Below are positions 1 through 64,000 of a DNA stretch of 64,000 bases, in pieces (position 1 is the first letter of the stretch; every line of letters starts with the position of its first letter). The notes beneath the pieces were generated by a model. That model worked only from the letters and a program-made list of their open reading frames with translations, did no database searches and was not told the DNA's origin. A program made the translations under genes and the position numbers. The stretch covers positions 896,001 to 960,000 of the forward strand of contig OY761614.1 in the NCBI GenBank assembly GCA_963664825.1. Reading direction: 5' to 3'. Origin of the DNA: an uncultured Holophaga sp. GTDB taxonomy: Bacteria; Acidobacteriota; Holophagae; Holophagales; Holophagaceae.

Positions 1-2
1 GG

Positions 3-692
3 GGGGGCCCCGGGGAGACCCAGATCGAGGTGGACCGGCGCATGACGCGCCTGCGCATCAGCCAGCTCAAGAAAGAGCTGCAGCATCTGGAGCAGGTCCG
101 GGAAACCCAGCGCCAGGGCCGGGCCCCAGGCATTCCGCGCATCTCGCTAGTGGGCTACACCAACGCCGGCAAGACCAGCCTCTTGAAGGCCCTCACCGGC
201 GAAGGCGAGCCCCAGGACATGCTCTTCGCCACCCTGGACACCACCACCCGCAAGGCCTACCTGGGCTGGGACGAAGGCGCCACCGAACCCCGCCACGTGC
301 TGCTGAGCGATACGGTGGGCTTCATCCGCAAGCTCCCCCACCAGTTGGTGGCGGCCTTCCGCTCCACCCTGGGCGAGGTCCGCACGGCGGACGCCCTATT
401 AGTGGTGGCCGACGCCGCCAGCCCCGAACTGGACGAGCAGCTCAAGGTGGTGGGCGCCACCCTGCGGGATATCGGATGCGGGGACCAGCCGCGCCTCCTC
501 ATCCTCAACCAGGTGGACCGCCTGCCCCGCCCCCGGCGCCTGGATCTCAAGCGCCAGCACCCCGGCGCCGCCCTCACCTGCGCCCTCACCCGGGATGGCC
601 TGGAGGATGTGCGAAGCTGGCTCATGGACCTCATCCCGGGAGCCCCCAAGCCCCGGGAACGGGAGGCCTGGGAAGATCCGGATCCCGCCTAA
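3..692 (+). CDS. hflX: GTPase HflX, 5' end outside the window
   Basis: Frame is open from the window edge: GPGETQIEVDRR, then G1 GYTNAGKT, G2 LFATLD, G3 DTVGF and IRKLPHQLVAAFRSTL. Confidence 0.95.
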   Translation, partial: GGPGETQIEVDRRMTRLRISQLKKELQHLEQVRETQRQGRAPGIPRISLVGYTNAGKTSLLKALTGEGEPQDMLFATLDTTTRKAYLGWDEGATEPRHVLLSDTVGFIRKLPHQLVAAFRSTLGEVRTADALLVVADAASPELDEQLKVVGATLRDIGCGDQPRLLILNQVDRLPRPRRLDLKRQHPGAALTCALTRDGLEDVRSWLMDLIPGAPKPREREAWEDPDPA

Positions 693-759
693 ACAAGCCA
701 AAACCAGAGTCCGGCCTTCTGCAATTGGGACCCTCCCCATGGCATCTGGCCCCCTCGGG

Positions 760-805
760 TTGCCAGCGGAACCCTTTGGGGACAAGATTGTTGCTTATGC
801 AACTA
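760..805 (+). promoter_or_regulatory. Sigma70-type promoter of the marR-RND operon with an overlapping inverted-repeat operator
   Basis: TTGCCA (760-765), 17-bp spacer, CAAGAT (783-788). Palindrome GTTGC-TTAT-GCAAC (790-803) spans the ATG at 797. Confidence 0.6.
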
Positions 806-1267
806 CTCGTCCCCTGGGAAGAGGCTGGCCTTCCCCTGATGCTCACCGTGGTCCGCAGCCGCCTGCGGCAGGTCTCCTGGCACCTCCTGGCGCCCTATGG
901 GATCACACCCCAGCAGTACCAGGTGCTCCGCGCCCTGGCGAACAAACCTGGCCTCTGCCACCGGGAACTGGCCGGGGCCTTGGGCCTCGATAAGCCCACC
1001 ACCACCCGCATCCTGCAGGCGCTCCAGCGCAAGAACTGGGTGGAGGTGCTCCCGCACCCCGAGCATGGCCGCAAGCTCCGCCTGGAACTGACCTCCGAGG
1101 GACATGCTCTGGTGGGGCGCCTACAGGCCTTCCGGGAAACCATCCGGGGAGGCCTTGAGCAGGGCCTGGACGGCCAGGAGAAGAAGGCCCTGCGGGCCCT
1201 CCTCCTCAAACTCAAGCACAACCTGGACCGGATGGACGCAACCTTGGCCGCGCCGTCCCAACCCTGA
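797..1267 (+). CDS. MarR-family transcriptional regulator
   Basis: GITPQQYQVLRAL..ELAGALGLDKPTTTRIL..GRKLRLELTSEG winged-helix pattern. Start set at ATG 797 rather than the ORF-track start at 476. Confidence 0.9.
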   Translation: MQLLVPWEEAGLPLMLTVVRSRLRQVSWHLLAPYGITPQQYQVLRALANKPGLCHRELAGALGLDKPTTTRILQALQRKNWVEVLPHPEHGRKLRLELTSEGHALVGRLQAFRETIRGGLEQGLDGQEKKALRALLLKLKHNLDRMDATLAAPSQP

Positions 1268-1276
1268 GGAAGCCCC

Positions 1277-4200
1277 ATGTGGATCGTCCGGCTGGCCCTG
1301 CGCCGCCCCTACACTGTCGCCGTGATGTGCCTCCTGGTGCTGCTCATGGGTGTCCTCTCCATGCTGCGGATGCCGGTGGATATCTTCCCCAGCATCGATA
1401 TCCCCGTGGTGGCCGTCGTGTGGAGCTACGGGGGCCTGAGTCCCGAGGAGATGGAGCGCCGGGTGGTGGGCGTCAGCGAAAGGACCATGTCCACCACCGT
1501 CAATGGCATCGAGCGCATCGATTCCCAGAGCATCCAGGGCGTGGGCATCCTGCGCGTCTACTTCCAGGCCGGCACGGATATCGGCGCGGCCATCGCCCAG
1601 ATATCCTCCTCCTGCAGCACCGTCCTGCGCGTCCTGCCCCCGGGCATGACGCCCCCCAATATCATCCAATTCAACGCCAGCAACGTACCCGTGGTGCAGC
1701 TCACGGCCAAGAGCGAGTCGCTCTCCGAGCAGCAGATCTACGACCACGCCACCAACGTCATCCGCCTGCGCCTCTTCACGATCCCCGGTCTCTCCACGCC
1801 TGCCCCCTTCGGCGGCCGGAGCCGCCAGATTTCCGTGGACCTGGATCCCGCCAAGCTGGCGGCCAGGGGCCTCAGTCCTGCGGATGTGCTCACGGCGCTC
1901 TCCTCCGAGAACGTCATCACGCCGGCGGGGCTCGCCCGCTTCGGGACCCAGGAGATGCCCATCCTCACGAACTCCAACCCCTCCAAGGTGGAGGAACTGC
2001 GGAGCCTCCCGCTGAAGCTGGTGAACGGTTCGGCCATCTATCTGCGGGACGTGGCCCAGGTCTATGACGGTCACGCCGACCAGTCGAACATCGTGAGGGT
2101 CAACGGCCACCGGGCCACCTACCTGGCCATCCTGAAGAAGTCCGATGCCAGCACGCTGGCGGTGGTGGACGCAGCCAAGGAGATGCTGCCCCTCATCAAG
2201 GCCGCGGCCCCCAAGGGGCTGGAGCTGAACTTCGACTTCGATCAGAGCCGCTTCGTGCGGGGTGCCATCTCGGATGTGGTGAAGGAAGGCGTCATCGCCT
2301 CCCTGCTCGTCTCCCTGATGGTCCTCTTCTTCCTGGGTTCCTGGCGCAGCATGCTCCTGGTCTGCACGAGCATCCCCTTGGCCATCTTCGTGGGCATCAT
2401 CGGCCTGAAGCTCTCGGGCCAGACCCTCAATATCATGACGCTGGGCGGCCTCAGCCTCGCCGTCGGCATGCTGGTGGATGACGCCACGGTGGAGGTGGAG
2501 AATATCCACCGCAACTACGCCCTGGGCAAGCCGCTCACGGTGGCCATCCTGGATGGCGCCAGCCAGATCGCCGTGCCCGCCATCGTGGCCACCCTGGCCA
2601 TCTGCATCGTGTTCTTCCCGGTGCTGCTGCTGGTGGGACCGGCGAAATTCCTCTTTACGCCCCTGGCCATGGCCGTGGTCTTCTCCATGCTGGCCTCGTA
2701 CCTCCTCTCCCGCACGCTGGTGCCGACACTGGCCCGCATGCTCCTGGGGAAGGACATTCACACACCGAAGGGCCAGGCTGCGAATGCGGGCTTGACCCAC
2801 GTTCGCAGCGGGGGTCCCAGGGAGGACGTAGAGGCCGGGCTGGTTCCCAATATCCCATTGGACGACTTCCCGGACGCGGCCGGGCGGTCCCCCCTGGACA
2901 GAATGGCCCGCTTCAATGCCTGGAGGGAACGGGGCTTCAGCCGCTTCCAGGCCGCCTACATGCGCGTCCTGGATCGCGTACTGCACCATCGGAATTTCGT
3001 GCTGGCGGCCGGTGCGGCCTTCGCCTTCATCAGCCTGGGACTCCTTTTCTTCCTGGGCCAGGATTTCTTCCCCGCGGTGGATTCGGGGCTGATGAAACTC
3101 CATGTGCGCGCCCCTGCGGGCCTGCGCCTGGAGGAGACCGAGCGCGTGGTGACCGAGGTGGAACGCACCATCCGGGAATGCGTGCCCGCCCGAGAGCTGA
3201 CCACCGTCAATAGCAACATCGGGATGCCCAGTTCCTTCAACCTAGCCTTCATCCCCTCGGATAACGTGACGAGCCAGGATGCCGATATCTTCATCTCCCT
3301 CCAGAAGGAGCACCATCCCACCCGGCGCTACATGAATCTCCTCCGGGAGGAACTGCCCCGGCGCTTCCCGGGGGTGAGCTTCTACTTCCAGTCCGCAGAC
3401 ATCATGAGCCAGGTGCTCAACTTCGGAGTCCCGGCGCCCATCGATGTGCAGATCGAGGGGCCGAACCTGGCCGCCAGCGCCGAGGTGGCGCGCCGCCTGG
3501 AAACTGCCCTGCGGCAGGTGCCCGGCGCCGTGGATGTGCGGCTGAAGCAGGTGGTGAATGCCCCGGCCTACCGGGTGGAGGTGGACCGACTCCAGGCCGC
3601 CCGCCTGGGCCTCACCCAGCAGGCGGTGGCCAATGGCCTGCTGGTAGGCCTCTCGGGCAATGGCCAATTGGCGCCCTCCTTCTACCTGGATCCCGTGACA
3701 GGGGTGAACTACACCGTGGCCGTGAAGGCGCCCCTCTCCCAGATGACCTCGCCCCAGGCCCTGATGGCCACGCCCTTCAGCCTGCCGGGAGGGGCGACCT
3801 TCCTCCAGAGCGGCACCCCGACGACGGGCCCGGCCTCCCAGCCCCCGTCCGAGCCCCTCTCCAATTTCGCCAGCCTGCAGCGGATGAGCGTTCCCAACGA
3901 GGTCAATCACGCCACGGTGCAGCGGGTGATGGACGTGATGGCCAGCGTGGAGGGCCGGGATCTGGGGGCGGTGGCCGGGGATATCCAAAGGCAGATCCAA
4001 TCCCTGGGACAGCTGCCCCCCGCCACGCGCATCCACATCCGAGGACAATTCGAAGTCATGACGGAGGCCTTCCGGAACCTGGGGGGAGGCCTGATCATCG
4101 CCATCGTCCTGGTGTATCTGCTCATGGCGGTGCTCTATCAGAGCTGGCTGGATCCCTTCATCATCCTGTTTTCCGTGCCCGGCGCCCTGGTGGGCATCCT

Positions 4201-4624
4201 GTGGATGCTGGCCCTCACGGGCACGACCCTCAATGTGGAATCCCTGATGGGCGCCATCATGGCGGTGGGCATCGCCACCTCCAACTCGATCCTGCTGGTG
4301 AGCTGCGCCAACGACGCGCGGGTGGCCAACCCCGATCTATCGGCTCTCGAGGCCGCCCGCCTCGCGGGCCAGACCCGCCTGCGCCCCGTGCTGATGACAG
4401 CCCTGGCCATGATCCTCGGCATGGTGCCCATGGCCCTGGCCCTGGGCGAGGCGGGCAGCCAGAACGCGCCCCTGGGCCGCGCCGTGATCGGGGGTCTGCT
4501 CATGGCCACGGTGGTCACGCTCTTCATCGTGCCCGTGGTCTACAGCCTCTTCCGCAGGAAGCCGCCCACGGCACACCTGCTGGACCAACGCTTCGACACC
4601 GAACAGCAAGGAAGTGAAGCATGA
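1277..4624 (+). CDS. RND efflux transporter permease (AcrB/AcrD/AcrF family)
   Basis: 1115 aa with 2x6 TM layout; GMLVDDATVEVEN (TM4), RLRPVLMT and APLGRAVIGG motifs. Confidence 0.95.
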   Translation: MWIVRLALRRPYTVAVMCLLVLLMGVLSMLRMPVDIFPSIDIPVVAVVWSYGGLSPEEMERRVVGVSERTMSTTVNGIERIDSQSIQGVGILRVYFQAGTDIGAAIAQISSSCSTVLRVLPPGMTPPNIIQFNASNVPVVQLTAKSESLSEQQIYDHATNVIRLRLFTIPGLSTPAPFGGRSRQISVDLDPAKLAARGLSPADVLTALSSENVITPAGLARFGTQEMPILTNSNPSKVEELRSLPLKLVNGSAIYLRDVAQVYDGHADQSNIVRVNGHRATYLAILKKSDASTLAVVDAAKEMLPLIKAAAPKGLELNFDFDQSRFVRGAISDVVKEGVIASLLVSLMVLFFLGSWRSMLLVCTSIPLAIFVGIIGLKLSGQTLNIMTLGGLSLAVGMLVDDATVEVENIHRNYALGKPLTVAILDGASQIAVPAIVATLAICIVFFPVLLLVGPAKFLFTPLAMAVVFSMLASYLLSRTLVPTLARMLLGKDIHTPKGQAANAGLTHVRSGGPREDVEAGLVPNIPLDDFPDAAGRSPLDRMARFNAWRERGFSRFQAAYMRVLDRVLHHRNFVLAAGAAFAFISLGLLFFLGQDFFPAVDSGLMKLHVRAPAGLRLEETERVVTEVERTIRECVPARELTTVNSNIGMPSSFNLAFIPSDNVTSQDADIFISLQKEHHPTRRYMNLLREELPRRFPGVSFYFQSADIMSQVLNFGVPAPIDVQIEGPNLAASAEVARRLETALRQVPGAVDVRLKQVVNAPAYRVEVDRLQAARLGLTQQAVANGLLVGLSGNGQLAPSFYLDPVTGVNYTVAVKAPLSQMTSPQALMATPFSLPGGATFLQSGTPTTGPASQPPSEPLSNFASLQRMSVPNEVNHATVQRVMDVMASVEGRDLGAVAGDIQRQIQSLGQLPPATRIHIRGQFEVMTEAFRNLGGGLIIAIVLVYLLMAVLYQSWLDPFIILFSVPGALVGILWMLALTGTTLNVESLMGAIMAVGIATSNSILLVSCANDARVANPDLSALEAARLAGQTRLRPVLMTALAMILGMVPMALALGEAGSQNAPLGRAVIGGLLMATVVTLFIVPVVYSLFRRKPPTAHLLDQRFDTEQQGSEA

Positions 4625-5733
4625 GCATGGATCCGAGTTTCTCCCGCCTCCGCCTGGGAGGCATCGCCCTCCTGATCGTGGCCGCATCCTCCGTCACCCT
4701 CCTGTGGGCCGTGCAGCGCTCCGGTGTGCGCCATGAGGGCCAGCTTCTGCACGCGCAAGCCGAGGCAGGCCCCCGCGTGCGTGTGGCCCTGGCGGGCTCG
4801 AGCGGGGATGCCCGGCTGCTGGAGCTCTCCGGTGAGGCCATGCCCTACGTCTCCACCACCCTCTACGCCAAGGTGAGCGGCTTCCTGCGGGAGATCCGCG
4901 TGGACAAGGGCAGCCCCGTGCGCCAGGGCCAGGTGCTGGCCGTGATCGAATCCACGGAGGTGGACCGGGATGCCCAGGCCCTCAGGGCGGACGCGCAGAA
5001 CAAGCGCCGCCAGGCCGAGCGCGTGCGCCAACTGGGCCGCCAGGGCATCATCAGCGCCCAGGATTTGGGAGACGCCGAAGCCGCCGCCCGCATCGCCGAG
5101 GAAAAACTGGCCTCCCAGGGCGTCCTTCAGAGCTACCGAAACGTGGTGGCCCCCTTCCCCGGCGTCATCACCCAGCGTTTCGCCGACCCCGGCGCCCTCA
5201 TCCAGAACGCCAGCAACAGCACCAGCGCCCAGCCCATCCTCGCCCTGGCCCAGGTGGGCCGCCTGCGGGTAAGCTTCTATCTGGATCAGCAGGTGGCGCC
5301 TCTGGTCAAGGTGGGCCAGGAGATCCTGGTGCGTCCCGCAGACCGCCCGGATCTCGCGCGCACCGTGAAGGTGGCGCGCTTCGCCGGGGCCCTGGATCCC
5401 AAGACCCGCACCCTCCTGGCGGAGGCCGATCTCGATAACCGGGATGGGGCCTTCCTGGCCGGAGGCTCCGTGCAGATCTCCCTGAAGCTGGCTCCAGAAC
5501 CCGGCAGGCTGGAGATCCCCTCCGAGGGAGTCCTCCTGAAGGGCGACAAGACCTTCGCCGTGGTGGTGGGCCCGGACCAGAGGCTGAGCCTCCGCCCCAT
5601 CCTGCTGGGGGAGGATAGCGGCACCCGCGTCCGGGTACTGGGTGGACTGAAGGCCGGGGACCGGGTGCTCCTCAACCCGCCGGTCACCTCCAAGGAGGGC
5701 GACAAGGTGCAGCCGGTGGATGTGAAGGGGTGA
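4621..5733 (+). CDS. RND periplasmic adaptor (membrane fusion protein)
   Basis: N-terminal TM, lipoyl half-motifs (VDKGSPVRQGQVL, VAPFPGVIT), LDPKTRTL; ATGA overlap with the permease. Confidence 0.93.
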   Translation: MSMDPSFSRLRLGGIALLIVAASSVTLLWAVQRSGVRHEGQLLHAQAEAGPRVRVALAGSSGDARLLELSGEAMPYVSTTLYAKVSGFLREIRVDKGSPVRQGQVLAVIESTEVDRDAQALRADAQNKRRQAERVRQLGRQGIISAQDLGDAEAAARIAEEKLASQGVLQSYRNVVAPFPGVITQRFADPGALIQNASNSTSAQPILALAQVGRLRVSFYLDQQVAPLVKVGQEILVRPADRPDLARTVKVARFAGALDPKTRTLLAEADLDNRDGAFLAGGSVQISLKLAPEPGRLEIPSEGVLLKGDKTFAVVVGPDQRLSLRPILLGEDSGTRVRVLGGLKAGDRVLLNPPVTSKEGDKVQPVDVKG

Positions 5734-5759
5734 GTGTCTAGCCTCTCCCAACCCGGGGC

Positions 5760-6233
5760 CTATGCCTCTTTGGACTTCGGCAAAAATCCGACGCCCGCGG
5801 CGAGTCCCAGGGCCAGCAGCATCCTCAGGACCAGCATCTGCCTGGAGACGCCCTGGGCCCGGCCGAAAGCCGCGCGATCGGAAGGATCCTGGGAAAGGGA
5901 TGGGGTGGCAGCAACCATCCGGCCGTTGTAGAACGCCATCCTAGGTGTCACGAGAAAGGCGCTGGCGAAACACATGAGCAGGGCGGCCAGCACGGCGGCG
6001 CTCCAGAGCCGCAGGGGACCGATGCCATCCTTTTCCTGGAAGTCCCCCAGCCAGCGGGCACCCCAACTCAAGGCCAGGGCCAGCGCGAAGGCCGCCCAGG
6101 CGACGCCATCCAGGCGACCCAGGGCCTGGAGGGTCGGGGGGCCCAGAAAGAGGAAGCCCAGGGCCATGCCCACCCAGAGCAGGAGCAGGGCCTGGGAGAG
6201 CGCGTCCATACGGCGCAGGGTCGCTTCCGGCAT
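5760..6233 (-). CDS. Small four-TM membrane protein (DUF4149-like)
   Basis: Four hydrophobic segments, LLWVG near the N-terminus; 4 nt downstream of the pseudopilin gene. Confidence 0.6.
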   Translation of the reverse strand: MPEATLRRMDALSQALLLLWVGMALGFLFLGPPTLQALGRLDGVAWAAFALALALSWGARWLGDFQEKDGIGPLRLWSAAVLAALLMCFASAFLVTPRMAFYNGRMVAATPSLSQDPSDRAAFGRAQGVSRQMLVLRMLLALGLAAGVGFLPKSKEA

Positions 6234-6237
6234 GGCT

Positions 6238-6642
6238 TCAGAAGCTCCACTCGTTGTACGGCATGCCGTTATCCCCGATATCCGTGGAGCCGCTGCGGAT
6301 GCGGAAGATCCCCACCTCGGCCTCGGGGTTCTCCGGATCCGGAGCCTCCATATCGTAGGTCCAGGTGTCCTTGGAACCGGTCATGGGATCCACGGGGATC
6401 CCACGCAGATAGCCCAGTTCCCGCAGGCGGTCGATGCTGGCCGGATACTTCCCCCGGTCGGCCCGGTACTGCTCCAGGCCATGGTTGAGCTGGAAGAGAT
6501 CCTCCTTGAGCACGGCCTCCTTCGCCCCCCGGATCTGGTGGCGGTAGCCCACGATGCCCACGGAGGTCAGCAGGGCCAGGATCGTCATGGCCGTGATGAG
6601 TTCAAGGAGCGTAAAACCACGCGCGCGTTTCCGGGAATCCAT
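6238..6642 (-). CDS. Prepilin-type / type II secretion protein G-like pseudopilin
   Basis: Class III signal RG|FTLLELI, YRADRGKYP and GYLRGIPVDPMTG motifs. Confidence 0.88.
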   Translation of the reverse strand: MDSRKRARGFTLLELITAMTILALLTSVGIVGYRHQIRGAKEAVLKEDLFQLNHGLEQYRADRGKYPASIDRLRELGYLRGIPVDPMTGSKDTWTYDMEAPDPENPEAEVGIFRIRSGSTDIGDNGMPYNEWSF

Positions 6643-6662
6643 GGGCTCACCTTACCATAATC

Positions 6663-6694
6663 AAAAAGAGGCCGAACCTATGGGGCCCGGCCTC
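6663..6694 (-). terminator. Intrinsic terminator after infB
   Basis: Minus strand GAGGCCGGGCC-loop-GGTTCGGCCTC followed by TTTTT. Confidence 0.75.
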
Positions 6695-6711
6695 CTTCAC
6701 GTGCGTCAAAG

Positions 6712-9700
6712 CTACGAAAGGCTCGTGGCCGTGATTTTCTCGTGGGTGTAGAACTCCAGGATATCGCCTTCCTTCAGGGCGTCGAACCCATCGAGGCTGA
6801 TGCCGCAATCGAGGCCGTTCTTCACCTCGTGGACATCCTCCTTGAAGCGCTTGAGGCTCTTCAGGCCGCCATCCCAGAGGATCTCTTCGCCCCGCTTCAC
6901 GCGGACCTTGTAGCCCTTCTGGACCTTGCCTTCAGTGACGAAGGAACCCGCGATCATGTTCTTGTCGATCTTGAAGAGCTGGCGAACCTCCGCCAGACCC
7001 TGGATGGTCTCCTTGTCCGTGGCGTCCAGGAGGCCGACCATGGCCGCCGTGATCTCCTCGGTCACCTTGTAGATGATCTCGTGATACCGGATCTCCACGC
7101 CCTCTTCCTGGGCCAGGTCCGCCGTCTTGCGCTCGGCCTTGACGCCGAAGGCGATGATGGTGGCCTTGGAGGCCTCGGCCAGCAGCACATCATTCTCGGT
7201 GACGGTGCCGGCGGCGGCATGGATGATCCGCACCCGCACCTTCTCAGTGCCCAGCTTATCCAGGCTGCCCACCAGGGATTCCACGGAACCGGAGGTATCG
7301 GCCTTGATGATGAGGGGAAGCTCCTTGATCTGGCCTTCCTTGAGGGTGCTGAAGAGGTTCTCCAGGGTGACCCGCTGCCGGGCCTGGGCGGAGGCCTTGG
7401 CCTTCTCTTGACGGAAGGCCACGATGGAACGGCCCTTGGCCTCGTCCTCCACCACCTGGAAGTTGTCGCCCGACATGGGGACTTCCTCGAAACCCAGGAT
7501 CTGCACGGCATTGGAGGGGCCCACCTCGGTGACGCGGTTCCCCTGGTCATCGAACATGGCGCGGACACGGCCCATGGTGGCGCCTGCCACGAAGATATCC
7601 CCGGCCTTCAGGGTGCCCTGCTGCACCAGCACGGTCGCCACGGGACCGCGACCGCGGTCCAGTTTGGCTTCCAGGATGCTGCCTGCGGCGCGGCAATCGT
7701 AGACGGCCTTGAGTTCCTTCATGTCGGCCATGAGCAGGAGTGTCTCGAGCAGTTCCGGGATGCCCTCCTTGGTCTTGGCGGAGACCCCCACGCTGGGCAC
7801 ATCCCCACCATAGGTCTCGGTCTGGATATTGTGCTGCAGGAGCATCTGCTGGACATGATCGGCGTTGGCGCCGGGCTTATCGATCTTGTTGATGGCCACG
7901 ATCATGGGCACATCGGCAGCCTTGGTGTGGTTGATGGCCTCGATGGTCTGAGGCATCACGCCATCATCGGCGGCCACCACCAGGACCACGATATCGGTGA
8001 CCTTGGCGCCGCGAGCCCGCATCTTGGTGAAGGCTTCGTGACCGGGCGTATCGATGAAGACCACCTGACGCATCAGACCCGTATTGGGATCCTTCACGTC
8101 CACATGGTAGGCGCCGATGGCCTGGGTGATTCCACCGGCCTCACCGGCGGCCACCTTGGTCTTGCGGATGGCGTCCAGCAGCGAGGTCTTGCCGTGATCC
8201 ACGTGGCCCATGATGGTGATCACGGGGGAGCGGGGCAGCTTCTCGCCGAGGCTCTCGTTGCCCTCTTCCTGAGCCAGCTGGACATCCTCTTCGAAGGAGA
8301 CGATATCGGCCAGGTAGCCGAATTCCCGGGCCACTTCCTTGGCCAGCTCGGTATCCAGGGGCTGGTTGATGGTGACGAAGATGCCGCGATGGAGCAGCTT
8401 GGCCATCACGTCCTTGGCGGCGCGGTTGCACTTCTCGGCCAGTTCCTTCACCGTCACGCCCTCGGAGAGCATGGCGATGCCGATCTCCTCTTCGATGTAT
8501 TCGGTGGCGATCTGCTGGGCGCGGGAGCGGGGCTGGCGCAGCTTGAGATCCATCTCCTGCTGAACCTTGGTGTAGCCCTTCTTCTTCTTGCCGTGGGCGG
8601 AGGCGCCGCGACCGGGGCCCTTCTGGGCGTTGGGGTCGATGGGGCCGGTATTGGGGATCGAGGGCCCGCGACCGGGGCCACCGGGACGGCCGCCGGGGCC
8701 GCTGGGACGATAGGGTCCGCTGGGCCGAGCACCGGGTCCGCTGGGGCGACTGCCGGGTCCGCTGGGGCGGCTGCCGGGACCACTGGGGCGACTGCCAGGC
8801 CCGCTGGGGCGACTGGAGGGGCCACCCACGGGCCGGGGCGGAGGAAGCTGGATGTACCGGGCCGGTTGCTGAGACCTGGGGGCCGGAGCCGGGGTATCCG
8901 ACATGGTGATCTTGGTGAAGCCGCCCTCGGGCTGGAGCTGGCTGATGGAGGGCAGGGCCGAGAAGCGGCGCGCCGCGGGCCCCGGCGTAGATTCATGCTT
9001 CACAGCGCCCTTGCCCGTATTGGTGGCCATGGGCAGGACGGCCCTCTCGGGCTGCGGCATGCCGGAGCGCTGCACCTGATTGGACTGGCCCGGTCGCTGG
9101 ACGACGGCCTTGGCGCCGACCTCGGCCTTCGGTCGGGGAGCGGACTGCTGGGGAAGCTGGATGTAGCGCGCGGGTTCCTGGACCTTGGGGGTGGGAGCCG
9201 GAGTCTGCGATAGGCGCAGATGGGAAAAGGTCTGGGGAACGGGAATGGGTTCCGGGGAGGGTTCTGCCGTCCGGACTTCGGGCACAGGAATCACTTCGGC
9301 CTTTGTGGGAGTGGGGGGCACGGGAGCAACGGCCGCCGAGGAGACCACCGGAACAGGGGTGGACGCCGGTTCCGGTTGCTCGACCCGGATTTCTTCCACA
9401 GGAGCCGGAGAGGGCTCGGGCATGGGAGCCTTCTTGAGGAGGACGGCCGGAGGAGGCGGCGCAGGGACAGCCACCGGCGCCGGGGCGCTGGGGGCAGCCT
9501 TCACGATCCTCACGGCGGCCGTGGCCCCGTGAAGCGCCAGGGGCGTGGATTCCTCCCCACCCTTATTCTTGGACTCGAAGGCCCGCTTGAGCACGGCGAT
9601 CTGGTCGTCCGTGAGATTAGAGCTGTGGCTCTTTCCAGCGAGACCCAGGCGCTTCTCGAGCACCTCGATGACCTCGTGGTTACTCACACCTTGATCTTTG

Positions 9701-9723
9701 GCGAATTGGTTGATGCGCAGCAT
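6712..9723 (-). CDS. infB: Translation initiation factor IF-2
   Basis: GHVDHGKT, GGITQ, DTPGHEAF, NKID and SLKRFKEDV motifs; long Pro/Gly-rich N-terminal region; follows nusA. Confidence 0.98.
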   Translation of the reverse strand: MLRINQFAKDQGVSNHEVIEVLEKRLGLAGKSHSSNLTDDQIAVLKRAFESKNKGGEESTPLALHGATAAVRIVKAAPSAPAPVAVPAPPPPAVLLKKAPMPEPSPAPVEEIRVEQPEPASTPVPVVSSAAVAPVPPTPTKAEVIPVPEVRTAEPSPEPIPVPQTFSHLRLSQTPAPTPKVQEPARYIQLPQQSAPRPKAEVGAKAVVQRPGQSNQVQRSGMPQPERAVLPMATNTGKGAVKHESTPGPAARRFSALPSISQLQPEGGFTKITMSDTPAPAPRSQQPARYIQLPPPRPVGGPSSRPSGPGSRPSGPGSRPSGPGSRPSGPGARPSGPYRPSGPGGRPGGPGRGPSIPNTGPIDPNAQKGPGRGASAHGKKKKGYTKVQQEMDLKLRQPRSRAQQIATEYIEEEIGIAMLSEGVTVKELAEKCNRAAKDVMAKLLHRGIFVTINQPLDTELAKEVAREFGYLADIVSFEEDVQLAQEEGNESLGEKLPRSPVITIMGHVDHGKTSLLDAIRKTKVAAGEAGGITQAIGAYHVDVKDPNTGLMRQVVFIDTPGHEAFTKMRARGAKVTDIVVLVVAADDGVMPQTIEAINHTKAADVPMIVAINKIDKPGANADHVQQMLLQHNIQTETYGGDVPSVGVSAKTKEGIPELLETLLLMADMKELKAVYDCRAAGSILEAKLDRGRGPVATVLVQQGTLKAGDIFVAGATMGRVRAMFDDQGNRVTEVGPSNAVQILGFEEVPMSGDNFQVVEDEAKGRSIVAFRQEKAKASAQARQRVTLENLFSTLKEGQIKELPLIIKADTSGSVESLVGSLDKLGTEKVRVRIIHAAAGTVTENDVLLAEASKATIIAFGVKAERKTADLAQEEGVEIRYHEIIYKVTEEITAAMVGLLDATDKETIQGLAEVRQLFKIDKNMIAGSFVTEGKVQKGYKVRVKRGEEILWDGGLKSLKRFKEDVHEVKNGLDCGISLDGFDALKEGDILEFYTHEKITATSLS
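8675..8817 (-). repeat. Coding ~21-bp tandem repeat encoding RPSGPG(S/A) about five times, plus degenerate units, in IF-2
   Basis: Repeated ccgctggggcgactgccgggt-like units; protein SRPSGPGSRPSGPGSRPSGPGSRPSGPGARPSGP. Confidence 0.85.
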
Positions 9724-9775
9724 GAAAGGGCGTACCTCGATCGTTGTGGGTCATGGAAGAGCTTCAGTTACCAGC

Positions 9776-11095
9776 CTACTCTCCGAAGCGCTCATGCACA
9801 GCATCGATCAGCCGGAAGGCGAGATCCTGTTCCAGGCCTTCGACGCCGAGGAGCTGCTCGGCAGTCACGGTGTAGAGAGATTTGGCATCGGTATAGCCCG
9901 CCGCGGCGAGTTTTTCGGCCATGGATTCATCCAGGCCCTCGACCGCACCGAGTTCGGTGAGGAGGTTCGAAGTGGGAGCCGACACTTCCTGGGCGACCGG
10001 CGCCTCGGGCATCGCGATGCCCATGGCCTCTTCGGCATCCCGGCGTTTCTCGCCCTCGCTGCGGACATCGATATTCCAGCCCGTGAGTTTGGCGGCCAGG
10101 CGGACATTCTGACCGCGCTTGCCGATGGCGATGGAGAGCTGTTCGTCGTCCACCACCACCTCGACGCGCCGGGTCTCCAGATCCAGGATATTGACCCGCA
10201 GAGCCTTGGCCGGATTCAGCGCATTGGCGATGAAGCGCGTGATCTCCTCGTCGAAGCGGACGATATCGATCTTCTCGTTCTTGAGTTCGCGGATGATGGC
10301 CTGGACGCGGCTGCCCTTCAGGCCCACGCAGGCGCCCACGGGATCCACATCGGGATCGACGCTCTGGACCGCCACCTTGGCACGATCGCCGGCTTCCCGG
10401 ACGCAGGAGCGAATGACCACGGTGCCATCGTGGATCTCAGGCACTTCCTGGTCGAAGAGTTTTACCAGCAGCCTGGGATCGGTGCGGCTCACCTGCACCT
10501 GGGGATCCTTGGCGCTCTTGTCCACGCTGACGATGACCACCTTGATGCGCTGCCCCTTGTCGAAGCGGTCACCCCGCAGGGCCTCGCTGCGCTTCAGCAT
10601 GGCCTCGACGCGGTCGACTTCCAGGACGATGGCGCTCTTCTCGAAGCGCTTCACCTCGCCCACCACCACTTCGCCCATGCGGTCGGCGAAATCGATATAG
10701 ACCCGCTCCCGCTCGGCCTCGCGCACCTTCTGCACGAGCACCTGCTTGGCGGCCTGGGCGGCGATGCGGCCCAGCTGGCTGGTGTCCTGGGGCAGCCAGA
10801 GGGTGTCGCCCTCGGCCGCATCCGGATTCAGGCCCTGGGCCTCCTCCAGGCTGATCTCCAGGTCCTCTTCTTCGACTTCCTTCACGACCTGCTTGAGGGC
10901 ATAGACGTGGAACTCGCCGGTCTCCCGGTCCATCTGGGCCTGGAAGTTGCCGTAGAAGTCCAGACTCTGGAAATACTTCTCCGCCGCCTTGACGAGGGCT
11001 TCCTCCACGGCATTGAAGACATCCTCTTCAGGGATGTTCTTTTCGGCGGAAATCATCTTCACGCTATCGAAAAAGCTGGTGGCTACAACTGCCAT
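9776..11095 (-). CDS. nusA: Transcription termination/antitermination factor NusA
   Basis: GRIAAQAAKQV, S1 and KH domains (VGACVGLKGSRV, AIGKRGQNVRLA), C-terminal HhH-like repeat. Confidence 0.98.
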   Translation of the reverse strand: MAVVATSFFDSVKMISAEKNIPEEDVFNAVEEALVKAAEKYFQSLDFYGNFQAQMDRETGEFHVYALKQVVKEVEEEDLEISLEEAQGLNPDAAEGDTLWLPQDTSQLGRIAAQAAKQVLVQKVREAERERVYIDFADRMGEVVVGEVKRFEKSAIVLEVDRVEAMLKRSEALRGDRFDKGQRIKVVIVSVDKSAKDPQVQVSRTDPRLLVKLFDQEVPEIHDGTVVIRSCVREAGDRAKVAVQSVDPDVDPVGACVGLKGSRVQAIIRELKNEKIDIVRFDEEITRFIANALNPAKALRVNILDLETRRVEVVVDDEQLSIAIGKRGQNVRLAAKLTGWNIDVRSEGEKRRDAEEAMGIAMPEAPVAQEVSAPTSNLLTELGAVEGLDESMAEKLAAAGYTDAKSLYTVTAEQLLGVEGLEQDLAFRLIDAVHERFGE

Positions 11096-11096
11096 T

Positions 11097-11741
11097 CTAG
11101 ATCTCCTCGCCGAGGCTTTTCTCTACATCGGCTGATGCGTCGGGCGCGGCCGGGGCCACGATCCGGGGTTTAGGGGTCTTTGTCTCTTCGCCCTGTGGGC
11201 TCAGACTTCCCCGCTGAGAGTCGAGGCCTTCCTGTTCGGCTTCCGCCCGCCGGACCTGCTTGGGGGGAGGAGCGCTGTTCTCGTCAAAAGGCGCGAGACG
11301 CGCCTTTTGGATGGCCTCGAAGGGAATGGTCTTCAGGACACCATCCTCCTCCACGGTCACCTGCTCGGCCGTGACTTCGCCAATCCAGCCCTTGAAGCGC
11401 TTCTGGCCATTGAGGGGCTGGGCGGTCTGGATGCGGCAGAGCCGCCCGGCAAAGCGCCGGTAGTGCGCGGGCTTCGTGAGGGGGCGCTCCAGGCCGGGAC
11501 TGGAGATCTCCAGTCCGATTTCCTCTCGCAGGGAAGGGAATTCCACGTCCATCCAGGCCACCAGGCCATCGTTGGCCGCCACACAATCGTCCAGGGTGAC
11601 GGGACGCTGGGCGTCGAGATGATCGATGTAGAGCCGGAGGATCGCATCCCGGCCCTCCTGAACGGATTCCAGGCTCACCAGCTCGAAGCCGAGGAGGCCG
11701 AGCTGGCGTTCGATGGGTGCATGAACTTTCTGGAGATCCAT
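11097..11741 (-). CDS. rimP: Ribosome maturation factor RimP
   Basis: LRLYID..VTLDDC, LEISSPGLERPL; first gene of rimP-nusA-infB. Start set at MDLQKV. Confidence 0.95.
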   Translation of the reverse strand: MDLQKVHAPIERQLGLLGFELVSLESVQEGRDAILRLYIDHLDAQRPVTLDDCVAANDGLVAWMDVEFPSLREEIGLEISSPGLERPLTKPAHYRRFAGRLCRIQTAQPLNGQKRFKGWIGEVTAEQVTVEEDGVLKTIPFEAIQKARLAPFDENSAPPPKQVRRAEAEQEGLDSQRGSLSPQGEETKTPKPRIVAPAAPDASADVEKSLGEEI

Positions 11742-11761
11742 TGTGTGTTCCCTGAAACCCG

Positions 11762-11784
11762 GAAGAGGCGGGCGAACCCACCCG
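11762..11784 (-). promoter_or_regulatory. rimP-leader-type hairpin
   Basis: Minus strand GGGTGGG-TTCG-CCCGCCT-CTT about 20 nt before the rimP start, matching the position and shape of the conserved rimP leader. Candidate promoter TTGTTT-17-TAGACT at 11893-11865. Confidence 0.55.
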
Positions 11785-11982
11785 ACAAAGCCCGTTCGCA
11801 TTCGAGGTCTCCGTTTTTCGGCGAAATCCCCGAACCCGGCAGGCAAGGCCAGATTCAACCGCTGAGTCTACCGGGAATCGCCTTGACAAACAATGGAGAT
11901 TCAAGGGCGGGAGCCCCCCGGTCTTCATCCCTTCGCCTTGTCCCCCCTTTGCGTCACCCTGGAAGTTCGCCCGGAGGTTTTC

Positions 11983-12894
11983 ATGGCCCAGATCCTGGAT
12001 GGCAAGGCTCATGCCGCCCGCATGCTCGAGGAAGTCAAACAGGCCGTAGACGCCCGGCTCAAGGCCGGACTGCGCCCGCCCTGCCTGGCGGTGGTCCTTG
12101 TGGGGGAAGACCCCGCCAGCCAGGTCTACGTGAAGGGCAAGGTCACGGATTGCGCCAAGACGGGCATCCGCTCCCTGGAATACCGCCTCCCGGCCGAGGC
12201 AAGTCAGACCGAGCTGGAGGCCCTCATCGATAGCCTGAACACCGACCCCACCGTGGACGGCCTCCTGGTCCAACTGCCCCTGCCCAAGGGCCTGGATTCC
12301 AAGGGGGCCCTGCATCGCATCGCGCCAGCCAAGGACGTGGACGGCTTCCACCCCATGAACCAGGGACTGCTGCTGGAAGGCCTGCCCGGACTGCGCCCCT
12401 GCACCCCCAGCGCCGTGATGAACATGCTCAAGGCCTACGGTGTGCCCCTGAAGGGGGCTCGGGCGGTGGTCCTGGGCCGCAGCGAGATCGTGGGCAAGCC
12501 CATGGCCCTCATGCTGCTGGAGGAGCACGCCACCGTCACCATCGCCCATAGCCGCACGGTAGACCTCCCCGCCCTCTGTCGGGAGGCCGATCTCCTGGTG
12601 GCCGCCGTGGGTCGGCCCGGCATGGTGGAGGGCTCTTGGATCAAGCCCGGCGCCGTGGTGGTGGACGTGGGCATCAACCGCGTGGAGGACCTGGCCCTGG
12701 CGGAGCGGATCTTCGCCAAGGAACCCCGCAAGCTGGAGACCCTGAAGACCAAGGGCGGCGTCCTCTGCGGCGACGTGCGCTTCCAGGAGGCCATGGAGGT
12801 GGCCAGCGCCGTCACCCCCGTGCCCGGGGGCGTGGGCCTGCTCACCCGGGCCGGACTGATGATGAATACCCTCCAGGCCTGCCAAGGGCGCTGA
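11983..12894 (+). CDS. folD: Bifunctional methylene-THF dehydrogenase/cyclohydrolase
   Basis: LDGK, YVKGK, VQLPLP, KDVDGF, PCTP, GRSEIVGKP, TPVPGGVG; GGAGG RBS before ATG 11983. Confidence 0.97.
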   Translation: MAQILDGKAHAARMLEEVKQAVDARLKAGLRPPCLAVVLVGEDPASQVYVKGKVTDCAKTGIRSLEYRLPAEASQTELEALIDSLNTDPTVDGLLVQLPLPKGLDSKGALHRIAPAKDVDGFHPMNQGLLLEGLPGLRPCTPSAVMNMLKAYGVPLKGARAVVLGRSEIVGKPMALMLLEEHATVTIAHSRTVDLPALCREADLLVAAVGRPGMVEGSWIKPGAVVVDVGINRVEDLALAERIFAKEPRKLETLKTKGGVLCGDVRFQEAMEVASAVTPVPGGVGLLTRAGLMMNTLQACQGR

Positions 12895-12931
12895 GACAGG
12901 ATTCGGCGTTCCGACCCACACGCTCGCCGAT

Positions 12932-14380
12932 TTACACCACGGCGATCCCGCTTTCCTTCAGTGTGGCCTCCAGCTTGCGGCGGGAGATGCGGGGATCGGC
13001 CACCACGCAGGGGCCATTGACGCAGCCCCCTTCGCAGGACATGCATTCCAGGAAGTTCCCGACGCCCTTCCCGGCCCCATAGACCTTGAGTTGGCGCAGC
13101 ATATCCTTCCCCAGACCGGAGAGCTTGTCGGGCCTGAGCACGACCCTGTCACCGATGCGGCGGGCCACGGCATCCCGCACGCCCCCCTCCATGGCATAGC
13201 CCCGCCCCTGGGCCGTGGCCCCCAGCTCTGGCGCGGTCCCTTGGCATTGACCGACATCGACGCCCTTGGCCACCAGGGCCGCGCCCAGTTCCTCGAAGGT
13301 CAGCACGCGATCCACCAATGGGTCGGCGAGAGCCTCCCTCCGCTTGGCCACGCAGGGGCTGATGAAGACCCGCAGGGCCTCCGGGAACCGCGCCGCGGCC
13401 ATCTCCGCGGTGAAATGCAGGGGGGTCGGCGTGTGGGAGATGCGCGGCGCCAAGGCGGGCAGGTTCTTGCGAACCAGGTCCGTGTAGGCCGGACAGCAGG
13501 AGGTCGTCATGAAGGGATCCCCCGCCTCCAGGCGCTCGATCAGTTCCTCGGCTTCGGCTTCCGTGGTGCGATCGGCTCCGGCAGCCACCTCGGCCACCTG
13601 ACTGAAACCCAGCGCCTTCAAGGCGCTCGCGAGTTGCTCCGGGGAGGCCTCGAACTGACCCAGGAGGGCCGGGGCGAAGAGGGCCACGGCGGGCCTCTCT
13701 TCTCCCAGGGCCCGCAGGATCTCCAGGAACTCCGACTGCTCCACGATAGCGCCGAAGGGGCAGGCCTGCATACACTTGCCGCAGTGGACGCAACCCTCGT
13801 GGTCCAGCGTCTGTTTGCCGGAATCCCCACGGGTGATAGCCCCCACAGGGCAGGCCTCCTCGCAGGGCACAGGCACCCGCACGATGGCGTGGAAGGGGCA
13901 CATGTCCACGCAGCGCCCGCAGTTCACGCAGAGATCGGGGTCGATCTTGGATTGCCCCCCCTCGAAGGTGATCGCCTTCTTCGGGCAGTTCAGCACGCAG
14001 GACCGGGCCATGCAGCCCTGACAAGCGTTGGTGACGAAGTAGCGGCTCTTGACGCAGGCGCTGCAGGCGTCGTCGATGACGGTGAGCACCCGGGGATCCC
14101 GTGCCTCGCGGGCAAGGGCCTCTCCTGCATACTCGGACAGGGGTTTCAGCTCGTCGGTCTCATCTCCAATATTGAAGCCCATGAGGGCCATGATCCGGTA
14201 GCGCAGAATGGCGCGCTCTGTGTGGATGCAGCACCGCAGGCGCTGGCCGCGGTAGTTCCGGGGGCGGATTTCCACCGGGAGGCGGTCGATGCGTTCCAGC
14301 AGCGTGCCCTCGAAGAGGTGCCGGGCCAGCTTGACCATGAGCTCCCGGCGGATGCGGGTGGTGTTGTTATCGGGCTGCAT
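12932..14380 (-). CDS. Monomeric [FeFe]-hydrogenase, group B type (HfsD-like)
   Basis: H-cluster motifs TSCCP, SPCVAK and ECMSCEGGCVNG; N-terminal ferredoxin motifs (CQGCMARSC..CP, CVNCGRC..CP, CVHCGKC..CP). Confidence 0.9.
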   Translation of the reverse strand: MQPDNNTTRIRRELMVKLARHLFEGTLLERIDRLPVEIRPRNYRGQRLRCCIHTERAILRYRIMALMGFNIGDETDELKPLSEYAGEALAREARDPRVLTVIDDACSACVKSRYFVTNACQGCMARSCVLNCPKKAITFEGGQSKIDPDLCVNCGRCVDMCPFHAIVRVPVPCEEACPVGAITRGDSGKQTLDHEGCVHCGKCMQACPFGAIVEQSEFLEILRALGEERPAVALFAPALLGQFEASPEQLASALKALGFSQVAEVAAGADRTTEAEAEELIERLEAGDPFMTTSCCPAYTDLVRKNLPALAPRISHTPTPLHFTAEMAAARFPEALRVFISPCVAKRREALADPLVDRVLTFEELGAALVAKGVDVGQCQGTAPELGATAQGRGYAMEGGVRDAVARRIGDRVVLRPDKLSGLGKDMLRQLKVYGAGKGVGNFLECMSCEGGCVNGPCVVADPRISRRKLEATLKESGIAVV

Positions 14381-14383
14381 CGT

Positions 14384-14647
14384 TCACCCTTCCCGGGAGG
14401 CCGCCAGGACCTCCAGGCGCTCTAGGATTCGCGGCAGGGTGGCATCCGCCAAGATTTCATCGCCGATTTTCACGTAGGGGGCCTCATTGGGGTTGCGACC
14501 ATCGCAGAGTTCCAGGCAGCGCGCCCCCCTCACCCGGACCCGGCCCCGCAGATGCTCGGGCAGCTGTTCTTCCAGCATCAGAAGATGGGAACCGCCCATC
14601 ACCACGCAGGTGGTGCCCGCGCAAACGGTCACGACGATCGTGTCCAT
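14384..14647 (-). CDS. Thioredoxin-like [2Fe-2S] protein (NuoE-like)
   Basis: CAGTTC...CLELC (Cx4C-Cx3C), APYVKIG; 87 aa. Confidence 0.85.
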   Translation of the reverse strand: MDTIVVTVCAGTTCVVMGGSHLLMLEEQLPEHLRGRVRVRGARCLELCDGRNPNEAPYVKIGDEILADATLPRILERLEVLAASREG

Positions 14648-14658
14648 TCCGGTCTCCT

Positions 14659-15831
14659 CTAGTAGTACGTGACATGGACCTTCTTGAGATACTTGGCCTC
14701 CAGCAGCCCCGCCAGACGCTTGATGACGTTGCGGCGGATATCCAACTCGATGGGGAGCGTGGGATCCTGATGGGCCTGGTTCACCCGGGTACCCACCTGG
14801 AAGGAGATGACATCGCTCTCCAGGAGGAGTTCCATGAGGCGGGTGGCGGCGTTGCGGCGGTGGGGCGGAGGCCCGAACTCGAGATAGTCCCCGAGCTTGC
14901 CCAGGGTCAGGCAGCCCTCGGTCACCAGTTCCACCCCTTCCATGTGGGAGGGCATGGGGACCTCCCGGTCGTATTCGCTCAGATCCATCTCGATCTCCCG
15001 CCGCAATTCCCGGGCGACGATATTGGAGGTGGTGCCGCCACAGACGACCTTCTTCACGCCGGGCTCCTCCACCAGGCGGGCGTATTCGGGGTCCCGGGAT
15101 TCCTCGTAGGGGGGCCCCGTGATCACATACATCTGGCGGGGATGCCGGAAGCAGAGGATCCCGCAGGTGATGTCATCCCCCGGCAGGCCGCCGTCGTAGC
15201 CCACCGCGCGGTCCACCACCACTTCGGCCAATCGCCGGGCGGAGAGGGCCGGATACTGCCGCAGCCTCTCGAGGATGAAGGCCTGGGCCTCAGGTTCCCC
15301 CCAGCCCAGGGGCAGTTCCTCGGTGCCCATGCCGGCCTGGGTGACGCCATCGGAATAGAGCAGGATGCGATCCCCGATGTTTGTTTCGAACTCCGAGACC
15401 TGGAGGATGCGATTGCCCCAGCGGGGACGCCCCAGCAACCGGCGTTCCACGGGCACGGCCTCCCCATCCCGGAGCAGGAGGAAGGGCGGATTGCCGTGTT
15501 CGAAGACCCGGGTGCGCCCATCCATGTGGGCATCCACGATGGTGAAGGTGGAGTGGCTGATGTGGCGCCGGGGTTCCACCGGCAGGGAATCCATAAGGAT
15601 GGTGGCGGCCTTGGCCGTATCGATATTCCAGGCCACGTACTCGAGGGCCATGGCCGCCGTCAGGGAAGCCGGAGCCGCGGCCTGCACCCCATGGCCCAAT
15701 CCGTCGGCGAGCACTGACACCATGCGGCGCCCCTCGTCCAGTTTCTGGGAGAGGAAGACATCCCCCGCCAGGTTCTGGCCCTTGCAGGCCAGCTGGCAGT
15801 AGTCCACCTCGATGAAGAGGCTCTCAGGCAT
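14659..15831 (-). CDS. SpoIIE/PP2C-type Ser/Thr phosphatase (HfsC-like)
   Basis: GDVF, LADGLGHG, YSDGVT, GDDIT; C-terminal CGGTTSNI domain typical of hydrogenase-linked phosphatases. Confidence 0.9.
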   Translation of the reverse strand: MPESLFIEVDYCQLACKGQNLAGDVFLSQKLDEGRRMVSVLADGLGHGVQAAAPASLTAAMALEYVAWNIDTAKAATILMDSLPVEPRRHISHSTFTIVDAHMDGRTRVFEHGNPPFLLLRDGEAVPVERRLLGRPRWGNRILQVSEFETNIGDRILLYSDGVTQAGMGTEELPLGWGEPEAQAFILERLRQYPALSARRLAEVVVDRAVGYDGGLPGDDITCGILCFRHPRQMYVITGPPYEESRDPEYARLVEEPGVKKVVCGGTTSNIVARELRREIEMDLSEYDREVPMPSHMEGVELVTEGCLTLGKLGDYLEFGPPPHRRNAATRLMELLLESDVISFQVGTRVNQAHQDPTLPIELDIRRNVIKRLAGLLEAKYLKKVHVTYY

Positions 15832-17542
15832 TGGGCCCCCCGGGGCGTTCCCGGACCGCGAACTCCTCGATGATCGAATTGAGGATGCCCTCGGACTTGG
15901 CGGCATTGCGCCCCAGGCTGAAGGCGATGTCCTGCACGTTGGCCAGCATGTTCTGGATCACCTGCTGAGCCTTCTCGATGACCTGCTGCTGGCGCTGGTC
16001 GGTCTCCGTCACATCCAGCAGGAGGGCCCCGATCACGCGATGGGCCTCCACGGTGAAGATCGTCACGCTCAGGGTGCGCTCCCCGCAGGGAATGCTCTCC
16101 CGGATGATCTCCTCGCCGCTATCGAGCACCCTCTGGAAGTAATCGGTGAAGGACAGGAATTTCTCCAGATGGGCTCCCGCCAAGTCCGGCTGCGTCTCAT
16201 GGACCAGCCAGGCGTCCTCGCCCATGAGCCGGACGAATTCCTCGTTGCATTCGATGACTTCCAGCTCCTGCCCCAGGATGACCACCCCGAAGGGCAGGGT
16301 CCGCAGCAGGGCATTGGCCTTCTTTTGCGCCAGGTTCCGCATATTCGAAACGCACATGCGGCCCTCCGCCCGACCATCGAGAATGGCCCGGGCCAGCTCC
16401 CGGCAGCTGTCGTATCCGCAGGCGCCGCAGTTGAGTTCATCCTCCGCACTGCGCTTGCCGATGCGCTCCAGGATCTGGGTGATTTCCTCCTCAGCGAAGG
16501 CCGTCTCCACCAGGGGATTGGGCAGGTAATGGCTGGCCACGGGGGCCTCGGGGCGCCTGGGACAGGCCTTCGGGTCCTCCTGGACGTAGTCGAGCACCTT
16601 CATACGGGAGGCCACCGCCTCCCGGCGGGAGACCTTGGGACCGCAGACGCAGCCCCCCTCGCAGGCCAGCAGTTCCAGGAAAATATTCCGCTCCCGGGGC
16701 TGGGGCAGATCCTCAAGGGCGTCCTGGATCTGCCCCAGGCCGCTCAGGGTCATGAAGCGGGTGTTCGAACCGCGCATATTGAGCCGCGTGGCCTCCGCCA
16801 TGCCCCCTTCCACCGGATAGAGGGCGCCTTCGGCGGCGGGTTGGAGGAGGAAGCGATCCTCCGCTCCGGGTGTGAGGCGGGCGGGGTTGATGCCTGCCCG
16901 GTCAAACCAGGCCCGCAGATCCTCGAAGGTGAGCACGGCCCCCAACAGACCCGGATGGGCTTCGGCCTCCAGTTTCTTGGCGATGCAGGGGCCCACGAAG
17001 ACCACCGCGATATCGGGTCCCAGGTGGACCCGCAACAGCTCGGCATGAGCCAAGAGCGGGGAATGCACAGGCGAAAGATGCGGCACCAGCTCTGGGTGGT
17101 ACTTCTGCACCAGATCGACCGCCACGGGGCAGGCCGTGGAGAACATCATGCGGCCCGTGCCCCCATCCAGCTCCTGGGCGATCCAGGCCGAGACCTGCTG
17201 GGCCCCAAGCGCCGTCTCGCTCACCCCGTGGAAGCCCAGTCTGCGGATGGCCGCGATGAGCTGGCCGGGCTCGATCCCTTCGAATTCGCTGACGAAGGAG
17301 GGCGCCAGCGAGACCACCACCCGGGCACGGCTCTCCAATAGCTGGACCGCCAGCGCCGTATCGTTCCGAACCACCTTGGCCCCGGAGGGACAGGCCGCCA
17401 CACAGGCGCCGCAGGCGATGCAGCGCTCTGGCATGACGGTGGCGTGACCCACTGTGACGCGGATCGCCTTGACGGGACATCCCCGCACGCACTTGTAGCA
17501 GTCGTGGCATTGAGCCTGTTCGGAATAGACGGCGCCGTGCAT
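15824..17542 (-). CDS. Sensory group C [FeFe]-hydrogenase with FeS and PAS domains (HydS/HfsB-like)
   Basis: Two 4Fe-4S motifs; variant H-cluster motifs STACP, GPCIAKK and ELLACEGGC; LNCGACGYDSC FeS domain; PAS (PFGVVIL..ECNEEF); C-terminal coiled coil. Confidence 0.9.
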   Translation of the reverse strand: MHGAVYSEQAQCHDCYKCVRGCPVKAIRVTVGHATVMPERCIACGACVAACPSGAKVVRNDTALAVQLLESRARVVVSLAPSFVSEFEGIEPGQLIAAIRRLGFHGVSETALGAQQVSAWIAQELDGGTGRMMFSTACPVAVDLVQKYHPELVPHLSPVHSPLLAHAELLRVHLGPDIAVVFVGPCIAKKLEAEAHPGLLGAVLTFEDLRAWFDRAGINPARLTPGAEDRFLLQPAAEGALYPVEGGMAEATRLNMRGSNTRFMTLSGLGQIQDALEDLPQPRERNIFLELLACEGGCVCGPKVSRREAVASRMKVLDYVQEDPKACPRRPEAPVASHYLPNPLVETAFAEEEITQILERIGKRSAEDELNCGACGYDSCRELARAILDGRAEGRMCVSNMRNLAQKKANALLRTLPFGVVILGQELEVIECNEEFVRLMGEDAWLVHETQPDLAGAHLEKFLSFTDYFQRVLDSGEEIIRESIPCGERTLSVTIFTVEAHRVIGALLLDVTETDQRQQQVIEKAQQVIQNMLANVQDIAFSLGRNAAKSEGILNSIIEEFAVRERPGGPNA

Positions 17543-17572
17543 CAAATCATCCTTCCCTGAGTCCCAGTCTTG

Positions 17573-20191
17573 CTAGGCTTCCTTCCCCGCCTGAACCTCC
17601 GCGAAGGGACGGCCGTAGTAGGTGTCCAGCAGGATCTGGCGCAGCTCGCTGATCAGTGGGAAGCGGGGGTTCGTGCCCGTGCATTGGTCGTCGAAGGCCT
17701 CTTCGGCCAGACGGTCCACCTTGGCCAGAAATTCCTCCTCGGGGACGCCAGCCTCCCGGATGGAGGCAGGGATGCCCAGCTCCCGCTTGAGATCGTCCAC
17801 CCAGGCGATGAGGGCCTCCACCTTGTCGCCGGTGCGCGCGCCTCCCAGGCCCAGGTGATCGGCCACCTCGGCGTAGCGCCGTCTGGCCTGGGGCCGGTCG
17901 TACTGACTGAAGGCCGTCTGCTTGGTGGGATTATCGTTGGCGTTGTAGCGGATCACATTGGAGATCAGTAGCGCATTGGCCAGGCCATGGGCGATATGGA
18001 ATTCGGCCCCCAGCTTGTGGGCCATGGAATGGCAGACCCCCAGGAAGGCGTTGGCGAAGGCGATGCCTGCGATGGTGGCCGCGTTATGCACCGCTTCCCG
18101 GGCCTTCGGGTCCTGGGCCCCGTTATGGTAGGCCGAGGGGAGATGCTCCTGCAGGAGCCGCAGAGCCTGGAGGGCCTGGGGATCCGAAAACTCGTTGGCC
18201 ATCACGGAGACGTAGGCCTCCAGGGCGTGGGTCACGGCGTCGACGCCGCCAAAGGCCGTGAGGCTCTTGGGCATATTCATGACCAGGTTCGGATCCACGA
18301 TGGCGAGAGTCGGCGTGAGTTCGTAATCGGCGATGGGGTACTTCATGCCTGTCACTTCGTCGGTGACGACGGCGAAGGGAGTCACTTCTGAACCCGTGCC
18401 CGAGGTGGTGGGAATGGCCACCAGCGTGCACTTGACGCCCATCTTCGGGAACTTGTAGATGCGCTTGCGAATATCCATGAAGCGCAGGGCCAGATCCTCG
18501 AAGTGGATCTCGGGATGCTCGTAGAGCACGCCCATGATCTTGGCGGCGTCCATGGGCGATCCGCCACCGAGGGCCACCAGCACATCGGGTTTGAAGGCGC
18601 TGAGCATGGCCACGCCCTTGCGCACGATGGCTAGCGTCGGATCGGCCTCCACCTCGTGGAAGACCTCCACCTCCAGGCCCATCTTCTTCAGGATGCGGAT
18701 GACCTCGTCGGCGTACCCGTGGGTGAAGAGGTAGCGGTCCGTCACGATGGCCGCCCGCTTCTTGTCGGCCAGTTCCTCCAGGGCGAAGGGCAGGCAGCCG
18801 CGCCGGAAGTAGATGCTCTTGGGAAGCCTGTGCCACAGCATATTTTCAGCCCTCTTCGCCACGGTCTTCTTGTTGATCAGGTGCTTGGGTCCCACATTTT
18901 CTGAAATCGAATTGCCTCCCCAGGAGCCGCAGCCCAGCGTCAGCGAGGGGGCGAGCTTGAAGTTGTAGAGATCCCCGATGCCCCCTTGAGAAGAGGGCGT
19001 ATTGATGAGGATGCGGCCCGTCTTCATGCGCTCGCCGAAATACATGATGCGCCCCGGCTGCCCGTCCTGGTCGGTGTAGAGCACGGCCGTGTGGCCGATG
19101 CCCCCCAGGGCCACCAGGGCTTCGGCCTTTTCGGTGGCCTCCTGGAAATCCTTGGCGCGATACATGGCGAGGGTGGGAGAGAGCTTCTCGTGGGCGAAGG
19201 GCTCTTCCAGCCCCACCGATTCCACTTCCCCGATCAGCACCTTGGTGTAGACCGGCACGTCCAGACCGGCCATGGAGGCGATCTTCACCGCGGACTGGCC
19301 CACGATCTCGGCGTTGAGCCCTCCATTGATCAGGATGACACCGCGCACGGCCTCGCATTCCGTGGCGTTCAGGATGTAGCCCCCATGGGAGGCGAAGCGC
19401 TCCTTCACGGCCTCATAGACGCTCTCGACGATGATGACGGACTGCTCCGAGGCACATATCACGCCGTTGTCGAAGGTCTTGGACATGAGGATGGAAGCCA
19501 CGGCCCGCTTAATATCGGCGGTCTCGTCGATGACCACGGGCGTGTTGCCGGCGCCGACGCCGATGGCGGGACGGCCCGAGGAATAGGCCGCCTTCACCAT
19601 GCCGGGACCACCGGTGGCCAGGATCAGATTGATATCCGGGTGGTGCATGAGGACGTTCGAGAGCTCCACGCTGGGTTCGTCGATCCAGCCGATGATGCCC
19701 CGGGGAGCGCCCGCGGCCACGGCGGCCTCCAGCACGATCCGAGCCGCCTCGCAGGTGGAGCGCTTGGCCCTCGGATGGGGATTGAAGATGATGCCGTTGC
19801 GGGTCTTCAGGCTGATAAGCGCCTTGAAGATGGCCGTGGAGGTGGGATTGGTGGTGGGCACGATGCCGCAGATGATGCCGATGGGCTCGCCGATGGTGAT
19901 GGTGCCGAAGGCGTCATCCTCGGAAAGGACACCGCAGGTCTTCTCGTCCTTGTATTTGTTGTAGATGTACTCGGAGGCGAAGTGGTTCTTGATCACCTTG
20001 TCCTCGATGACGCCCATGCCGGTCTCGGCCACGGCCATCTTGGCCAGGGGGATGCGGGCATCAGCCGCCGCCAGGGCCGCCATGCGGAAGATCTCGTCGA
20101 CCTGCTCCTGGCTATAGGTGGCCAGCACGCGTTGGGCCTTCTTGACCCGGGCCACCAGGGCATCCAGTTCCTGAACGGTTGAGACAGACAT
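17573..20191 (-). CDS. adhE: Bifunctional acetaldehyde-CoA/alcohol dehydrogenase
   Basis: EDKVIKNHFASE, PTTNPTST, FDNGVICASEQ, LTLGCGSWGGNS, GGGSPMDAAK, CHSMAHKLG; GGAGGG RBS. Confidence 0.98.
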   Translation of the reverse strand: MSVSTVQELDALVARVKKAQRVLATYSQEQVDEIFRMAALAAADARIPLAKMAVAETGMGVIEDKVIKNHFASEYIYNKYKDEKTCGVLSEDDAFGTITIGEPIGIICGIVPTTNPTSTAIFKALISLKTRNGIIFNPHPRAKRSTCEAARIVLEAAVAAGAPRGIIGWIDEPSVELSNVLMHHPDINLILATGGPGMVKAAYSSGRPAIGVGAGNTPVVIDETADIKRAVASILMSKTFDNGVICASEQSVIIVESVYEAVKERFASHGGYILNATECEAVRGVILINGGLNAEIVGQSAVKIASMAGLDVPVYTKVLIGEVESVGLEEPFAHEKLSPTLAMYRAKDFQEATEKAEALVALGGIGHTAVLYTDQDGQPGRIMYFGERMKTGRILINTPSSQGGIGDLYNFKLAPSLTLGCGSWGGNSISENVGPKHLINKKTVAKRAENMLWHRLPKSIYFRRGCLPFALEELADKKRAAIVTDRYLFTHGYADEVIRILKKMGLEVEVFHEVEADPTLAIVRKGVAMLSAFKPDVLVALGGGSPMDAAKIMGVLYEHPEIHFEDLALRFMDIRKRIYKFPKMGVKCTLVAIPTTSGTGSEVTPFAVVTDEVTGMKYPIADYELTPTLAIVDPNLVMNMPKSLTAFGGVDAVTHALEAYVSVMANEFSDPQALQALRLLQEHLPSAYHNGAQDPKAREAVHNAATIAGIAFANAFLGVCHSMAHKLGAEFHIAHGLANALLISNVIRYNANDNPTKQTAFSQYDRPQARRRYAEVADHLGLGGARTGDKVEALIAWVDDLKRELGIPASIREAGVPEEEFLAKVDRLAEEAFDDQCTGTNPRFPLISELRQILLDTYYGRPFAEVQAGKEA

Positions 20192-20256
20192 GCCATCCCT
20201 CCTTGGGTTAGGTTTCAAAGCTATCGACCAGGGCCGCAGGGTGAACCGAGGCCGTC

Positions 20257-20505
20257 TCACAAATACTTTTCGAGGATTCCGTTGAGGTCCTCGAGTTTGA
20301 TCTCCTGGATGAGGGTCTCGCCGATGCGGAGATTGGGCCCGTTCAAACAATGCCCCTCGCAGCGGCTGCCCTTCAGGAGCACCTTGTCCTCGAGCTGGTG
20401 CTCCCGCAGGAACTGGCGAATCACCTGCAGATGCTCGTTATTGCCGCGGGAGAAGCAGGAGCTCCCCAGACAGACGGTCAGCGGAATCTTGGCCTCGTTC
20501 GTCAT
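20257..20505 (-). CDS. Thioredoxin-like [2Fe-2S] protein (HfsA-like)
   Basis: VCLGSSCFSRGN...RCEGHCLNGPN; 82 aa; first gene of the hydrogenase operon. Confidence 0.87.
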   Translation of the reverse strand: MTNEAKIPLTVCLGSSCFSRGNNEHLQVIRQFLREHQLEDKVLLKGSRCEGHCLNGPNLRIGETLIQEIKLEDLNGILEKYL

Positions 20506-20546
20506 ATCGCCTCGGCTCTTCGATGCCGCGTCGCGGGGCATCCGTT

Positions 20547-20614
20547 ATCGAGAATTTTATATCGAGATTTTTTTCTCGATAACCTAGATTTGCATCCACC
20601 CTTCGCCCTGTCAA
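20547..20614 (-). promoter_or_regulatory. Promoter of the hfs/adhE operon with two overlapping palindromic operator sites
   Basis: Minus strand TTGACA (20614-20609), 17 bp, TGn-AAATCT (-10 at 20591-20586). Sites TATCGAGA-N6-TCTCGATA (20560-20581) and ATCGAGAATTTTATATCGAG (20547-20566). Confidence 0.7.
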
Positions 20615-20712
20615 GCCCCTGCCCAGGAGAGGCCTAGACACAACGAAACCGGGCGCATCGAGCCCCATGAGGGGACAGAATGGCCCGGCTTCTCGGCGGA
20701 GCTAGGTTGGAA

Positions 20713-21099
20713 CTAAGCCTCGAGTTCACTCGTGCAGAACTTGCAGCGGGTGGCGGCCTTGGGCACGGTCTCCAGGCAGCGGGGGCAGGTCTTGATGTCT
20801 GCAGCCCCCTCCTTCTTCTTGGTCACGGCGGCCAACCCCTTCACGAAGACCAAGAAAACCACCAGGGCGATCAGGAGGAAATCGATGATCGCGCCCAGGA
20901 GGGTGCCCACCTGGAACTTGCCGACCATGAAGGCCTGCCAGTCACCGGCGGGGAGTACGTAGCTCACCAGGGGCATGATGAGCCCCCCGACGAAGGCCGT
21001 CACGATCTTGCCGAAGGCGCCGCCCAGGACCACGGCCACGGCTAGGTCCACCACATTACCCTTGGCCACGAAGGCCTTGAACTCCTGAATCAACGACAT
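20713..21099 (-). CDS. mscL: Large-conductance mechanosensitive channel with C-terminal CxxC..CxxC
   Basis: EFKAFVAKGNVVDLAVAVVLGGAFGKIV, IIDFLLIA; C-terminus CPRC..CKFC. Confidence 0.95.
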   Translation of the reverse strand: MSLIQEFKAFVAKGNVVDLAVAVVLGGAFGKIVTAFVGGLIMPLVSYVLPAGDWQAFMVGKFQVGTLLGAIIDFLLIALVVFLVFVKGLAAVTKKKEGAADIKTCPRCLETVPKAATRCKFCTSELEA

Positions 21100-21155
21100 C
21101 GATTCCTCCCGGAAAATGAGCGCCACCGAAGCATCTGCGGCGCAAAGACAAAGGA

Positions 21156-22256
21156 TTACTGGGCCTTGGCCTTCGAAGCGGGAGTTTCCTCCACCGAAGT
21201 CTCGTGTTTGCGGACTTCGACGTTCTCGCCCTGAACCTTCACGTCGATCTCGACCCGGCGGTTCTTGGCCTGCCCAGCTTTGGTCTTGTTTTCTGTGATA
21301 GGTCGATCGGGACCGATGCCTTCGCTCTTAATGGAAGTCGCGGGAATGCCCGCACCGACGAGCACCTTGACCACCGCATCAGCCCGGCGCTTGCCGAGGC
21401 TCTTGTTGAGGGCCACGCTGCCCACAGAAGACGTGTGGCCGCTCACCACCAGCGTGTAATCACCCTTGTAGTCCTTGAGGCTCTCGGCGACCTTCTGCAC
21501 GGCCTGGACGCCCTCCAGGGAGAGGGCGGCCTTGCCGTTGGCGAAGTGCAGCACTGCCTCGTCCAGGATGATCTTTGCGGGTGGAGGTGGCGGCACAGGC
21601 TTCGCATCCTCGATGGGTTGAACGGGAGCCGGAACCGGCTCTGGGGGTGGCGGAGGAACGGCCTTCACTTCCTCCACGGGTTTGGGAGGCTCGGGCGCGG
21701 GTGCCGGCGGAGGAGGAGGCGTCGCGACCGTGCGCCCACCCCCCCAGCGGTATCCGAGGCCCAGGAGGGCCATGTACTCGCTCCGGCTCGTATCCGTCTC
21801 AATCCGCACGGCCCGTGCCTCCAAGCTGGCGATGAAATTCGCCGCCAGATGGGCCTGGACGCCCAGACCGCCGTGGAAATTGAAGCGGGTCGTGGTGTCG
21901 GTCGAGTAGGAATACGGGCTCTCCATCTGAGTGCCGCCGAGGCCCAGGCGCAGGTAGGGGAACCAGGTCGTCCCGCCGGGATTGAAGTTCATGAGGCCCG
22001 ATAGGAAACCGTGCGTTTCCCGGCCGCTTGGAATGCCACCCTTTCCGTCCAGGTCGGTGTTGAGGGCAGAGAACTCCACGCCCCAGCGATCCGTGATCCA
22101 GGTGCCAAGTCCGAGGCCGTAACCGAAACCATCCTTGATGTGAGAGCTGTCCTGGACGATGTAGGCCCCCTGGGCCTGGACCCATTTGGTGCCTTCCTGG
22201 GCGAACAGACTCCCGGTGGTAGCCAGCAACAGGGCGGTTATGACTGTAACTCTCAT
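21156..22256 (-). CDS. OmpA-family outer membrane protein
   Basis: Signal peptide, beta-barrel, Pro-rich linker, OmpA C domain (GHT..N..LGKRRA..NRRVEI). Confidence 0.93.
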   Translation of the reverse strand: MRVTVITALLLATTGSLFAQEGTKWVQAQGAYIVQDSSHIKDGFGYGLGLGTWITDRWGVEFSALNTDLDGKGGIPSGRETHGFLSGLMNFNPGGTTWFPYLRLGLGGTQMESPYSYSTDTTTRFNFHGGLGVQAHLAANFIASLEARAVRIETDTSRSEYMALLGLGYRWGGGRTVATPPPPPAPAPEPPKPVEEVKAVPPPPPEPVPAPVQPIEDAKPVPPPPPAKIILDEAVLHFANGKAALSLEGVQAVQKVAESLKDYKGDYTLVVSGHTSSVGSVALNKSLGKRRADAVVKVLVGAGIPATSIKSEGIGPDRPITENKTKAGQAKNRRVEIDVKVQGENVEVRKHETSVEETPASKAKAQ

Positions 22257-22290
22257 GCTTTCCTCCTACGGGAACTCAGCTGCGCCTTAA

Positions 22291-22319
22291 AAGCTATTCC
22301 AGCTACTATCGATGGTCAA
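22291..22319 (-). promoter_or_regulatory. Sigma70-type promoter of the OmpA gene
   Basis: Minus strand TTGACC, 17 bp, TAGCTT; AGGAGG RBS downstream. Confidence 0.55.
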
Positions 22320-22347
22320 TGCCTTAAATATACAGCCTGCCACCAGA

Positions 22348-23703
22348 CTATTTGGACCGCTTGGGCCGACTCGTGTAGATCTTGGCAGGTTCTCCTCCCC
22401 CCACCGGCCCCTTCCCGGGCCTGGGGCTTGGTTTCGAGCGGCCAGCAGGCCCCCGCTTGGGCTCCGGGGCCGCGGCCGAACGGGGTTTGAAGACTCGTTT
22501 GTCGCCGGAAGGGCTCCCGGTGCGGGATTGGGACGCGCCCGCAGGCCGCCCTTCCCCAGTGGGACGCTCGGCACGGGAAGGCCTGCCCTCCTTTGAAGGA
22601 AGGGGAGCCTTCCCCTCGGAGCGGGGTCGCGGGGTGGGCTCGGCCTCTTCGGGTTGTTCACCGGCATAGCGCTGGGCGCGTCGCACCCGGTCCAGTTTCC
22701 GTTCCTTGGTGATCTTGGGTTTGTAGATGCCTTCTTCCCCTTGGATCCCGGCTTCGGCCCGCTCCACCCGGCGCTGGGTGCGCAGGAACTTCAAGGCCCC
22801 CTCCATATCCGTGGGCAGGGGCGAGGTGACGGTGACCGGTTCGTCGGTGATGGGATGGCGGAAGCCCAGGATCTCGGCATGCAGGGCCTGCCGGTCCAGG
22901 ATCTCGCTCTTCTGGCCGTAGACCTGGTCCCCCAGCAGCGGGAAGCCGCGGTCCGCGAACTGCACGCGGATCTGGTTGCGGCGGCCGGTCTCCAGCTTGA
23001 CCTCCACCACGGTGTGGCCCGGCAGGCGCTCCAGCACCCGGTAATGGGTGATGGCGGCCTTGGCCCCCTTGTGCTCGTCCTTCTTGGGCTGCACCACGGC
23101 CATTTTCAGATCCTTGCGCTCGATCAGATGACCCAACAGAGTGCCGGCGTTCTCGGGCAGTTCGCCCACCAGGATGGCCTTGTAGACCCGGTTCAGCTTG
23201 TGGGCCCCGAAGGTCGTCTTCAGCCCGTGAAGGGCCTCGGGGGTCTTGGCGAAAACGAGCACGCCGGAGGTGAAGCGGTCCAGGCGATGCACGACGAAGA
23301 GTTTCATGCGCTTGAAGCCCCGGCGCCGGTAGTGATCCGTCAGGGCCTCGGCGAGATTATTCTCCTGGCCCTTCTCGGCCGGCACCGTGAGCAGCCCCGC
23401 GGGCTTATCGACGAAGACCAGATGATGGTCCTCGAAGAGCACCTTGAAGCCCGATTCGTCCAGGGCCTTCCGGGGCTTGGGCAGAGCCTGGTAGGTCCGC
23501 GCCGTATCGAAGGCCACGGCCACTTCGTCCCCGGCCTTCAGGCGCAGGCCGTAGCTGTGGGCCTCGGTGCCATTCACCTTCACGCAACCCGAATCCACGA
23601 GGCCCTTGGCCTGCCGGTGGCTGATTTCCAGAATCGTATGGAGTTCCGCAGCCAGCGCAGTTTCCTCGGCTTCGGCCTGCCAGGTCTTGTTCAATCGTGC
23701 CAT
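22348..23703 (-). CDS. RluA/RluD-family pseudouridine synthase with S4 domain and basic low-complexity tail
   Basis: DKPAGLL, HRLDRFTSG, LETGRRNQIR, QALHA; GGAGG RBS before ATG 23703. Confidence 0.93.
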   Translation of the reverse strand: MARLNKTWQAEAEETALAAELHTILEISHRQAKGLVDSGCVKVNGTEAHSYGLRLKAGDEVAVAFDTARTYQALPKPRKALDESGFKVLFEDHHLVFVDKPAGLLTVPAEKGQENNLAEALTDHYRRRGFKRMKLFVVHRLDRFTSGVLVFAKTPEALHGLKTTFGAHKLNRVYKAILVGELPENAGTLLGHLIERKDLKMAVVQPKKDEHKGAKAAITHYRVLERLPGHTVVEVKLETGRRNQIRVQFADRGFPLLGDQVYGQKSEILDRQALHAEILGFRHPITDEPVTVTSPLPTDMEGALKFLRTQRRVERAEAGIQGEEGIYKPKITKERKLDRVRRAQRYAGEQPEEAEPTPRPRSEGKAPLPSKEGRPSRAERPTGEGRPAGASQSRTGSPSGDKRVFKPRSAAAPEPKRGPAGRSKPSPRPGKGPVGGGEPAKIYTSRPKRSK

Positions 23704-23778
23704 ATGCACCTCCGGGCCCGGCGTTCATCGGAACGCTGCGCGAACTTCCAGTAGATCATCCAATTGGGAAATCCCCCA

Positions 23779-23815
23779 ATAAAAACAGCGGCGGCAAAGC
23801 CGCCGCTGTTTTTAT
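23779..23815. terminator. Perfect inverted-repeat intrinsic terminator after the M16 peptidase
   Basis: ATAAAAACAGCGGCGGC-AAA-GCCGCCGCTGTTTTTAT. Confidence 0.9.
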
Positions 23816-23828
23816 ATCGAAGGGATTG

Positions 23829-26639
<2,811 letters not shown>

Positions 26640-26742
26640 CGAAGGACTCCAAAAGAATTGGGTGAGAAGGCGGGACGGATGGGATTTGACCAGACTCTAT
26701 CCCTGGTGGGATCAGGAGCCGTCACGCTTATGTAAAGTTGTG

Positions 26743-27342
26743 TTAAACCGACAAAAGTTCCCCGAGCTGCCGCTCCCAGCCTGCCTGGAGATCGCTCAGT
26801 TTCAGACCCTTCCCCTTCCCCGGCGCGGCCTGGAGGAGGCCCTGGGCCGAAGGGTGCGGCAGAGTGCAGAGTTCGAAGAGGGGGTCCTGGATCCGCAGGA
26901 ACAGCCACTCGGCCCGCTTTCCCATGGCGATGACGCGGAGGGTCCCAGGGCAGCGCGCCGCGGCCACGGACAGTTCCTGTCCGATCCGGGCCAGGTTTTC
27001 AGGAGAAGCCAGTTCCCGGTCCGTAGGCGCCTTGAAGGTCTGGCCATCGCGAGTGGGACAGCGGGGAAAGGCGTTGCTGAGGGCCACACCCCAGAGGAGA
27101 GGCGCCAGGCCGCGCGCCTTCATGCGCGCCCCATCCCAGTCCTCGTAGGCTTCAGGGGGCACCTGGGCCATGCCCGCCGCTTCCAGCCCCCGAAACACCG
27201 AGCGCCCCGCCCGGTCGCCCCAGAAGGGGATCCCACTCTTATCGGCCCCCAGGGGTCCCGGGGCCTCCCCGAAGAGCATGACGCGCACGGAGCCCTCCAG
27301 GGGAAAGAGGGGTCTCACGGGAGTCTGAAAAATGCGATCCAT
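26743..27342 (-). CDS. Uracil-DNA glycosylase superfamily protein
   Basis: GEAPG..GA..SGIPFWGD, SNAFPRCP, C-terminal HPS. Start set at MDRIFQ. Confidence 0.8.
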   Translation of the reverse strand: MDRIFQTPVRPLFPLEGSVRVMLFGEAPGPLGADKSGIPFWGDRAGRSVFRGLEAAGMAQVPPEAYEDWDGARMKARGLAPLLWGVALSNAFPRCPTRDGQTFKAPTDRELASPENLARIGQELSVAAARCPGTLRVIAMGKRAEWLFLRIQDPLFELCTLPHPSAQGLLQAAPGKGKGLKLSDLQAGWERQLGELLSV

Positions 27343-27396
27343 GGCATAAGTTTGCCATAGGCCTATCATGGATGGTGCGCCGTCCTGGAGGCCCCG

Positions 27397-27603
27397 ATGC
27401 GCCTGGCAGCCCCGGCGGAGGCTCGACCCATCCCCCCCGCCCCGAATCCCGAACCCCACAAGAAAGCCGTTCCAAGTCCCCGGGGACAAGTCTTGATCTT
27501 CACCCTCCGGGAGGAATGCCCTGCCCGCCTGGGCCCCGAGGACCTGAGCGATCCCCGCCGCTACCATCAGCGGCTCCAAGAGTGGCTGCTGCGGCAGAAG
27601 TAG
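27397..27603 (+). CDS. Small hypothetical protein (68 aa)
   Basis: GGAGG at 27387-27391 before the ATG; fills the gap between the UDG gene and the end of metH. Confidence 0.5.
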   Translation: MRLAAPAEARPIPPAPNPEPHKKAVPSPRGQVLIFTLREECPARLGPEDLSDPRRYHQRLQEWLLRQK

Positions 27604-27796
27604 GGCGGCGACGGGAGACTTCCATACGCCGCCACTCGTGTCGGCGGCTATCGGGAGATGCACCTTCGAGTCGGGCACTCCCGGACGCCCTGCGTCCCAG
27701 TTTGGCCTTCGGCCAAGCCTGGTTCGCAGGGCTCTACGCCATCGCCTTCGGCCTCGTCGCCCCCCCTTCGGGGGCAGGCTTCCGGGAGCTGCACCC

Positions 27797-30700
27797 TTAA
27801 ACCGCGAAGTACCGGGCCTGGGGATGCCAGGCCACCAGGGCGCTGGTGGCATATTCGGGCACCATCTGGAAGCCTTCGGTGAGTTTTACGCCGATGGCCT
27901 GCCCGTCCAGCAGCTCCAGCAGCTGCCCGTTCCCTTCCAGATCCGGGCAGGCGGGATACCCGAAGGAGTAGCGCGAGCCCTGGTAGCCCTGACTGAAGAG
28001 CTGGCGGCGTTCCTTCGAATCGCTCCCATGGATGCCCAGTTCCCGGCGGATGCGCCCGTGCAGGAGCTCTGCGTAGGCCTCCGTGAGTTCCGTGGCCAGC
28101 CCGTGGTAGGTGAAGTAATCGGCATAGCGGTCCGCGGCGAAGAGTTCGGTGGCAAAGTCCGCGGCCTCCTGCCCGAGGCTCACCAATTGCAGGCCCAGCA
28201 CATCGAAGCGACCCACAGCGGCGGGCCTGAAGAAATCCGGAATGCTGAGGCGGCGCCCCCCTTCTTGGCGGGGGAAGGCCATATCCAGCAGCACCCGGCT
28301 ACGGTCCTGGGGATCGAAGACTCGCAGGGTATCGCCCTGGGCCTGGACGGGGAAGTAGCCGTAGCGGGCCCGAGGTTTCAAGAACGGCTCCGAGAGGAGG
28401 CGGCGCTTCCAGGTCTCCAGCAGGGGTTCGGCCTTCTCCCTCAGCACGGCCTCGAAGGCGGCATCGCTGAGCCTGCCTTGGGTGAAGGACCAGCGATCCC
28501 GGATCACCACGAATTCGTCCAGGAAACCGAAGAGTTCCTCGGGGCCGTGGCTCAATTCCCGCACACCCCAGAAGGGGGGCTCGGGCACGGCCTCCTCCCG
28601 CTGCACCCAGGCGCTCTGGCCGGTGGGGGTGAGGGGCGTAGATTCGGCGCCCCGATGGAGCACGGTGATGCCCGGCAGGGCCTCCCCGGGCCCGGTGGGC
28701 GCCCCCAGGGATTTCCCTTCGGCCAGGGCCTGCATGTGGCGCAGGCCCTCGAAGGCGTCGGCCGCATAGCGCACGTCACCGGTGGTATAGACCCGGCGGC
28801 ACTCTGTCTCTACATAGTCCCGGGTGAGGGCGGCGCCCCCCAGGATCACGGGCACCCCATAGCCCTGCTCGGCCATGAAGGCCAGGTTCTCCCGCATGAT
28901 CACGGTGGACTTCACCAGCAGGCCCGAGAGCCCGATGGCATCCGCGGGCCAAGCCTCCAAGGCCTTGAGGATGTCCTCGATGGACATCTTGATGCCCAGG
29001 TTCTTCACCTCGAAGCCGTTATTGCTGAGGATGATATCCACCAGGTTCTTCCCGATATCGTGGACGTCTCCCTTCACTGTGGCCAGCAGCATGCGCCCCT
29101 TGGTATAGGCGCCAGCCTTGGGCAGATGGGGCTGGAGGCGTTGGATGGCCACCTTCATGGCCTCGGCGCTCTCCAGGACGAAGGGCAGCTGCATCTCCCC
29201 GGCCCCGAAGCGCTCGCCCACCACCTTCATGCCATCCAGTAGCACATCGTTGAGGAGATGCAGGGCCTCGCGGTCCTTCAGCGCCTCGTCCATATCGGCC
29301 GGAATGCGCCCCTTCTCGCCATCGATGATGTCCAGGCGCAGGCGCTCCTCCACATCCAGATCGCCGAGATCGGCCCCGGAGCGCTTCACGCTCTTCACGC
29401 CGCTGAAGACCTCCAGCACGGCCTTGAGCGGATCGTAGCCCTCCCGGCGCCGATCGAAGAGCAGATCCTCCACCACCTCCCGCTGCTTCGGATCGATCTT
29501 GGCCACGGGAATGACCTTGCCCGAATTGAAGATGGCCATGTCCAGACCCGCCTTCACTCCGTGATAGAGCATGAGGGCGTTCACCACGTGCCGGGTGGCG
29601 GGGCTGAGGCCGAAGCTGATGTTCGAAACACCCAATATGGTCAGGACGCCGGGCAGTTCCCTCTTGATGTCCTCGATGGCTCCAAGGGTCTCCAGGGCGG
29701 CGGAACGGAATCCCTCCTCCCCGCTGCCCAGGGTGAAGGTCAGGGTGTCCAGGATCAGATCGGAGGGATGGAAGCCGTATTCCTCCACCACGAGGCGATG
29801 GAGTCTCCGGGCCACGGCCAGCTTGCGTTCGCGGGTCTTGGCCATGCCCGTCTCGTCGATGGTCAGGCCCACCACCGCGGCTCCGTAGCGCTTGCAGAGA
29901 TCCAGCACCTTCCGGGCCTTGGCCTCGCCATCCTCGAAATTGATGGAATTGACCATGCACTTGCCGGGAGCGGCCTGGAGGGCGGCCTCGATGGCGGCCA
30001 CCTCCGTGCTATCGACCATGAGGGGCAGCGTCACCTGGGTGGCCAGACGGCGCACGTACTCCGCCATATCCTGGGCCTCGTCCCGTCCCACGTAGGCCAC
30101 GCACACATCCAGCATGTGCGCGCCCTCCTTCTGCTGAGCGCGAGCGATGGAGACCAGGCCATCCCAGTCCTCCTGGGCCAATAGTTCACGGAAGGCCTTG
30201 CTGCCATTGGCGTTGGTGCGTTCCCCCACGATGGCGGGAGCGGGGTCCTGGCGCAGGGGCACGCTCACATAGAGGCTCGAGACGCTGCCCTCGGCGGCCA
30301 CCCGGCGGGGACGCGGCGCGGGCAGGCCCTCCAGGCGGGCGGCCAGGGCGCGGATATGCTCCGGCATCGTGCCGCAGCAGCCGCCGGTGATGGAAAGCCC
30401 GTACTCGCCCACATGATGGACCACCTTCTCGGCGAAGAGTTCCGGGGTCATGGGGTAGACCAGCTGGCCGCCATCATTCACGGGCAGACCCGCATTGGGT
30501 AGACAGCTGATGGTAAACGGGCTCAGCTCATGGAGGGCCTGCAGGGGAGCCCGCATCTCGTCGGGACCCGTGCCGCAATTGAGGCCCAGCACGTCCACGT
30601 CCAGGGCCTCGATGGCCGTGATGACGGCCGCCATCTCGGAGCCCAGCAGGAGGGTGCCCGAGCTCTCCACCGTCACTTGGGCCCAGAGGGGGATCCGCAC

Positions 30701-31237
30701 CCGCTGTGCGGCCATGGCATCCCGGGCCGCGGCCACGGCCAGTTTCACCTGGCCCAGATCCTGGCTGGTCTCGATGAGGATGGCATCGGCGCCGCCTTTC
30801 ACCAGGCCCCGCATCTGGGCCAGGTAGCTGCGGTAGAGCTGGGCATAGGTGATGTGCCCGAGGGTAATGAGCTTGGTGCCGGGCCCCACGCTGCCGATGA
30901 CGAAGCGGGGCCGGTCGTAGGAACGCGCCACCTCCCGGGCCAGCCGCACCGCTTCGATATTGAGTGCCTCGGCGCGCTCAGGGATGCCGAAGTCCGCCAG
31001 CACCACCTCGTTGGCCCCGAAGGTATTGGTCTCCACCGCATCGGAGCCCGCGTCGAAATAGGCCTGATGGATGGCCTGGATCCATTCGGGGCGGCGCTCC
31101 GAAAGCAGTTCCATGCAGCCTTCCAGCGCCTGCCCCCCGAAGTCGTCGGCGGTGGGTTTGCGCAGCAGGATCTGGGTTCCCATGCCGCCATCCAGGAGGA
31201 GCGGCCTTTGAAGGAGGAGGGAGGCTAGGGAAGTCAT
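27797..31237 (-). CDS. metH: Cobalamin-dependent methionine synthase
   Basis: DGGMGT, GLNC, GGCCGT, VGERTNANGSK, DVHDIGKN, SGLL and RYSFGYPACP; all domains present. Confidence 0.97.
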   Translation of the reverse strand: MTSLASLLLQRPLLLDGGMGTQILLRKPTADDFGGQALEGCMELLSERRPEWIQAIHQAYFDAGSDAVETNTFGANEVVLADFGIPERAEALNIEAVRLAREVARSYDRPRFVIGSVGPGTKLITLGHITYAQLYRSYLAQMRGLVKGGADAILIETSQDLGQVKLAVAAARDAMAAQRVRIPLWAQVTVESSGTLLLGSEMAAVITAIEALDVDVLGLNCGTGPDEMRAPLQALHELSPFTISCLPNAGLPVNDGGQLVYPMTPELFAEKVVHHVGEYGLSITGGCCGTMPEHIRALAARLEGLPAPRPRRVAAEGSVSSLYVSVPLRQDPAPAIVGERTNANGSKAFRELLAQEDWDGLVSIARAQQKEGAHMLDVCVAYVGRDEAQDMAEYVRRLATQVTLPLMVDSTEVAAIEAALQAAPGKCMVNSINFEDGEAKARKVLDLCKRYGAAVVGLTIDETGMAKTRERKLAVARRLHRLVVEEYGFHPSDLILDTLTFTLGSGEEGFRSAALETLGAIEDIKRELPGVLTILGVSNISFGLSPATRHVVNALMLYHGVKAGLDMAIFNSGKVIPVAKIDPKQREVVEDLLFDRRREGYDPLKAVLEVFSGVKSVKRSGADLGDLDVEERLRLDIIDGEKGRIPADMDEALKDREALHLLNDVLLDGMKVVGERFGAGEMQLPFVLESAEAMKVAIQRLQPHLPKAGAYTKGRMLLATVKGDVHDIGKNLVDIILSNNGFEVKNLGIKMSIEDILKALEAWPADAIGLSGLLVKSTVIMRENLAFMAEQGYGVPVILGGAALTRDYVETECRRVYTTGDVRYAADAFEGLRHMQALAEGKSLGAPTGPGEALPGITVLHRGAESTPLTPTGQSAWVQREEAVPEPPFWGVRELSHGPEELFGFLDEFVVIRDRWSFTQGRLSDAAFEAVLREKAEPLLETWKRRLLSEPFLKPRARYGYFPVQAQGDTLRVFDPQDRSRVLLDMAFPRQEGGRRLSIPDFFRPAAVGRFDVLGLQLVSLGQEAADFATELFAADRYADYFTYHGLATELTEAYAELLHGRIRRELGIHGSDSKERRQLFSQGYQGSRYSFGYPACPDLEGNGQLLELLDGQAIGVKLTEGFQMVPEYATSALVAWHPQARYFAV

Positions 31238-31259
31238 AGAGGCGTTTCCATGGAGAGGG

Positions 31260-31550
31260 CTAAAGCCCAAGGTATTCGATCTCGAGATCCCCCTCCACCC
31301 GCAGTTGGCAGGCTAGGCGGTGATCGGAGGGGGCCTCGAGGGAGGCCAGGCAATCCCGTTCCTCGGGACTCGGCCTGGAGGCATGTTCCAGGCCGCGGGC
31401 CACGCGCACCCGGCAGGTGCCGCAGGAACCCGAGCCGCATCCGAAGGTGATATCGGCACCGGCAGCCTCGGCGATTTGACGCAGAGAGGCCCCCCTGGGG
31501 GCCTCCACCAGGAGGTCCTCCCTCAGGAAATGGACCTTCACCTGGGTCAT
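31260..31550 (-). CDS. [2Fe-2S] ferredoxin
   Basis: FGCGSGSCGTC...RLACQ; 96 aa; ATGA overlap with the yitJ stop. Confidence 0.9.
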   Translation of the reverse strand: MTQVKVHFLREDLLVEAPRGASLRQIAEAAGADITFGCGSGSCGTCRVRVARGLEHASRPSPEERDCLASLEAPSDHRLACQLRVEGDLEIEYLGL

Positions 31551-33403
31551 GGCTGGGGGCGCTGCCCGCCCGGCAGGAAGGGCGCCACCAGTTCCACCTG
31601 GCCGAAGGGGGCCGAGAGTTGGATCCCCGCCACGCAGCCTCTCACGGCCTCCAGGAGCTCCTGGGTGATGGCCAGCCCTTCCTGAAGCTGGTCCTCGGCC
31701 TTCGCCCAGCGCCCCATGCGGTCGAGAATGCCCTGGGGCATGCGGACGCCGGGGATTTCCGTGGCCATGAACTGGGCATTCCGGAGGCTCTTCAGAGGCC
31801 ATAGGCCCACGATGACGGGAATCTCCAAATGGCCAGCCAGGTCCAGGAAGCGGAAGAGACCCTCCGTATCGAAAACCGATTGGGTCACGGCCCATTCGGC
31901 CCCGGCCTCCGCCTTGCGCTGGAAGCGCGAGAGCTCCCGCTCCTGGTCCGGGGCATCGGGATTGACCCCCACGCCCACGCTGAAGGCCGCGGGCATGCCG
32001 ATGGCCGTGCCCCCCAGATCCAGACCGCGGTTCAGGTCCCGCAGGATCCCCGCCAGGCCGATGGCATCCACGTCGAAGACGGCGGTGGCCCTGGGATAGG
32101 GCCCGAGTTTCGGCGGATCCCCGGTGATGGCCAGGATATTGTGCAGTCCGAGGGCCGCCGCGCCGAGGAGGTCGGCCTGGATGCCCAGGAGATTGCGGTC
32201 GCGGCAGGCGTAGTGGAGCACGGTCTCGATGCCCACCCGCTGCTGGATGAGGAGGGCCGTGGAAAGGGCCGAGAGCCGGGCCATGGCCCGGGGGCCATCG
32301 GGCACGTTCACGCAATCGGCGCCCAGATCCCGGCACTGCTGGGCCTTGACCAGCATCTTCTCCATGTCCAGGCCCCGAGGGGGCACCAGCTCCACGGAAT
32401 AGACGAATTCCCGGCGCGCCAGTTTGCCACTGAGGGTCGAGCGCTCCGCGAAGGGCATCGGTTCCACGCCCTGGGGCTCCTCTTCCCGGACCCGCGTTTC
32501 CTGGCCCTGATGGAAGGCCTGCTCCTGCCGGAGGGCCCCGCACATGGCCCGGGTGTGGATGGGACTGGTGCCCGCGCAGCCGCCGATGGCCCGGGCCCCG
32601 GCCAAGAAGGCCTGCCTGGCGAATTCGCCCAGGTATTCCGGGCTGGCCATGTAGAGCATGCGCCCGTCCACCACCCGAGGCAGGCCGGCACTGGGTTGCA
32701 CCAGGATGGGGGAAGTGGCCACCTCTTTGAGGCGGGGCAGCATTTCCAGAATCGTGGCGGGCCCCGCGCCTTCGGAGATGCCCACCAGATCAGCCCCGGC
32801 CTCGGAGAGTTTGCGCACGAACCACTCGGGATTCACCGAGAACCCCACGCCGGCGGCTGTGCCTTCATCGGCACTAAAGAGGGCCGCCACGGGAAGATCG
32901 GAGACGGCCTTCACCGAGGCCAGGGCCTCCAGGGCCTCATGCAGATCCTGGAAGGATTCCAAGACGAAGAGATCGACCCCTCCTTCCGCCAGGGCCAGGG
33001 CCTGTTCCTGGACGATGCGGTGGGCATCCTCCAGGGCTAGGGGGCCGAAGGGCTCCAGGGTGAGGCCCAAGGGACCGATGCAGCCCGCCACCCAGCCGTT
33101 CCCCCCTTCCAGGGCCCTGCGGGCCAGCCGGGCTCCTTCGCGGTTGATATCGCCCACGCGCTCCGCCAGCCCGAAGGCGCCCAGTTTGGCGCTATTGGCC
33201 GCCCAGGTATTGGTGGTGAGCACCTGGGCCCCGGCGTCTGCGAATTCCCGGTGGATGGCCAGGACCAGATCCGGCCGGGTGAGATTGGTCTCCTCGAAGC
33301 TGCTATTGATGAACACGCCCCGCTCGTAGAGCACCGTGGGCGTGGAGCCGTCGAAGAGGAAGCGCTGGCCCGCTTCCAGGGCGTCCTTGAAGGATGGAGA
33401 CAT
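31547..33403 (-). CDS. yitJ: YitJ-type homocysteine S-methyltransferase/5,10-methylene-THF reductase fusion; HMT domain appears degenerate
   Basis: N-terminal HMT fold (TTNTW, PSAGLP); C-terminal MTHFR (VELVPP, HYACRDRN, ITGDPP, KAEAGA..VTQ). Confidence 0.9.
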   Translation of the reverse strand: MSPSFKDALEAGQRFLFDGSTPTVLYERGVFINSSFEETNLTRPDLVLAIHREFADAGAQVLTTNTWAANSAKLGAFGLAERVGDINREGARLARRALEGGNGWVAGCIGPLGLTLEPFGPLALEDAHRIVQEQALALAEGGVDLFVLESFQDLHEALEALASVKAVSDLPVAALFSADEGTAAGVGFSVNPEWFVRKLSEAGADLVGISEGAGPATILEMLPRLKEVATSPILVQPSAGLPRVVDGRMLYMASPEYLGEFARQAFLAGARAIGGCAGTSPIHTRAMCGALRQEQAFHQGQETRVREEEPQGVEPMPFAERSTLSGKLARREFVYSVELVPPRGLDMEKMLVKAQQCRDLGADCVNVPDGPRAMARLSALSTALLIQQRVGIETVLHYACRDRNLLGIQADLLGAAALGLHNILAITGDPPKLGPYPRATAVFDVDAIGLAGILRDLNRGLDLGGTAIGMPAAFSVGVGVNPDAPDQERELSRFQRKAEAGAEWAVTQSVFDTEGLFRFLDLAGHLEIPVIVGLWPLKSLRNAQFMATEIPGVRMPQGILDRMGRWAKAEDQLQEGLAITQELLEAVRGCVAGIQLSAPFGQVELVAPFLPGGQRPQP

Positions 33404-33499
33404 GGAACCTCGAGGGAAAAGGCCCGCCAAGCCCATGTGCGACACCCCCCGAGGAACCATGGACTCCCGGGAAGATCCTTGCCGTTCCTATTTCAGCTC

Positions 33500-33612
33500 A
33501 GCATCTTTCCCGGATGGCAGCCTCGCCACCCCGGGGGGAATTGGCACCACGCTTGGGAGCAAGCAGGTTGCCAAGGTTTCACAGGGCCCGTCCCTCCACC
33601 TTTCTGGATATC
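33500..33612 (-). ncRNA. SAM-I (S-box) riboswitch
   Basis: Minus strand ATCCAGAAAGGTGGAGGGACGGGCCCTGTGAAACC-TTGGCAACC...GGTGCCAATTCC...GGAAAGATG, upstream of methionine genes. Candidate promoter TTGACG-17-CATCCT at 33674-33646. Confidence 0.93.
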
Positions 33613-33682
33613 GCGCTATGGAACTGGCAAAGACCTGGACGAACCAGGATGGGGCCCCGCCCCTGCCCCGTCAAGCGAGCGC

Positions 33683-35482
33683 TCATAATCCCAGCGCGGG
33701 GAACCCCACCACCTGGTTGCGGCCATTCCCCTTGGCCCCATAGAGGGCCTTGTCGGCCGAGGCCATAAGGGTCTCCCCATCCGAGCCATGCTCGGGGAAT
33801 GTGGCCACGCCGATGCTCACCGTCACCCGACATCCGGCAGGGAAATCGGGTTCGGGCAGGGAGAGCGCTTCCACGCAGAGGCGCAGGCGATCCGCCATGA
33901 TGAGGGCTACCTCGAAGGCCGTGAAGGGCAGCAGGATCGCGAACTCTTCGCCACCATAGCGGGCCACCACATCGCCCCCGCGCACCTGTTCCCGGAGACA
34001 ACGCACGACGGCGCGCAGTACCTGATCCCCCGCCTCGTGCCCGAACTGGTCATTGAACTGCTTGAAGTGATCGATATCGAGCATGAGGGCCGAGAGCGAC
34101 TGTGCCCCCCGCCGAGCCTGATCGACCAGCTTGCCCAGGATCTCGTCCAGGAAGCGGCGGTTGTAGATGCCGGTGAGTCCATCCCGAATGGCCTGGTCCT
34201 TGGCCAGATGCAGGGCCCGGAGGGCCTGGAGGGCGGAGGCCGCGATGGAGATGCAGGCCTCGGCGATGCGGCAGAGTTTCGGGGTGAAGTGGCCGGGCCG
34301 CCGGGATTGCAGGTTCACCAGGCCCAGGATCTGACCGGAGGCCACCAAGGGAATGCAGAGGTAGGCGCCCCTGCCGGGCACGCCCAGGGCACAGAGGCAG
34401 GCCGTGGGCGCCTTGGAATCGAGCTGGACCGAGCTGCCCTTCTGCATGGCCCGGCAGGCCATGGCGTCCTCGAACATGCGAGAGCCGGTCTCGTCCATCT
34501 CCAGTGGCAACGCGGCCTGGAGGCCATCCCCCACAGAAGGCCGCAGCAACACCTGGACGAGGTCCACCTCCAGGCGGCGCCGCAGGGCCTGTTCCAGGGC
34601 CGCCAGGAGATCCTCCTCCCGGTCGATGCGCTGCACCAGTTCCGTGAACTCCCGAATGGCCTGGGCCTCCTCCTGGTCCTGAAGCAGGGTCTGCTCCCGT
34701 TCCCGGGCTCGGATATCGAGTTCGAAGAGGGCCTGGCCGAGCACCTCCACCTCGCGCACGGAATGGATCGATTCGGGTTCAGGGAATCCTGCCCCCAACC
34801 TAGCCGCGTCGGCGAGCTCGATGAGGGGGTCGGCGATCTTCCGCAGGATCCAGCGGGAGATGCTGAGCCCCAGGAAGAACATGACCAGCATCGCGATTCC
34901 CGACATCCACCGGGCGGCTCCAAGGGAGGCCTCCACCGCCTCGAGACGGGCATTATCGCGCTCGTCCAGGAACCTCAGGAGAGAATCACTGGCCTCCCGG
35001 ATGGCCTCGAAGCTCCGCTTTTCCGCTTCAAGGTCCCCCTTGAGATTGGGGAGGGGGGCCACCCTCCGCCGCCGCACCAAGGGATCGGCCACATCCTCAT
35101 GCCAGCCCCGGATGATCCCCTGGAGCCGATCGACCCGGAGCCGGGCCTCTTCCTGATCGGAAGGATCCAGGTTTTCCAGTGTGCTCCGAAAGGCCTCGGC
35201 CTCGACCTTTATTCCCTGGTAGTAGGACCCCAGCAGGCCGACATCGCCGATGCCCAGGAAGCCCCGAAGGCCCACCTCCTCATCGAGAAGGGTTGCCATG
35301 AGCGACTGCTGTGACCGGTAGCGATTCAGGGCCCGGATCTGGGCCTCCGCCTGCTCGGAGATACGCATCTCCACGAAATACCTGAGGCCATAGCTGGCCA
35401 CGGCGAAGGCCAGCGAAATCCCGACCAGGCCCAGATAGAGGTGGGTCCGGAGGGAATGATGTCGGGGCAGGGGGTCCAGCAT
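33683..35482 (-). CDS. Membrane diguanylate cyclase (CHASE3-like, GAF, GGDEF)
   Basis: Two TMs around a LLDEEVGLRGFL sensor domain, GAF (CIPLVASGQILG), DIDHFKQFND, RxxD I-site and GGEEF. Confidence 0.92.
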   Translation of the reverse strand: MLDPLPRHHSLRTHLYLGLVGISLAFAVASYGLRYFVEMRISEQAEAQIRALNRYRSQQSLMATLLDEEVGLRGFLGIGDVGLLGSYYQGIKVEAEAFRSTLENLDPSDQEEARLRVDRLQGIIRGWHEDVADPLVRRRRVAPLPNLKGDLEAEKRSFEAIREASDSLLRFLDERDNARLEAVEASLGAARWMSGIAMLVMFFLGLSISRWILRKIADPLIELADAARLGAGFPEPESIHSVREVEVLGQALFELDIRAREREQTLLQDQEEAQAIREFTELVQRIDREEDLLAALEQALRRRLEVDLVQVLLRPSVGDGLQAALPLEMDETGSRMFEDAMACRAMQKGSSVQLDSKAPTACLCALGVPGRGAYLCIPLVASGQILGLVNLQSRRPGHFTPKLCRIAEACISIAASALQALRALHLAKDQAIRDGLTGIYNRRFLDEILGKLVDQARRGAQSLSALMLDIDHFKQFNDQFGHEAGDQVLRAVVRCLREQVRGGDVVARYGGEEFAILLPFTAFEVALIMADRLRLCVEALSLPEPDFPAGCRVTVSIGVATFPEHGSDGETLMASADKALYGAKGNGRNQVVGFPALGL

Positions 35483-35571
35483 GGTTTGGGCTCCGCAAAG
35501 GCTATCGGCAGAACCCACCGGAACTCATGAACAGGCATCCGAAAAAACCCCAGCTGGGCTAGTCTGTGATT

Positions 35572-37260
35572 ATGCTTGCCTCTCTGCGAATCCAGAACCT
35601 CGCCCTGGTCGAGGACCTGACGGTGCCCTTCGAGGCCGGCTTCACCGTGCTGACGGGGGAGACCGGCGCTGGGAAATCCCTCCTGGTGGATGCCTTGGCC
35701 CTGCTGGTGGGGGCCCGAGGCGACCTGGAGCTGGTGCGTGTGGGTTCGGAAAGGGCCGTGGTCGAAGGCGTCATCGAGGATGGCTTCGAGGGCTGGAGGG
35801 GGTTTCTGGAGGCCCGGGGCCTGCCCGCGGAACAGCCCGTCGTGCTGCGCCGGGAAGTGGGGGCCCAGGGCCGCAGCCGCGCCTGGATCAATGGCGCCAG
35901 CTGCAACCTGGGCGATCTCCGGGAAGCCGGGCGCATCTGGATGCGCCTCACGAGTCAGCATGACCACCAGTCCCTGCTCTCAGAAGAACGCCATCTGGGC
36001 CTGCTGGACGAGGCCCTGGGCCTCCACCCGGATCTCTCCAGCGAAGCCGAAGCCGTGCGCGAGGCCGAGGCCGCGCTGAGGGCGCGGCGCAAGAGCGAAT
36101 CCGAGCGGGAATCCCGCCTGGCGTGGCTGGCCGATCAGATCCAGGATCTGGAAAAGCTCGCTCCCAAACCCGGCGAATGGCTCCAACTCCGGGATGAGCG
36201 CGAGCCCTTGCGCCACGCCGCCCACCTCGAACAGGCCTTTCGGGAGGCCAGCGAGGCCTTCCGGGAGGCCATGCCCCAGATCGAGACCGCCCACCGCGCC
36301 TTCATCAGAGCCGCCAGTGTGCTGCCCGATACCCAGCTCGAAGTGGACCGCCTGCGCTCGGCTCTGCTGGAACTGGAGGATCTCCAGGCCCTGGGCCAGG
36401 AACAGGCCATCCACTGGTCCAAGTCCGGCGTGGAGCGCATCGAGGCCGTGGAATCGCGCCTGGCCGCCTTCGAGAGGCTGGCCCGCCGCCACCACTGCGA
36501 GCCCGAGGAACTGGCCGATCGGCTGAAGGTCTTCCGGGAGGAACAGCGGGATCTGTTGGCTGGATCATCTTCCATCCAGGATCTGGAGAAGCGACTGGCC
36601 AAGGCCGCCGAAGCCTACCGGAAGGCCGCCGAAGCCCTGCATGAGCGGCGGGGCACCTGGATCCCCAAGCTCGAAAAGGAAGTCCACGCCCGGCTCCAGA
36701 AGCTCGGCATGGGGGGCGCGCGCCTTCAGGCTCGGCTGAGCCTCGCCGGGGAACCGGGCAGCCCCGTGCAACAGGCCGGGCAGTCCGTGAGGGTCTCGGC
36801 CTCCGGATTTTCCGCCCTGGCCCTCTGGATCGAGCCCAACCCGGGCGAAGGCTTCCGCCCCCTGGCCAAGATCGCTTCGGGCGGAGAACTGAGCCGCGTG
36901 ATGCTGGCCTTCCTGGGGGCCGGCATGGCCCTGGGCGAAGGCACAGAAGAGGGCCTCACCCTCGTGCTGGACGAAGTGGACGCCGGCATCGGCGGCGAAA
37001 CGGCCCTGGCGGTGGGCGCCGCGGTGCGGGAACTGGGAAAGCGCCACCAGGTCCTGGCCGTCACCCATCTCGCCCAGGTCGCCGCCCGAGCCGAACACCA
37101 CGGCCGTCTCCGCAAGGCCACTCTGGCAGGCCGCACCCGCAGCGAACTCAGCTGGCTCGAGGGAGAGACCCAGGTGAAGGAACTGGCCCGGCTGCTCTCG
37201 GGGCACCCCGAGGGCCTCGAAGCCCAGGCCCACGCCAGGAGCCTGCTGGGATCACTCTGA
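35572..37260 (+). CDS. recN: DNA repair protein RecN
   Basis: TGETGAGKS, ASGGELSR, LDEVDAGIGG, VTHLAQVAA. Confidence 0.96.
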   Translation: MLASLRIQNLALVEDLTVPFEAGFTVLTGETGAGKSLLVDALALLVGARGDLELVRVGSERAVVEGVIEDGFEGWRGFLEARGLPAEQPVVLRREVGAQGRSRAWINGASCNLGDLREAGRIWMRLTSQHDHQSLLSEERHLGLLDEALGLHPDLSSEAEAVREAEAALRARRKSESERESRLAWLADQIQDLEKLAPKPGEWLQLRDEREPLRHAAHLEQAFREASEAFREAMPQIETAHRAFIRAASVLPDTQLEVDRLRSALLELEDLQALGQEQAIHWSKSGVERIEAVESRLAAFERLARRHHCEPEELADRLKVFREEQRDLLAGSSSIQDLEKRLAKAAEAYRKAAEALHERRGTWIPKLEKEVHARLQKLGMGGARLQARLSLAGEPGSPVQQAGQSVRVSASGFSALALWIEPNPGEGFRPLAKIASGGELSRVMLAFLGAGMALGEGTEEGLTLVLDEVDAGIGGETALAVGAAVRELGKRHQVLAVTHLAQVAARAEHHGRLRKATLAGRTRSELSWLEGETQVKELARLLSGHPEGLEAQAHARSLLGSL

Positions 37261-37421
37261 GGTAGAGGAACAGCCAAGAAGAGGGGAGACCCCATTCGAC
37301 CCGCCTGTTTTCCTGCCTACAGGGTTCCCATTGAAGCCACCAACATGGAGATGATCCGGTTCGCCAGAGTGCTTCTCCAGGGCCTTGTTCTGCGGACCCA
37401 CCCCATTGGCTTATGCGAGTC

Positions 37422-38063
37422 TTACTTGGTTTTCGGCGCGTAGGGGCCATCTGGGAGGCCCTGATTTACCCGAAACACAGCTTGACCGTTGGCCTGCTGG
37501 GCGAGCGGAATGTAGTTAGGGGCAGCCTTGGTCACGCCGGCAGTGATGGCCGCGCTAATCAGGTCCACGAGCGGGTTGCCACTGGAATTATTCTGCGGAG
37601 TATAAACCAGGGACTCTTGGGCGGCCCATAACTCCTCACCCGTCTTCCCGCTCTTCAACGAATACTTGAAGGCAACCTTCACGGATGTGGAAAGGACAGC
37701 GTATTCGGCAGTCCAAGTGTCAATGGTGATGTAGAGAATGGTGTCTGTGCCGAACAGTGCGCCGAGACGCTTGGGACTCGCATTGTGGACGAGGTTTGCA
37801 TCGGCGAGACCGTCGTCCTCGAGTACACGTTTCACGAGATTGACCGGGAAGACGTAGTAGCCCCGCTCAGCCACAGGCCTGCTGATGGTGGCAAGGAAGT
37901 AGTCGGCCGCGGTCACATCGACACTCCTGTTGATGACGGGGACGATGAGGATGGACTTGGGGTTTTCCGCTCGAAATTTCGTGTAATCCTTGGGGTACGC
38001 TTCGGGGGGGCGGCAGCCAAGACCAAGCAGAGCCGCAGACACACAAATCAAAAGGGCTTTCAT
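37422..38063 (-). CDS. DUF799/GNA1162-family lipoprotein
   Basis: Lipobox LGLGC; PKSILIVPVIN.S, PVAERGYYVFP and GLPDGPY motifs. Confidence 0.85.
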   Translation of the reverse strand: MKALLICVSAALLGLGCRPPEAYPKDYTKFRAENPKSILIVPVINRSVDVTAADYFLATISRPVAERGYYVFPVNLVKRVLEDDGLADANLVHNASPKRLGALFGTDTILYITIDTWTAEYAVLSTSVKVAFKYSLKSGKTGEELWAAQESLVYTPQNNSSGNPLVDLISAAITAGVTKAAPNYIPLAQQANGQAVFRVNQGLPDGPYAPKTK

Positions 38064-38473
38064 CGGACACTCCCAGCGGCTGCCGCAACAACGGGCTTGG
38101 TCTCCGCAGCGGCGCTTGCTTTGGCAGGCATCGCCTTTGGGTTTTGGCAGGTGAGGATCATCTTGTCCATCAAGAAGGTAGACTCAGGCCACTTCGCCTT
38201 TTCCTTCTGAAACCAGGGGACGGCTTCGTTGTGCTTCTGGGCGGCCATCAGGAAATAGCCGTACTCAGCGTAAATGCCGGGAGGAATGTTCCCGAGGGTT
38301 TCGGCCTTCACGATCTGTTCGTTCAGGGCGAGGCCGTATTTGTCGAGACTGGTCGGATCCTTCATGAGCCGGTATAGGGAGCCTTCGTAGTCTCCCCAAT
38401 GGTAAAGGGTTGGTGGGGTACAAGCGGTGGTTGCCAGCAGCACGAGTGCGCCTGCCAGAAGACCATATTTCAT
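38060..38473 (-). CDS. DUF4810-family lipoprotein
   Basis: Lipobox TTAC; LYHWGDY, PPGIYAEYG and EKAKWPES. Confidence 0.85.
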   Translation of the reverse strand: MKYGLLAGALVLLATTACTPPTLYHWGDYEGSLYRLMKDPTSLDKYGLALNEQIVKAETLGNIPPGIYAEYGYFLMAAQKHNEAVPWFQKEKAKWPESTFLMDKMILTCQNPKAMPAKASAAAETKPVVAAAAGSVR

Positions 38474-38787
38474 CAGTTCACCTCACGGGGAACAATGATG
38501 GAGCGCATCTCGCCGCCTCCAAAGAACACGCGCTGGCTAAGCAGCGTCGACCCTCCAGACCTGATCTCGATCAGGTGGGTTCCGGGCTCGACAGACAAGA
38601 CATTGGGGTCGCCCGCGAAAGCAACGGCATTTCCGACCGGCTTCCCGTCGAGGCAGAGAATCGCGCCTGCAGGCGCACCCACCACCCTCAAGGTCGAGCG
38701 GCCGTCAACGGTCTGGACCGTCGTATTGGGAACCTTGCAGCAGATGGAACCGAGGCCAAGTAATGCGATAGCAACAAACAACCTCAT
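38473..38787 (-). CDS. Small exported beta-rich (PEGA-like) protein
   Basis: Signal peptide, GAILCLDG and VEPGTHLIEI; translationally coupled within the operon. Confidence 0.7.
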   Translation of the reverse strand: MRLFVAIALLGLGSICCKVPNTTVQTVDGRSTLRVVGAPAGAILCLDGKPVGNAVAFAGDPNVLSVEPGTHLIEIRSGGSTLLSQRVFFGGGEMRSIIVPREVN

Positions 38788-38789
38788 GG

Positions 38790-39734
38790 CTATTTCGCCT
38801 CCGCAACATAGAGCTGATTCTGGGATTGGATGTTCCCTTCCGTGATTTCGCAGACCGCGCCTTCATTGACTTCGGACTCGCCGAACAAGCTAATCACACG
38901 AGCCGAGCCGATGCGTTCAGAGGGAAGGGCGATGTCGAAACCGCTCTGGGCGCTCTTGACCTTCTGCCCATCCCTGAAGATCGCCAATTTGTCACCAACC
39001 TTGAGGCCCTGCCGCTGGCCACCCGTGATGTAGATGCGGTTGTTGTCCACCTTCAGGATGTCTGTGCGCCATGGGCGCTCGTTGATCTTACTGACGAGGT
39101 CGTTCATCACGTCCGAGATAGCCGCACCGATAGCGCGGTCGTTGAGGGTGGCGTCGTAATCAGCGCGGCTGCCATAACCAGCTATAGACCCGGTTTCTGT
39201 ATTGGCCTCACCAGTCCCAGTGGCCGTAAAAAAGGCGAGTCCGGTCTTTACATCGACCAAGCGAATCTCCACCTTGGCGCGCGCAACCTGATTCTTGGTT
39301 GAGCTCAAAAAGCCAACCTTGCCGCCGGTACTGCGACCGAATTCCGTCACGGAGCCAACGATCAGCGTGTCCACACCAACCAGATTCTCCTGGCCTGTCA
39401 GGCGCTGCTCACGCTTGATCTTCTCCAGATCGGGGCGCTCAAACACCAGGAACTGACCGGATTTGATCAGGCGGTTGTAGAGCATATCCGAGGCCTGCTT
39501 GCCCAGCGGGTCTAGGTCACCATCCGTGAGCAGAGAGCGTCCATAGCGCGTTTCGTTGGTGAAGCGCCCCACCGCAATCTTTCGCTTGAACCATTTCTCA
39601 GGCAGAGCATTGGACTGCTGCTGAGCCGTCGCAACAGGGGCAACCGGGACGACCACAGGGGTAGAAACGGTCGCACATCCTAGGCCGACGAGAAGTGCAG
39701 CGATAGACACAGACAGCGCAATAGTCCTGGACAT
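38790..39734 (-). CDS. CsgG/HfaB-family lipoprotein with C-terminal FlgT-like domain
   Basis: Lipobox GLGC; IAVGRFTN, FLVFERPDL, GSVTEFG, IRLVDVKTG; C-terminal IYITGG..GLKVGD; GGAGGTG RBS. Confidence 0.85.
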   Translation of the reverse strand: MSRTIALSVSIAALLVGLGCATVSTPVVVPVAPVATAQQQSNALPEKWFKRKIAVGRFTNETRYGRSLLTDGDLDPLGKQASDMLYNRLIKSGQFLVFERPDLEKIKREQRLTGQENLVGVDTLIVGSVTEFGRSTGGKVGFLSSTKNQVARAKVEIRLVDVKTGLAFFTATGTGEANTETGSIAGYGSRADYDATLNDRAIGAAISDVMNDLVSKINERPWRTDILKVDNNRIYITGGQRQGLKVGDKLAIFRDGQKVKSAQSGFDIALPSERIGSARVISLFGESEVNEGAVCEITEGNIQSQNQLYVAEAK

Positions 39735-39972
39735 CTTCACCTCCATTGCAGGGATTGATCTCATTGCGGATTTCGGGACAAAGCTCACTTCGGTCGGCAC
39801 TGGCTGAGAATGGGATCTTGCATCAGACTACATCACCCCCTCGACCAAGTGATTGTTTTATTATTTTTCCTACCCACAGGATGCCCTTAGAAGACAACCA
39901 GACACCGCATGCAATCTTCTCCGCGGACACCACACCCTGTGTTGAATCCGCTCCTTTGAACCCGGAACCGGT

Positions 39973-41007
39973 TCACCCCAGCCTGGTCTCCCCCCGGGCC
40001 ACCTTCACCAGCGAGGTCAAGGTCTCGTGATTGCCCATCGCCAAGAGCACGTCCCCGACCTGGAAGGTCTCCGTGCCCCGGGGATTGAAGATGAGTCCAC
40101 CTTCGGCGCGGTGGATGCCCACCACGAGGGCGCCTGTGGTGTCCCGCAATCGCGCCTCCCGCATGGACAGGCCCACGAGCTGGGAAAGGGGGTTCACCAG
40201 CACATGTTCGATGGCCATCTCCGTGTGATTGTGGTCGAGCACCACGTCCACGTAGTTCACCAGCTCCGGGTCCAGCAGCAGGGCGGCCATGCGTCGCCCG
40301 CCGATTTCATAGGGGCTCACGATGTGATTGGCGCCGGCGGCCCTCAGTTTGTTCTCCGTGCCCCGCTGGGCCGAACGGGCCACGATGGGCAGTTCCGGCG
40401 CCAACTGCTTGGCTGTGAGGGTCACCAGCACGTTGTCGGCGTCGGTGGTGAGGGCCGCGATGAGCCCCCGGGCCCGGTCGATCCCAGCCCGCTGGAGGAT
40501 CAGCTCGTCCATGGCATCGCCATAGAGGAAGACCTCCCCCTCGAAGCGGGGGTTCTTGGAACCCTTGCCCAGTTCCTTTTCGATGATCACGAAGGAGACG
40601 CCCATCTGCTTCAATTCCCAGGCCGCCTGAAAGCCCATCTTGCCGAAACCGCAGACGATGACGTGATCCTGGAGATTGGAAAGTCGTTTTTCCATGCGGC
40701 GCTCCCGGAGGTAGCCCTGGAGGTCTCCCTCCACAATGAGGGCCGTGAGATTGGAGAGGGCGTAGGTGGCCACGCCCAGGCCCGTGATGAGGTAGACGAT
40801 GGTGAAGAGCTTCGTATGGTTGTTGACCTCGCCCAATTCGCGGAAGCCCACCGTGAATAGCGTCGTGATGGCCATGAAGCAGCTGTCGAGGTAGTTCAGC
40901 TTCGCCAGCCACCGGTAGCCCAGCACCCCCACCAGAACGACGAGGGCGAGCAGCAGCAGCGTGTGGCGCAGCCGCTGAAGCGGAGGCGAAGTCTTCGATA
41001 TGGCCAT
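39973..41007 (-). CDS. Two-TM potassium channel with RCK (TrkA-N/TrkA-C) domains
   Basis: TM-pore(TVGF)-TM, HVIVCGFGKMG, GDA, and a TrkA-C domain (FNP). Confidence 0.9.
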   Translation of the reverse strand: MAISKTSPPLQRLRHTLLLLALVVLVGVLGYRWLAKLNYLDSCFMAITTLFTVGFRELGEVNNHTKLFTIVYLITGLGVATYALSNLTALIVEGDLQGYLRERRMEKRLSNLQDHVIVCGFGKMGFQAAWELKQMGVSFVIIEKELGKGSKNPRFEGEVFLYGDAMDELILQRAGIDRARGLIAALTTDADNVLVTLTAKQLAPELPIVARSAQRGTENKLRAAGANHIVSPYEIGGRRMAALLLDPELVNYVDVVLDHNHTEMAIEHVLVNPLSQLVGLSMREARLRDTTGALVVGIHRAEGGLIFNPRGTETFQVGDVLLAMGNHETLTSLVKVARGETRLG

Positions 41008-41008
41008 T

Positions 41009-41644
41009 TCAGCCCTGCCAACCCTGGCGCGCGAAGCGCCGCAGCCGATCCTCGCTCCCCTGCATCCCCAGGACCCGGGCCACGTAGCGCCCAATGGGGT
41101 CCACCTCGAGATTCACTTCAGAACCGGGCCTCAGGGTTTCCAGACGGGTATGGATCACCGTCTCCGGGATCAGCGCCACGGAAAACCAGTCCCCGCCGCA
41201 CTCCACCACCGTAAGCGAGATCCCATCCACGGCGACGGAGCCCTTGGAGGCCAGCATGGGCGCCAGCGCCGCAGGCATTGCGAAGCGCCAGATGCCCTCC
41301 CCCTCGGGCCGCTCCAGCACCTGCCCCACGCCATCCACATGGCCCGAAACCAGATGGCCGTCCAAAGGTTCCCCCACGCGGAGTGCGGGTTCCAGGTGCA
41401 GCAGGGCCCCGGTGGCCATGCGGCCGAAGGTGGTGCGTTCCAGGGTCTCTTCGGAAAGATCGGCTTCGAAGGTCTTCCCATCCCGCGCCATCACCGTAAG
41501 GCAGGCGCCATTCACGCAGACGCTCGCTCCCAGTTCGGCTCGCACCAGTAATTCCGCGGGAGCCTTGATGCGCAGCCGCGCCCCACCGGGCCGGTGTGTG
41601 CGGCCATCGAGGGCCCCGAGATGACGGATCAAGCCTGTGAACAC
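41009..41644 (-). CDS. ribE: Riboflavin synthase
   Basis: GTG start giving MFTGLI; NGACLT, GHLVSGHVDG, DGISLT, VNLEVD. Confidence 0.95.
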   Translation of the reverse strand: MFTGLIRHLGALDGRTHRPGGARLRIKAPAELLVRAELGASVCVNGACLTVMARDGKTFEADLSEETLERTTFGRMATGALLHLEPALRVGEPLDGHLVSGHVDGVGQVLERPEGEGIWRFAMPAALAPMLASKGSVAVDGISLTVVECGGDWFSVALIPETVIHTRLETLRPGSEVNLEVDPIGRYVARVLGMQGSEDRLRRFARQGWQG

Positions 41645-41721
41645 GTGCCCTCCCCAGCGGCTCGCTTTTCCTGGCGGAAACAACCATGATGGCATGGCAG
41701 ACCCACGGCCACACGGAACCC

Positions 41722-42648
41722 ATGAAGCTCTGGAATGATCGTCGCCTCCACCTCTCCATCACGCGCCTGGGCCTCGAATACCTGGCGGCCATGCTGCTGG
41801 TGGGCCTGTTCGCGGTGCATACGGGCAATAATCTGCTCTACCTCGTCTTCTCGCTGATGGTGGGTCTATTCCTCGTCTCGGGCTGGGTGAGTCGGCGCAC
41901 CCTCCAGGATCTCGAACTGACGGCTATCGAGGAGGGCAACATCTTCGCCCGGGTGCGAGGCGGCCTCCGGGTCCGCCTGAAGGACCGGGCCCCCGGACGG
42001 ATCCGAGCCATGGAAGTGCGTCTTGAGATGGACCAGGGCCGCGGGGAACCGGGGTTCTTCCCCGGAGGTCAGGGGCGAGAGGAGGTGTTGGTGGTCCTCC
42101 AGGCCCGCGCTGAGCGCCGGGGCCCCTGCCGTCTCCGGAGCCTCGAGCTGCGCACGGCTTTCCCCTTCGGCTTTCTCGAGAAGGCCCGGCGCTTCCCCCT
42201 GGACCAGAAGATCCTCATCCTGCCCCACCCCCGGGCCGTGACTCCACGGCTGGGGCTCAGGGGCGAATCCAGTGAATCCCAACCCAAGCCGGGCTCCCAG
42301 GCCCCGGAGGGCGCACGCCCCTTCCGGGAAGGGGATCCCCTCAGCCGCATCCACTGGAAGCGCACAGCCCAGCGCGGAGCCCCTTGGGTGCGCACCTTCG
42401 AAGACGAAGTCCCTTCCAGGATCCGCCTTTGGCTGGACCCGCGGCTCTGGAACGCCGGAGCCGCCTTCGAGAAGGAACTGGAGCACCTCTCCGGGGCCAT
42501 CCTCCAGGCGCGGCTCCAGAAGCGGGAGGTTTCCCTGGAGCTCCTCTCCGACGCGGGCCACCAGGAAATCCACGGTTTCACCGCCTGCTGGAGAGCCCTG
42601 GCCCTCCAGCAGGCCCAAGGCGCCCCGCATTTTTCCGATGTCTCCTAG
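41722..42648 (+). CDS. DUF58 domain membrane protein
   Basis: TGNNLLYL TM pair, FPFGF, RPFREGDPLSRIHWKRTA. Start could also be near 41686-41695. Confidence 0.85.
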   Translation: MKLWNDRRLHLSITRLGLEYLAAMLLVGLFAVHTGNNLLYLVFSLMVGLFLVSGWVSRRTLQDLELTAIEEGNIFARVRGGLRVRLKDRAPGRIRAMEVRLEMDQGRGEPGFFPGGQGREEVLVVLQARAERRGPCRLRSLELRTAFPFGFLEKARRFPLDQKILILPHPRAVTPRLGLRGESSESQPKPGSQAPEGARPFREGDPLSRIHWKRTAQRGAPWVRTFEDEVPSRIRLWLDPRLWNAGAAFEKELEHLSGAILQARLQKREVSLELLSDAGHQEIHGFTACWRALALQQAQGAPHFSDVS

Positions 42649-42698
42649 CAAGAGCCGGGCCCCGCGATTAACCTAGACCCATCAACTTCGGGAGTGAA

Positions 42699-43127
42699 AT
42701 GCCCTACACGACCCCCCAAGATCCCCAATGGAATGCCCTCCTCGACGCCGCCTGGCGCGCCCGGGATTGCGCTTATGCGCCCTATAGCCACTTCCAGGTG
42801 GGGGCCGCCCTCATCCGGAAGGACGGTTCCATCCAGGCCGGATGCAATGTGGAGAACGCCAGTTATGGCGGCACCATCTGCGCCGAGCGCAATACCATCT
42901 GCGCCGCCACGGCCCAGGGCATGCGCCCCGGGGATCTGGTGGCCATGGTCATCGTCACCGAGGCCGAGGACCTGACGCCGCCCTGCGGCCTCTGTCGGCA
43001 GGTGATCGCCGAATTCGCCGAGGAAGTGCCCATCCTCCTGGCTAATCGCCACACCCGCTCCCTGCATCACATCTCGGAGCTATTGCCCCATTCCTTCACC
43101 GGACGGAATTTCCAGACGCCCGCCTGA
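42699..43127 (+). CDS. cdd: Cytidine deaminase
   Basis: AYAPYSHFQVGAA, GCNVENASY, CAER, PCGLCRQ, ELLP.SF. Confidence 0.96.
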   Translation: MPYTTPQDPQWNALLDAAWRARDCAYAPYSHFQVGAALIRKDGSIQAGCNVENASYGGTICAERNTICAATAQGMRPGDLVAMVIVTEAEDLTPPCGLCRQVIAEFAEEVPILLANRHTRSLHHISELLPHSFTGRNFQTPA

Positions 43128-43172
43128 ACTGCCTCAAGATTCCCTGATCCCACCTATTCGAGACGAACCCCC

Positions 43173-45815
43173 ATGGCCATTGATCGCACGAAGGTCCAGA
43201 AGCAGGCCGAAGCTTACATGGCCGCGGGGAAGATGGATCGGGCCATCGACGAATTCCAGAAGCTGCTCGATGACAAGCCCGAGGACTCCAACCTGATGAA
43301 CCGCATCGGGGACGCCTACCTGCAGGTGGGGAAGCTGCCCGATGCCCTCGATATGTTCAAGCGCTCAGGCATGGGATTCGAGCGCAGCGGTTTCACCAAC
43401 AAGGCCGCCGCCGTCTTCAAGAAGGCCCACCGGGCTGCCCCGGAAGATGTGGACGTATCGGCGCGCCTGGCCGAGACCTACCGCGCCACCAACATGATCC
43501 AGGACGCCATCCAGATCTACATCGAGGTGGCGGAATTCTTCACCAAGAAGGGGCTCCTCAAGCGCGCCCTGGAGGAATTCGCCAAGGTCGTCGAGCTCGA
43601 TCCCAAGAACCTGAAGAACAAGGTGAAACTGGCCGACCTCTACAACAAGGAGGGAGTCAAGGAGCGCGCCGCCGAGATCTACCTGGAGGTGGCTGAGGCC
43701 CTGGCCTTCGAGCAGATGCCGGCCGAGGCCATCCAGGTCCTGGAGCGGGCCAAGGCCATGACGACCTCCCCCAAGGTCTTCCTCACCCAATCCAAGCTCT
43801 GCATCGTGCAGAAGGATCTGGTGGGTGCCGCCCAGCATCTCAGGGAGGGCCTCGAAGCCAACCCGAGGAGTGCCGAGATCCTGGAAGCCTTGGCCGAAGT
43901 GGAACTCCAAGCCAAGGCGCCGGAGCGCGCCCTGGAAGTGCTGAGCCAGATCCCCCAACTCCCGGAGAAGGCCACCGCCCTCTGTGAGCGGGCCCTGCGC
44001 GAGATGATCCGCACCAACGCCATCGATGAGGGCCTCCGGCTCTTCAAGAGCATCGGCCACGAATTCGCCCGGAGGGGCATGGGCGAACAGGCCACCCGCA
44101 CCCTTCGCAATGCCTTCCAGGGCCTTTCCATCCCCATCGAGGCCTGGGTTCAACTGGCCGATATTGCCTACCAGGGCAACGATCGGCAGGGACGCATCGA
44201 GGCCCTCAGCCAGGCCCACGCCCTGGCCGTGTCCACCAACGATAGCTCCCTGATCCGCAACCTGGAGGAGCAGCTCCAGTCCCTCAATATCGACCCCACC
44301 CAGATCGAGGCCCAGCCCCAATCCGAGGACTTCCAGGACAATTTCGGAACTCCGCAGGGCGCGCCCTTCTTGGAGACGACCGAAGTCGATCCCATCAAGC
44401 GGATGCAGATCCAGCAGCTTCAGCGCGAGGCCGAAAGCTACGTCCGCAGCCGCTTCAACGACCGGGCCCAGGATACCTACCACAAGATCCTGGAATGCGA
44501 TCCCACCAACCGGGACGCCATCAACCGCATTGCCGAGATCCACAAGGCCTCGGGCGTGATGACCAAGGTCCAGCAGCACTACGTCAAGATGGCCGAGAAG
44601 CTGGCTCCCATGGGGCACCGGAACCTGGCCCTGGAGATGCTCGATAAGGCCGAGGAACTCTTCCCTGGTTCTACGAGGCTCCATCGACGGATGCTGGGCC
44701 TCACCAGCCTGGCCCCCGCCGCGCCCGCCCCCTTTGCCCCCGCTCCCATCGCCCTGGATTCAGGCATTGGGGCTCCCCCTCCCAGCGATCTGGATGTGCT
44801 CATCGCCCTGGATGACACCAACGGGGGCTATGAGCGCCCCGGGGCCTTCGTTCCGCCCCCCCCGGCAGGGCCGCCCTCCATCGCCCTTGGCGTGGTGGGT
44901 GAACCCGCCGCCCTCTACCCCGAGGATCTCCAGTGGACCCCTCCGGAGGATCTCCTCGAGGAGGAGGAAGAGGAGGTCCTTTCCCCAGACTCGGAAGTGC
45001 TCCCGGAGATCGAGCCCCTGGAGCTGGAACCCCTGCCCTTCGCCCAGGGGAAGGTGCCCGTGGCCCCTCCCCAGATGCCGACGCCCAGTGCCCCGATCAG
45101 CGATGAGCTGGCCTCCACCCTTTCGGATATCGATTTCCAGCTCGATTACGGCAGCCCCGAAGAGGCCAAGATCGAAATCCAGAAGGCCCTTGCGGAATGG
45201 CCCGGCCAACCGGGACTCCTGGCCAGCCTGGAGCGCGCCGAGGAGGCCCTGCACAGGATCGGCCATGAGGCCCCAGCCCCCAGCCTGGAGGCGGAAGCCG
45301 AACTGACCCATTCCTTCTTCGATCTCACCGATGTGCTGGGGGACTCCCTGCTGGAGCCCGGCGAAGGCGAGGAAATGCACGACGCCACCAATGTGGTGGA
45401 AAAGATCCATAGCGTCGACGAGCTCTTCAATGCCTTCCGGGAAGGCGTCGAGCAGCAGGTGAAGGTCGACGACTACGAGACCCACTACAACCTGGGCATC
45501 GCCTATAAGGAGATGATGCTCATCGAACCGGCCCTGGAGGAATTCAAGAAGGCCATGCGCGACCCCGAGCGCACCCTGGAATGCTGTTCCATGCTGGCCA
45601 TCTGCGAGCAGGTGCAGGGCAATCTGGAGACGGCGGTCCAATGGCTGCACCAGGGCATCGATGCCCCGGGCTTCCCCCCGGAGGACTCCATCGGCCTGCG
45701 CTACGACCTGGGGGATACCCTGGTCCAGCTGGGGCGTCTGGATGAAGCGCGAGAACACTTCCAGATCGTCTTCGACATGGACCCCGAATACAGGGATGTG
45801 GCCAAGAAACTCTGA
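43173..45815 (+). CDS. Large tetratricopeptide-repeat protein
   Basis: Many N-terminal TPRs, acidic/Pro-rich linker, C-terminal TPRs (THYNLGIAYKEM, LRYDLG). Confidence 0.85.
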   Translation: MAIDRTKVQKQAEAYMAAGKMDRAIDEFQKLLDDKPEDSNLMNRIGDAYLQVGKLPDALDMFKRSGMGFERSGFTNKAAAVFKKAHRAAPEDVDVSARLAETYRATNMIQDAIQIYIEVAEFFTKKGLLKRALEEFAKVVELDPKNLKNKVKLADLYNKEGVKERAAEIYLEVAEALAFEQMPAEAIQVLERAKAMTTSPKVFLTQSKLCIVQKDLVGAAQHLREGLEANPRSAEILEALAEVELQAKAPERALEVLSQIPQLPEKATALCERALREMIRTNAIDEGLRLFKSIGHEFARRGMGEQATRTLRNAFQGLSIPIEAWVQLADIAYQGNDRQGRIEALSQAHALAVSTNDSSLIRNLEEQLQSLNIDPTQIEAQPQSEDFQDNFGTPQGAPFLETTEVDPIKRMQIQQLQREAESYVRSRFNDRAQDTYHKILECDPTNRDAINRIAEIHKASGVMTKVQQHYVKMAEKLAPMGHRNLALEMLDKAEELFPGSTRLHRRMLGLTSLAPAAPAPFAPAPIALDSGIGAPPPSDLDVLIALDDTNGGYERPGAFVPPPPAGPPSIALGVVGEPAALYPEDLQWTPPEDLLEEEEEEVLSPDSEVLPEIEPLELEPLPFAQGKVPVAPPQMPTPSAPISDELASTLSDIDFQLDYGSPEEAKIEIQKALAEWPGQPGLLASLERAEEALHRIGHEAPAPSLEAEAELTHSFFDLTDVLGDSLLEPGEGEEMHDATNVVEKIHSVDELFNAFREGVEQQVKVDDYETHYNLGIAYKEMMLIEPALEEFKKAMRDPERTLECCSMLAICEQVQGNLETAVQWLHQGIDAPGFPPEDSIGLRYDLGDTLVQLGRLDEAREHFQIVFDMDPEYRDVAKKL

Positions 45816-45839
45816 TCCCGGCCAAGGGCTGGCATCGCC

Positions 45840-46778
45840 TCAGTGGACTTCGATCCGCCCTTGAATACCCCAGGGCTGAAGGGCCTGGAGGGCGGGCTGG
45901 ACGGGTTTACCCGATCGCTGGAGCCGGGTCAATTCCAGGGCCCAGCCATCACCCGCCGCGAGCCAGGCGCCCCCGCGGTCCCAGGCCAGTGTGCCCGGCG
46001 CCTCCGTCGTGGCGCGAATATCGCCCACGGCGGCGATCTTGAGGACGGTACTTTCCAGCATGCATTCCGCGCCGGGCCAGGGATGGAGGGCCCTCACCTG
46101 GCGATGGAGTTCCAGGGCGGGGCGACTGGGATCCAGCCGCGCCATCTCCCGGCTCAGTTTGGGGGCCACCGTGGCCAGCGCATCGTCTTGGTCCACGGGC
46201 GCGGCCTCACCCGAGAGGAGCAGCGGTAGTTCCTGAATCAGCAGCTCGGCGGCATCTTCGGCCAGGCACTTCAGCAGGCCAGGCGCCGTGTCCTCCAGGG
46301 TGATGGGGCGGCGGCTCACAGCCAGCAGGGGGCCCGCATCGAGACCGGCCGTGATGCGCATCAGGCTGACGCCTGTTTCCAGGTCCCCGGCCAGGACCGC
46401 ATGGTTGACGGGGGAGGCGCCCCGCCAGCGAGGCAGCAGGGAGAAGTGCAGGTTCCAGGCACCCAAGGGGCAGGAATCCAGCATCCACCGGGGCAGGATA
46501 TGGCCGTAGGCCGCCACGATGGCCAGATCGATGCCGAGCCCCTCCCAAAGGGCGCGAGTCTCCGGCAGCTTCCAACCCTCGGGCTGATGGATGGGCAGTC
46601 CGAGGCTCAGTGCCTCCCCCTTCACCGGAGGCGCCTCCAGATGACGCCCCCGGCCTTGGGGGCGATCGGGATTGCAGAAGACCGCTTCCACCCGCTGAGA
46701 GGCTGCAAGCCTCGCCAGCACGGGCACGGCCACGGCAGGCGTACCCAGAAATGCGATGCGCGGAGGAGGCAGGCCCAT
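45840..46778 (-). CDS. fmt: Methionyl-tRNA formyltransferase
   Basis: FLGTP, PDRPQGRG, AAYG, NLHFSLLPRWRGASP, LDAG. Confidence 0.96.
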   Translation of the reverse strand: MGLPPPRIAFLGTPAVAVPVLARLAASQRVEAVFCNPDRPQGRGRHLEAPPVKGEALSLGLPIHQPEGWKLPETRALWEGLGIDLAIVAAYGHILPRWMLDSCPLGAWNLHFSLLPRWRGASPVNHAVLAGDLETGVSLMRITAGLDAGPLLAVSRRPITLEDTAPGLLKCLAEDAAELLIQELPLLLSGEAAPVDQDDALATVAPKLSREMARLDPSRPALELHRQVRALHPWPGAECMLESTVLKIAAVGDIRATTEAPGTLAWDRGGAWLAAGDGWALELTRLQRSGKPVQPALQALQPWGIQGRIEVH

Positions 46779-46781
46779 GGG

Positions 46782-47288
46782 CTAGCGCCCGGTGCGGTTC
46801 TTCTGGAACCTGCGCTGGAGGATCTGGCGCTTCACGGGGCCGAAGTACTCCACGAAGAGCTTCCCGCGCAGATGATCGATCTCGTGACAGAAGGCCCGCG
46901 CCAGCAGATCCTCGCCCTCCAGTTCCTCCCAGCTGCCATCCCGCCGCCGGTTCTTCACCCACACATGCTGGGGCCTTTCCAGGGTCTCATGGACGCCGGG
47001 GATGGAGAGACAGCCCTCCTGGCCCACCTGCTTGCCCTCGGTGCGGACGATCTCAGGATTGATGAGCACCATCTGCTTGGCCGGATCCAGGCCACTGGAG
47101 ACATCGATCACCGCCAGATTGAGGTTCACGCCCACCTGGGAGGCGGCCAGGCCCACGCCCTCCTCGGCCACGGTGGTCTCGAAGAGATCCTGCACGAGGA
47201 CCTCCAGTTCCGGGGTCCATTCGCCGATATCGGCGCTATTGATCTTGAGTCGGGGGTCCCCCCAGGTGATGACGGGTCGGATGGTCAT
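46782..47288 (-). CDS. def: Peptide deformylase
   Basis: GVGLAASQ, EGCLSIPG, HEIDHL. Confidence 0.97.
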   Translation of the reverse strand: MTIRPVITWGDPRLKINSADIGEWTPELEVLVQDLFETTVAEEGVGLAASQVGVNLNLAVIDVSSGLDPAKQMVLINPEIVRTEGKQVGQEGCLSIPGVHETLERPQHVWVKNRRRDGSWEELEGEDLLARAFCHEIDHLRGKLFVEYFGPVKRQILQRRFQKNRTGR

Positions 47289-47401
47289 GCGTTCTCCTAC
47301 TTCAAGTTTATTCGATAGGCCATTCCTTTGATACGCTAGGAGGTTCGGATCCCGCTTGAGCCATGCTCCGGGACCACAGGAATCTGCATTCGGGAGTCTC
47401 C

Positions 47402-49321
47402 ATGCTTCGCAATTTCCGCCAAGTCTTCAAGGGAAACCAGATGCCCATGACCGTCGTGATGGGCGTGGTGCTCGTCGGGATGGTGGCCTATCTGGCGCCC
47501 AGTTCGGGGAATCCCGAGGCCCCCGATAACGTCGTGGCCCGGGTGTATGGCCGGGATGTGCTCAAGCGGGATTCGGACCGCCTCATCTCCGACATGGTCC
47601 AGCGCATGGGCAAGCAGGCCAACCTGGATCAGATGCTGCCCTTCCTCCAGCAGCGCGCCCTCAGCGAACTGATCGGTTCCAAGCTGCGGGAGGAACTCGC
47701 CGAGCGGCATGGCATCCTGGTGACCGACGAAGAAGTGCGCCAGGCCTTGGAAGCCAGGCTGCGCCGGGAGCCCGTCTTCCTGACCCCCGAGGGCCAGCTC
47801 CGGGATACCGCCGAGATCCGCGCCATCCTCCAACAGGCCGAACAGAGCCTGCCCCAGTGGGAACAGGAAGTCCGCACAGGGCTCACCATCCGCAAGCTCC
47901 TGGACCAGGAGGCCGCCAAGATCCCCGTGGACGAGGCCTGGCTCAATGTCGAGTACCGGGTGCGCAACGAGAAGCTGAACCTCGAGACCTTCACGGTGAG
48001 CCCCGATCCCTCCACCGTGGCCGACCCCGGAGACGCCAGGCTGGCGGCCTTCCTCAAGACAGGCGGGGCGCGCTTCCAGGTGGGTCCCCGGCGCGTGATC
48101 CAGTTCGTGACCCTGGACGAGGCCTTCTTCGGCAACGCCCTGGCCGTCGACGACACAGCCCTGAGGGCCGCCTATGAATCCAAGAAGGCCCATTACTCCG
48201 AATTGAAGGCCAGCCACATCCTCTTCAAGGCCCAGAATGAGGCCGAGTTCGCCGCCGCCCGGAAGAAGGCCGAGGATCTCCGCCCCAAACTCGCCGGCAA
48301 GGATTTCAACAAGGTCGCTTCCGAAACGAGCGAAGACCCCACCGCCAAGGCCAATAAGGGGGATCTGGGCTGGTTCAAGTCCGGCAGCATGGCCAAGCCC
48401 TTCGAGGACGCGGCCATGGCCCTGAAGGATGGCGAGATCAGTCAGCCGATCCGCACCCAGTTCGGCATCCATCTCATCAAGCTCGGAGGCAAGCGCACCC
48501 GGAGCTTCGAGGAGGTCCGGGAGGAACTGCGCGCCCAGCTCACCGGGGAGCGCTTCACGGCCAAGGCCAAGGAACGCCTGGAGCAGCTCCGTAAGCGCAG
48601 CGGCGAACGGGGTGATCTATCGGCGGCCGCCCGCAACCTGGGCCTCAAGGTTCAGACCAGCCAGCCCTTCCTCAACGAAGCCTCCGTCACCCTCCCCGGC
48701 CTGCAGGATGCGGGCTACGTCACCAGCGAGGCCTTCCGCCTGAAGGTGGGACAGGTCTCCAAGCTGCAGCGCACGGGCAATAGCTTCACGGTTTTCCGGG
48801 TGCAGGAAGAGCGCCCCATCGCCGTGCCGCCCCTCAAGGAGATCCGCGACCGGGTGCTGGGCGCCTGGAAGCTGGAAGAAGCCCGCAAGGTGGCCCTCGC
48901 CAAGGTCCAGACCGCCCTCCGGAACGGTGACCTCAAGGCCCTCGGGGAAGCCAAGAGCCAGGAGACCACCATCACGGCCCTCGGGGAACTCGGCCAGCAT
49001 CCGGCCATCCGCAGGGCCCTGCTGGGAACGGGCGAAGGGAAGTTCACCCCCGCCCTCTGGAACCCGGAGGGTCAGGTGTGGGTGGCCCGGGTGAAGGGCC
49101 GCACAGCCGCCGAACCCCTCAACTTCGAGAAGCGCCAGGCCCTGGTGCGCGAGATCCAGCAGGCCGGGAGCCAAAAGCTGCTCGTCTCCGAACTCCAGGA
49201 CATGGAGGCCAAGGGCCGCCTGCGCCCAGGCTTCAGCTCCCTCTGGGGCCGCTTCGGCGGGATCTGGATCAACACCGAAGCCCGAGGCAAGGAAGACCTG
49301 CCCGACATCGGGGACATGTAG
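47402..49321 (+). CDS. PpiD/SurA-type parvulin peptidyl-prolyl isomerase chaperone
   Basis: N-terminal TM, SurA-N region, ASHIL..SED..KGDLGWF..PFEDAA..TQFGIHLI. Confidence 0.9.
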   Translation: MLRNFRQVFKGNQMPMTVVMGVVLVGMVAYLAPSSGNPEAPDNVVARVYGRDVLKRDSDRLISDMVQRMGKQANLDQMLPFLQQRALSELIGSKLREELAERHGILVTDEEVRQALEARLRREPVFLTPEGQLRDTAEIRAILQQAEQSLPQWEQEVRTGLTIRKLLDQEAAKIPVDEAWLNVEYRVRNEKLNLETFTVSPDPSTVADPGDARLAAFLKTGGARFQVGPRRVIQFVTLDEAFFGNALAVDDTALRAAYESKKAHYSELKASHILFKAQNEAEFAAARKKAEDLRPKLAGKDFNKVASETSEDPTAKANKGDLGWFKSGSMAKPFEDAAMALKDGEISQPIRTQFGIHLIKLGGKRTRSFEEVREELRAQLTGERFTAKAKERLEQLRKRSGERGDLSAAARNLGLKVQTSQPFLNEASVTLPGLQDAGYVTSEAFRLKVGQVSKLQRTGNSFTVFRVQEERPIAVPPLKEIRDRVLGAWKLEEARKVALAKVQTALRNGDLKALGEAKSQETTITALGELGQHPAIRRALLGTGEGKFTPALWNPEGQVWVARVKGRTAAEPLNFEKRQALVREIQQAGSQKLLVSELQDMEAKGRLRPGFSSLWGRFGGIWINTEARGKEDLPDIGDM

Positions 49322-49331
49322 CACCAAAGCG

Positions 49332-49373
49332 CTGCATGAAAAGGGCCGCTCTCGAGCGGCCCTTTTCATGCAG
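49332..49373. terminator. Bidirectional terminator between convergent ppiD and adh
   Basis: CTGCATGAAAAGGGCCGCTC-TC-GAGCGGCCCTTTTCATGCAG, a perfect 20-bp inverted repeat. Confidence 0.88.
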
Positions 49374-49428
49374 ATCTATCAGGATCAAAAACCAGCAGCG
49401 CCGTCTTTGATCCGGCTACGCTGTCTGG

Positions 49429-50583
49429 TCATTTCATCGAAGTGCCATAGTAGGCGGCGGTGTAGATCGCCTTCACGTCGGCGACCGTGGGTTTGCCGGG
49501 GTTGGTGAGGGTGCAGGGATCGGCCAGGGCATTGGCGCTCATGCGGTCCAGGACCTCCTTGAACTTCGCCTCGCTGAAATCCACTTCCGTGCAGTCCTTG
49601 AAGGCCGCAGGGATGTCGAGCTTCTTATTGAGCTGGCGGACCTCCTCGGCGATGTCTGCGACGCCCAGGGCTTTCTCGACCTGGTCGTATTTCTTGGTGA
49701 ACTTGCGGTTGAAATCAATGATGTAGGGCAGCAGGATGGCGTTCGCGAGCCCGTGGGTGACGCCGAACTCGCCGCCCAGCTTGTGGGCGAGGGAATGGAC
49801 CAGGCCCAGGGATGCGTTGGTGAAGGCCATGCCCGCAAGGGCTGAGGCGTTGTGCATGTTGTAGCGCGCCTCCATATCGTCGCCCTTCGCATAGGCCCGC
49901 TCGAGGTTGCCGAGCACCAGCCGGATGGCCTCGATGGCGTAGGGGTCGGTGAAGGAGGTCGCCGCGATGGAGGCGGCAGCCTCGATCGCGTGGCACATGA
50001 CGTCCATGCCGGTATTGGCTGTGACGCTCTTGGGCATGCGGGCCGGGAGAGCAGGGTCCAGGATGGCGACATCCGGCACCATGTCGGCGGCGACGATGGG
50101 GTATTTGATGTGCTTGGCATGGTCGGTGATCACGGAGAAGGCCGTGATCTCACTGGCTGTGCCGCTGGTGGAAGGCACGGCGGCAAAGCGGGCCTTGTTG
50201 CGCAAGGCAGGCATGGAACCGGGCTGAATGATGTCTTCGAAGGAGAGTTCGGGGTGCTCATAGAAGCACCACATGACCTTCGCCGCGTCGATCGCGGAGC
50301 CGCCGCCGATGGCGACGATCCAGTCGGGGCCGAACTTGAGCATCGCCTCGGCGCCCTTCCGGACCGTCTCCACCGAGGGGTTAGGCTCGACGCCGTCGAT
50401 GACGATGGTCTGCATGCCGGCCGACTGGAGGAGTTCCACCGCCTTGTCCAGGAAGCCGAACTTCTTCATCGAGGAGCCGCCGGTGACGACGGCGGCTTTC
50501 TTGCCCTTCAGTGTGCCGAGTTTTTGAAGCGCGCCTTCGCCGTAGACGATGTCGCGCGGGATTGAGAAGTTGAGGGTTGCCAC
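49429..50583 (-). CDS. Iron-containing alcohol dehydrogenase (AdhA/BdhA-like, possibly NADPH-linked)
   Basis: VTGGSSM, GGGSAIDAAK, PSTSGTASE, HSLAHKLG, HGLANA; GTG start with GGAGG RBS. Confidence 0.93.
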   Translation of the reverse strand: MATLNFSIPRDIVYGEGALQKLGTLKGKKAAVVTGGSSMKKFGFLDKAVELLQSAGMQTIVIDGVEPNPSVETVRKGAEAMLKFGPDWIVAIGGGSAIDAAKVMWCFYEHPELSFEDIIQPGSMPALRNKARFAAVPSTSGTASEITAFSVITDHAKHIKYPIVAADMVPDVAILDPALPARMPKSVTANTGMDVMCHAIEAAASIAATSFTDPYAIEAIRLVLGNLERAYAKGDDMEARYNMHNASALAGMAFTNASLGLVHSLAHKLGGEFGVTHGLANAILLPYIIDFNRKFTKKYDQVEKALGVADIAEEVRQLNKKLDIPAAFKDCTEVDFSEAKFKEVLDRMSANALADPCTLTNPGKPTVADVKAIYTAAYYGTSMK

Positions 50584-50615
50584 GATCTGCCTCCATGCCG
50601 GAATGGCAATTCATT

Positions 50616-50653
50616 ATCGATAAAATTTTATCGATTGCGACGCACACCGTCAA
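50616..50653 (-). promoter_or_regulatory. adh promoter with a perfect 20-bp palindrome over the -10 box
   Basis: TTGACG (50653-50648), 17 bp, TAAAAT (50630-50625); ATCGATAAAATTTTATCGAT at 50616-50635. Confidence 0.8.
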
Positions 50654-50683
50654 GGGCATTCGAAATCATCGGCAGGGGCGTGG

Positions 50684-51334
50684 TCAGAGCCTCAGCCCGT
50701 GGTCGCAGAGGCGCCCCACGGCTCGGGGATCATGACTCAGGAAGAGGAGAGCGAGGCCCTCGGCCTTGAACTCCAGCAGCAGGTGCAGCAGATGCCCGGC
50801 CAGAGTGGGGTCCAGGGCCGAGAGGGGCTCGTCCAGCACCAGCAGGTGGGGCCCTGGCATCAGGGCCCGGGCCAGGGCCAGACGCTGGGCCAGACCACCG
50901 GACCAGGCTGCCGGGCGCTGGGCCAGGGAGGCCTCGGGGAATTTCACCCGGGCCGCCATGGAAGCGCAGGCCTCTCGGCGCTCTGCGGCATCCCCTCGAC
51001 GATGGATGATCAGGGGCTCCTCCAGGATTTCCCAACCGCTCAAATGGGGCGGCAGGGAGGCCTGGGGATCCTGAAAGACCGCTTGGATCCGGCTCCGGCG
51101 GGCTCGCCGCTGACCTTCAGGAAGGGAGGACCAGGGTCCGCCATCCAGGCGAACTTCCCCCTCGGCGGCCTCCAGCAGGCCCAGGACCGTCCAGGCCAGC
51201 GTGGTCTTGCCTGCGCCGCTCTCACCCATCACGCCCCAGGCTTCCCCCCGCTGGACCTCGAAGGAGAGGCCTCTCAGCACCCAGCGGTCCCCTCGCCGCA
51301 CACCCAGATCTCGGACTTCCAGGATCGGCACCAT
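50684..51334 (-). CDS. ABC transporter ATP-binding protein (oligopeptide/nickel type), orphan
   Basis: GESGAGKT, VFQDP, SGG, LLVLDEPLSALD, SHD. Start uncertain between 51331 and 51379. Confidence 0.85.
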   Translation of the reverse strand: MVPILEVRDLGVRRGDRWVLRGLSFEVQRGEAWGVMGESGAGKTTLAWTVLGLLEAAEGEVRLDGGPWSSLPEGQRRARRSRIQAVFQDPQASLPPHLSGWEILEEPLIIHRRGDAAERREACASMAARVKFPEASLAQRPAAWSGGLAQRLALARALMPGPHLLVLDEPLSALDPTLAGHLLHLLLEFKAEGLALLFLSHDPRAVGRLCDHGLRL

Positions 51335-51393
51335 GCAATGTCCAAGGGCCTTCCAGGCCACACGCATTGTAGTGCCCAAAGGGATGAAGATGA

Positions 51394-51501
51394 AGAACGC
51401 GAAGAGCGCTAAGGAAGCGAAGGCCGCGAATGGGAGCTCGGGAAATGGGCAATGCCTCGGGTCCCTTCCATTGTCCCCGTTCTTCGCGGACTTCGCGTTC
51501 T
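51394..51501. repeat. REP/MITE-like palindromic element, copy 1
   Basis: Ends AGAACGCGAAG / CTTCGCGTTCT; left arm has four 9-mers of NNCGCGAAG type, right arm two. Confidence 0.75.
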
Positions 51502-51578
51502 CTCATGGCGAGCTACCGGGAGGGCACCTTTAGCGAATGACGTCACATCCCAGGTAGGGCTGGAGGGCCTTGGGCACC
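51482..51578. repeat. Exact 97-bp direct repeat, copy A, containing a duplicate of the serS 3' end
   Basis: Identical to 51756-51852 (offset 274); similarity extends 9 bp further with 2 mismatches. Confidence 0.95.
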
Positions 51579-51646
51579 TGGATGCTGATTTGAGCCTGTC
51601 CATCCTGGCCTTCATTCTTTTCAGCCGGGATGCAGGGAATGAAAGC

Positions 51647-51775
51647 AGAACGCGAAGAGCGCTAAGGCAGCGAAAGCCGCGAATGGAATTTCTGGGATAG
51701 GAGAATGGCTCAGCCCTGTTCCTGTTGGTCTTTATTTCTTCGCGCTCTTAGCGCCCTTCGCGGACTTCGCGTTCT
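51647..51775. repeat. REP/MITE-like palindromic element, copy 2
   Basis: Left arm 51647-51686 nearly identical to 51394-51433; right arm 51738-51775 has four inverted 9-mers; interior unrelated to copy 1. Confidence 0.8.
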
Positions 51776-51852
51776 CTCATGGCGAGCTACCGGGAGGGCA
51801 CCTTTAGCGAATGACGTCACATCCCAGGTAGGGCTGGAGGGCCTTGGGCACC
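51756..51852. repeat. Exact 97-bp direct repeat, copy B, overlapping the functional serS end
   Basis: Identical to 51482-51578. Confidence 0.95.
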
Positions 51853-53075
51853 CGAATGCTGCCATCGGGCTGCTGGTAGTTCTCCAGGATGGCCACCCAG
51901 GTGCGGCCCACGGCCAGGCCGCTGCCGTTGAGGGTGTGGAGGAGCTGGGGCTTGGCCTTGGGCTCGGTTCCCTTGAAGCGGATATTGGCGCGCCGGGCCT
52001 GAAAATCGCCGAACCAGCTGCAGGAGCTGATCTCCCGGTAGGTGTTCTGGCTGGGCAGCCACACTTCCAGGTCATAGGTCTTGCGGCTGGAGAAGCCCAT
52101 ATCGCCCGTGCAGAGCAGCATGCGGCGGTAGGGAAGCTCGAGCGCCTCCAGGATGGCTTCGGCGCATTCCGTCAGATGTTCCAGCTCGGCCTCGGCTTCA
52201 GAAGGGTTGGCGAAGGCCACCAGCTCCACCTTGTGGAACTGGTGCTGGCGGATGATGCCCTTGGTGTCCTTGCCGTAGCTCCCGGCCTCGCTGCGGAAAC
52301 AGGGGGTGAAGGCGCAGTGGCGCAGGGGCAGCTGATCGCCGGGGAGCACCTCGTCCCGGTAGAGGTTCGTCACGGGCACTTCGGCGGTGGGGATGAGGTA
52401 GAGCGCGTCCTCCCCGCGGTGGGTCTTGAAGAGCTCCGCCTCGAACTTGGGCAGTTGGCCCGTGGCGTACATGCTCTCGGGCAGCACCAGGTAGGGCGGC
52501 AGCACTTCCCCCCAGCCCGCTGCGGTCTGGCGATCCAGCATGAAGGAGATGAGGGAGCGCTCCAGCTTGGCCCCCAGGCCCTTGAGCACGGCGAAGCGCG
52601 ATCCGCTGATCTTGGCGGCCCGGTCCAGATCCAGGATGCCGAGCTGCGTGCCCAGTTCGATGTGATCCTTGGGCTTCTCGATGGAAGCGGGATTCCCCCA
52701 GCGCTTGGTCTCCTGATTGGCCCGCTCGTCGCGGCCCACGGGCACGCTGGGGTCCGGCAGATTGGGGATGGTGGCCAGGAAATCCTTGAAGGCGGCCTCG
52801 GCCTCGCGCTCCGCGGCCTCCAGGCAGGACAGTTTCTGTCCCACCTCCCGCTGAGCCTGGATGAGAGGCTCCGCATCCTGCTTGGCGCGTTTGAGCTTGG
52901 CCACTTCGTCGGAAACGCGGTTGCGCTCGGCCTTCAGCACTTCCGCTTCCTGGATCACGCGGCGCCGCTCGGTCTCCAGCCTCAGATAAGTCTCCCGATC
53001 GAAGGCATAGCCCCGGCTGGAGAGACCCTGGAGGGCGGCTTCGAGGTCTTGACGGAGGAGAGCGGGATCGAACAT
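51804..53075 (-). CDS. serS: Serine--tRNA ligase
   Basis: YLIPTAEVP, FRSEAG, RQHQFHKVE, YREISSCS, HTLNGSGLAVGR. Start set at MFDPALL. Confidence 0.98.
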   Translation of the reverse strand: MFDPALLRQDLEAALQGLSSRGYAFDRETYLRLETERRRVIQEAEVLKAERNRVSDEVAKLKRAKQDAEPLIQAQREVGQKLSCLEAAEREAEAAFKDFLATIPNLPDPSVPVGRDERANQETKRWGNPASIEKPKDHIELGTQLGILDLDRAAKISGSRFAVLKGLGAKLERSLISFMLDRQTAAGWGEVLPPYLVLPESMYATGQLPKFEAELFKTHRGEDALYLIPTAEVPVTNLYRDEVLPGDQLPLRHCAFTPCFRSEAGSYGKDTKGIIRQHQFHKVELVAFANPSEAEAELEHLTECAEAILEALELPYRRMLLCTGDMGFSSRKTYDLEVWLPSQNTYREISSCSWFGDFQARRANIRFKGTEPKAKPQLLHTLNGSGLAVGRTWVAILENYQQPDGSIRVPKALQPYLGCDVIR

Positions 53076-53302
53076 GGGAGCCTCTGAAACAATCAGTTTA
53101 CGGCAGAGGACGGAGGATTCGCGCCAACGCAAATGGAAACTGCACAGCATCTTGGGGCAGCCCCCTTGATCAGACCGATTCGTCCGCCCAGGACGCGCCA
53201 AAGGCCTCTCGTGAGAACGCCAACATTTGGCATATCCACGCTCACATCCCAGGTCATTACACACCCAAAAGTATCTAGATTTCCCCTAGGTACGAGCATT
53301 GA

Positions 53303-53875
53303 TCAATTATTGCGCCCAATTAAAAGATCAAAGGCGAAATTCACCCTCCCATATAGCGCAAGAACAACCTCATAGGGTTTATCAAGAGGGTTTGTTATCG
53401 CAATTCTACGGGACCGCAAGCTCTTCGGGGCTAGGTTGGCCCTCCGAATTGCCGAGGCTACCTCATCTGCCGTTGGCGTCTTGACGAACTGCATCCACAC
53501 TTTGTCGGTGGATTCACATTGCAGTTCGAGTTTCAGACATTCTTTCGGAGCAAGTTTGAAAACATAATAATTTGAGCCATTCGGGAGTTCTGACTGTAGA
53601 TCGGACATCCGATCATTCCCCTGCGGCGATATATTCATGTTACCGAGCAGCCCCGTGTTTCTCGCTGCCAATCCGCTGTTCTGAGAGGCCTGAAGGGCCG
53701 AAGTCAAACGAAGACCTTTTTCGTGAATGAGGCGAATGGCCCCATCCACAAAAACCAGCTGACGCCCCCCAGAGGGAGAGCCAGAACGAGAAGGTCCCAG
53801 TTCGCCCTGTCCAAAAAACGGTATATAGACTAATCCCAGAACAAAACAAGAAATGGGCATTTTGAAACAATTCAT
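53303..53875 (-). CDS. Hypothetical exported protein, paralog of 60105-60665
   Basis: Hydrophobic N-terminus; C-terminal ~90 aa align by eye with 60105-60665. Confidence 0.7.
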   Translation of the reverse strand: MNCFKMPISCFVLGLVYIPFFGQGELGPSRSGSPSGGRQLVFVDGAIRLIHEKGLRLTSALQASQNSGLAARNTGLLGNMNISPQGNDRMSDLQSELPNGSNYYVFKLAPKECLKLELQCESTDKVWMQFVKTPTADEVASAIRRANLAPKSLRSRRIAITNPLDKPYEVVLALYGRVNFAFDLLIGRNN

Positions 53876-53905
53876 ACAATCCCCATAGTAAAATCCCCTT
53901 CTATC

Positions 53906-53940
53906 AAAAAGAGAAGGGCCCCCACACTGCGGGGCCCCTT
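53906..53940 (-). terminator. Intrinsic terminator after receptor-barrel operon 1
   Basis: Minus strand GGGCCCC-loop-GGGGCCC followed by TTCTCTTTTT. Confidence 0.8.
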
Positions 53941-53959
53941 CCCTTTACTAAGATTAAGA

Positions 53960-54529
53960 TCAGAAGTGGAACTTGGCACCTACCTGGAGCCAGGAAGGAT
54001 TATAGTTCTGGCTGGCGTTTCCGTTAACACCCATCTCCACGACCTGCAGCATGGCATGGGCGGAAAAACTCTTGTTAATGGCGTATTCGAGTCCAATACG
54101 GCCACCGATCTTCATACCCTTGACGGTCTCCGTGGTCGTGACTGTGGGGGCTGTTGTTTTCATCCGCCATTTGTTCACAGAGACGCCGGTCACGATGCTA
54201 AGGCCTTTATACCCTGTGTTGATGAACAGGTCTCCGGCCAATTGGTAATCATCGAGACGCACCTTGTTCCCATCCGAATTGGGATCACCGGCGGGAAAGA
54301 TATTCGCCCCTAGGCTCACCCGAAAGGGAACCGCGGAATCCATAACATGGCCATTATAGCCGAAATCCACACAGGCACCCGCCACGCTGCTGTGGTTGGT
54401 GATGTTCTGCAGGGTATTCAGCGACCAGGGAAGCGCGATTCCCACATCGAAGGTCTTGACATCCTGGGCGGACAGCCCTCCCGAAAGGAGTGTCGCCAAC
54501 CCGATCATCATCAGTTTACTTTTTTTCAT
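53960..54529 (-). CDS. Small outer-membrane beta-barrel protein
   Basis: Signal peptide (LSA|QD), alternating strands, C-terminal beta-signal LQVGAKFHF. Confidence 0.85.
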   Translation of the reverse strand: MKKSKLMMIGLATLLSGGLSAQDVKTFDVGIALPWSLNTLQNITNHSSVAGACVDFGYNGHVMDSAVPFRVSLGANIFPAGDPNSDGNKVRLDDYQLAGDLFINTGYKGLSIVTGVSVNKWRMKTTAPTVTTTETVKGMKIGGRIGLEYAINKSFSAHAMLQVVEMGVNGNASQNYNPSWLQVGAKFHF

Positions 54530-54547
54530 ATTATCTCCCGGATTGGC

Positions 54548-57500
54548 TTAGAACTTGAGGCCCAGGCTCGTGCCCACCGAACGCCCGTAATTCCAAAAAT
54601 TAGCGATCTTATTATCCGCAGTCATTTGGCTTGGGTTCAGCATCATGTTAAGGTTCCCGGAACCATTGGCTGCCGTCGTAATGTTATAGGTCCCCTGCAG
54701 CTGGGTATTGAAGAGGTTGTTTACAGATACATCCCCTATCAGCTGGAGACGCTTGAAGCCCAAGGGAATCATCCAGTTGAGTTTGAAGTCCACCTGGTAG
54801 GTGTCGTTATAGGTGTAGGCACCGCGATCGCTGTAGAACTGCGCATAGGTGGTGGGATAGGCGGGAATCCCGACACCCTGATACTTTCCACCCGCGTAGG
54901 GGGCCCCAGTGGCCGTAAGGTTAGCCAAACCCGTATTCTTGTAATCAGTCAGGGACCAATTGTTGCCACTGTCATAGCGCAGTAGCCAACTGAAGGAGAC
55001 CTGACCCTTGCCTACGGGCACGACAGCCGTGGCCGCAACCCGGGCCCTGTGGGTCTGATCCATAAGCAGAGGGCCCGTGGGGGCGAAATCGTTGGTCGAA
55101 AGCCCTAACCCGGTATAAGTCCCATTGGTTCCGGTGAGCCATGCGCTGTTGCCGTAATACCCGGGTACACCGTTATCACGGAAGGAAGAGGTGCTATCCC
55201 CACCATTGTTATTGCCGATCAGTCGGCTATATGTGTAGTTGCCGGAGATCGTCCAAATCGAGTTCACACGCTTCAGCCATTCCATCTCCAGCGCATGGTA
55301 GCGCCGGGTCAGATCGTCCGAATTGAAGACGTAGGTCTTCTGGACCCAGGCTGGATTGAGATGCGTCACGGGATTGGCAATCTGGATCCAGTTCGCAGGA
55401 TCGTAGTCCTGCTTGAAGGCCCAGTTGGCCTTGTAATCGCGGTTCACATAGGTAAGACGCACGAAGGAACCATCGTTGAAATTGCGGCGATAGGTCAGGG
55501 TGAGCTCATCCACATGGGGGGCCTTGAGCTTGCCCTGCATCACATAGGATTTCGACGCATCACCATAGGAAAAGGCGTTATTGACACCTGCCACCGCCTG
55601 CCCATAGTTGGCGGGGTCTGTCAGCTGGGCATAGGTAAGCCAGCGGAGACCAAGGGCGGGGTCCGTAGCCGTGCCGGGAGCCGGCTGACCGGCAATGCCG
55701 CTAAAGCCGTACTGGACGTAGGAGCTATCAGCCTTCTTGATGAAGGCATCCGTGAAGCCCGTGTAGAAATCGCCACCATAGCGGGCCGCCGTCGCCGTCA
55801 GAATATGTTTGTTATCGCCGAAGGCATCAAAGACAACTTGAAGACGAGGTGAGAAATCTGAGCTGGTAGTGAGGGTCGCACCATCCGTATCCTGGATCGA
55901 CATGTGATCCCAGCGGAGGCCCATCATTACATTCCAGTTCTTATTTATGGTCCATTGATCGTTGGCATAGCCACTGGTGGTGGTGTTCTTGGTGATGCCG
56001 TCATGGCCCGCATACTGGATCATCATAGGGGCAAGGCCCGAGTTTCCAGATCCGCTCTGCCCGTTGATGCCCTTACCCATCCAGATGATGGAAGGAAAGA
56101 GATAATCGTCCGTGGTGGGATTGTAGACAGCGCCGCCGGCCCTGAAGGTTGCATTCCCAGGTCCCTGTTCGCGGGAAGTGCCGCGATCCGACTGGTAGTA
56201 TTCCATGCCGAGATCAATCTCATGGCTACCCGCCAATTCTCGGTACATCTTCAGATTGGCACTGGCATTGGTGTGGTTGCGGGTATCAGGCGTGGTGGAG
56301 ATGCCGAAACCAAAGGGATATCCTACATTCGTCCAATTGTGATTGGCCGTGTTATAGGGAGTCTGATCTGTATCCATCCAGATGCTGACCTGCTTGTTCC
56401 GAGTCGGGTCCCCAGTCGGGAAGGTCGTGGTGGATTCGAAACGGGCGTACTTCGCATCAAGGAAGGTGGTGCTGCTGAGGATGCCCCTGTAGTTGGCAGA
56501 CCAAGAAGTCTTCTTCGACTCCTGGGTGCCCAGCATGGCAAGGCGGCGAACGGTGTAGTTGAATCCGCTCGTTGAGTCCCCATAGGGATCCCGATTATTG
56601 GTCGTCACCTTGTCGGAGGACATGGAAAATTCGAGCGTATGATCCTGCGTGATAGCGCCTGTGAGCTTACCTTCGTAGTAGGACTCGTCCTGAGTCTTGT
56701 TGTAGAACTTATTTTCATCAAACAGCGTGAGCGCATACCCGCTGGGTGGCGTCTGGAGCTGGCTGTCGATTCCAGCGATACCCGAGCGCTCGATCCACTT
56801 GGCGCTGGGTCCGGCAGTCCCAAGGCTATACACATTCGAATTCTTGGGAGACAAGTTCGTGCCAAGGGAGAACCAGAGCCGGTCCTTGACGATTGGACCC
56901 GAGAGCGTGACCTGGAATTCCCGATTGAGGGTATCGTTAGTCTCGTTGACTGCGCCCTGGGTGCCACGTCCAGCCGCACCCCAGGAGGGGCGACTCAGAG
57001 TGGAGCGGATGGAACCCGCGAAGTCATTGCCGCCGCTCTTAGTCACCACGTTAACCTGGCCACCGAGAGCCCGACCATTGCGGGCATTCAGGGGGGAGGT
57101 AATAACCTGGATGTCCTCGATGTTGTCTTCAATGACCACACGGCCTACCTGGGCACCCTGGTAGTCATCCTTGACATCCACGCCGTTGACCCGATACAGC
57201 GTGTCCTGGGTGGACCCGCCACGCACCGTGAACTGGCCGTTGGCACCAGTGGCGACACCCGGGGCCATGTCGGCGGCACCCGTAAAGCTGCGATCGATAC
57301 CGGGAAGGACCGCCATCTGTTCGGCAGAGAAGTTCGTCGCCGTCTTGGTATCGCTCTTATCCTGGATTTCAGAATTGGCAACAACTTCCACGGTCGCCGT
57401 GGCCGTTGTCACGGCCTTCAAGATCAGATCCTGGCGTCCAGCACTACCGAGGCCCACGCGAACGTTATCAACGCCTGCGGAGATGAAACCGGTCCGGTTA

Positions 57501-57751
57501 GCCACAATCCTGTAGTTCCCGACGGGAAGCATCGCAACCCGCCACTCGCCTTTCGCCCCTGTCGTCAGGGTGCGGGGAGCGAAAAGCGCAGGAGAGCTGA
57601 GGATGACCTGAACACCCGCAAGAGGGGCGCCATTGGCATCCTTGACAGCGCCAGTCAGAGTGCCGGTCGAAACCTGAGCGAAAAGCGCGGAGCCCGCAGC
57701 GAGAGTCATCGCCACGCTGCCAAACCGCGTCATGCCCGTGCAAAATTTCAT
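54548..57751 (-). CDS. Oar-like TonB-dependent receptor with N-terminal carboxypeptidase-regulatory-like domain
   Basis: Signal peptide, GAVKDANGAPLAGV, plug (VRGG..YRVNGVD, VNVVTKSGGN), SGPIVKDRLWF, VNNLFN, terminal LGLKF. Confidence 0.92.
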   Translation of the reverse strand: MKFCTGMTRFGSVAMTLAAGSALFAQVSTGTLTGAVKDANGAPLAGVQVILSSPALFAPRTLTTGAKGEWRVAMLPVGNYRIVANRTGFISAGVDNVRVGLGSAGRQDLILKAVTTATATVEVVANSEIQDKSDTKTATNFSAEQMAVLPGIDRSFTGAADMAPGVATGANGQFTVRGGSTQDTLYRVNGVDVKDDYQGAQVGRVVIEDNIEDIQVITSPLNARNGRALGGQVNVVTKSGGNDFAGSIRSTLSRPSWGAAGRGTQGAVNETNDTLNREFQVTLSGPIVKDRLWFSLGTNLSPKNSNVYSLGTAGPSAKWIERSGIAGIDSQLQTPPSGYALTLFDENKFYNKTQDESYYEGKLTGAITQDHTLEFSMSSDKVTTNNRDPYGDSTSGFNYTVRRLAMLGTQESKKTSWSANYRGILSSTTFLDAKYARFESTTTFPTGDPTRNKQVSIWMDTDQTPYNTANHNWTNVGYPFGFGISTTPDTRNHTNASANLKMYRELAGSHEIDLGMEYYQSDRGTSREQGPGNATFRAGGAVYNPTTDDYLFPSIIWMGKGINGQSGSGNSGLAPMMIQYAGHDGITKNTTTSGYANDQWTINKNWNVMMGLRWDHMSIQDTDGATLTTSSDFSPRLQVVFDAFGDNKHILTATAARYGGDFYTGFTDAFIKKADSSYVQYGFSGIAGQPAPGTATDPALGLRWLTYAQLTDPANYGQAVAGVNNAFSYGDASKSYVMQGKLKAPHVDELTLTYRRNFNDGSFVRLTYVNRDYKANWAFKQDYDPANWIQIANPVTHLNPAWVQKTYVFNSDDLTRRYHALEMEWLKRVNSIWTISGNYTYSRLIGNNNGGDSTSSFRDNGVPGYYGNSAWLTGTNGTYTGLGLSTNDFAPTGPLLMDQTHRARVAATAVVPVGKGQVSFSWLLRYDSGNNWSLTDYKNTGLANLTATGAPYAGGKYQGVGIPAYPTTYAQFYSDRGAYTYNDTYQVDFKLNWMIPLGFKRLQLIGDVSVNNLFNTQLQGTYNITTAANGSGNLNMMLNPSQMTADNKIANFWNYGRSVGTSLGLKF

Positions 57752-57783
57752 ATTTTCCTCCAGTTACCAATAATTTCGGTGGC

Positions 57784-58566
57784 TCAGAAGTGGAAAGCGT
57801 ACGCGACCTCGAGGTGGAGACGGTTCCGGCTCTTTTCCGTAAGGTAATCCAGAGAGACATTGTTCCCATATTGGCTAATAGACGTGTCTGCCGGAACCGT
57901 GCCCGCAACGTGGATATAGTTGATGGATTTGTAGCTCACGGAGATGAGGTTCAGCTCAAGGGATGAGTTCTTATCGATCAGATAGGAAACCCCCACAAAG
58001 GGACTGATCGCCAGTGTCGACTTCTTGGGTGTACCATAATAGGTATCCAAGAAATCTACACTTCCATCGGGGATGCTGGCATAGCCACCGTAGGTCTGTC
58101 CGAGGACCTCGTGGGTGAACTTGGCCCCACCCACCTGGACACCAATCTGTGCAGAGAAAGGTGAGCCCAGAATGGGCATCGTCTCGAAGGCAAAGCGTCC
58201 GGTGACGCCTTCCAACTTATTCTTGCGACTATCTACGGAGCCAAAACGGGACTCTGTACCCGTCGGAGCCTGAATGACGACATCGGAGGAGACAGGGACC
58301 ACACTGCTCATGTCATTCATATACTGGTTGCCTGGTTTGTACTGGTACCCAAGCTCAGCCGAGATGCGTCCGAAGCTGAAGGTATACCCAAGATCCACAC
58401 CAAATCCAAAGATCCGATTGGCGAGGTGGTCGGGGTTGGAGCTCAATTCAAGGCCCGTCCGCACTTTCAGCCGGGAATCCAGGCCAGTGTCCTGAGCTGA
58501 AGCAACGCCGACACCCAAGGCAAGGGCCAACGCGATACGACCCCAGTTGTTGAACGTAAATTTCAT
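57784..58566 (-). CDS. Outer-membrane beta-barrel protein
   Basis: Signal peptide (ASA|QD), amphipathic strands, terminal LEVAYAFHF. Confidence 0.8.
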   Translation of the reverse strand: MKFTFNNWGRIALALALGVGVASAQDTGLDSRLKVRTGLELSSNPDHLANRIFGFGVDLGYTFSFGRISAELGYQYKPGNQYMNDMSSVVPVSSDVVIQAPTGTESRFGSVDSRKNKLEGVTGRFAFETMPILGSPFSAQIGVQVGGAKFTHEVLGQTYGGYASIPDGSVDFLDTYYGTPKKSTLAISPFVGVSYLIDKNSSLELNLISVSYKSINYIHVAGTVPADTSISQYGNNVSLDYLTEKSRNRLHLEVAYAFHF

Positions 58567-58959
58567 AGGGAGTCTCCCAAAGGAAAACCAAAAAGTTCAA
58601 CCGGAATGGCGGAACCTTGGTCGGTTGAAACGCATGTGCTCAGGCAGAAGAGGAGGTGGAGGTGCTCGACACAAAACAGGCAGCACGACTTGAGGTAGCT
58701 AGCATGATTTAGATTTATGATCGAAGTCCCAACCAGGGTCAAGACATTTTTGTGACCGTTTTTTGTCGACGTTACAGCCCCTAGGCAGGGATGGATACTC
58801 CCCCTTGCCCTTTCAGGCCAGATCCGACGCAGGATCCTATTCCAGATTATACCCAAAACCATCCTCAGGCCCCAGGGATGGCAGCATTAAGTATCCAAAA
58901 CAGAATCACATGCGGGGTCCTGCCCGACGAGCCCCTGTTGCTTTGCTAGATCATTTCAA

Positions 58960-59949
58960 TCAGGTGGACATGGGTTCGCCAGCCCATGATGTGTCGAAAG
59001 CAGCCCTAATTCGGGAGGAATCCCAGCCCATGCCCAGGACCAGTCCCAGCTTGGCCAGGGCCGCCCACCGCGTATGCAGGCCTCCCCCGATGGCACCCTC
59101 GCCAGCGGCCTGGGCTCCCAGTTCGTAGGTCTCCAGATCCACGCCACCCCAGAGGCACTGGGTAGTGACCACCATGGGCAGCTCCCGCTCCCGGCCGAAA
59201 CGGAACAGCGCCTGGAGATCCGGCCGCCCCATGGGCAGATTGCCCGCCCCATAGGCCTCGATCAACACGCCCCGGGTGCCCTCGGCAGGCAGGGGCCAGG
59301 TCATGCCCGGAAAGGGCGTATAGACGGCCAGCTCCGAGGCGAAGGCGGTTCCCAGCCCCGGGGGGGTCCGCGGGGTGAAGGCCCCCGCATGGGCATGGAA
59401 GCGCACATGGAGGCCCAGCTCCGCCAAGGGGGGCAGATTGGGCGAATCGAAGGCCCCGTAGCGGTCCACGCTCAGCTTATCGGAGGCCACGCCGCGGTAC
59501 CAGTGATCCCCGAAGCAGATGCCGATTTCCGCGACGCCCTTGGTGGCCAGCGTCACGGCGTCCACCAGATTGCTGCGGGCATCGCTGCGCACATAGGCCA
59601 GGGGCCGCTGGGAGCCCGTGAGCACCACGGGCTTGCCCAGATCGGCCAGCAGGAAACCCAGCATGGAAGCCGTAAAAGCCATGGTGTCCGTGCCGTGGAC
59701 CAGCACCACCCCATCGCATTCCTTGGATTCCGCGCGAATGAGGCGGGCCAACTGGAGGATATCCCCGGGCTCGTTGATGGAGGAATCCTGGTTGAAGGCC
59801 ACCACCAGCTTCAGATCGGCCAATTGCCGCAGTTCCGGCACCTGTTCCAGGATCAGTTCGAGGGAGGGCCCGGGGGCCAGCGAAGAGGGCTCTCCCGAGG
59901 GCGCCATGCCCAGGGTGCCGCCGGTATGGAGGAGAAGAATGGTCGACAT
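58960..59949 (-). CDS. ansA: Cytoplasmic type I L-asparaginase
   Basis: HTGGTL, HGTDTM, VLTGSQRP, FDSPN, YGAGN; no signal peptide. Confidence 0.9.
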   Translation of the reverse strand: MSTILLLHTGGTLGMAPSGEPSSLAPGPSLELILEQVPELRQLADLKLVVAFNQDSSINEPGDILQLARLIRAESKECDGVVLVHGTDTMAFTASMLGFLLADLGKPVVLTGSQRPLAYVRSDARSNLVDAVTLATKGVAEIGICFGDHWYRGVASDKLSVDRYGAFDSPNLPPLAELGLHVRFHAHAGAFTPRTPPGLGTAFASELAVYTPFPGMTWPLPAEGTRGVLIEAYGAGNLPMGRPDLQALFRFGRERELPMVVTTQCLWGGVDLETYELGAQAAGEGAIGGGLHTRWAALAKLGLVLGMGWDSSRIRAAFDTSWAGEPMST

Positions 59950-60104
59950 ACATCCATTCTAGCTCTCCATAAAGCCCATGGCGAATCTGCCCCATTCATT
60001 GGGCCAGGAGTGAAGGATGTAATTGGTCTCAAACGAATCGGAATAGTTTATTGCACCCTCCGGGCTTTCCAAGGCAATCAACTCCGCGACCGCGAGTCCA
60101 CTAA

Positions 60105-60665
60105 CTATTTGGTTGTCTTGTGCCTTTCAATCTTGAGTGCATACGGGTAACCGACCTCTCCATAGAGCAGGAGAATCATGTGGAAGGGTTCGGATAGCAC
60201 GTTTTCAAGCTCAACCCGATGGGCACGAAGAGGACGAGGCGCTCTGTTAACCCGCTGGATCATGGATGTCATGGCGTTGGGCTGCAGGGGTTCCACGAAC
60301 CGCATCAACACCTTTCCCGGATTGTCTCCTGATTTTGTGATCAGCACCCTTTCTCCAGGCTGAAGGAGGAAGCCGTAGAGCGCAGTTCCATTTGGCTGCT
60401 CAGTTTTGTCCGCTTTTTCCTGAAGAAGCCCTCCTAAGTCAGTCCCACGATTTGCGAAACCCTGGGATACGGATAGCGCTCCCCCGCTGGCGCTTGAGGC
60501 CACCGCATTGTTGTGGAGGAGTGAGCGTTCACGAATGACCGTCACCGTCTCTTCAACCGGCGTCACCTCCATGGCGGCATTCTTCGGTTCACCTGCCAAG
60601 AGGCCAATACCCGCCAAGATGATGAGGCCCCAGACATTGGGCTGCCAGAGCCGACTCGCATGCAT
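60105..60665 (-). CDS. Hypothetical exported protein, paralog of 53303-53875
   Basis: Signal-like N-terminus; shared C-terminal domain. Confidence 0.7.
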   Translation of the reverse strand: MHASRLWQPNVWGLIILAGIGLLAGEPKNAAMEVTPVEETVTVIRERSLLHNNAVASSASGGALSVSQGFANRGTDLGGLLQEKADKTEQPNGTALYGFLLQPGERVLITKSGDNPGKVLMRFVEPLQPNAMTSMIQRVNRAPRPLRAHRVELENVLSEPFHMILLLYGEVGYPYALKIERHKTTK

Positions 60666-60821
60666 AAATGCTCCACCACAAGTGACGACCCAAAGAATAT
60701 CACATCACACAAATAAATAATACATTCACTCAGATATCAAAAAAATATGCGCCATAAACCTTGCCGGCTCCACACGCAAGGCATAGATGAAAATAATCCC
60801 CATAATCCAAGCCAGAAGCCC

Positions 60822-60847
60822 AAAAAGGGGCCTCCGAAGAGGCCCCT
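60822..60847 (-). terminator. Intrinsic terminator after receptor-barrel operon 2
   Basis: Minus strand AGGGGCCTC-TTCG-GAGGCCCCT followed by TTTT. Confidence 0.85.
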
Positions 60848-60865
60848 CTCAGCGCTAGCGCTGGA

Positions 60866-61465
60866 TCAGAAATGGTACTTCACACCAGCCTGAATCCAAG
60901 TAGGATTGATGTTCTTCCAGTTCACATCGGCCGTGGGGCTACCGAATTCCACCATCTGGAGGAGGACTTCAGCCGTCCACTTCTCGGTGATCTTGACATC
61001 CAAGCCACCCCGGAAGCCAAACTTCAGTTTATTGGGAGCCTTGCTGCCATCCAGGCCCCAGGGGTTCTCGCCCGTGCCGGTTGCGGGGCTGGCGAGGTAG
61101 CGCCAGAGGTTAAGGGAAATACCCGTCACCAAGTGGAGCCGATCGATACCCGTTGGCACAATCAGATCCGTGGAGATCTGGAGATTCGTGAGGCTCGTCT
61201 TCGACCCATCGGCAACCACCTTGCCCGGCAACCACGTGACGCCGAAGGCAGGACGGAATCCAATATTGGTGTCCGCAATGGTGCGATCGAGGCCAATGTT
61301 CAGGTTCACGCCATAGGTCTTGCCCGTGACCTTTTTCAGCGAATCATTGGCAACCGTGACGGCGCCGCCGACAAACATCCCCTGGACATCCTCTGCCCTA
61401 AGGGAGGGTAGGGCGACCAGAGTCGCTGCTGCAGCGATCCAGAGCGTTTTCAGTTTACTGTTCAT
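60866..61465 (-). CDS. Small outer-membrane beta-barrel protein, paralog of 53960-54529
   Basis: Signal peptide; LQMVEFG..NPTWIQAGVKYHF versus LQVVEMG..NPSWLQVGAKFHF. Confidence 0.85.
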   Translation of the reverse strand: MNSKLKTLWIAAAATLVALPSLRAEDVQGMFVGGAVTVANDSLKKVTGKTYGVNLNIGLDRTIADTNIGFRPAFGVTWLPGKVVADGSKTSLTNLQISTDLIVPTGIDRLHLVTGISLNLWRYLASPATGTGENPWGLDGSKAPNKLKFGFRGGLDVKITEKWTAEVLLQMVEFGSPTADVNWKNINPTWIQAGVKYHF

Positions 61466-61499
61466 GCTAATAGCTCCTTATATTCTGCGTTCAGGCGGT

Positions 61500-64000
61500 T
61501 CAGAACTTCAACCCGATGCTGGCGCTCACATTGCGACCCGCAATCCAGTAGGCATAGTTACCAGCGTCCGTACCAAATGTACTGGGATCCGCCACAGCGA
61601 TCGAGGAGGCGCCGTAGCTCTGCTTCCCAGCAGAGAAGGTGTTCACAAAGCCCGTCCGGATCTGCGTGTTGAACACATTGTCCACCTGCATGGACCCCAT
61701 GAGCTGGAGCTTGCCATAGCCGAGGGGCAGGGACCAGTCGATCTTGGCGTCCACCTGGGAGCTATCGTTGGCGGTGAAGGCGCCAGGCTTCGAGAACCAA
61801 GCCGTGTAGGCCGTAGGCATGGAGCCTGTCGGAACCCCCGCGCCGGTAGGCAGTGTGCCGGGAGTGGCAACAGATCCACTGGCACCATAGTTCACGCCAG
61901 AATCGTAGCGCAGGAGGGCCGAGTAGGAGATGCGCCCCTTGCCCATGGGCAGGGAAGCCGTCAAGTAGAGGCGGGCCTTCTGGGTCTGATTGCTGATGAG
62001 CAGGCCCGTGGGCGCATAGGAGCTGACAGGCGTGCCATGGCTTGCGAACCATCCCTGCAGGTTCGTGGGAGCAGAAGCCGTCGTGTCGTAGAAGCCCTGA
62101 CTGCCGTTGTCCCCACCATTGTTATTGCCCGTAAGGCGGCTATAGGTGTAGTTGCCACCGAACAGCCACGTGCTGTTGATATTATGGCGGAATTCCAGTT
62201 CCACGGCATTGTATTCACGTTTTAACAGGCTGCTATTGCCCCAGCGTGTGGCCAGTGCCGATTTGGGGGTAAGACCACCCCCGGTGGGATCCGGCACGTT
62301 CACATAGTAGGATGGATCGATATCAGTAGAGATGGAGAAATCGTTCTTCCACTGCTTGGAAATGGCGGTGACCTGAACGTAGGAACCGTTCTGATAGGCC
62401 CGACGATAGCCCAGGGTGAACTCAATCACATAGGGGTTGCTGAATTTGTCCAGTTGGTTGTTCTTCGAGGCGTCATAGAAATTCATGAGCGCCGTATAAT
62501 TGTCGGTATTCGTGATATTGGCGTAGTTGACCCAGGCTGCGGTCGGCACACCGGTGTAGCCGTACTGGGCATAGGTGGTATTGGCCTTCTTGATGAAACC
62601 ATCCGTGAAGCCCGCGCTGAACTCGTTCACATACTTCGCGGCCGTGAACGTGAAGAGATGGCGGGTGGACCCGTCCGGATCGTAACGGAGCTGGAAGCGG
62701 GGAGCCAGCGGCCCCCACTTATCGATCAGCACGGTCTTGTCCGTATCCTCGACCCGGAACTTGTCGAGGCGCAGGCCCAGCATCATGTTGAAGTGACTAT
62801 TGATGCTCCAGGAATCATTGGCGTAGAAGGAGGTGGTGCGCGTCTTGGAGGTGCCATCGGCGCCGTAATACTTCCGGAGAACCGCGGCCTGACCAATGGG
62901 GCCCGTGCCAGTCTGGATATAGCCAGGACCGTAAAGACCGCCATCAGGGTCATCCGGATTGACCCTCTTGGCGACTATGGCGTCCATCTGCCGGGCATAA
63001 TTCCAGTTGACAGCCTGGAAGGCCACGTGATTTCCGTAAGGATCGGCCGCAAGTTGACCGACAATGGTGGGGTCATCTGTGACCGCCGGAACATAGAAAC
63101 GGAGATTGCGGCTGCCATTCTGGGTCTGGGTGCCCCGCAGAAATTCATAGAAATCAAAACCGAAATCGAGTTCGTGATTCCCGTAGAAATCCACGAATTT
63201 CTTCAGGTTAATATTCCCACTCTGATTATCGCGCTTATCGAGGGCGGGAGACAGATTGAACCCGTAGGGGGACAGGACACCAGACGCGGTGCCCCCATAG
63301 GTGAGGCGCATGTGGTCTTCGGCCGGACAGGGGAAGGCCGTGTGCGCAACCGTCTTGGAATAGCGGGCTTCGATGAAGGTGCTGGCTCCCAATACGCCGC
63401 GGTAACCGTAGCTGTAGTATTTTTCCACACCATCATAGGCGAAGGAATTGTTCTGGATCGTGGCCGGAACCGCAGAGCCATAAGGGTTTTCGTTGGTGAT
63501 GGTCTGATGGTTCTGCTGGAAGGCGAAATCGATCGTATGATCGGGGGTGATGGCGGCCGTGAACTTGGCGTCGATGTAGTTCTGGGTGGTCTCGCTGACC
63601 AGGGCCTTCCCTGTGTCATACCCATAAAGGCGGCCCTGGGCGAAGGTCGGATCCCAAGTGTGCCATTGCTGCCCCGTGGGGGTCGCAGCGGTCCACTGGG
63701 ACGGAACCTCACCCTCGAGGATCACGTTGCGGCTGCCCTCGGAGGGTTTCTGAATCGTGGAAACCGCGAACCAGAGTTTGTCCTTGATGATGGGACCGCT
63801 GAAGAAGATATCCGTCTGGCGTCGACTATAGACGTTGGCGCGGCCATCAGACCCGTCTGGTTCCGCATGACGGGCGGTTTGCCAGTCATCGCGACTGATG
63901 TAGCTGCGGAGAGATCCAGCAAAATCGTTGCCGCCGCTCTTGGTGACCACATTGACCATGCCGCCACCGGTGCGGCCGAAGCGGGCATGGAGGGGTGACT
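61500..64000 (-). CDS. Oar-like TonB-dependent receptor, 5' end outside the window, paralog of 54548-57751
   Basis: Frame is open to the edge (SPLHARFGRTGGGMVNVVTKSGGN); shared FTDGFIKKA, GNYTYSRL.GNNNGGD, LLRYDSG and terminal IGLKF. Confidence 0.92.
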   Translation of the reverse strand, partial: SPLHARFGRTGGGMVNVVTKSGGNDFAGSLRSYISRDDWQTARHAEPDGSDGRANVYSRRQTDIFFSGPIIKDKLWFAVSTIQKPSEGSRNVILEGEVPSQWTAATPTGQQWHTWDPTFAQGRLYGYDTGKALVSETTQNYIDAKFTAAITPDHTIDFAFQQNHQTITNENPYGSAVPATIQNNSFAYDGVEKYYSYGYRGVLGASTFIEARYSKTVAHTAFPCPAEDHMRLTYGGTASGVLSPYGFNLSPALDKRDNQSGNINLKKFVDFYGNHELDFGFDFYEFLRGTQTQNGSRNLRFYVPAVTDDPTIVGQLAADPYGNHVAFQAVNWNYARQMDAIVAKRVNPDDPDGGLYGPGYIQTGTGPIGQAAVLRKYYGADGTSKTRTTSFYANDSWSINSHFNMMLGLRLDKFRVEDTDKTVLIDKWGPLAPRFQLRYDPDGSTRHLFTFTAAKYVNEFSAGFTDGFIKKANTTYAQYGYTGVPTAAWVNYANITNTDNYTALMNFYDASKNNQLDKFSNPYVIEFTLGYRRAYQNGSYVQVTAISKQWKNDFSISTDIDPSYYVNVPDPTGGGLTPKSALATRWGNSSLLKREYNAVELEFRHNINSTWLFGGNYTYSRLTGNNNGGDNGSQGFYDTTASAPTNLQGWFASHGTPVSSYAPTGLLISNQTQKARLYLTASLPMGKGRISYSALLRYDSGVNYGASGSVATPGTLPTGAGVPTGSMPTAYTAWFSKPGAFTANDSSQVDAKIDWSLPLGYGKLQLMGSMQVDNVFNTQIRTGFVNTFSAGKQSYGASSIAVADPSTFGTDAGNYAYWIAGRNVSASIGLKF

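What the first reader, a model, noticed from the sequence alone, without database searches (positions are those of the whole stretch)
12932..20614. adhE embedded inside an hfs-type H2-sensing [FeFe]-hydrogenase operon
Seen: a co-oriented, tightly spaced run behind one promoter: 2Fe-2S protein, adhE, PAS-containing group C hydrogenase, PP2C phosphatase, second 2Fe-2S protein, group B hydrogenase. No terminator is obvious inside it. Known: hfsABCD of Thermoanaerobacterium saccharolyticum has essentially this order without adhE, and its HfsB has been linked genetically to adhE/adhA expression and ethanol yield. Inference: the H2 sensor, phosphatase, H2-evolving enzyme and ethanol electron sink are physically joined here into one electron-disposal unit, an arrangement I do not recognise as described. 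Maturases hydEFG are not in this window.
Basis: partly seen in the sequence, partly recalled or inferred. Interest (0 to 1): 0.82.

Follow-up and report, generated by a model that had tools for sequence, protein, structure and literature searches.

The report
Known hydrogenase-ethanol operon, unusual Rex operator
This is a real six-gene run that joins an ethanol-forming enzyme to a putative hydrogen sensor and a hydrogen-producing enzyme, a combination already described in Ruminococcus albus with the genes in another order; the less familiar part is a DNA palindrome at its predicted promoter that is likely the binding site of a little-studied type of NADH-sensing repressor.

Summary
The six genes are there as described (hfsA-like 2Fe-2S, adhE, sensory-type HydS, PP2C, second 2Fe-2S, group B hydrogenase), and hydE/F/G lie elsewhere in this Holophagaceae genome. 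The novelty claim fails. R. albus 7 carries counterparts of all six genes plus rex and a phosphotransferase in one cluster that drops 111-fold in low-H2 co-culture, and C. thermocellum has rex, adhE and hfs at neighbouring locus tags. Only the order is peculiar: adhE sits between hfsA and hydS, seen in 0 of 9 relatives where the junction is visible. A same-genus relative appears to have deleted adhE and kept its leader.

The better lead is regulatory. A palindrome, TATCGA(G/T)A-N6-T(C/A)TCGATA, abuts the predicted promoter. The 8 best sites in the genome precede this operon, a second alcohol dehydrogenase, kal-bcd-etf, hydBA and the single rex gene. Scanning metagenomes with the DNA motif alone put 30 of 120 loci directly before rex, and 28 of 28 readable Rex proteins had a proline-containing wing unlike canonical Rex. 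It is likely the operator of a hydrogenase-linked Rex subfamily. Binding, co-transcription and the sensor's target are untested.

The parts
20586..20614 (-). Predicted sigma-70-type promoter: TTGACA, 17 bp, AAATCT with extended TG
   Evidence: TTGACA and the spacing are kept in same-genus G120; not passed by the consensus scanner
20546..20581 (.). Two overlapping 22-bp palindromes (half-sites at 14-bp period), predicted operator of the genome's Rex
   Evidence: (34.1 and 31.5 bits)
20257..20505 (-). HfsA-like thioredoxin-fold [2Fe-2S] protein, 82 aa
   Evidence: PF01257 E 1.7e-7; Cys 12, 17, 49, 53; 36% and 31% to the two R. albus 2Fe-2S proteins
20192..20256 (-). adhE leader with ribosome-binding site; its last ~30 bases recur directly before hydS in G120, which lacks adhE
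17573..20191 (-). AdhE, bifunctional acetaldehyde-CoA/alcohol dehydrogenase, 872 aa; the only full-length copy found in the genome
   Evidence: NF010378 1459 bits; 62% to R. albus AdhE; catalytic and iron-binding motifs present
15824..17542 (-). HydS/HfsB, group C-type putative sensory [FeFe]-hydrogenase: 2x[4Fe-4S], H-domain, FeS, PAS-like domain, C-terminal helix
   Evidence: (STACP, GPCIAKKLE, ELLACEGGC); 30% over 576 aa to R. albus HydS
14659..15831 (-). HfsC, SpoIIE/PP2C-family phosphatase with a conserved C-terminal region of no Pfam family
   Evidence: PF07228 E 7.5e-17; acidic motifs kept
14384..14647 (-). Second small [2Fe-2S] protein, 87 aa
   Evidence: PF01257 E 8.5e-4, below cut-off; Cys 9, 14, 44, 48; conserved at this place in G120, G020, G124, G125, G126 and L010
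12932..14380 (-). HfsD/HydA2-like monomeric group B [FeFe]-hydrogenase, predicted ferredoxin-dependent and H2-evolving
   Evidence: TIGR04105 510 bits; TSCCP and ECMSCEGGC motifs; 35% to R. albus HydA2
50615..50636 (.). Best-scoring copy of the same palindrome in the genome, overlapping the predicted -10 of an iron-containing alcohol dehydrogenase gene (minus strand, ending at 49429)
   Evidence: 37.1 bits

Best explanation
This is a reshuffled copy of the R. albus-type fermentation operon, likely transcribed as one unit and likely held off by the genome's single Rex repressor bound at the palindrome beside the promoter. When H2 builds up, the NADH-dependent hydrogenases would stall and NADH would rise, so Rex would let go. 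AdhE would then burn NADH by reducing acetyl-CoA to ethanol, while the group B hydrogenase would vent ferredoxin electrons from pyruvate oxidation as H2. HydS, the PP2C and the two 2Fe-2S proteins likely add an H2-dependent tuning step whose target is unknown. Shown here: genes, spacing, motifs, maturases, position and distribution of the palindrome. Inferred: one transcript, Rex binding, NADH release, the physiology, and the insertion of adhE between hfsA and hydS in an ancestor of this genome and G120.
For: Counterparts of all six genes are in the R. albus cluster, whose eight genes fall to 0.008-0.011 of pure-culture level in co-culture while ethanol falls from 8.7 to 0.3 mM. The genome has hydEFG (9-11), six [FeFe]-hydrogenase domains, PFOR and ackA; pfl and rnfC were not found (genome 96.6% complete). 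One Rex gene. A matrix from 13 sites in other genomes gives 8 sites at or above 20 bits in this genome against 0.9 (max 2) in 10 block shuffles; all 8 fall before five redox-related units: this operon, an Fe-ADH, kal-bcd-etfBA, hydB-hydA and rex-hydCBA-hydS. At 4 of those 5 a TTGAC-17-nAnnnT promoter overlaps or abuts the site. Motif-only metagenome scan: 35 of 120 loci have rex, adhE, hfsA, Fe-ADH or hydC starting within 450 bp; Pfam adds 2 Fe-ADH and 2 with a DHODB Fe-S domain (NfnA-like by recall). An unrelated Bacteriovoracaceae genome has the motif before rex, hydS, hydC, kal, an Fe-ADH and pdhA. T. saccharolyticum hfsABCD has a predicted canonical-type Rex site (PMC5886521).
Against: No binding or transcript data. 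The predicted -10 (AAATCT) is a poor consensus match. The matrix is partly circular: the search pattern came from this site and 2 of 13 training sites are its orthologues. 17 rex copies of family f1 (wings of the same proline type where read) have no site within 350 bp upstream. About 80 of 120 metagenome loci show no redox gene (40 of the 120 held 622 bp or less). The same operator precedes the NADH-dependent hydrogenases, which R. albus expresses at similar levels in both conditions, so Rex alone does not explain a high-H2-specific switch. The R. albus site has half-sites 15 bp apart, not 14, and scores only 17 bits, a level that AT-rich DNA also reaches. The R. albus phosphotransferase has no convincing homologue here. 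In T. saccharolyticum hfsB loss raised rex expression along with adhE.
Confidence: 0.72

Rival explanations
1. H2 sensing by HydS, passed through the PP2C, is the main switch; the palindrome is a secondary input or the end-point of that pathway (for example phosphorylation of Rex or of a partner).
For: The feedback model is proposed for R. albus (PMC6776011). hfsA or hfsB deletion raised adhE transcripts two- to threefold, and hfsC and hfsD were needed for the high ethanol yield (PMC5707799). HydS here keeps the sensory-type residues.
Against: HydS and HfsC show no DNA-binding domain in Pfam. No kinase is encoded in the operon, and the R. albus one has no convincing match in the genome. [quoted passage not shown]
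Confidence: 0.3
2. The palindrome is bound by another regulator that happens to control rex, and Rex is a target rather than the binder.
For: The motif differs from the TTGTGAA-N4-TTCACAA type consensus (recalled; the clostridial form TTGTTAA-N4-TTAACAA is). 6 of 113 class genomes without a Rex hit have an exact match.
Against: The inner 18 bp can be written TCGAGAA-N4-TTCTCGA, 5 of 7 positions per half as in the Rex box. The motif co-varies with the Rex wing: 28 of 28 readable motif-found Rex proteins have G[KRN]P[KR]xG, against 0 of 11 plasmid-record Rex controls other than R. albus. 16 of 31 family-f1 genomes with a Rex hit have an exact site (kin are not independent).
Confidence: 0.12
3. 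adhE is a passenger inserted recently into the hfs operon of this one genome, with no selected link to the hydrogenases.
For: The order hfsA-adhE-hydS is seen in 0 of 9 relatives with a visible junction; 0 of 8 same-genus genomes have adhE at E<=1e-100.
Against: adhE lies directly before hfsA in G016 and G020, behind rex in G083, G084 and G085, divergent from rex-hfs in L010, and in the same cluster in R. albus. This AdhE groups with family members at 100/99 support, so it is not a distant import. G120 keeps the adhE leader before hydS.
Confidence: 0.12

Closest known systems
Ruminococcus albus 7 pRUMAL01 cluster Rumal_3400-3407 (rex-adhE-phosphotransferase-2Fe2S-2Fe2S-hydS-SpoIIE-hydA2)
   Same: Counterparts of all six genes (AdhE 62%, HydS 30%, PP2C 28%, hydrogenase 35%, 2Fe-2S 21-36%); co-oriented and tightly spaced; its Rex has the same GRPKVG wing and two TATCGATA half-sites upstream.
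   Different: Here adhE lies between hfsA and hydS, the second 2Fe-2S gene follows the phosphatase, there is no phosphotransferase, rex is 1.5 Mb away heading a hydCBA-hydS operon, and half-sites are 14 rather than 15 bp apart. Different phylum.
Thermoanaerobacterium saccharolyticum hfsABCD
   Same: hfsA, hfsB (PAS), hfsC (phosphatase), hfsD in the same relative order (PMC11837493); genetic link of hfsB to adhE; predicted Rex site upstream.
   Different: adhE is elsewhere there (Tsac_0416 against Tsac_1550), and the predicted Rex site is of the canonical clostridial type. Sequences were not compared here.
Clostridium thermocellum Clo1313_1799-1793 (rex, adhE, hfs)
   Same: Locus tags place Rex_1799, adhE 1798 and hfs 1796-1793 together.
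   Different: Adjacency is read from locus tags only; the DNA was not seen. PMC8457756 gives a motif for the other Rex (2471); the passages read give none for Rex_1799.
Canonical Rex repressors (PDB 3IKT, 3WG9, 2VT2, 5ZZ5) and their TTGT(G/T)AA-N4-TT(A/C)ACAA box
   Same: Full-length homology (E 5e-39 to 1e-31), NF003994 over cut-off, conserved QVRKDL helix and GxGxxG dinucleotide loop; predicted targets are redox-balancing enzymes.
   Different: The wing reads GRPKVG instead of G..G.GY, and the predicted operator is TATCGA(G/T)A-N6-T(C/A)TCGATA, often in overlapping arrays at 14-bp period.

Membership tests
R. albus-type adhE/HydS/hydrogenase cluster | adhE, HydS, Ser/Thr phosphatase and ferredoxin-only hydrogenase in one co-oriented cluster | tested here: met
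R. albus-type adhE/HydS/hydrogenase cluster | rex and a phosphotransferase inside the cluster | tested here: not met
   rex is at C1:2416468; best match to the phosphotransferase is 43 aa at E 0.001
R. albus-type adhE/HydS/hydrogenase cluster | Co-transcription and induction at high H2 | not testable with these tools
   needs RNA data
hfsABCD operon | Order 2Fe-2S protein, PAS hydrogenase, phosphatase, catalytic hydrogenase | tested here: met
   with adhE and a second 2Fe-2S gene interposed
Group C sensory [FeFe]-hydrogenase (HydS) | H-cluster cysteines kept, with Ala/Gly/non-Met at the positions mutated in TmHydS (A131, G177, S267) | tested here: met
   STACP, GPCIAKKLE, ELLACEGGC; alignment to prototypical enzymes; TmHydS residues from PMC10055695 passages, correspondence made by motif, not by aligning to TmHydS
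Group C sensory [FeFe]-hydrogenase (HydS) | C-terminal PAS domain | tested here: inconclusive
   PAS_8 E 7e-4 but below cut-off; PAS-like secondary structure in the model; no fold search run
Group C sensory [FeFe]-hydrogenase (HydS) | HydDB class assignment | not testable with these tools
   HydDB is not among the tools
Group B monomeric [FeFe]-hydrogenase | TIGR04105 over cut-off; proton-transfer cysteine in TSCCP | tested here: met
   510 bits against 450
Active [FeFe]-hydrogenase system | Maturases HydE, HydF, HydG in the genome | tested here: met
Rex regulon | Canonical TTGTGAA-N4-TTCACAA box at the promoter | tested here: not met
   no match with 3 or fewer mismatches at this promoter among 59 genome-wide matches
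Rex regulon | Palindrome at the rex promoter and at promoters of NADH-consuming enzymes | tested here: met
Rex regulon | Direct, NADH-released binding | not testable with these tools
   needs EMSA or ChIP

The most novel reading that the evidence does not exclude
A widespread Rex subfamily tied to [FeFe]-hydrogenase and adhE clusters, marked by a G-(K/R)-P-(K/R)-x-G wing, reads its own operator, TATCGA(G/T)A-N6-T(C/A)TCGATA, often as overlapping arrays of self-palindromic hexamers at 14-bp period. This operator is the missing DNA-level output of HydS-containing fermentation switches from Acidobacteriota to Firmicutes, including the H2-responsive R. albus operon.
Probability: 0.5. Interest if true: 0.65.

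Novelty: new variant of a known kind. Interest (0 to 1): 0.42.

Why it matters
The gene cluster itself only extends a known ethanol/H2 switch to Holophagaceae. The operator matters more. How HydS-containing clusters reach transcription is an open question in the papers read, and the passages of the C. thermocellum DAP-seq paper read here give no motif for the Rex beside adhE. A defined site lets one ask directly whether the ethanol/H2 switch is NADH sensing by this Rex, H2 sensing by HydS, or both. It also allows regulon prediction in rumen, digester and sediment fermenters and gives a handle for tuning ethanol against hydrogen in production strains.

Tried and rejected
Assembly artefact: rejected. 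Missing maturases: rejected (9-11). Canonical Rex box at this promoter: not found. Riboswitch or known RNA in the leader: none; the only Rfam match in the window is a SAM riboswitch at 33498-33614 (115). No strong hairpin followed by a T run at the two adhE junctions. Sequencing runs: no RNA holder listed, which is no evidence on expression. Complex prediction of HydS residues 395-572 with the phosphatase: no answer, score 0.13 under the mark of 0.32, controls not folded; not used either way. Zheng et al. 2014 was not held, so it is cited only through other papers; Ravcheev et al. 2012 and RegPrecise were not seen. Searches for the motif or a second Rex type in print (Rex2/motif/hydrogenase, 52 TM1427/Rex, 53 TATCGA/Rex/binding/NADH, 56 redox-sensing/Rex/paralog/Thermotoga/hydrogenase/palindrom, 70 HydS/sensory/phosphatase/Rex/group C, 111 ATCGATA/Rex/hydrogenase/repressor) listed nothing that describes it; 53 and 111 showed only 20 of 204 and 25 of 67 mostly unrelated papers. 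The Rex tree is the quick version because the careful search did not finish, and its wing labels were wrong for 4 of 72 rows (L010, L130, L146, L235; all have the proline). The genome-contig scan with HydS returned only 2 loci, so synteny outside the class is thinly sampled.
Full report
Observation. Six ORFs lie on the minus strand from 20505 to 12932 with gaps of 65, 30, -8, 11 and 3 bp. Pfam and NCBIfam give a thioredoxin-like 2Fe-2S protein, AdhE (NF010378, 1459 bits), an [FeFe]-hydrogenase with extra FeS domains, a SpoIIE phosphatase, a second 2Fe-2S protein (below cut-off, four cysteines kept) and a TIGR04105 group B1 hydrogenase. The first hydrogenase has STACP, GPCIAKKLE and ELLACEGGC where catalytic enzymes have TSCCP, MPC and EIMAC; the second keeps TSCCP and ECMSCEGGC. 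This fits the sensory pattern described for TmHydS (PMC10055695, passages). PAS support is weak by profile and fair by predicted secondary structure (mean pLDDT 68.8, 10-row alignment). DNA contigs bridge adhE-hydS in 3 of 4 runs and hfsA-adhE in 2 of 4.

Genome context. The closest HydS relative, at 84%, is in a record titled Holophagaceae. The genome has hydG, hydF and hydE over cut-off, six H-domain matches, PFOR (99) and acetate kinase (102); pfl and rnfC were not found (100, 101). One rex gene heads a rex-hydC-hydB-hydA-hydS-phosphatase operon 1.5 Mb away.

The linkage is known. R. albus 7 pRUMAL01 carries rex, adhE, a phosphotransferase, two 2Fe-2S genes, hydS, SpoIIE and hydA2 in one run, with counterparts of all six window genes. 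PMC6776011 (section 14 read, Table S7 rows seen) reports this eight-gene cluster down 111-fold in co-culture with an H2 consumer and proposes HydS feedback. C. thermocellum locus tags put rex (1799), adhE (1798) and hfs (1796-1793) together (passages only). PMC5707799 (parts 1-3 of 5 read) links hfsA/hfsB loss to two- to threefold more adhE transcript and argues against adhA. PMC11837493, PMC13277313, PMC5886521, PMC8457756, PMC7063780 and PMC11365378 were seen as passages. Zheng et al. 2014 was not held. Eight earlier notes of this scan reach the same verdict for other genomes; they are unchecked and not independent support.

Gene order. Of 157 class genomes, 39 have a HydS match at E<=1e-60; 11 including this one have the orthologous copy (58% identity or more). 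In the 9 others where the hfsA-hydS junction is visible, none has adhE between them; G084's contig starts inside hydS. adhE lies directly before hfsA in G016 (split over two contigs) and G020, behind a rex paralogue in G083, G084 and G085, and apart in genus g14, where a rex paralogue heads the hfs genes in G124, G125, G126 and G129, as it does in G018 of genus g5. In 6 of 6 outgroup junctions read, the hfsA stop is followed within a few bases by hydS, the likely start overlapping the stop. Same-genus G120 has 68 extra bases there, its hfsA stop is lost and read through, and the last ~30 bases match this genome's adhE leader; it has no full adhE (116; 83% complete). The simplest history, inferred: a rex-adhE-hfs unit broke up in different ways, adhE moved between hfsA and hydS before this genome and G120 split, and G120 deleted it. 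An insertion in this genome alone is not excluded. The AdhE tree (16 rows; one under half filled) places this protein with family members at 100/99 and does not resolve its sister.

The operator. Between the predicted -10 and hfsA lie two overlapping palindromes, nearly unchanged in G120 while the DNA further upstream has diverged. A loose pattern found like sites before adhE, hfsA or rex in other genomes. A matrix from 13 such sites gave 8 hits at 20 bits or more in this genome (shuffles: mean 0.9, max 2 of 10), all at five units: this operon, an Fe-ADH in the window, kal-bcd-etfBA, hydB-hydA and rex. At 4 of 5 a TTGAC-17-nAnnnT promoter overlaps or abuts the site; this operon and rex share the same geometry (112). 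The training is partly circular, so three further tests were run. First, 15 rex copies outside the training set (this genome's included) scored 14-35 bits upstream against negative scores inside the gene, while 17 other family-f1 copies and 2 canonical ones had no site within 350 bp. Second, an exact 20-mer occurs in 22 of 157 genomes and its reversed control in none: 16 of 31 family-f1 genomes with a Rex hit, 6 of 113 without one, 0 of 13 in family f3 (kin are not independent). Third, a metagenome scan with the DNA pattern alone returned 120 loci (about 1200 estimated): 30 have rex starting within 450 bp, 5 have adhE, hfsA, Fe-ADH or hydC, and Pfam on 36 references from unassigned loci added 2 Fe-ADH and 2 with a DHODB Fe-S domain. 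Some loci are near-duplicates (25 distinct helix-wing strings), GC ranges from 0.28 to 0.65, and about 80 show no redox gene. With about one rex per 3 Mb, chance would give well under one such locus (my estimate, not a control scan).

The binder. All 28 metagenome loci with a Rex helix that my pattern could read have a G[KRN]P[KR]xG wing; two more that it skipped also have the proline. Among 12 named plasmid-record Rex genes examined (12 of 19 hits), only R. albus has that wing and two half-sites upstream, 15 bp apart; 8 have the canonical G..G.G(Y/I) wing and 3 Bacteroidales read G(R/K)TRVGY. One canonical control scored 16.8 bits in AT-rich DNA, close to the R. albus 17.1. In a quick tree of 72 rows the 10 canonical proteins form one branch (SH-aLRT 97). 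A Bacteriovoracaceae genome has the hexamer in arrays of up to five at 14-bp period and sites before rex, hydS, hydC, kal, an Fe-ADH, a MaoC-type protein and pdhA; kal is a shared target with this genome. Written as TCGAGAA-N4-TTCTCGA the core matches the recalled canonical box at 5 of 7 positions per half.

Mechanism. By established fermentation logic (R. albus): at low H2, NADH and reduced ferredoxin leave together through NADH-dependent hydrogenases and acetyl-CoA yields acetate and ATP; at high H2, NADH is spent on ethanol and ferredoxin vents through a monomeric hydrogenase. This operon encodes that second mode. The most likely direct switch is NADH-dependent release of Rex (inferred, about 0.7). 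HydS and the phosphatase probably modulate it, but their target is unknown, the R. albus phosphotransferase is absent (67), and Rex sites before the NADH-dependent hydrogenases mean Rex alone does not explain selectivity for high H2.

Novelty and verdict. The operon is a permuted member of a known kind in a new phylum. The operator was not found in six literature searches, but the key comparative paper on Rex regulons and RegPrecise could not be seen, so it may be on record there; one earlier scan note also mentions a non-canonical Rex-type operator (107). Interest 0.42 overall; the subfamily-operator reading has about even odds of being both true and undescribed.

Noticed in passing
window 49429-50636, minus strand: A second iron-containing alcohol dehydrogenase, probably starting at GTG, carries the best-scoring copy of the palindrome over its predicted -10.
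   Followed up: yes
window 14659-15150: The C-terminal ~160 residues of the phosphatase have no Pfam match at E<=5 yet hold invariant motifs (GGTT, TEG, N.A.Q.P) in 19 of 19 aligned homologues; a candidate input or docking domain.
   Followed up: partly
window 33498-33614, minus strand: SAM riboswitch, 69.9 bits.
   Followed up: no
window 52000-64000: GC falls to 0.55-0.60 against about 0.65 elsewhere, with a 1067-aa ORF at 54548-57751 that looks by eye like an outer-membrane receptor; possibly acquired DNA.
   Followed up: no
G000:C1:3137746-3141509: Two HydE-like radical SAM genes lie in tandem behind hydF, while hydG is 1.56 Mb away.
   Followed up: no
G000:C1:2416468-2424969 (L024): A second HydS-phosphatase pair follows rex-hydC-hydB-hydA; its HydS is 47-48% identical to the window's, so the genome has two putative H2 sensors.
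   Followed up: partly
G157:C1:1648609-1648670 and 1464867-1464914: The hexamer repeats four to five times at an exact 14-bp period, suggesting cooperative binding of several dimers.
   Followed up: partly
genus g7 (62 genomes): No Rex hit in any of 62, although 7 have HydS-like matches; their sensory hydrogenases would have to work without this regulator.
   Followed up: no
L009 / G120:C86: mscL, which lies between the ompA-like gene and the operon in the window, was not detected at that place in G120.
   Followed up: no
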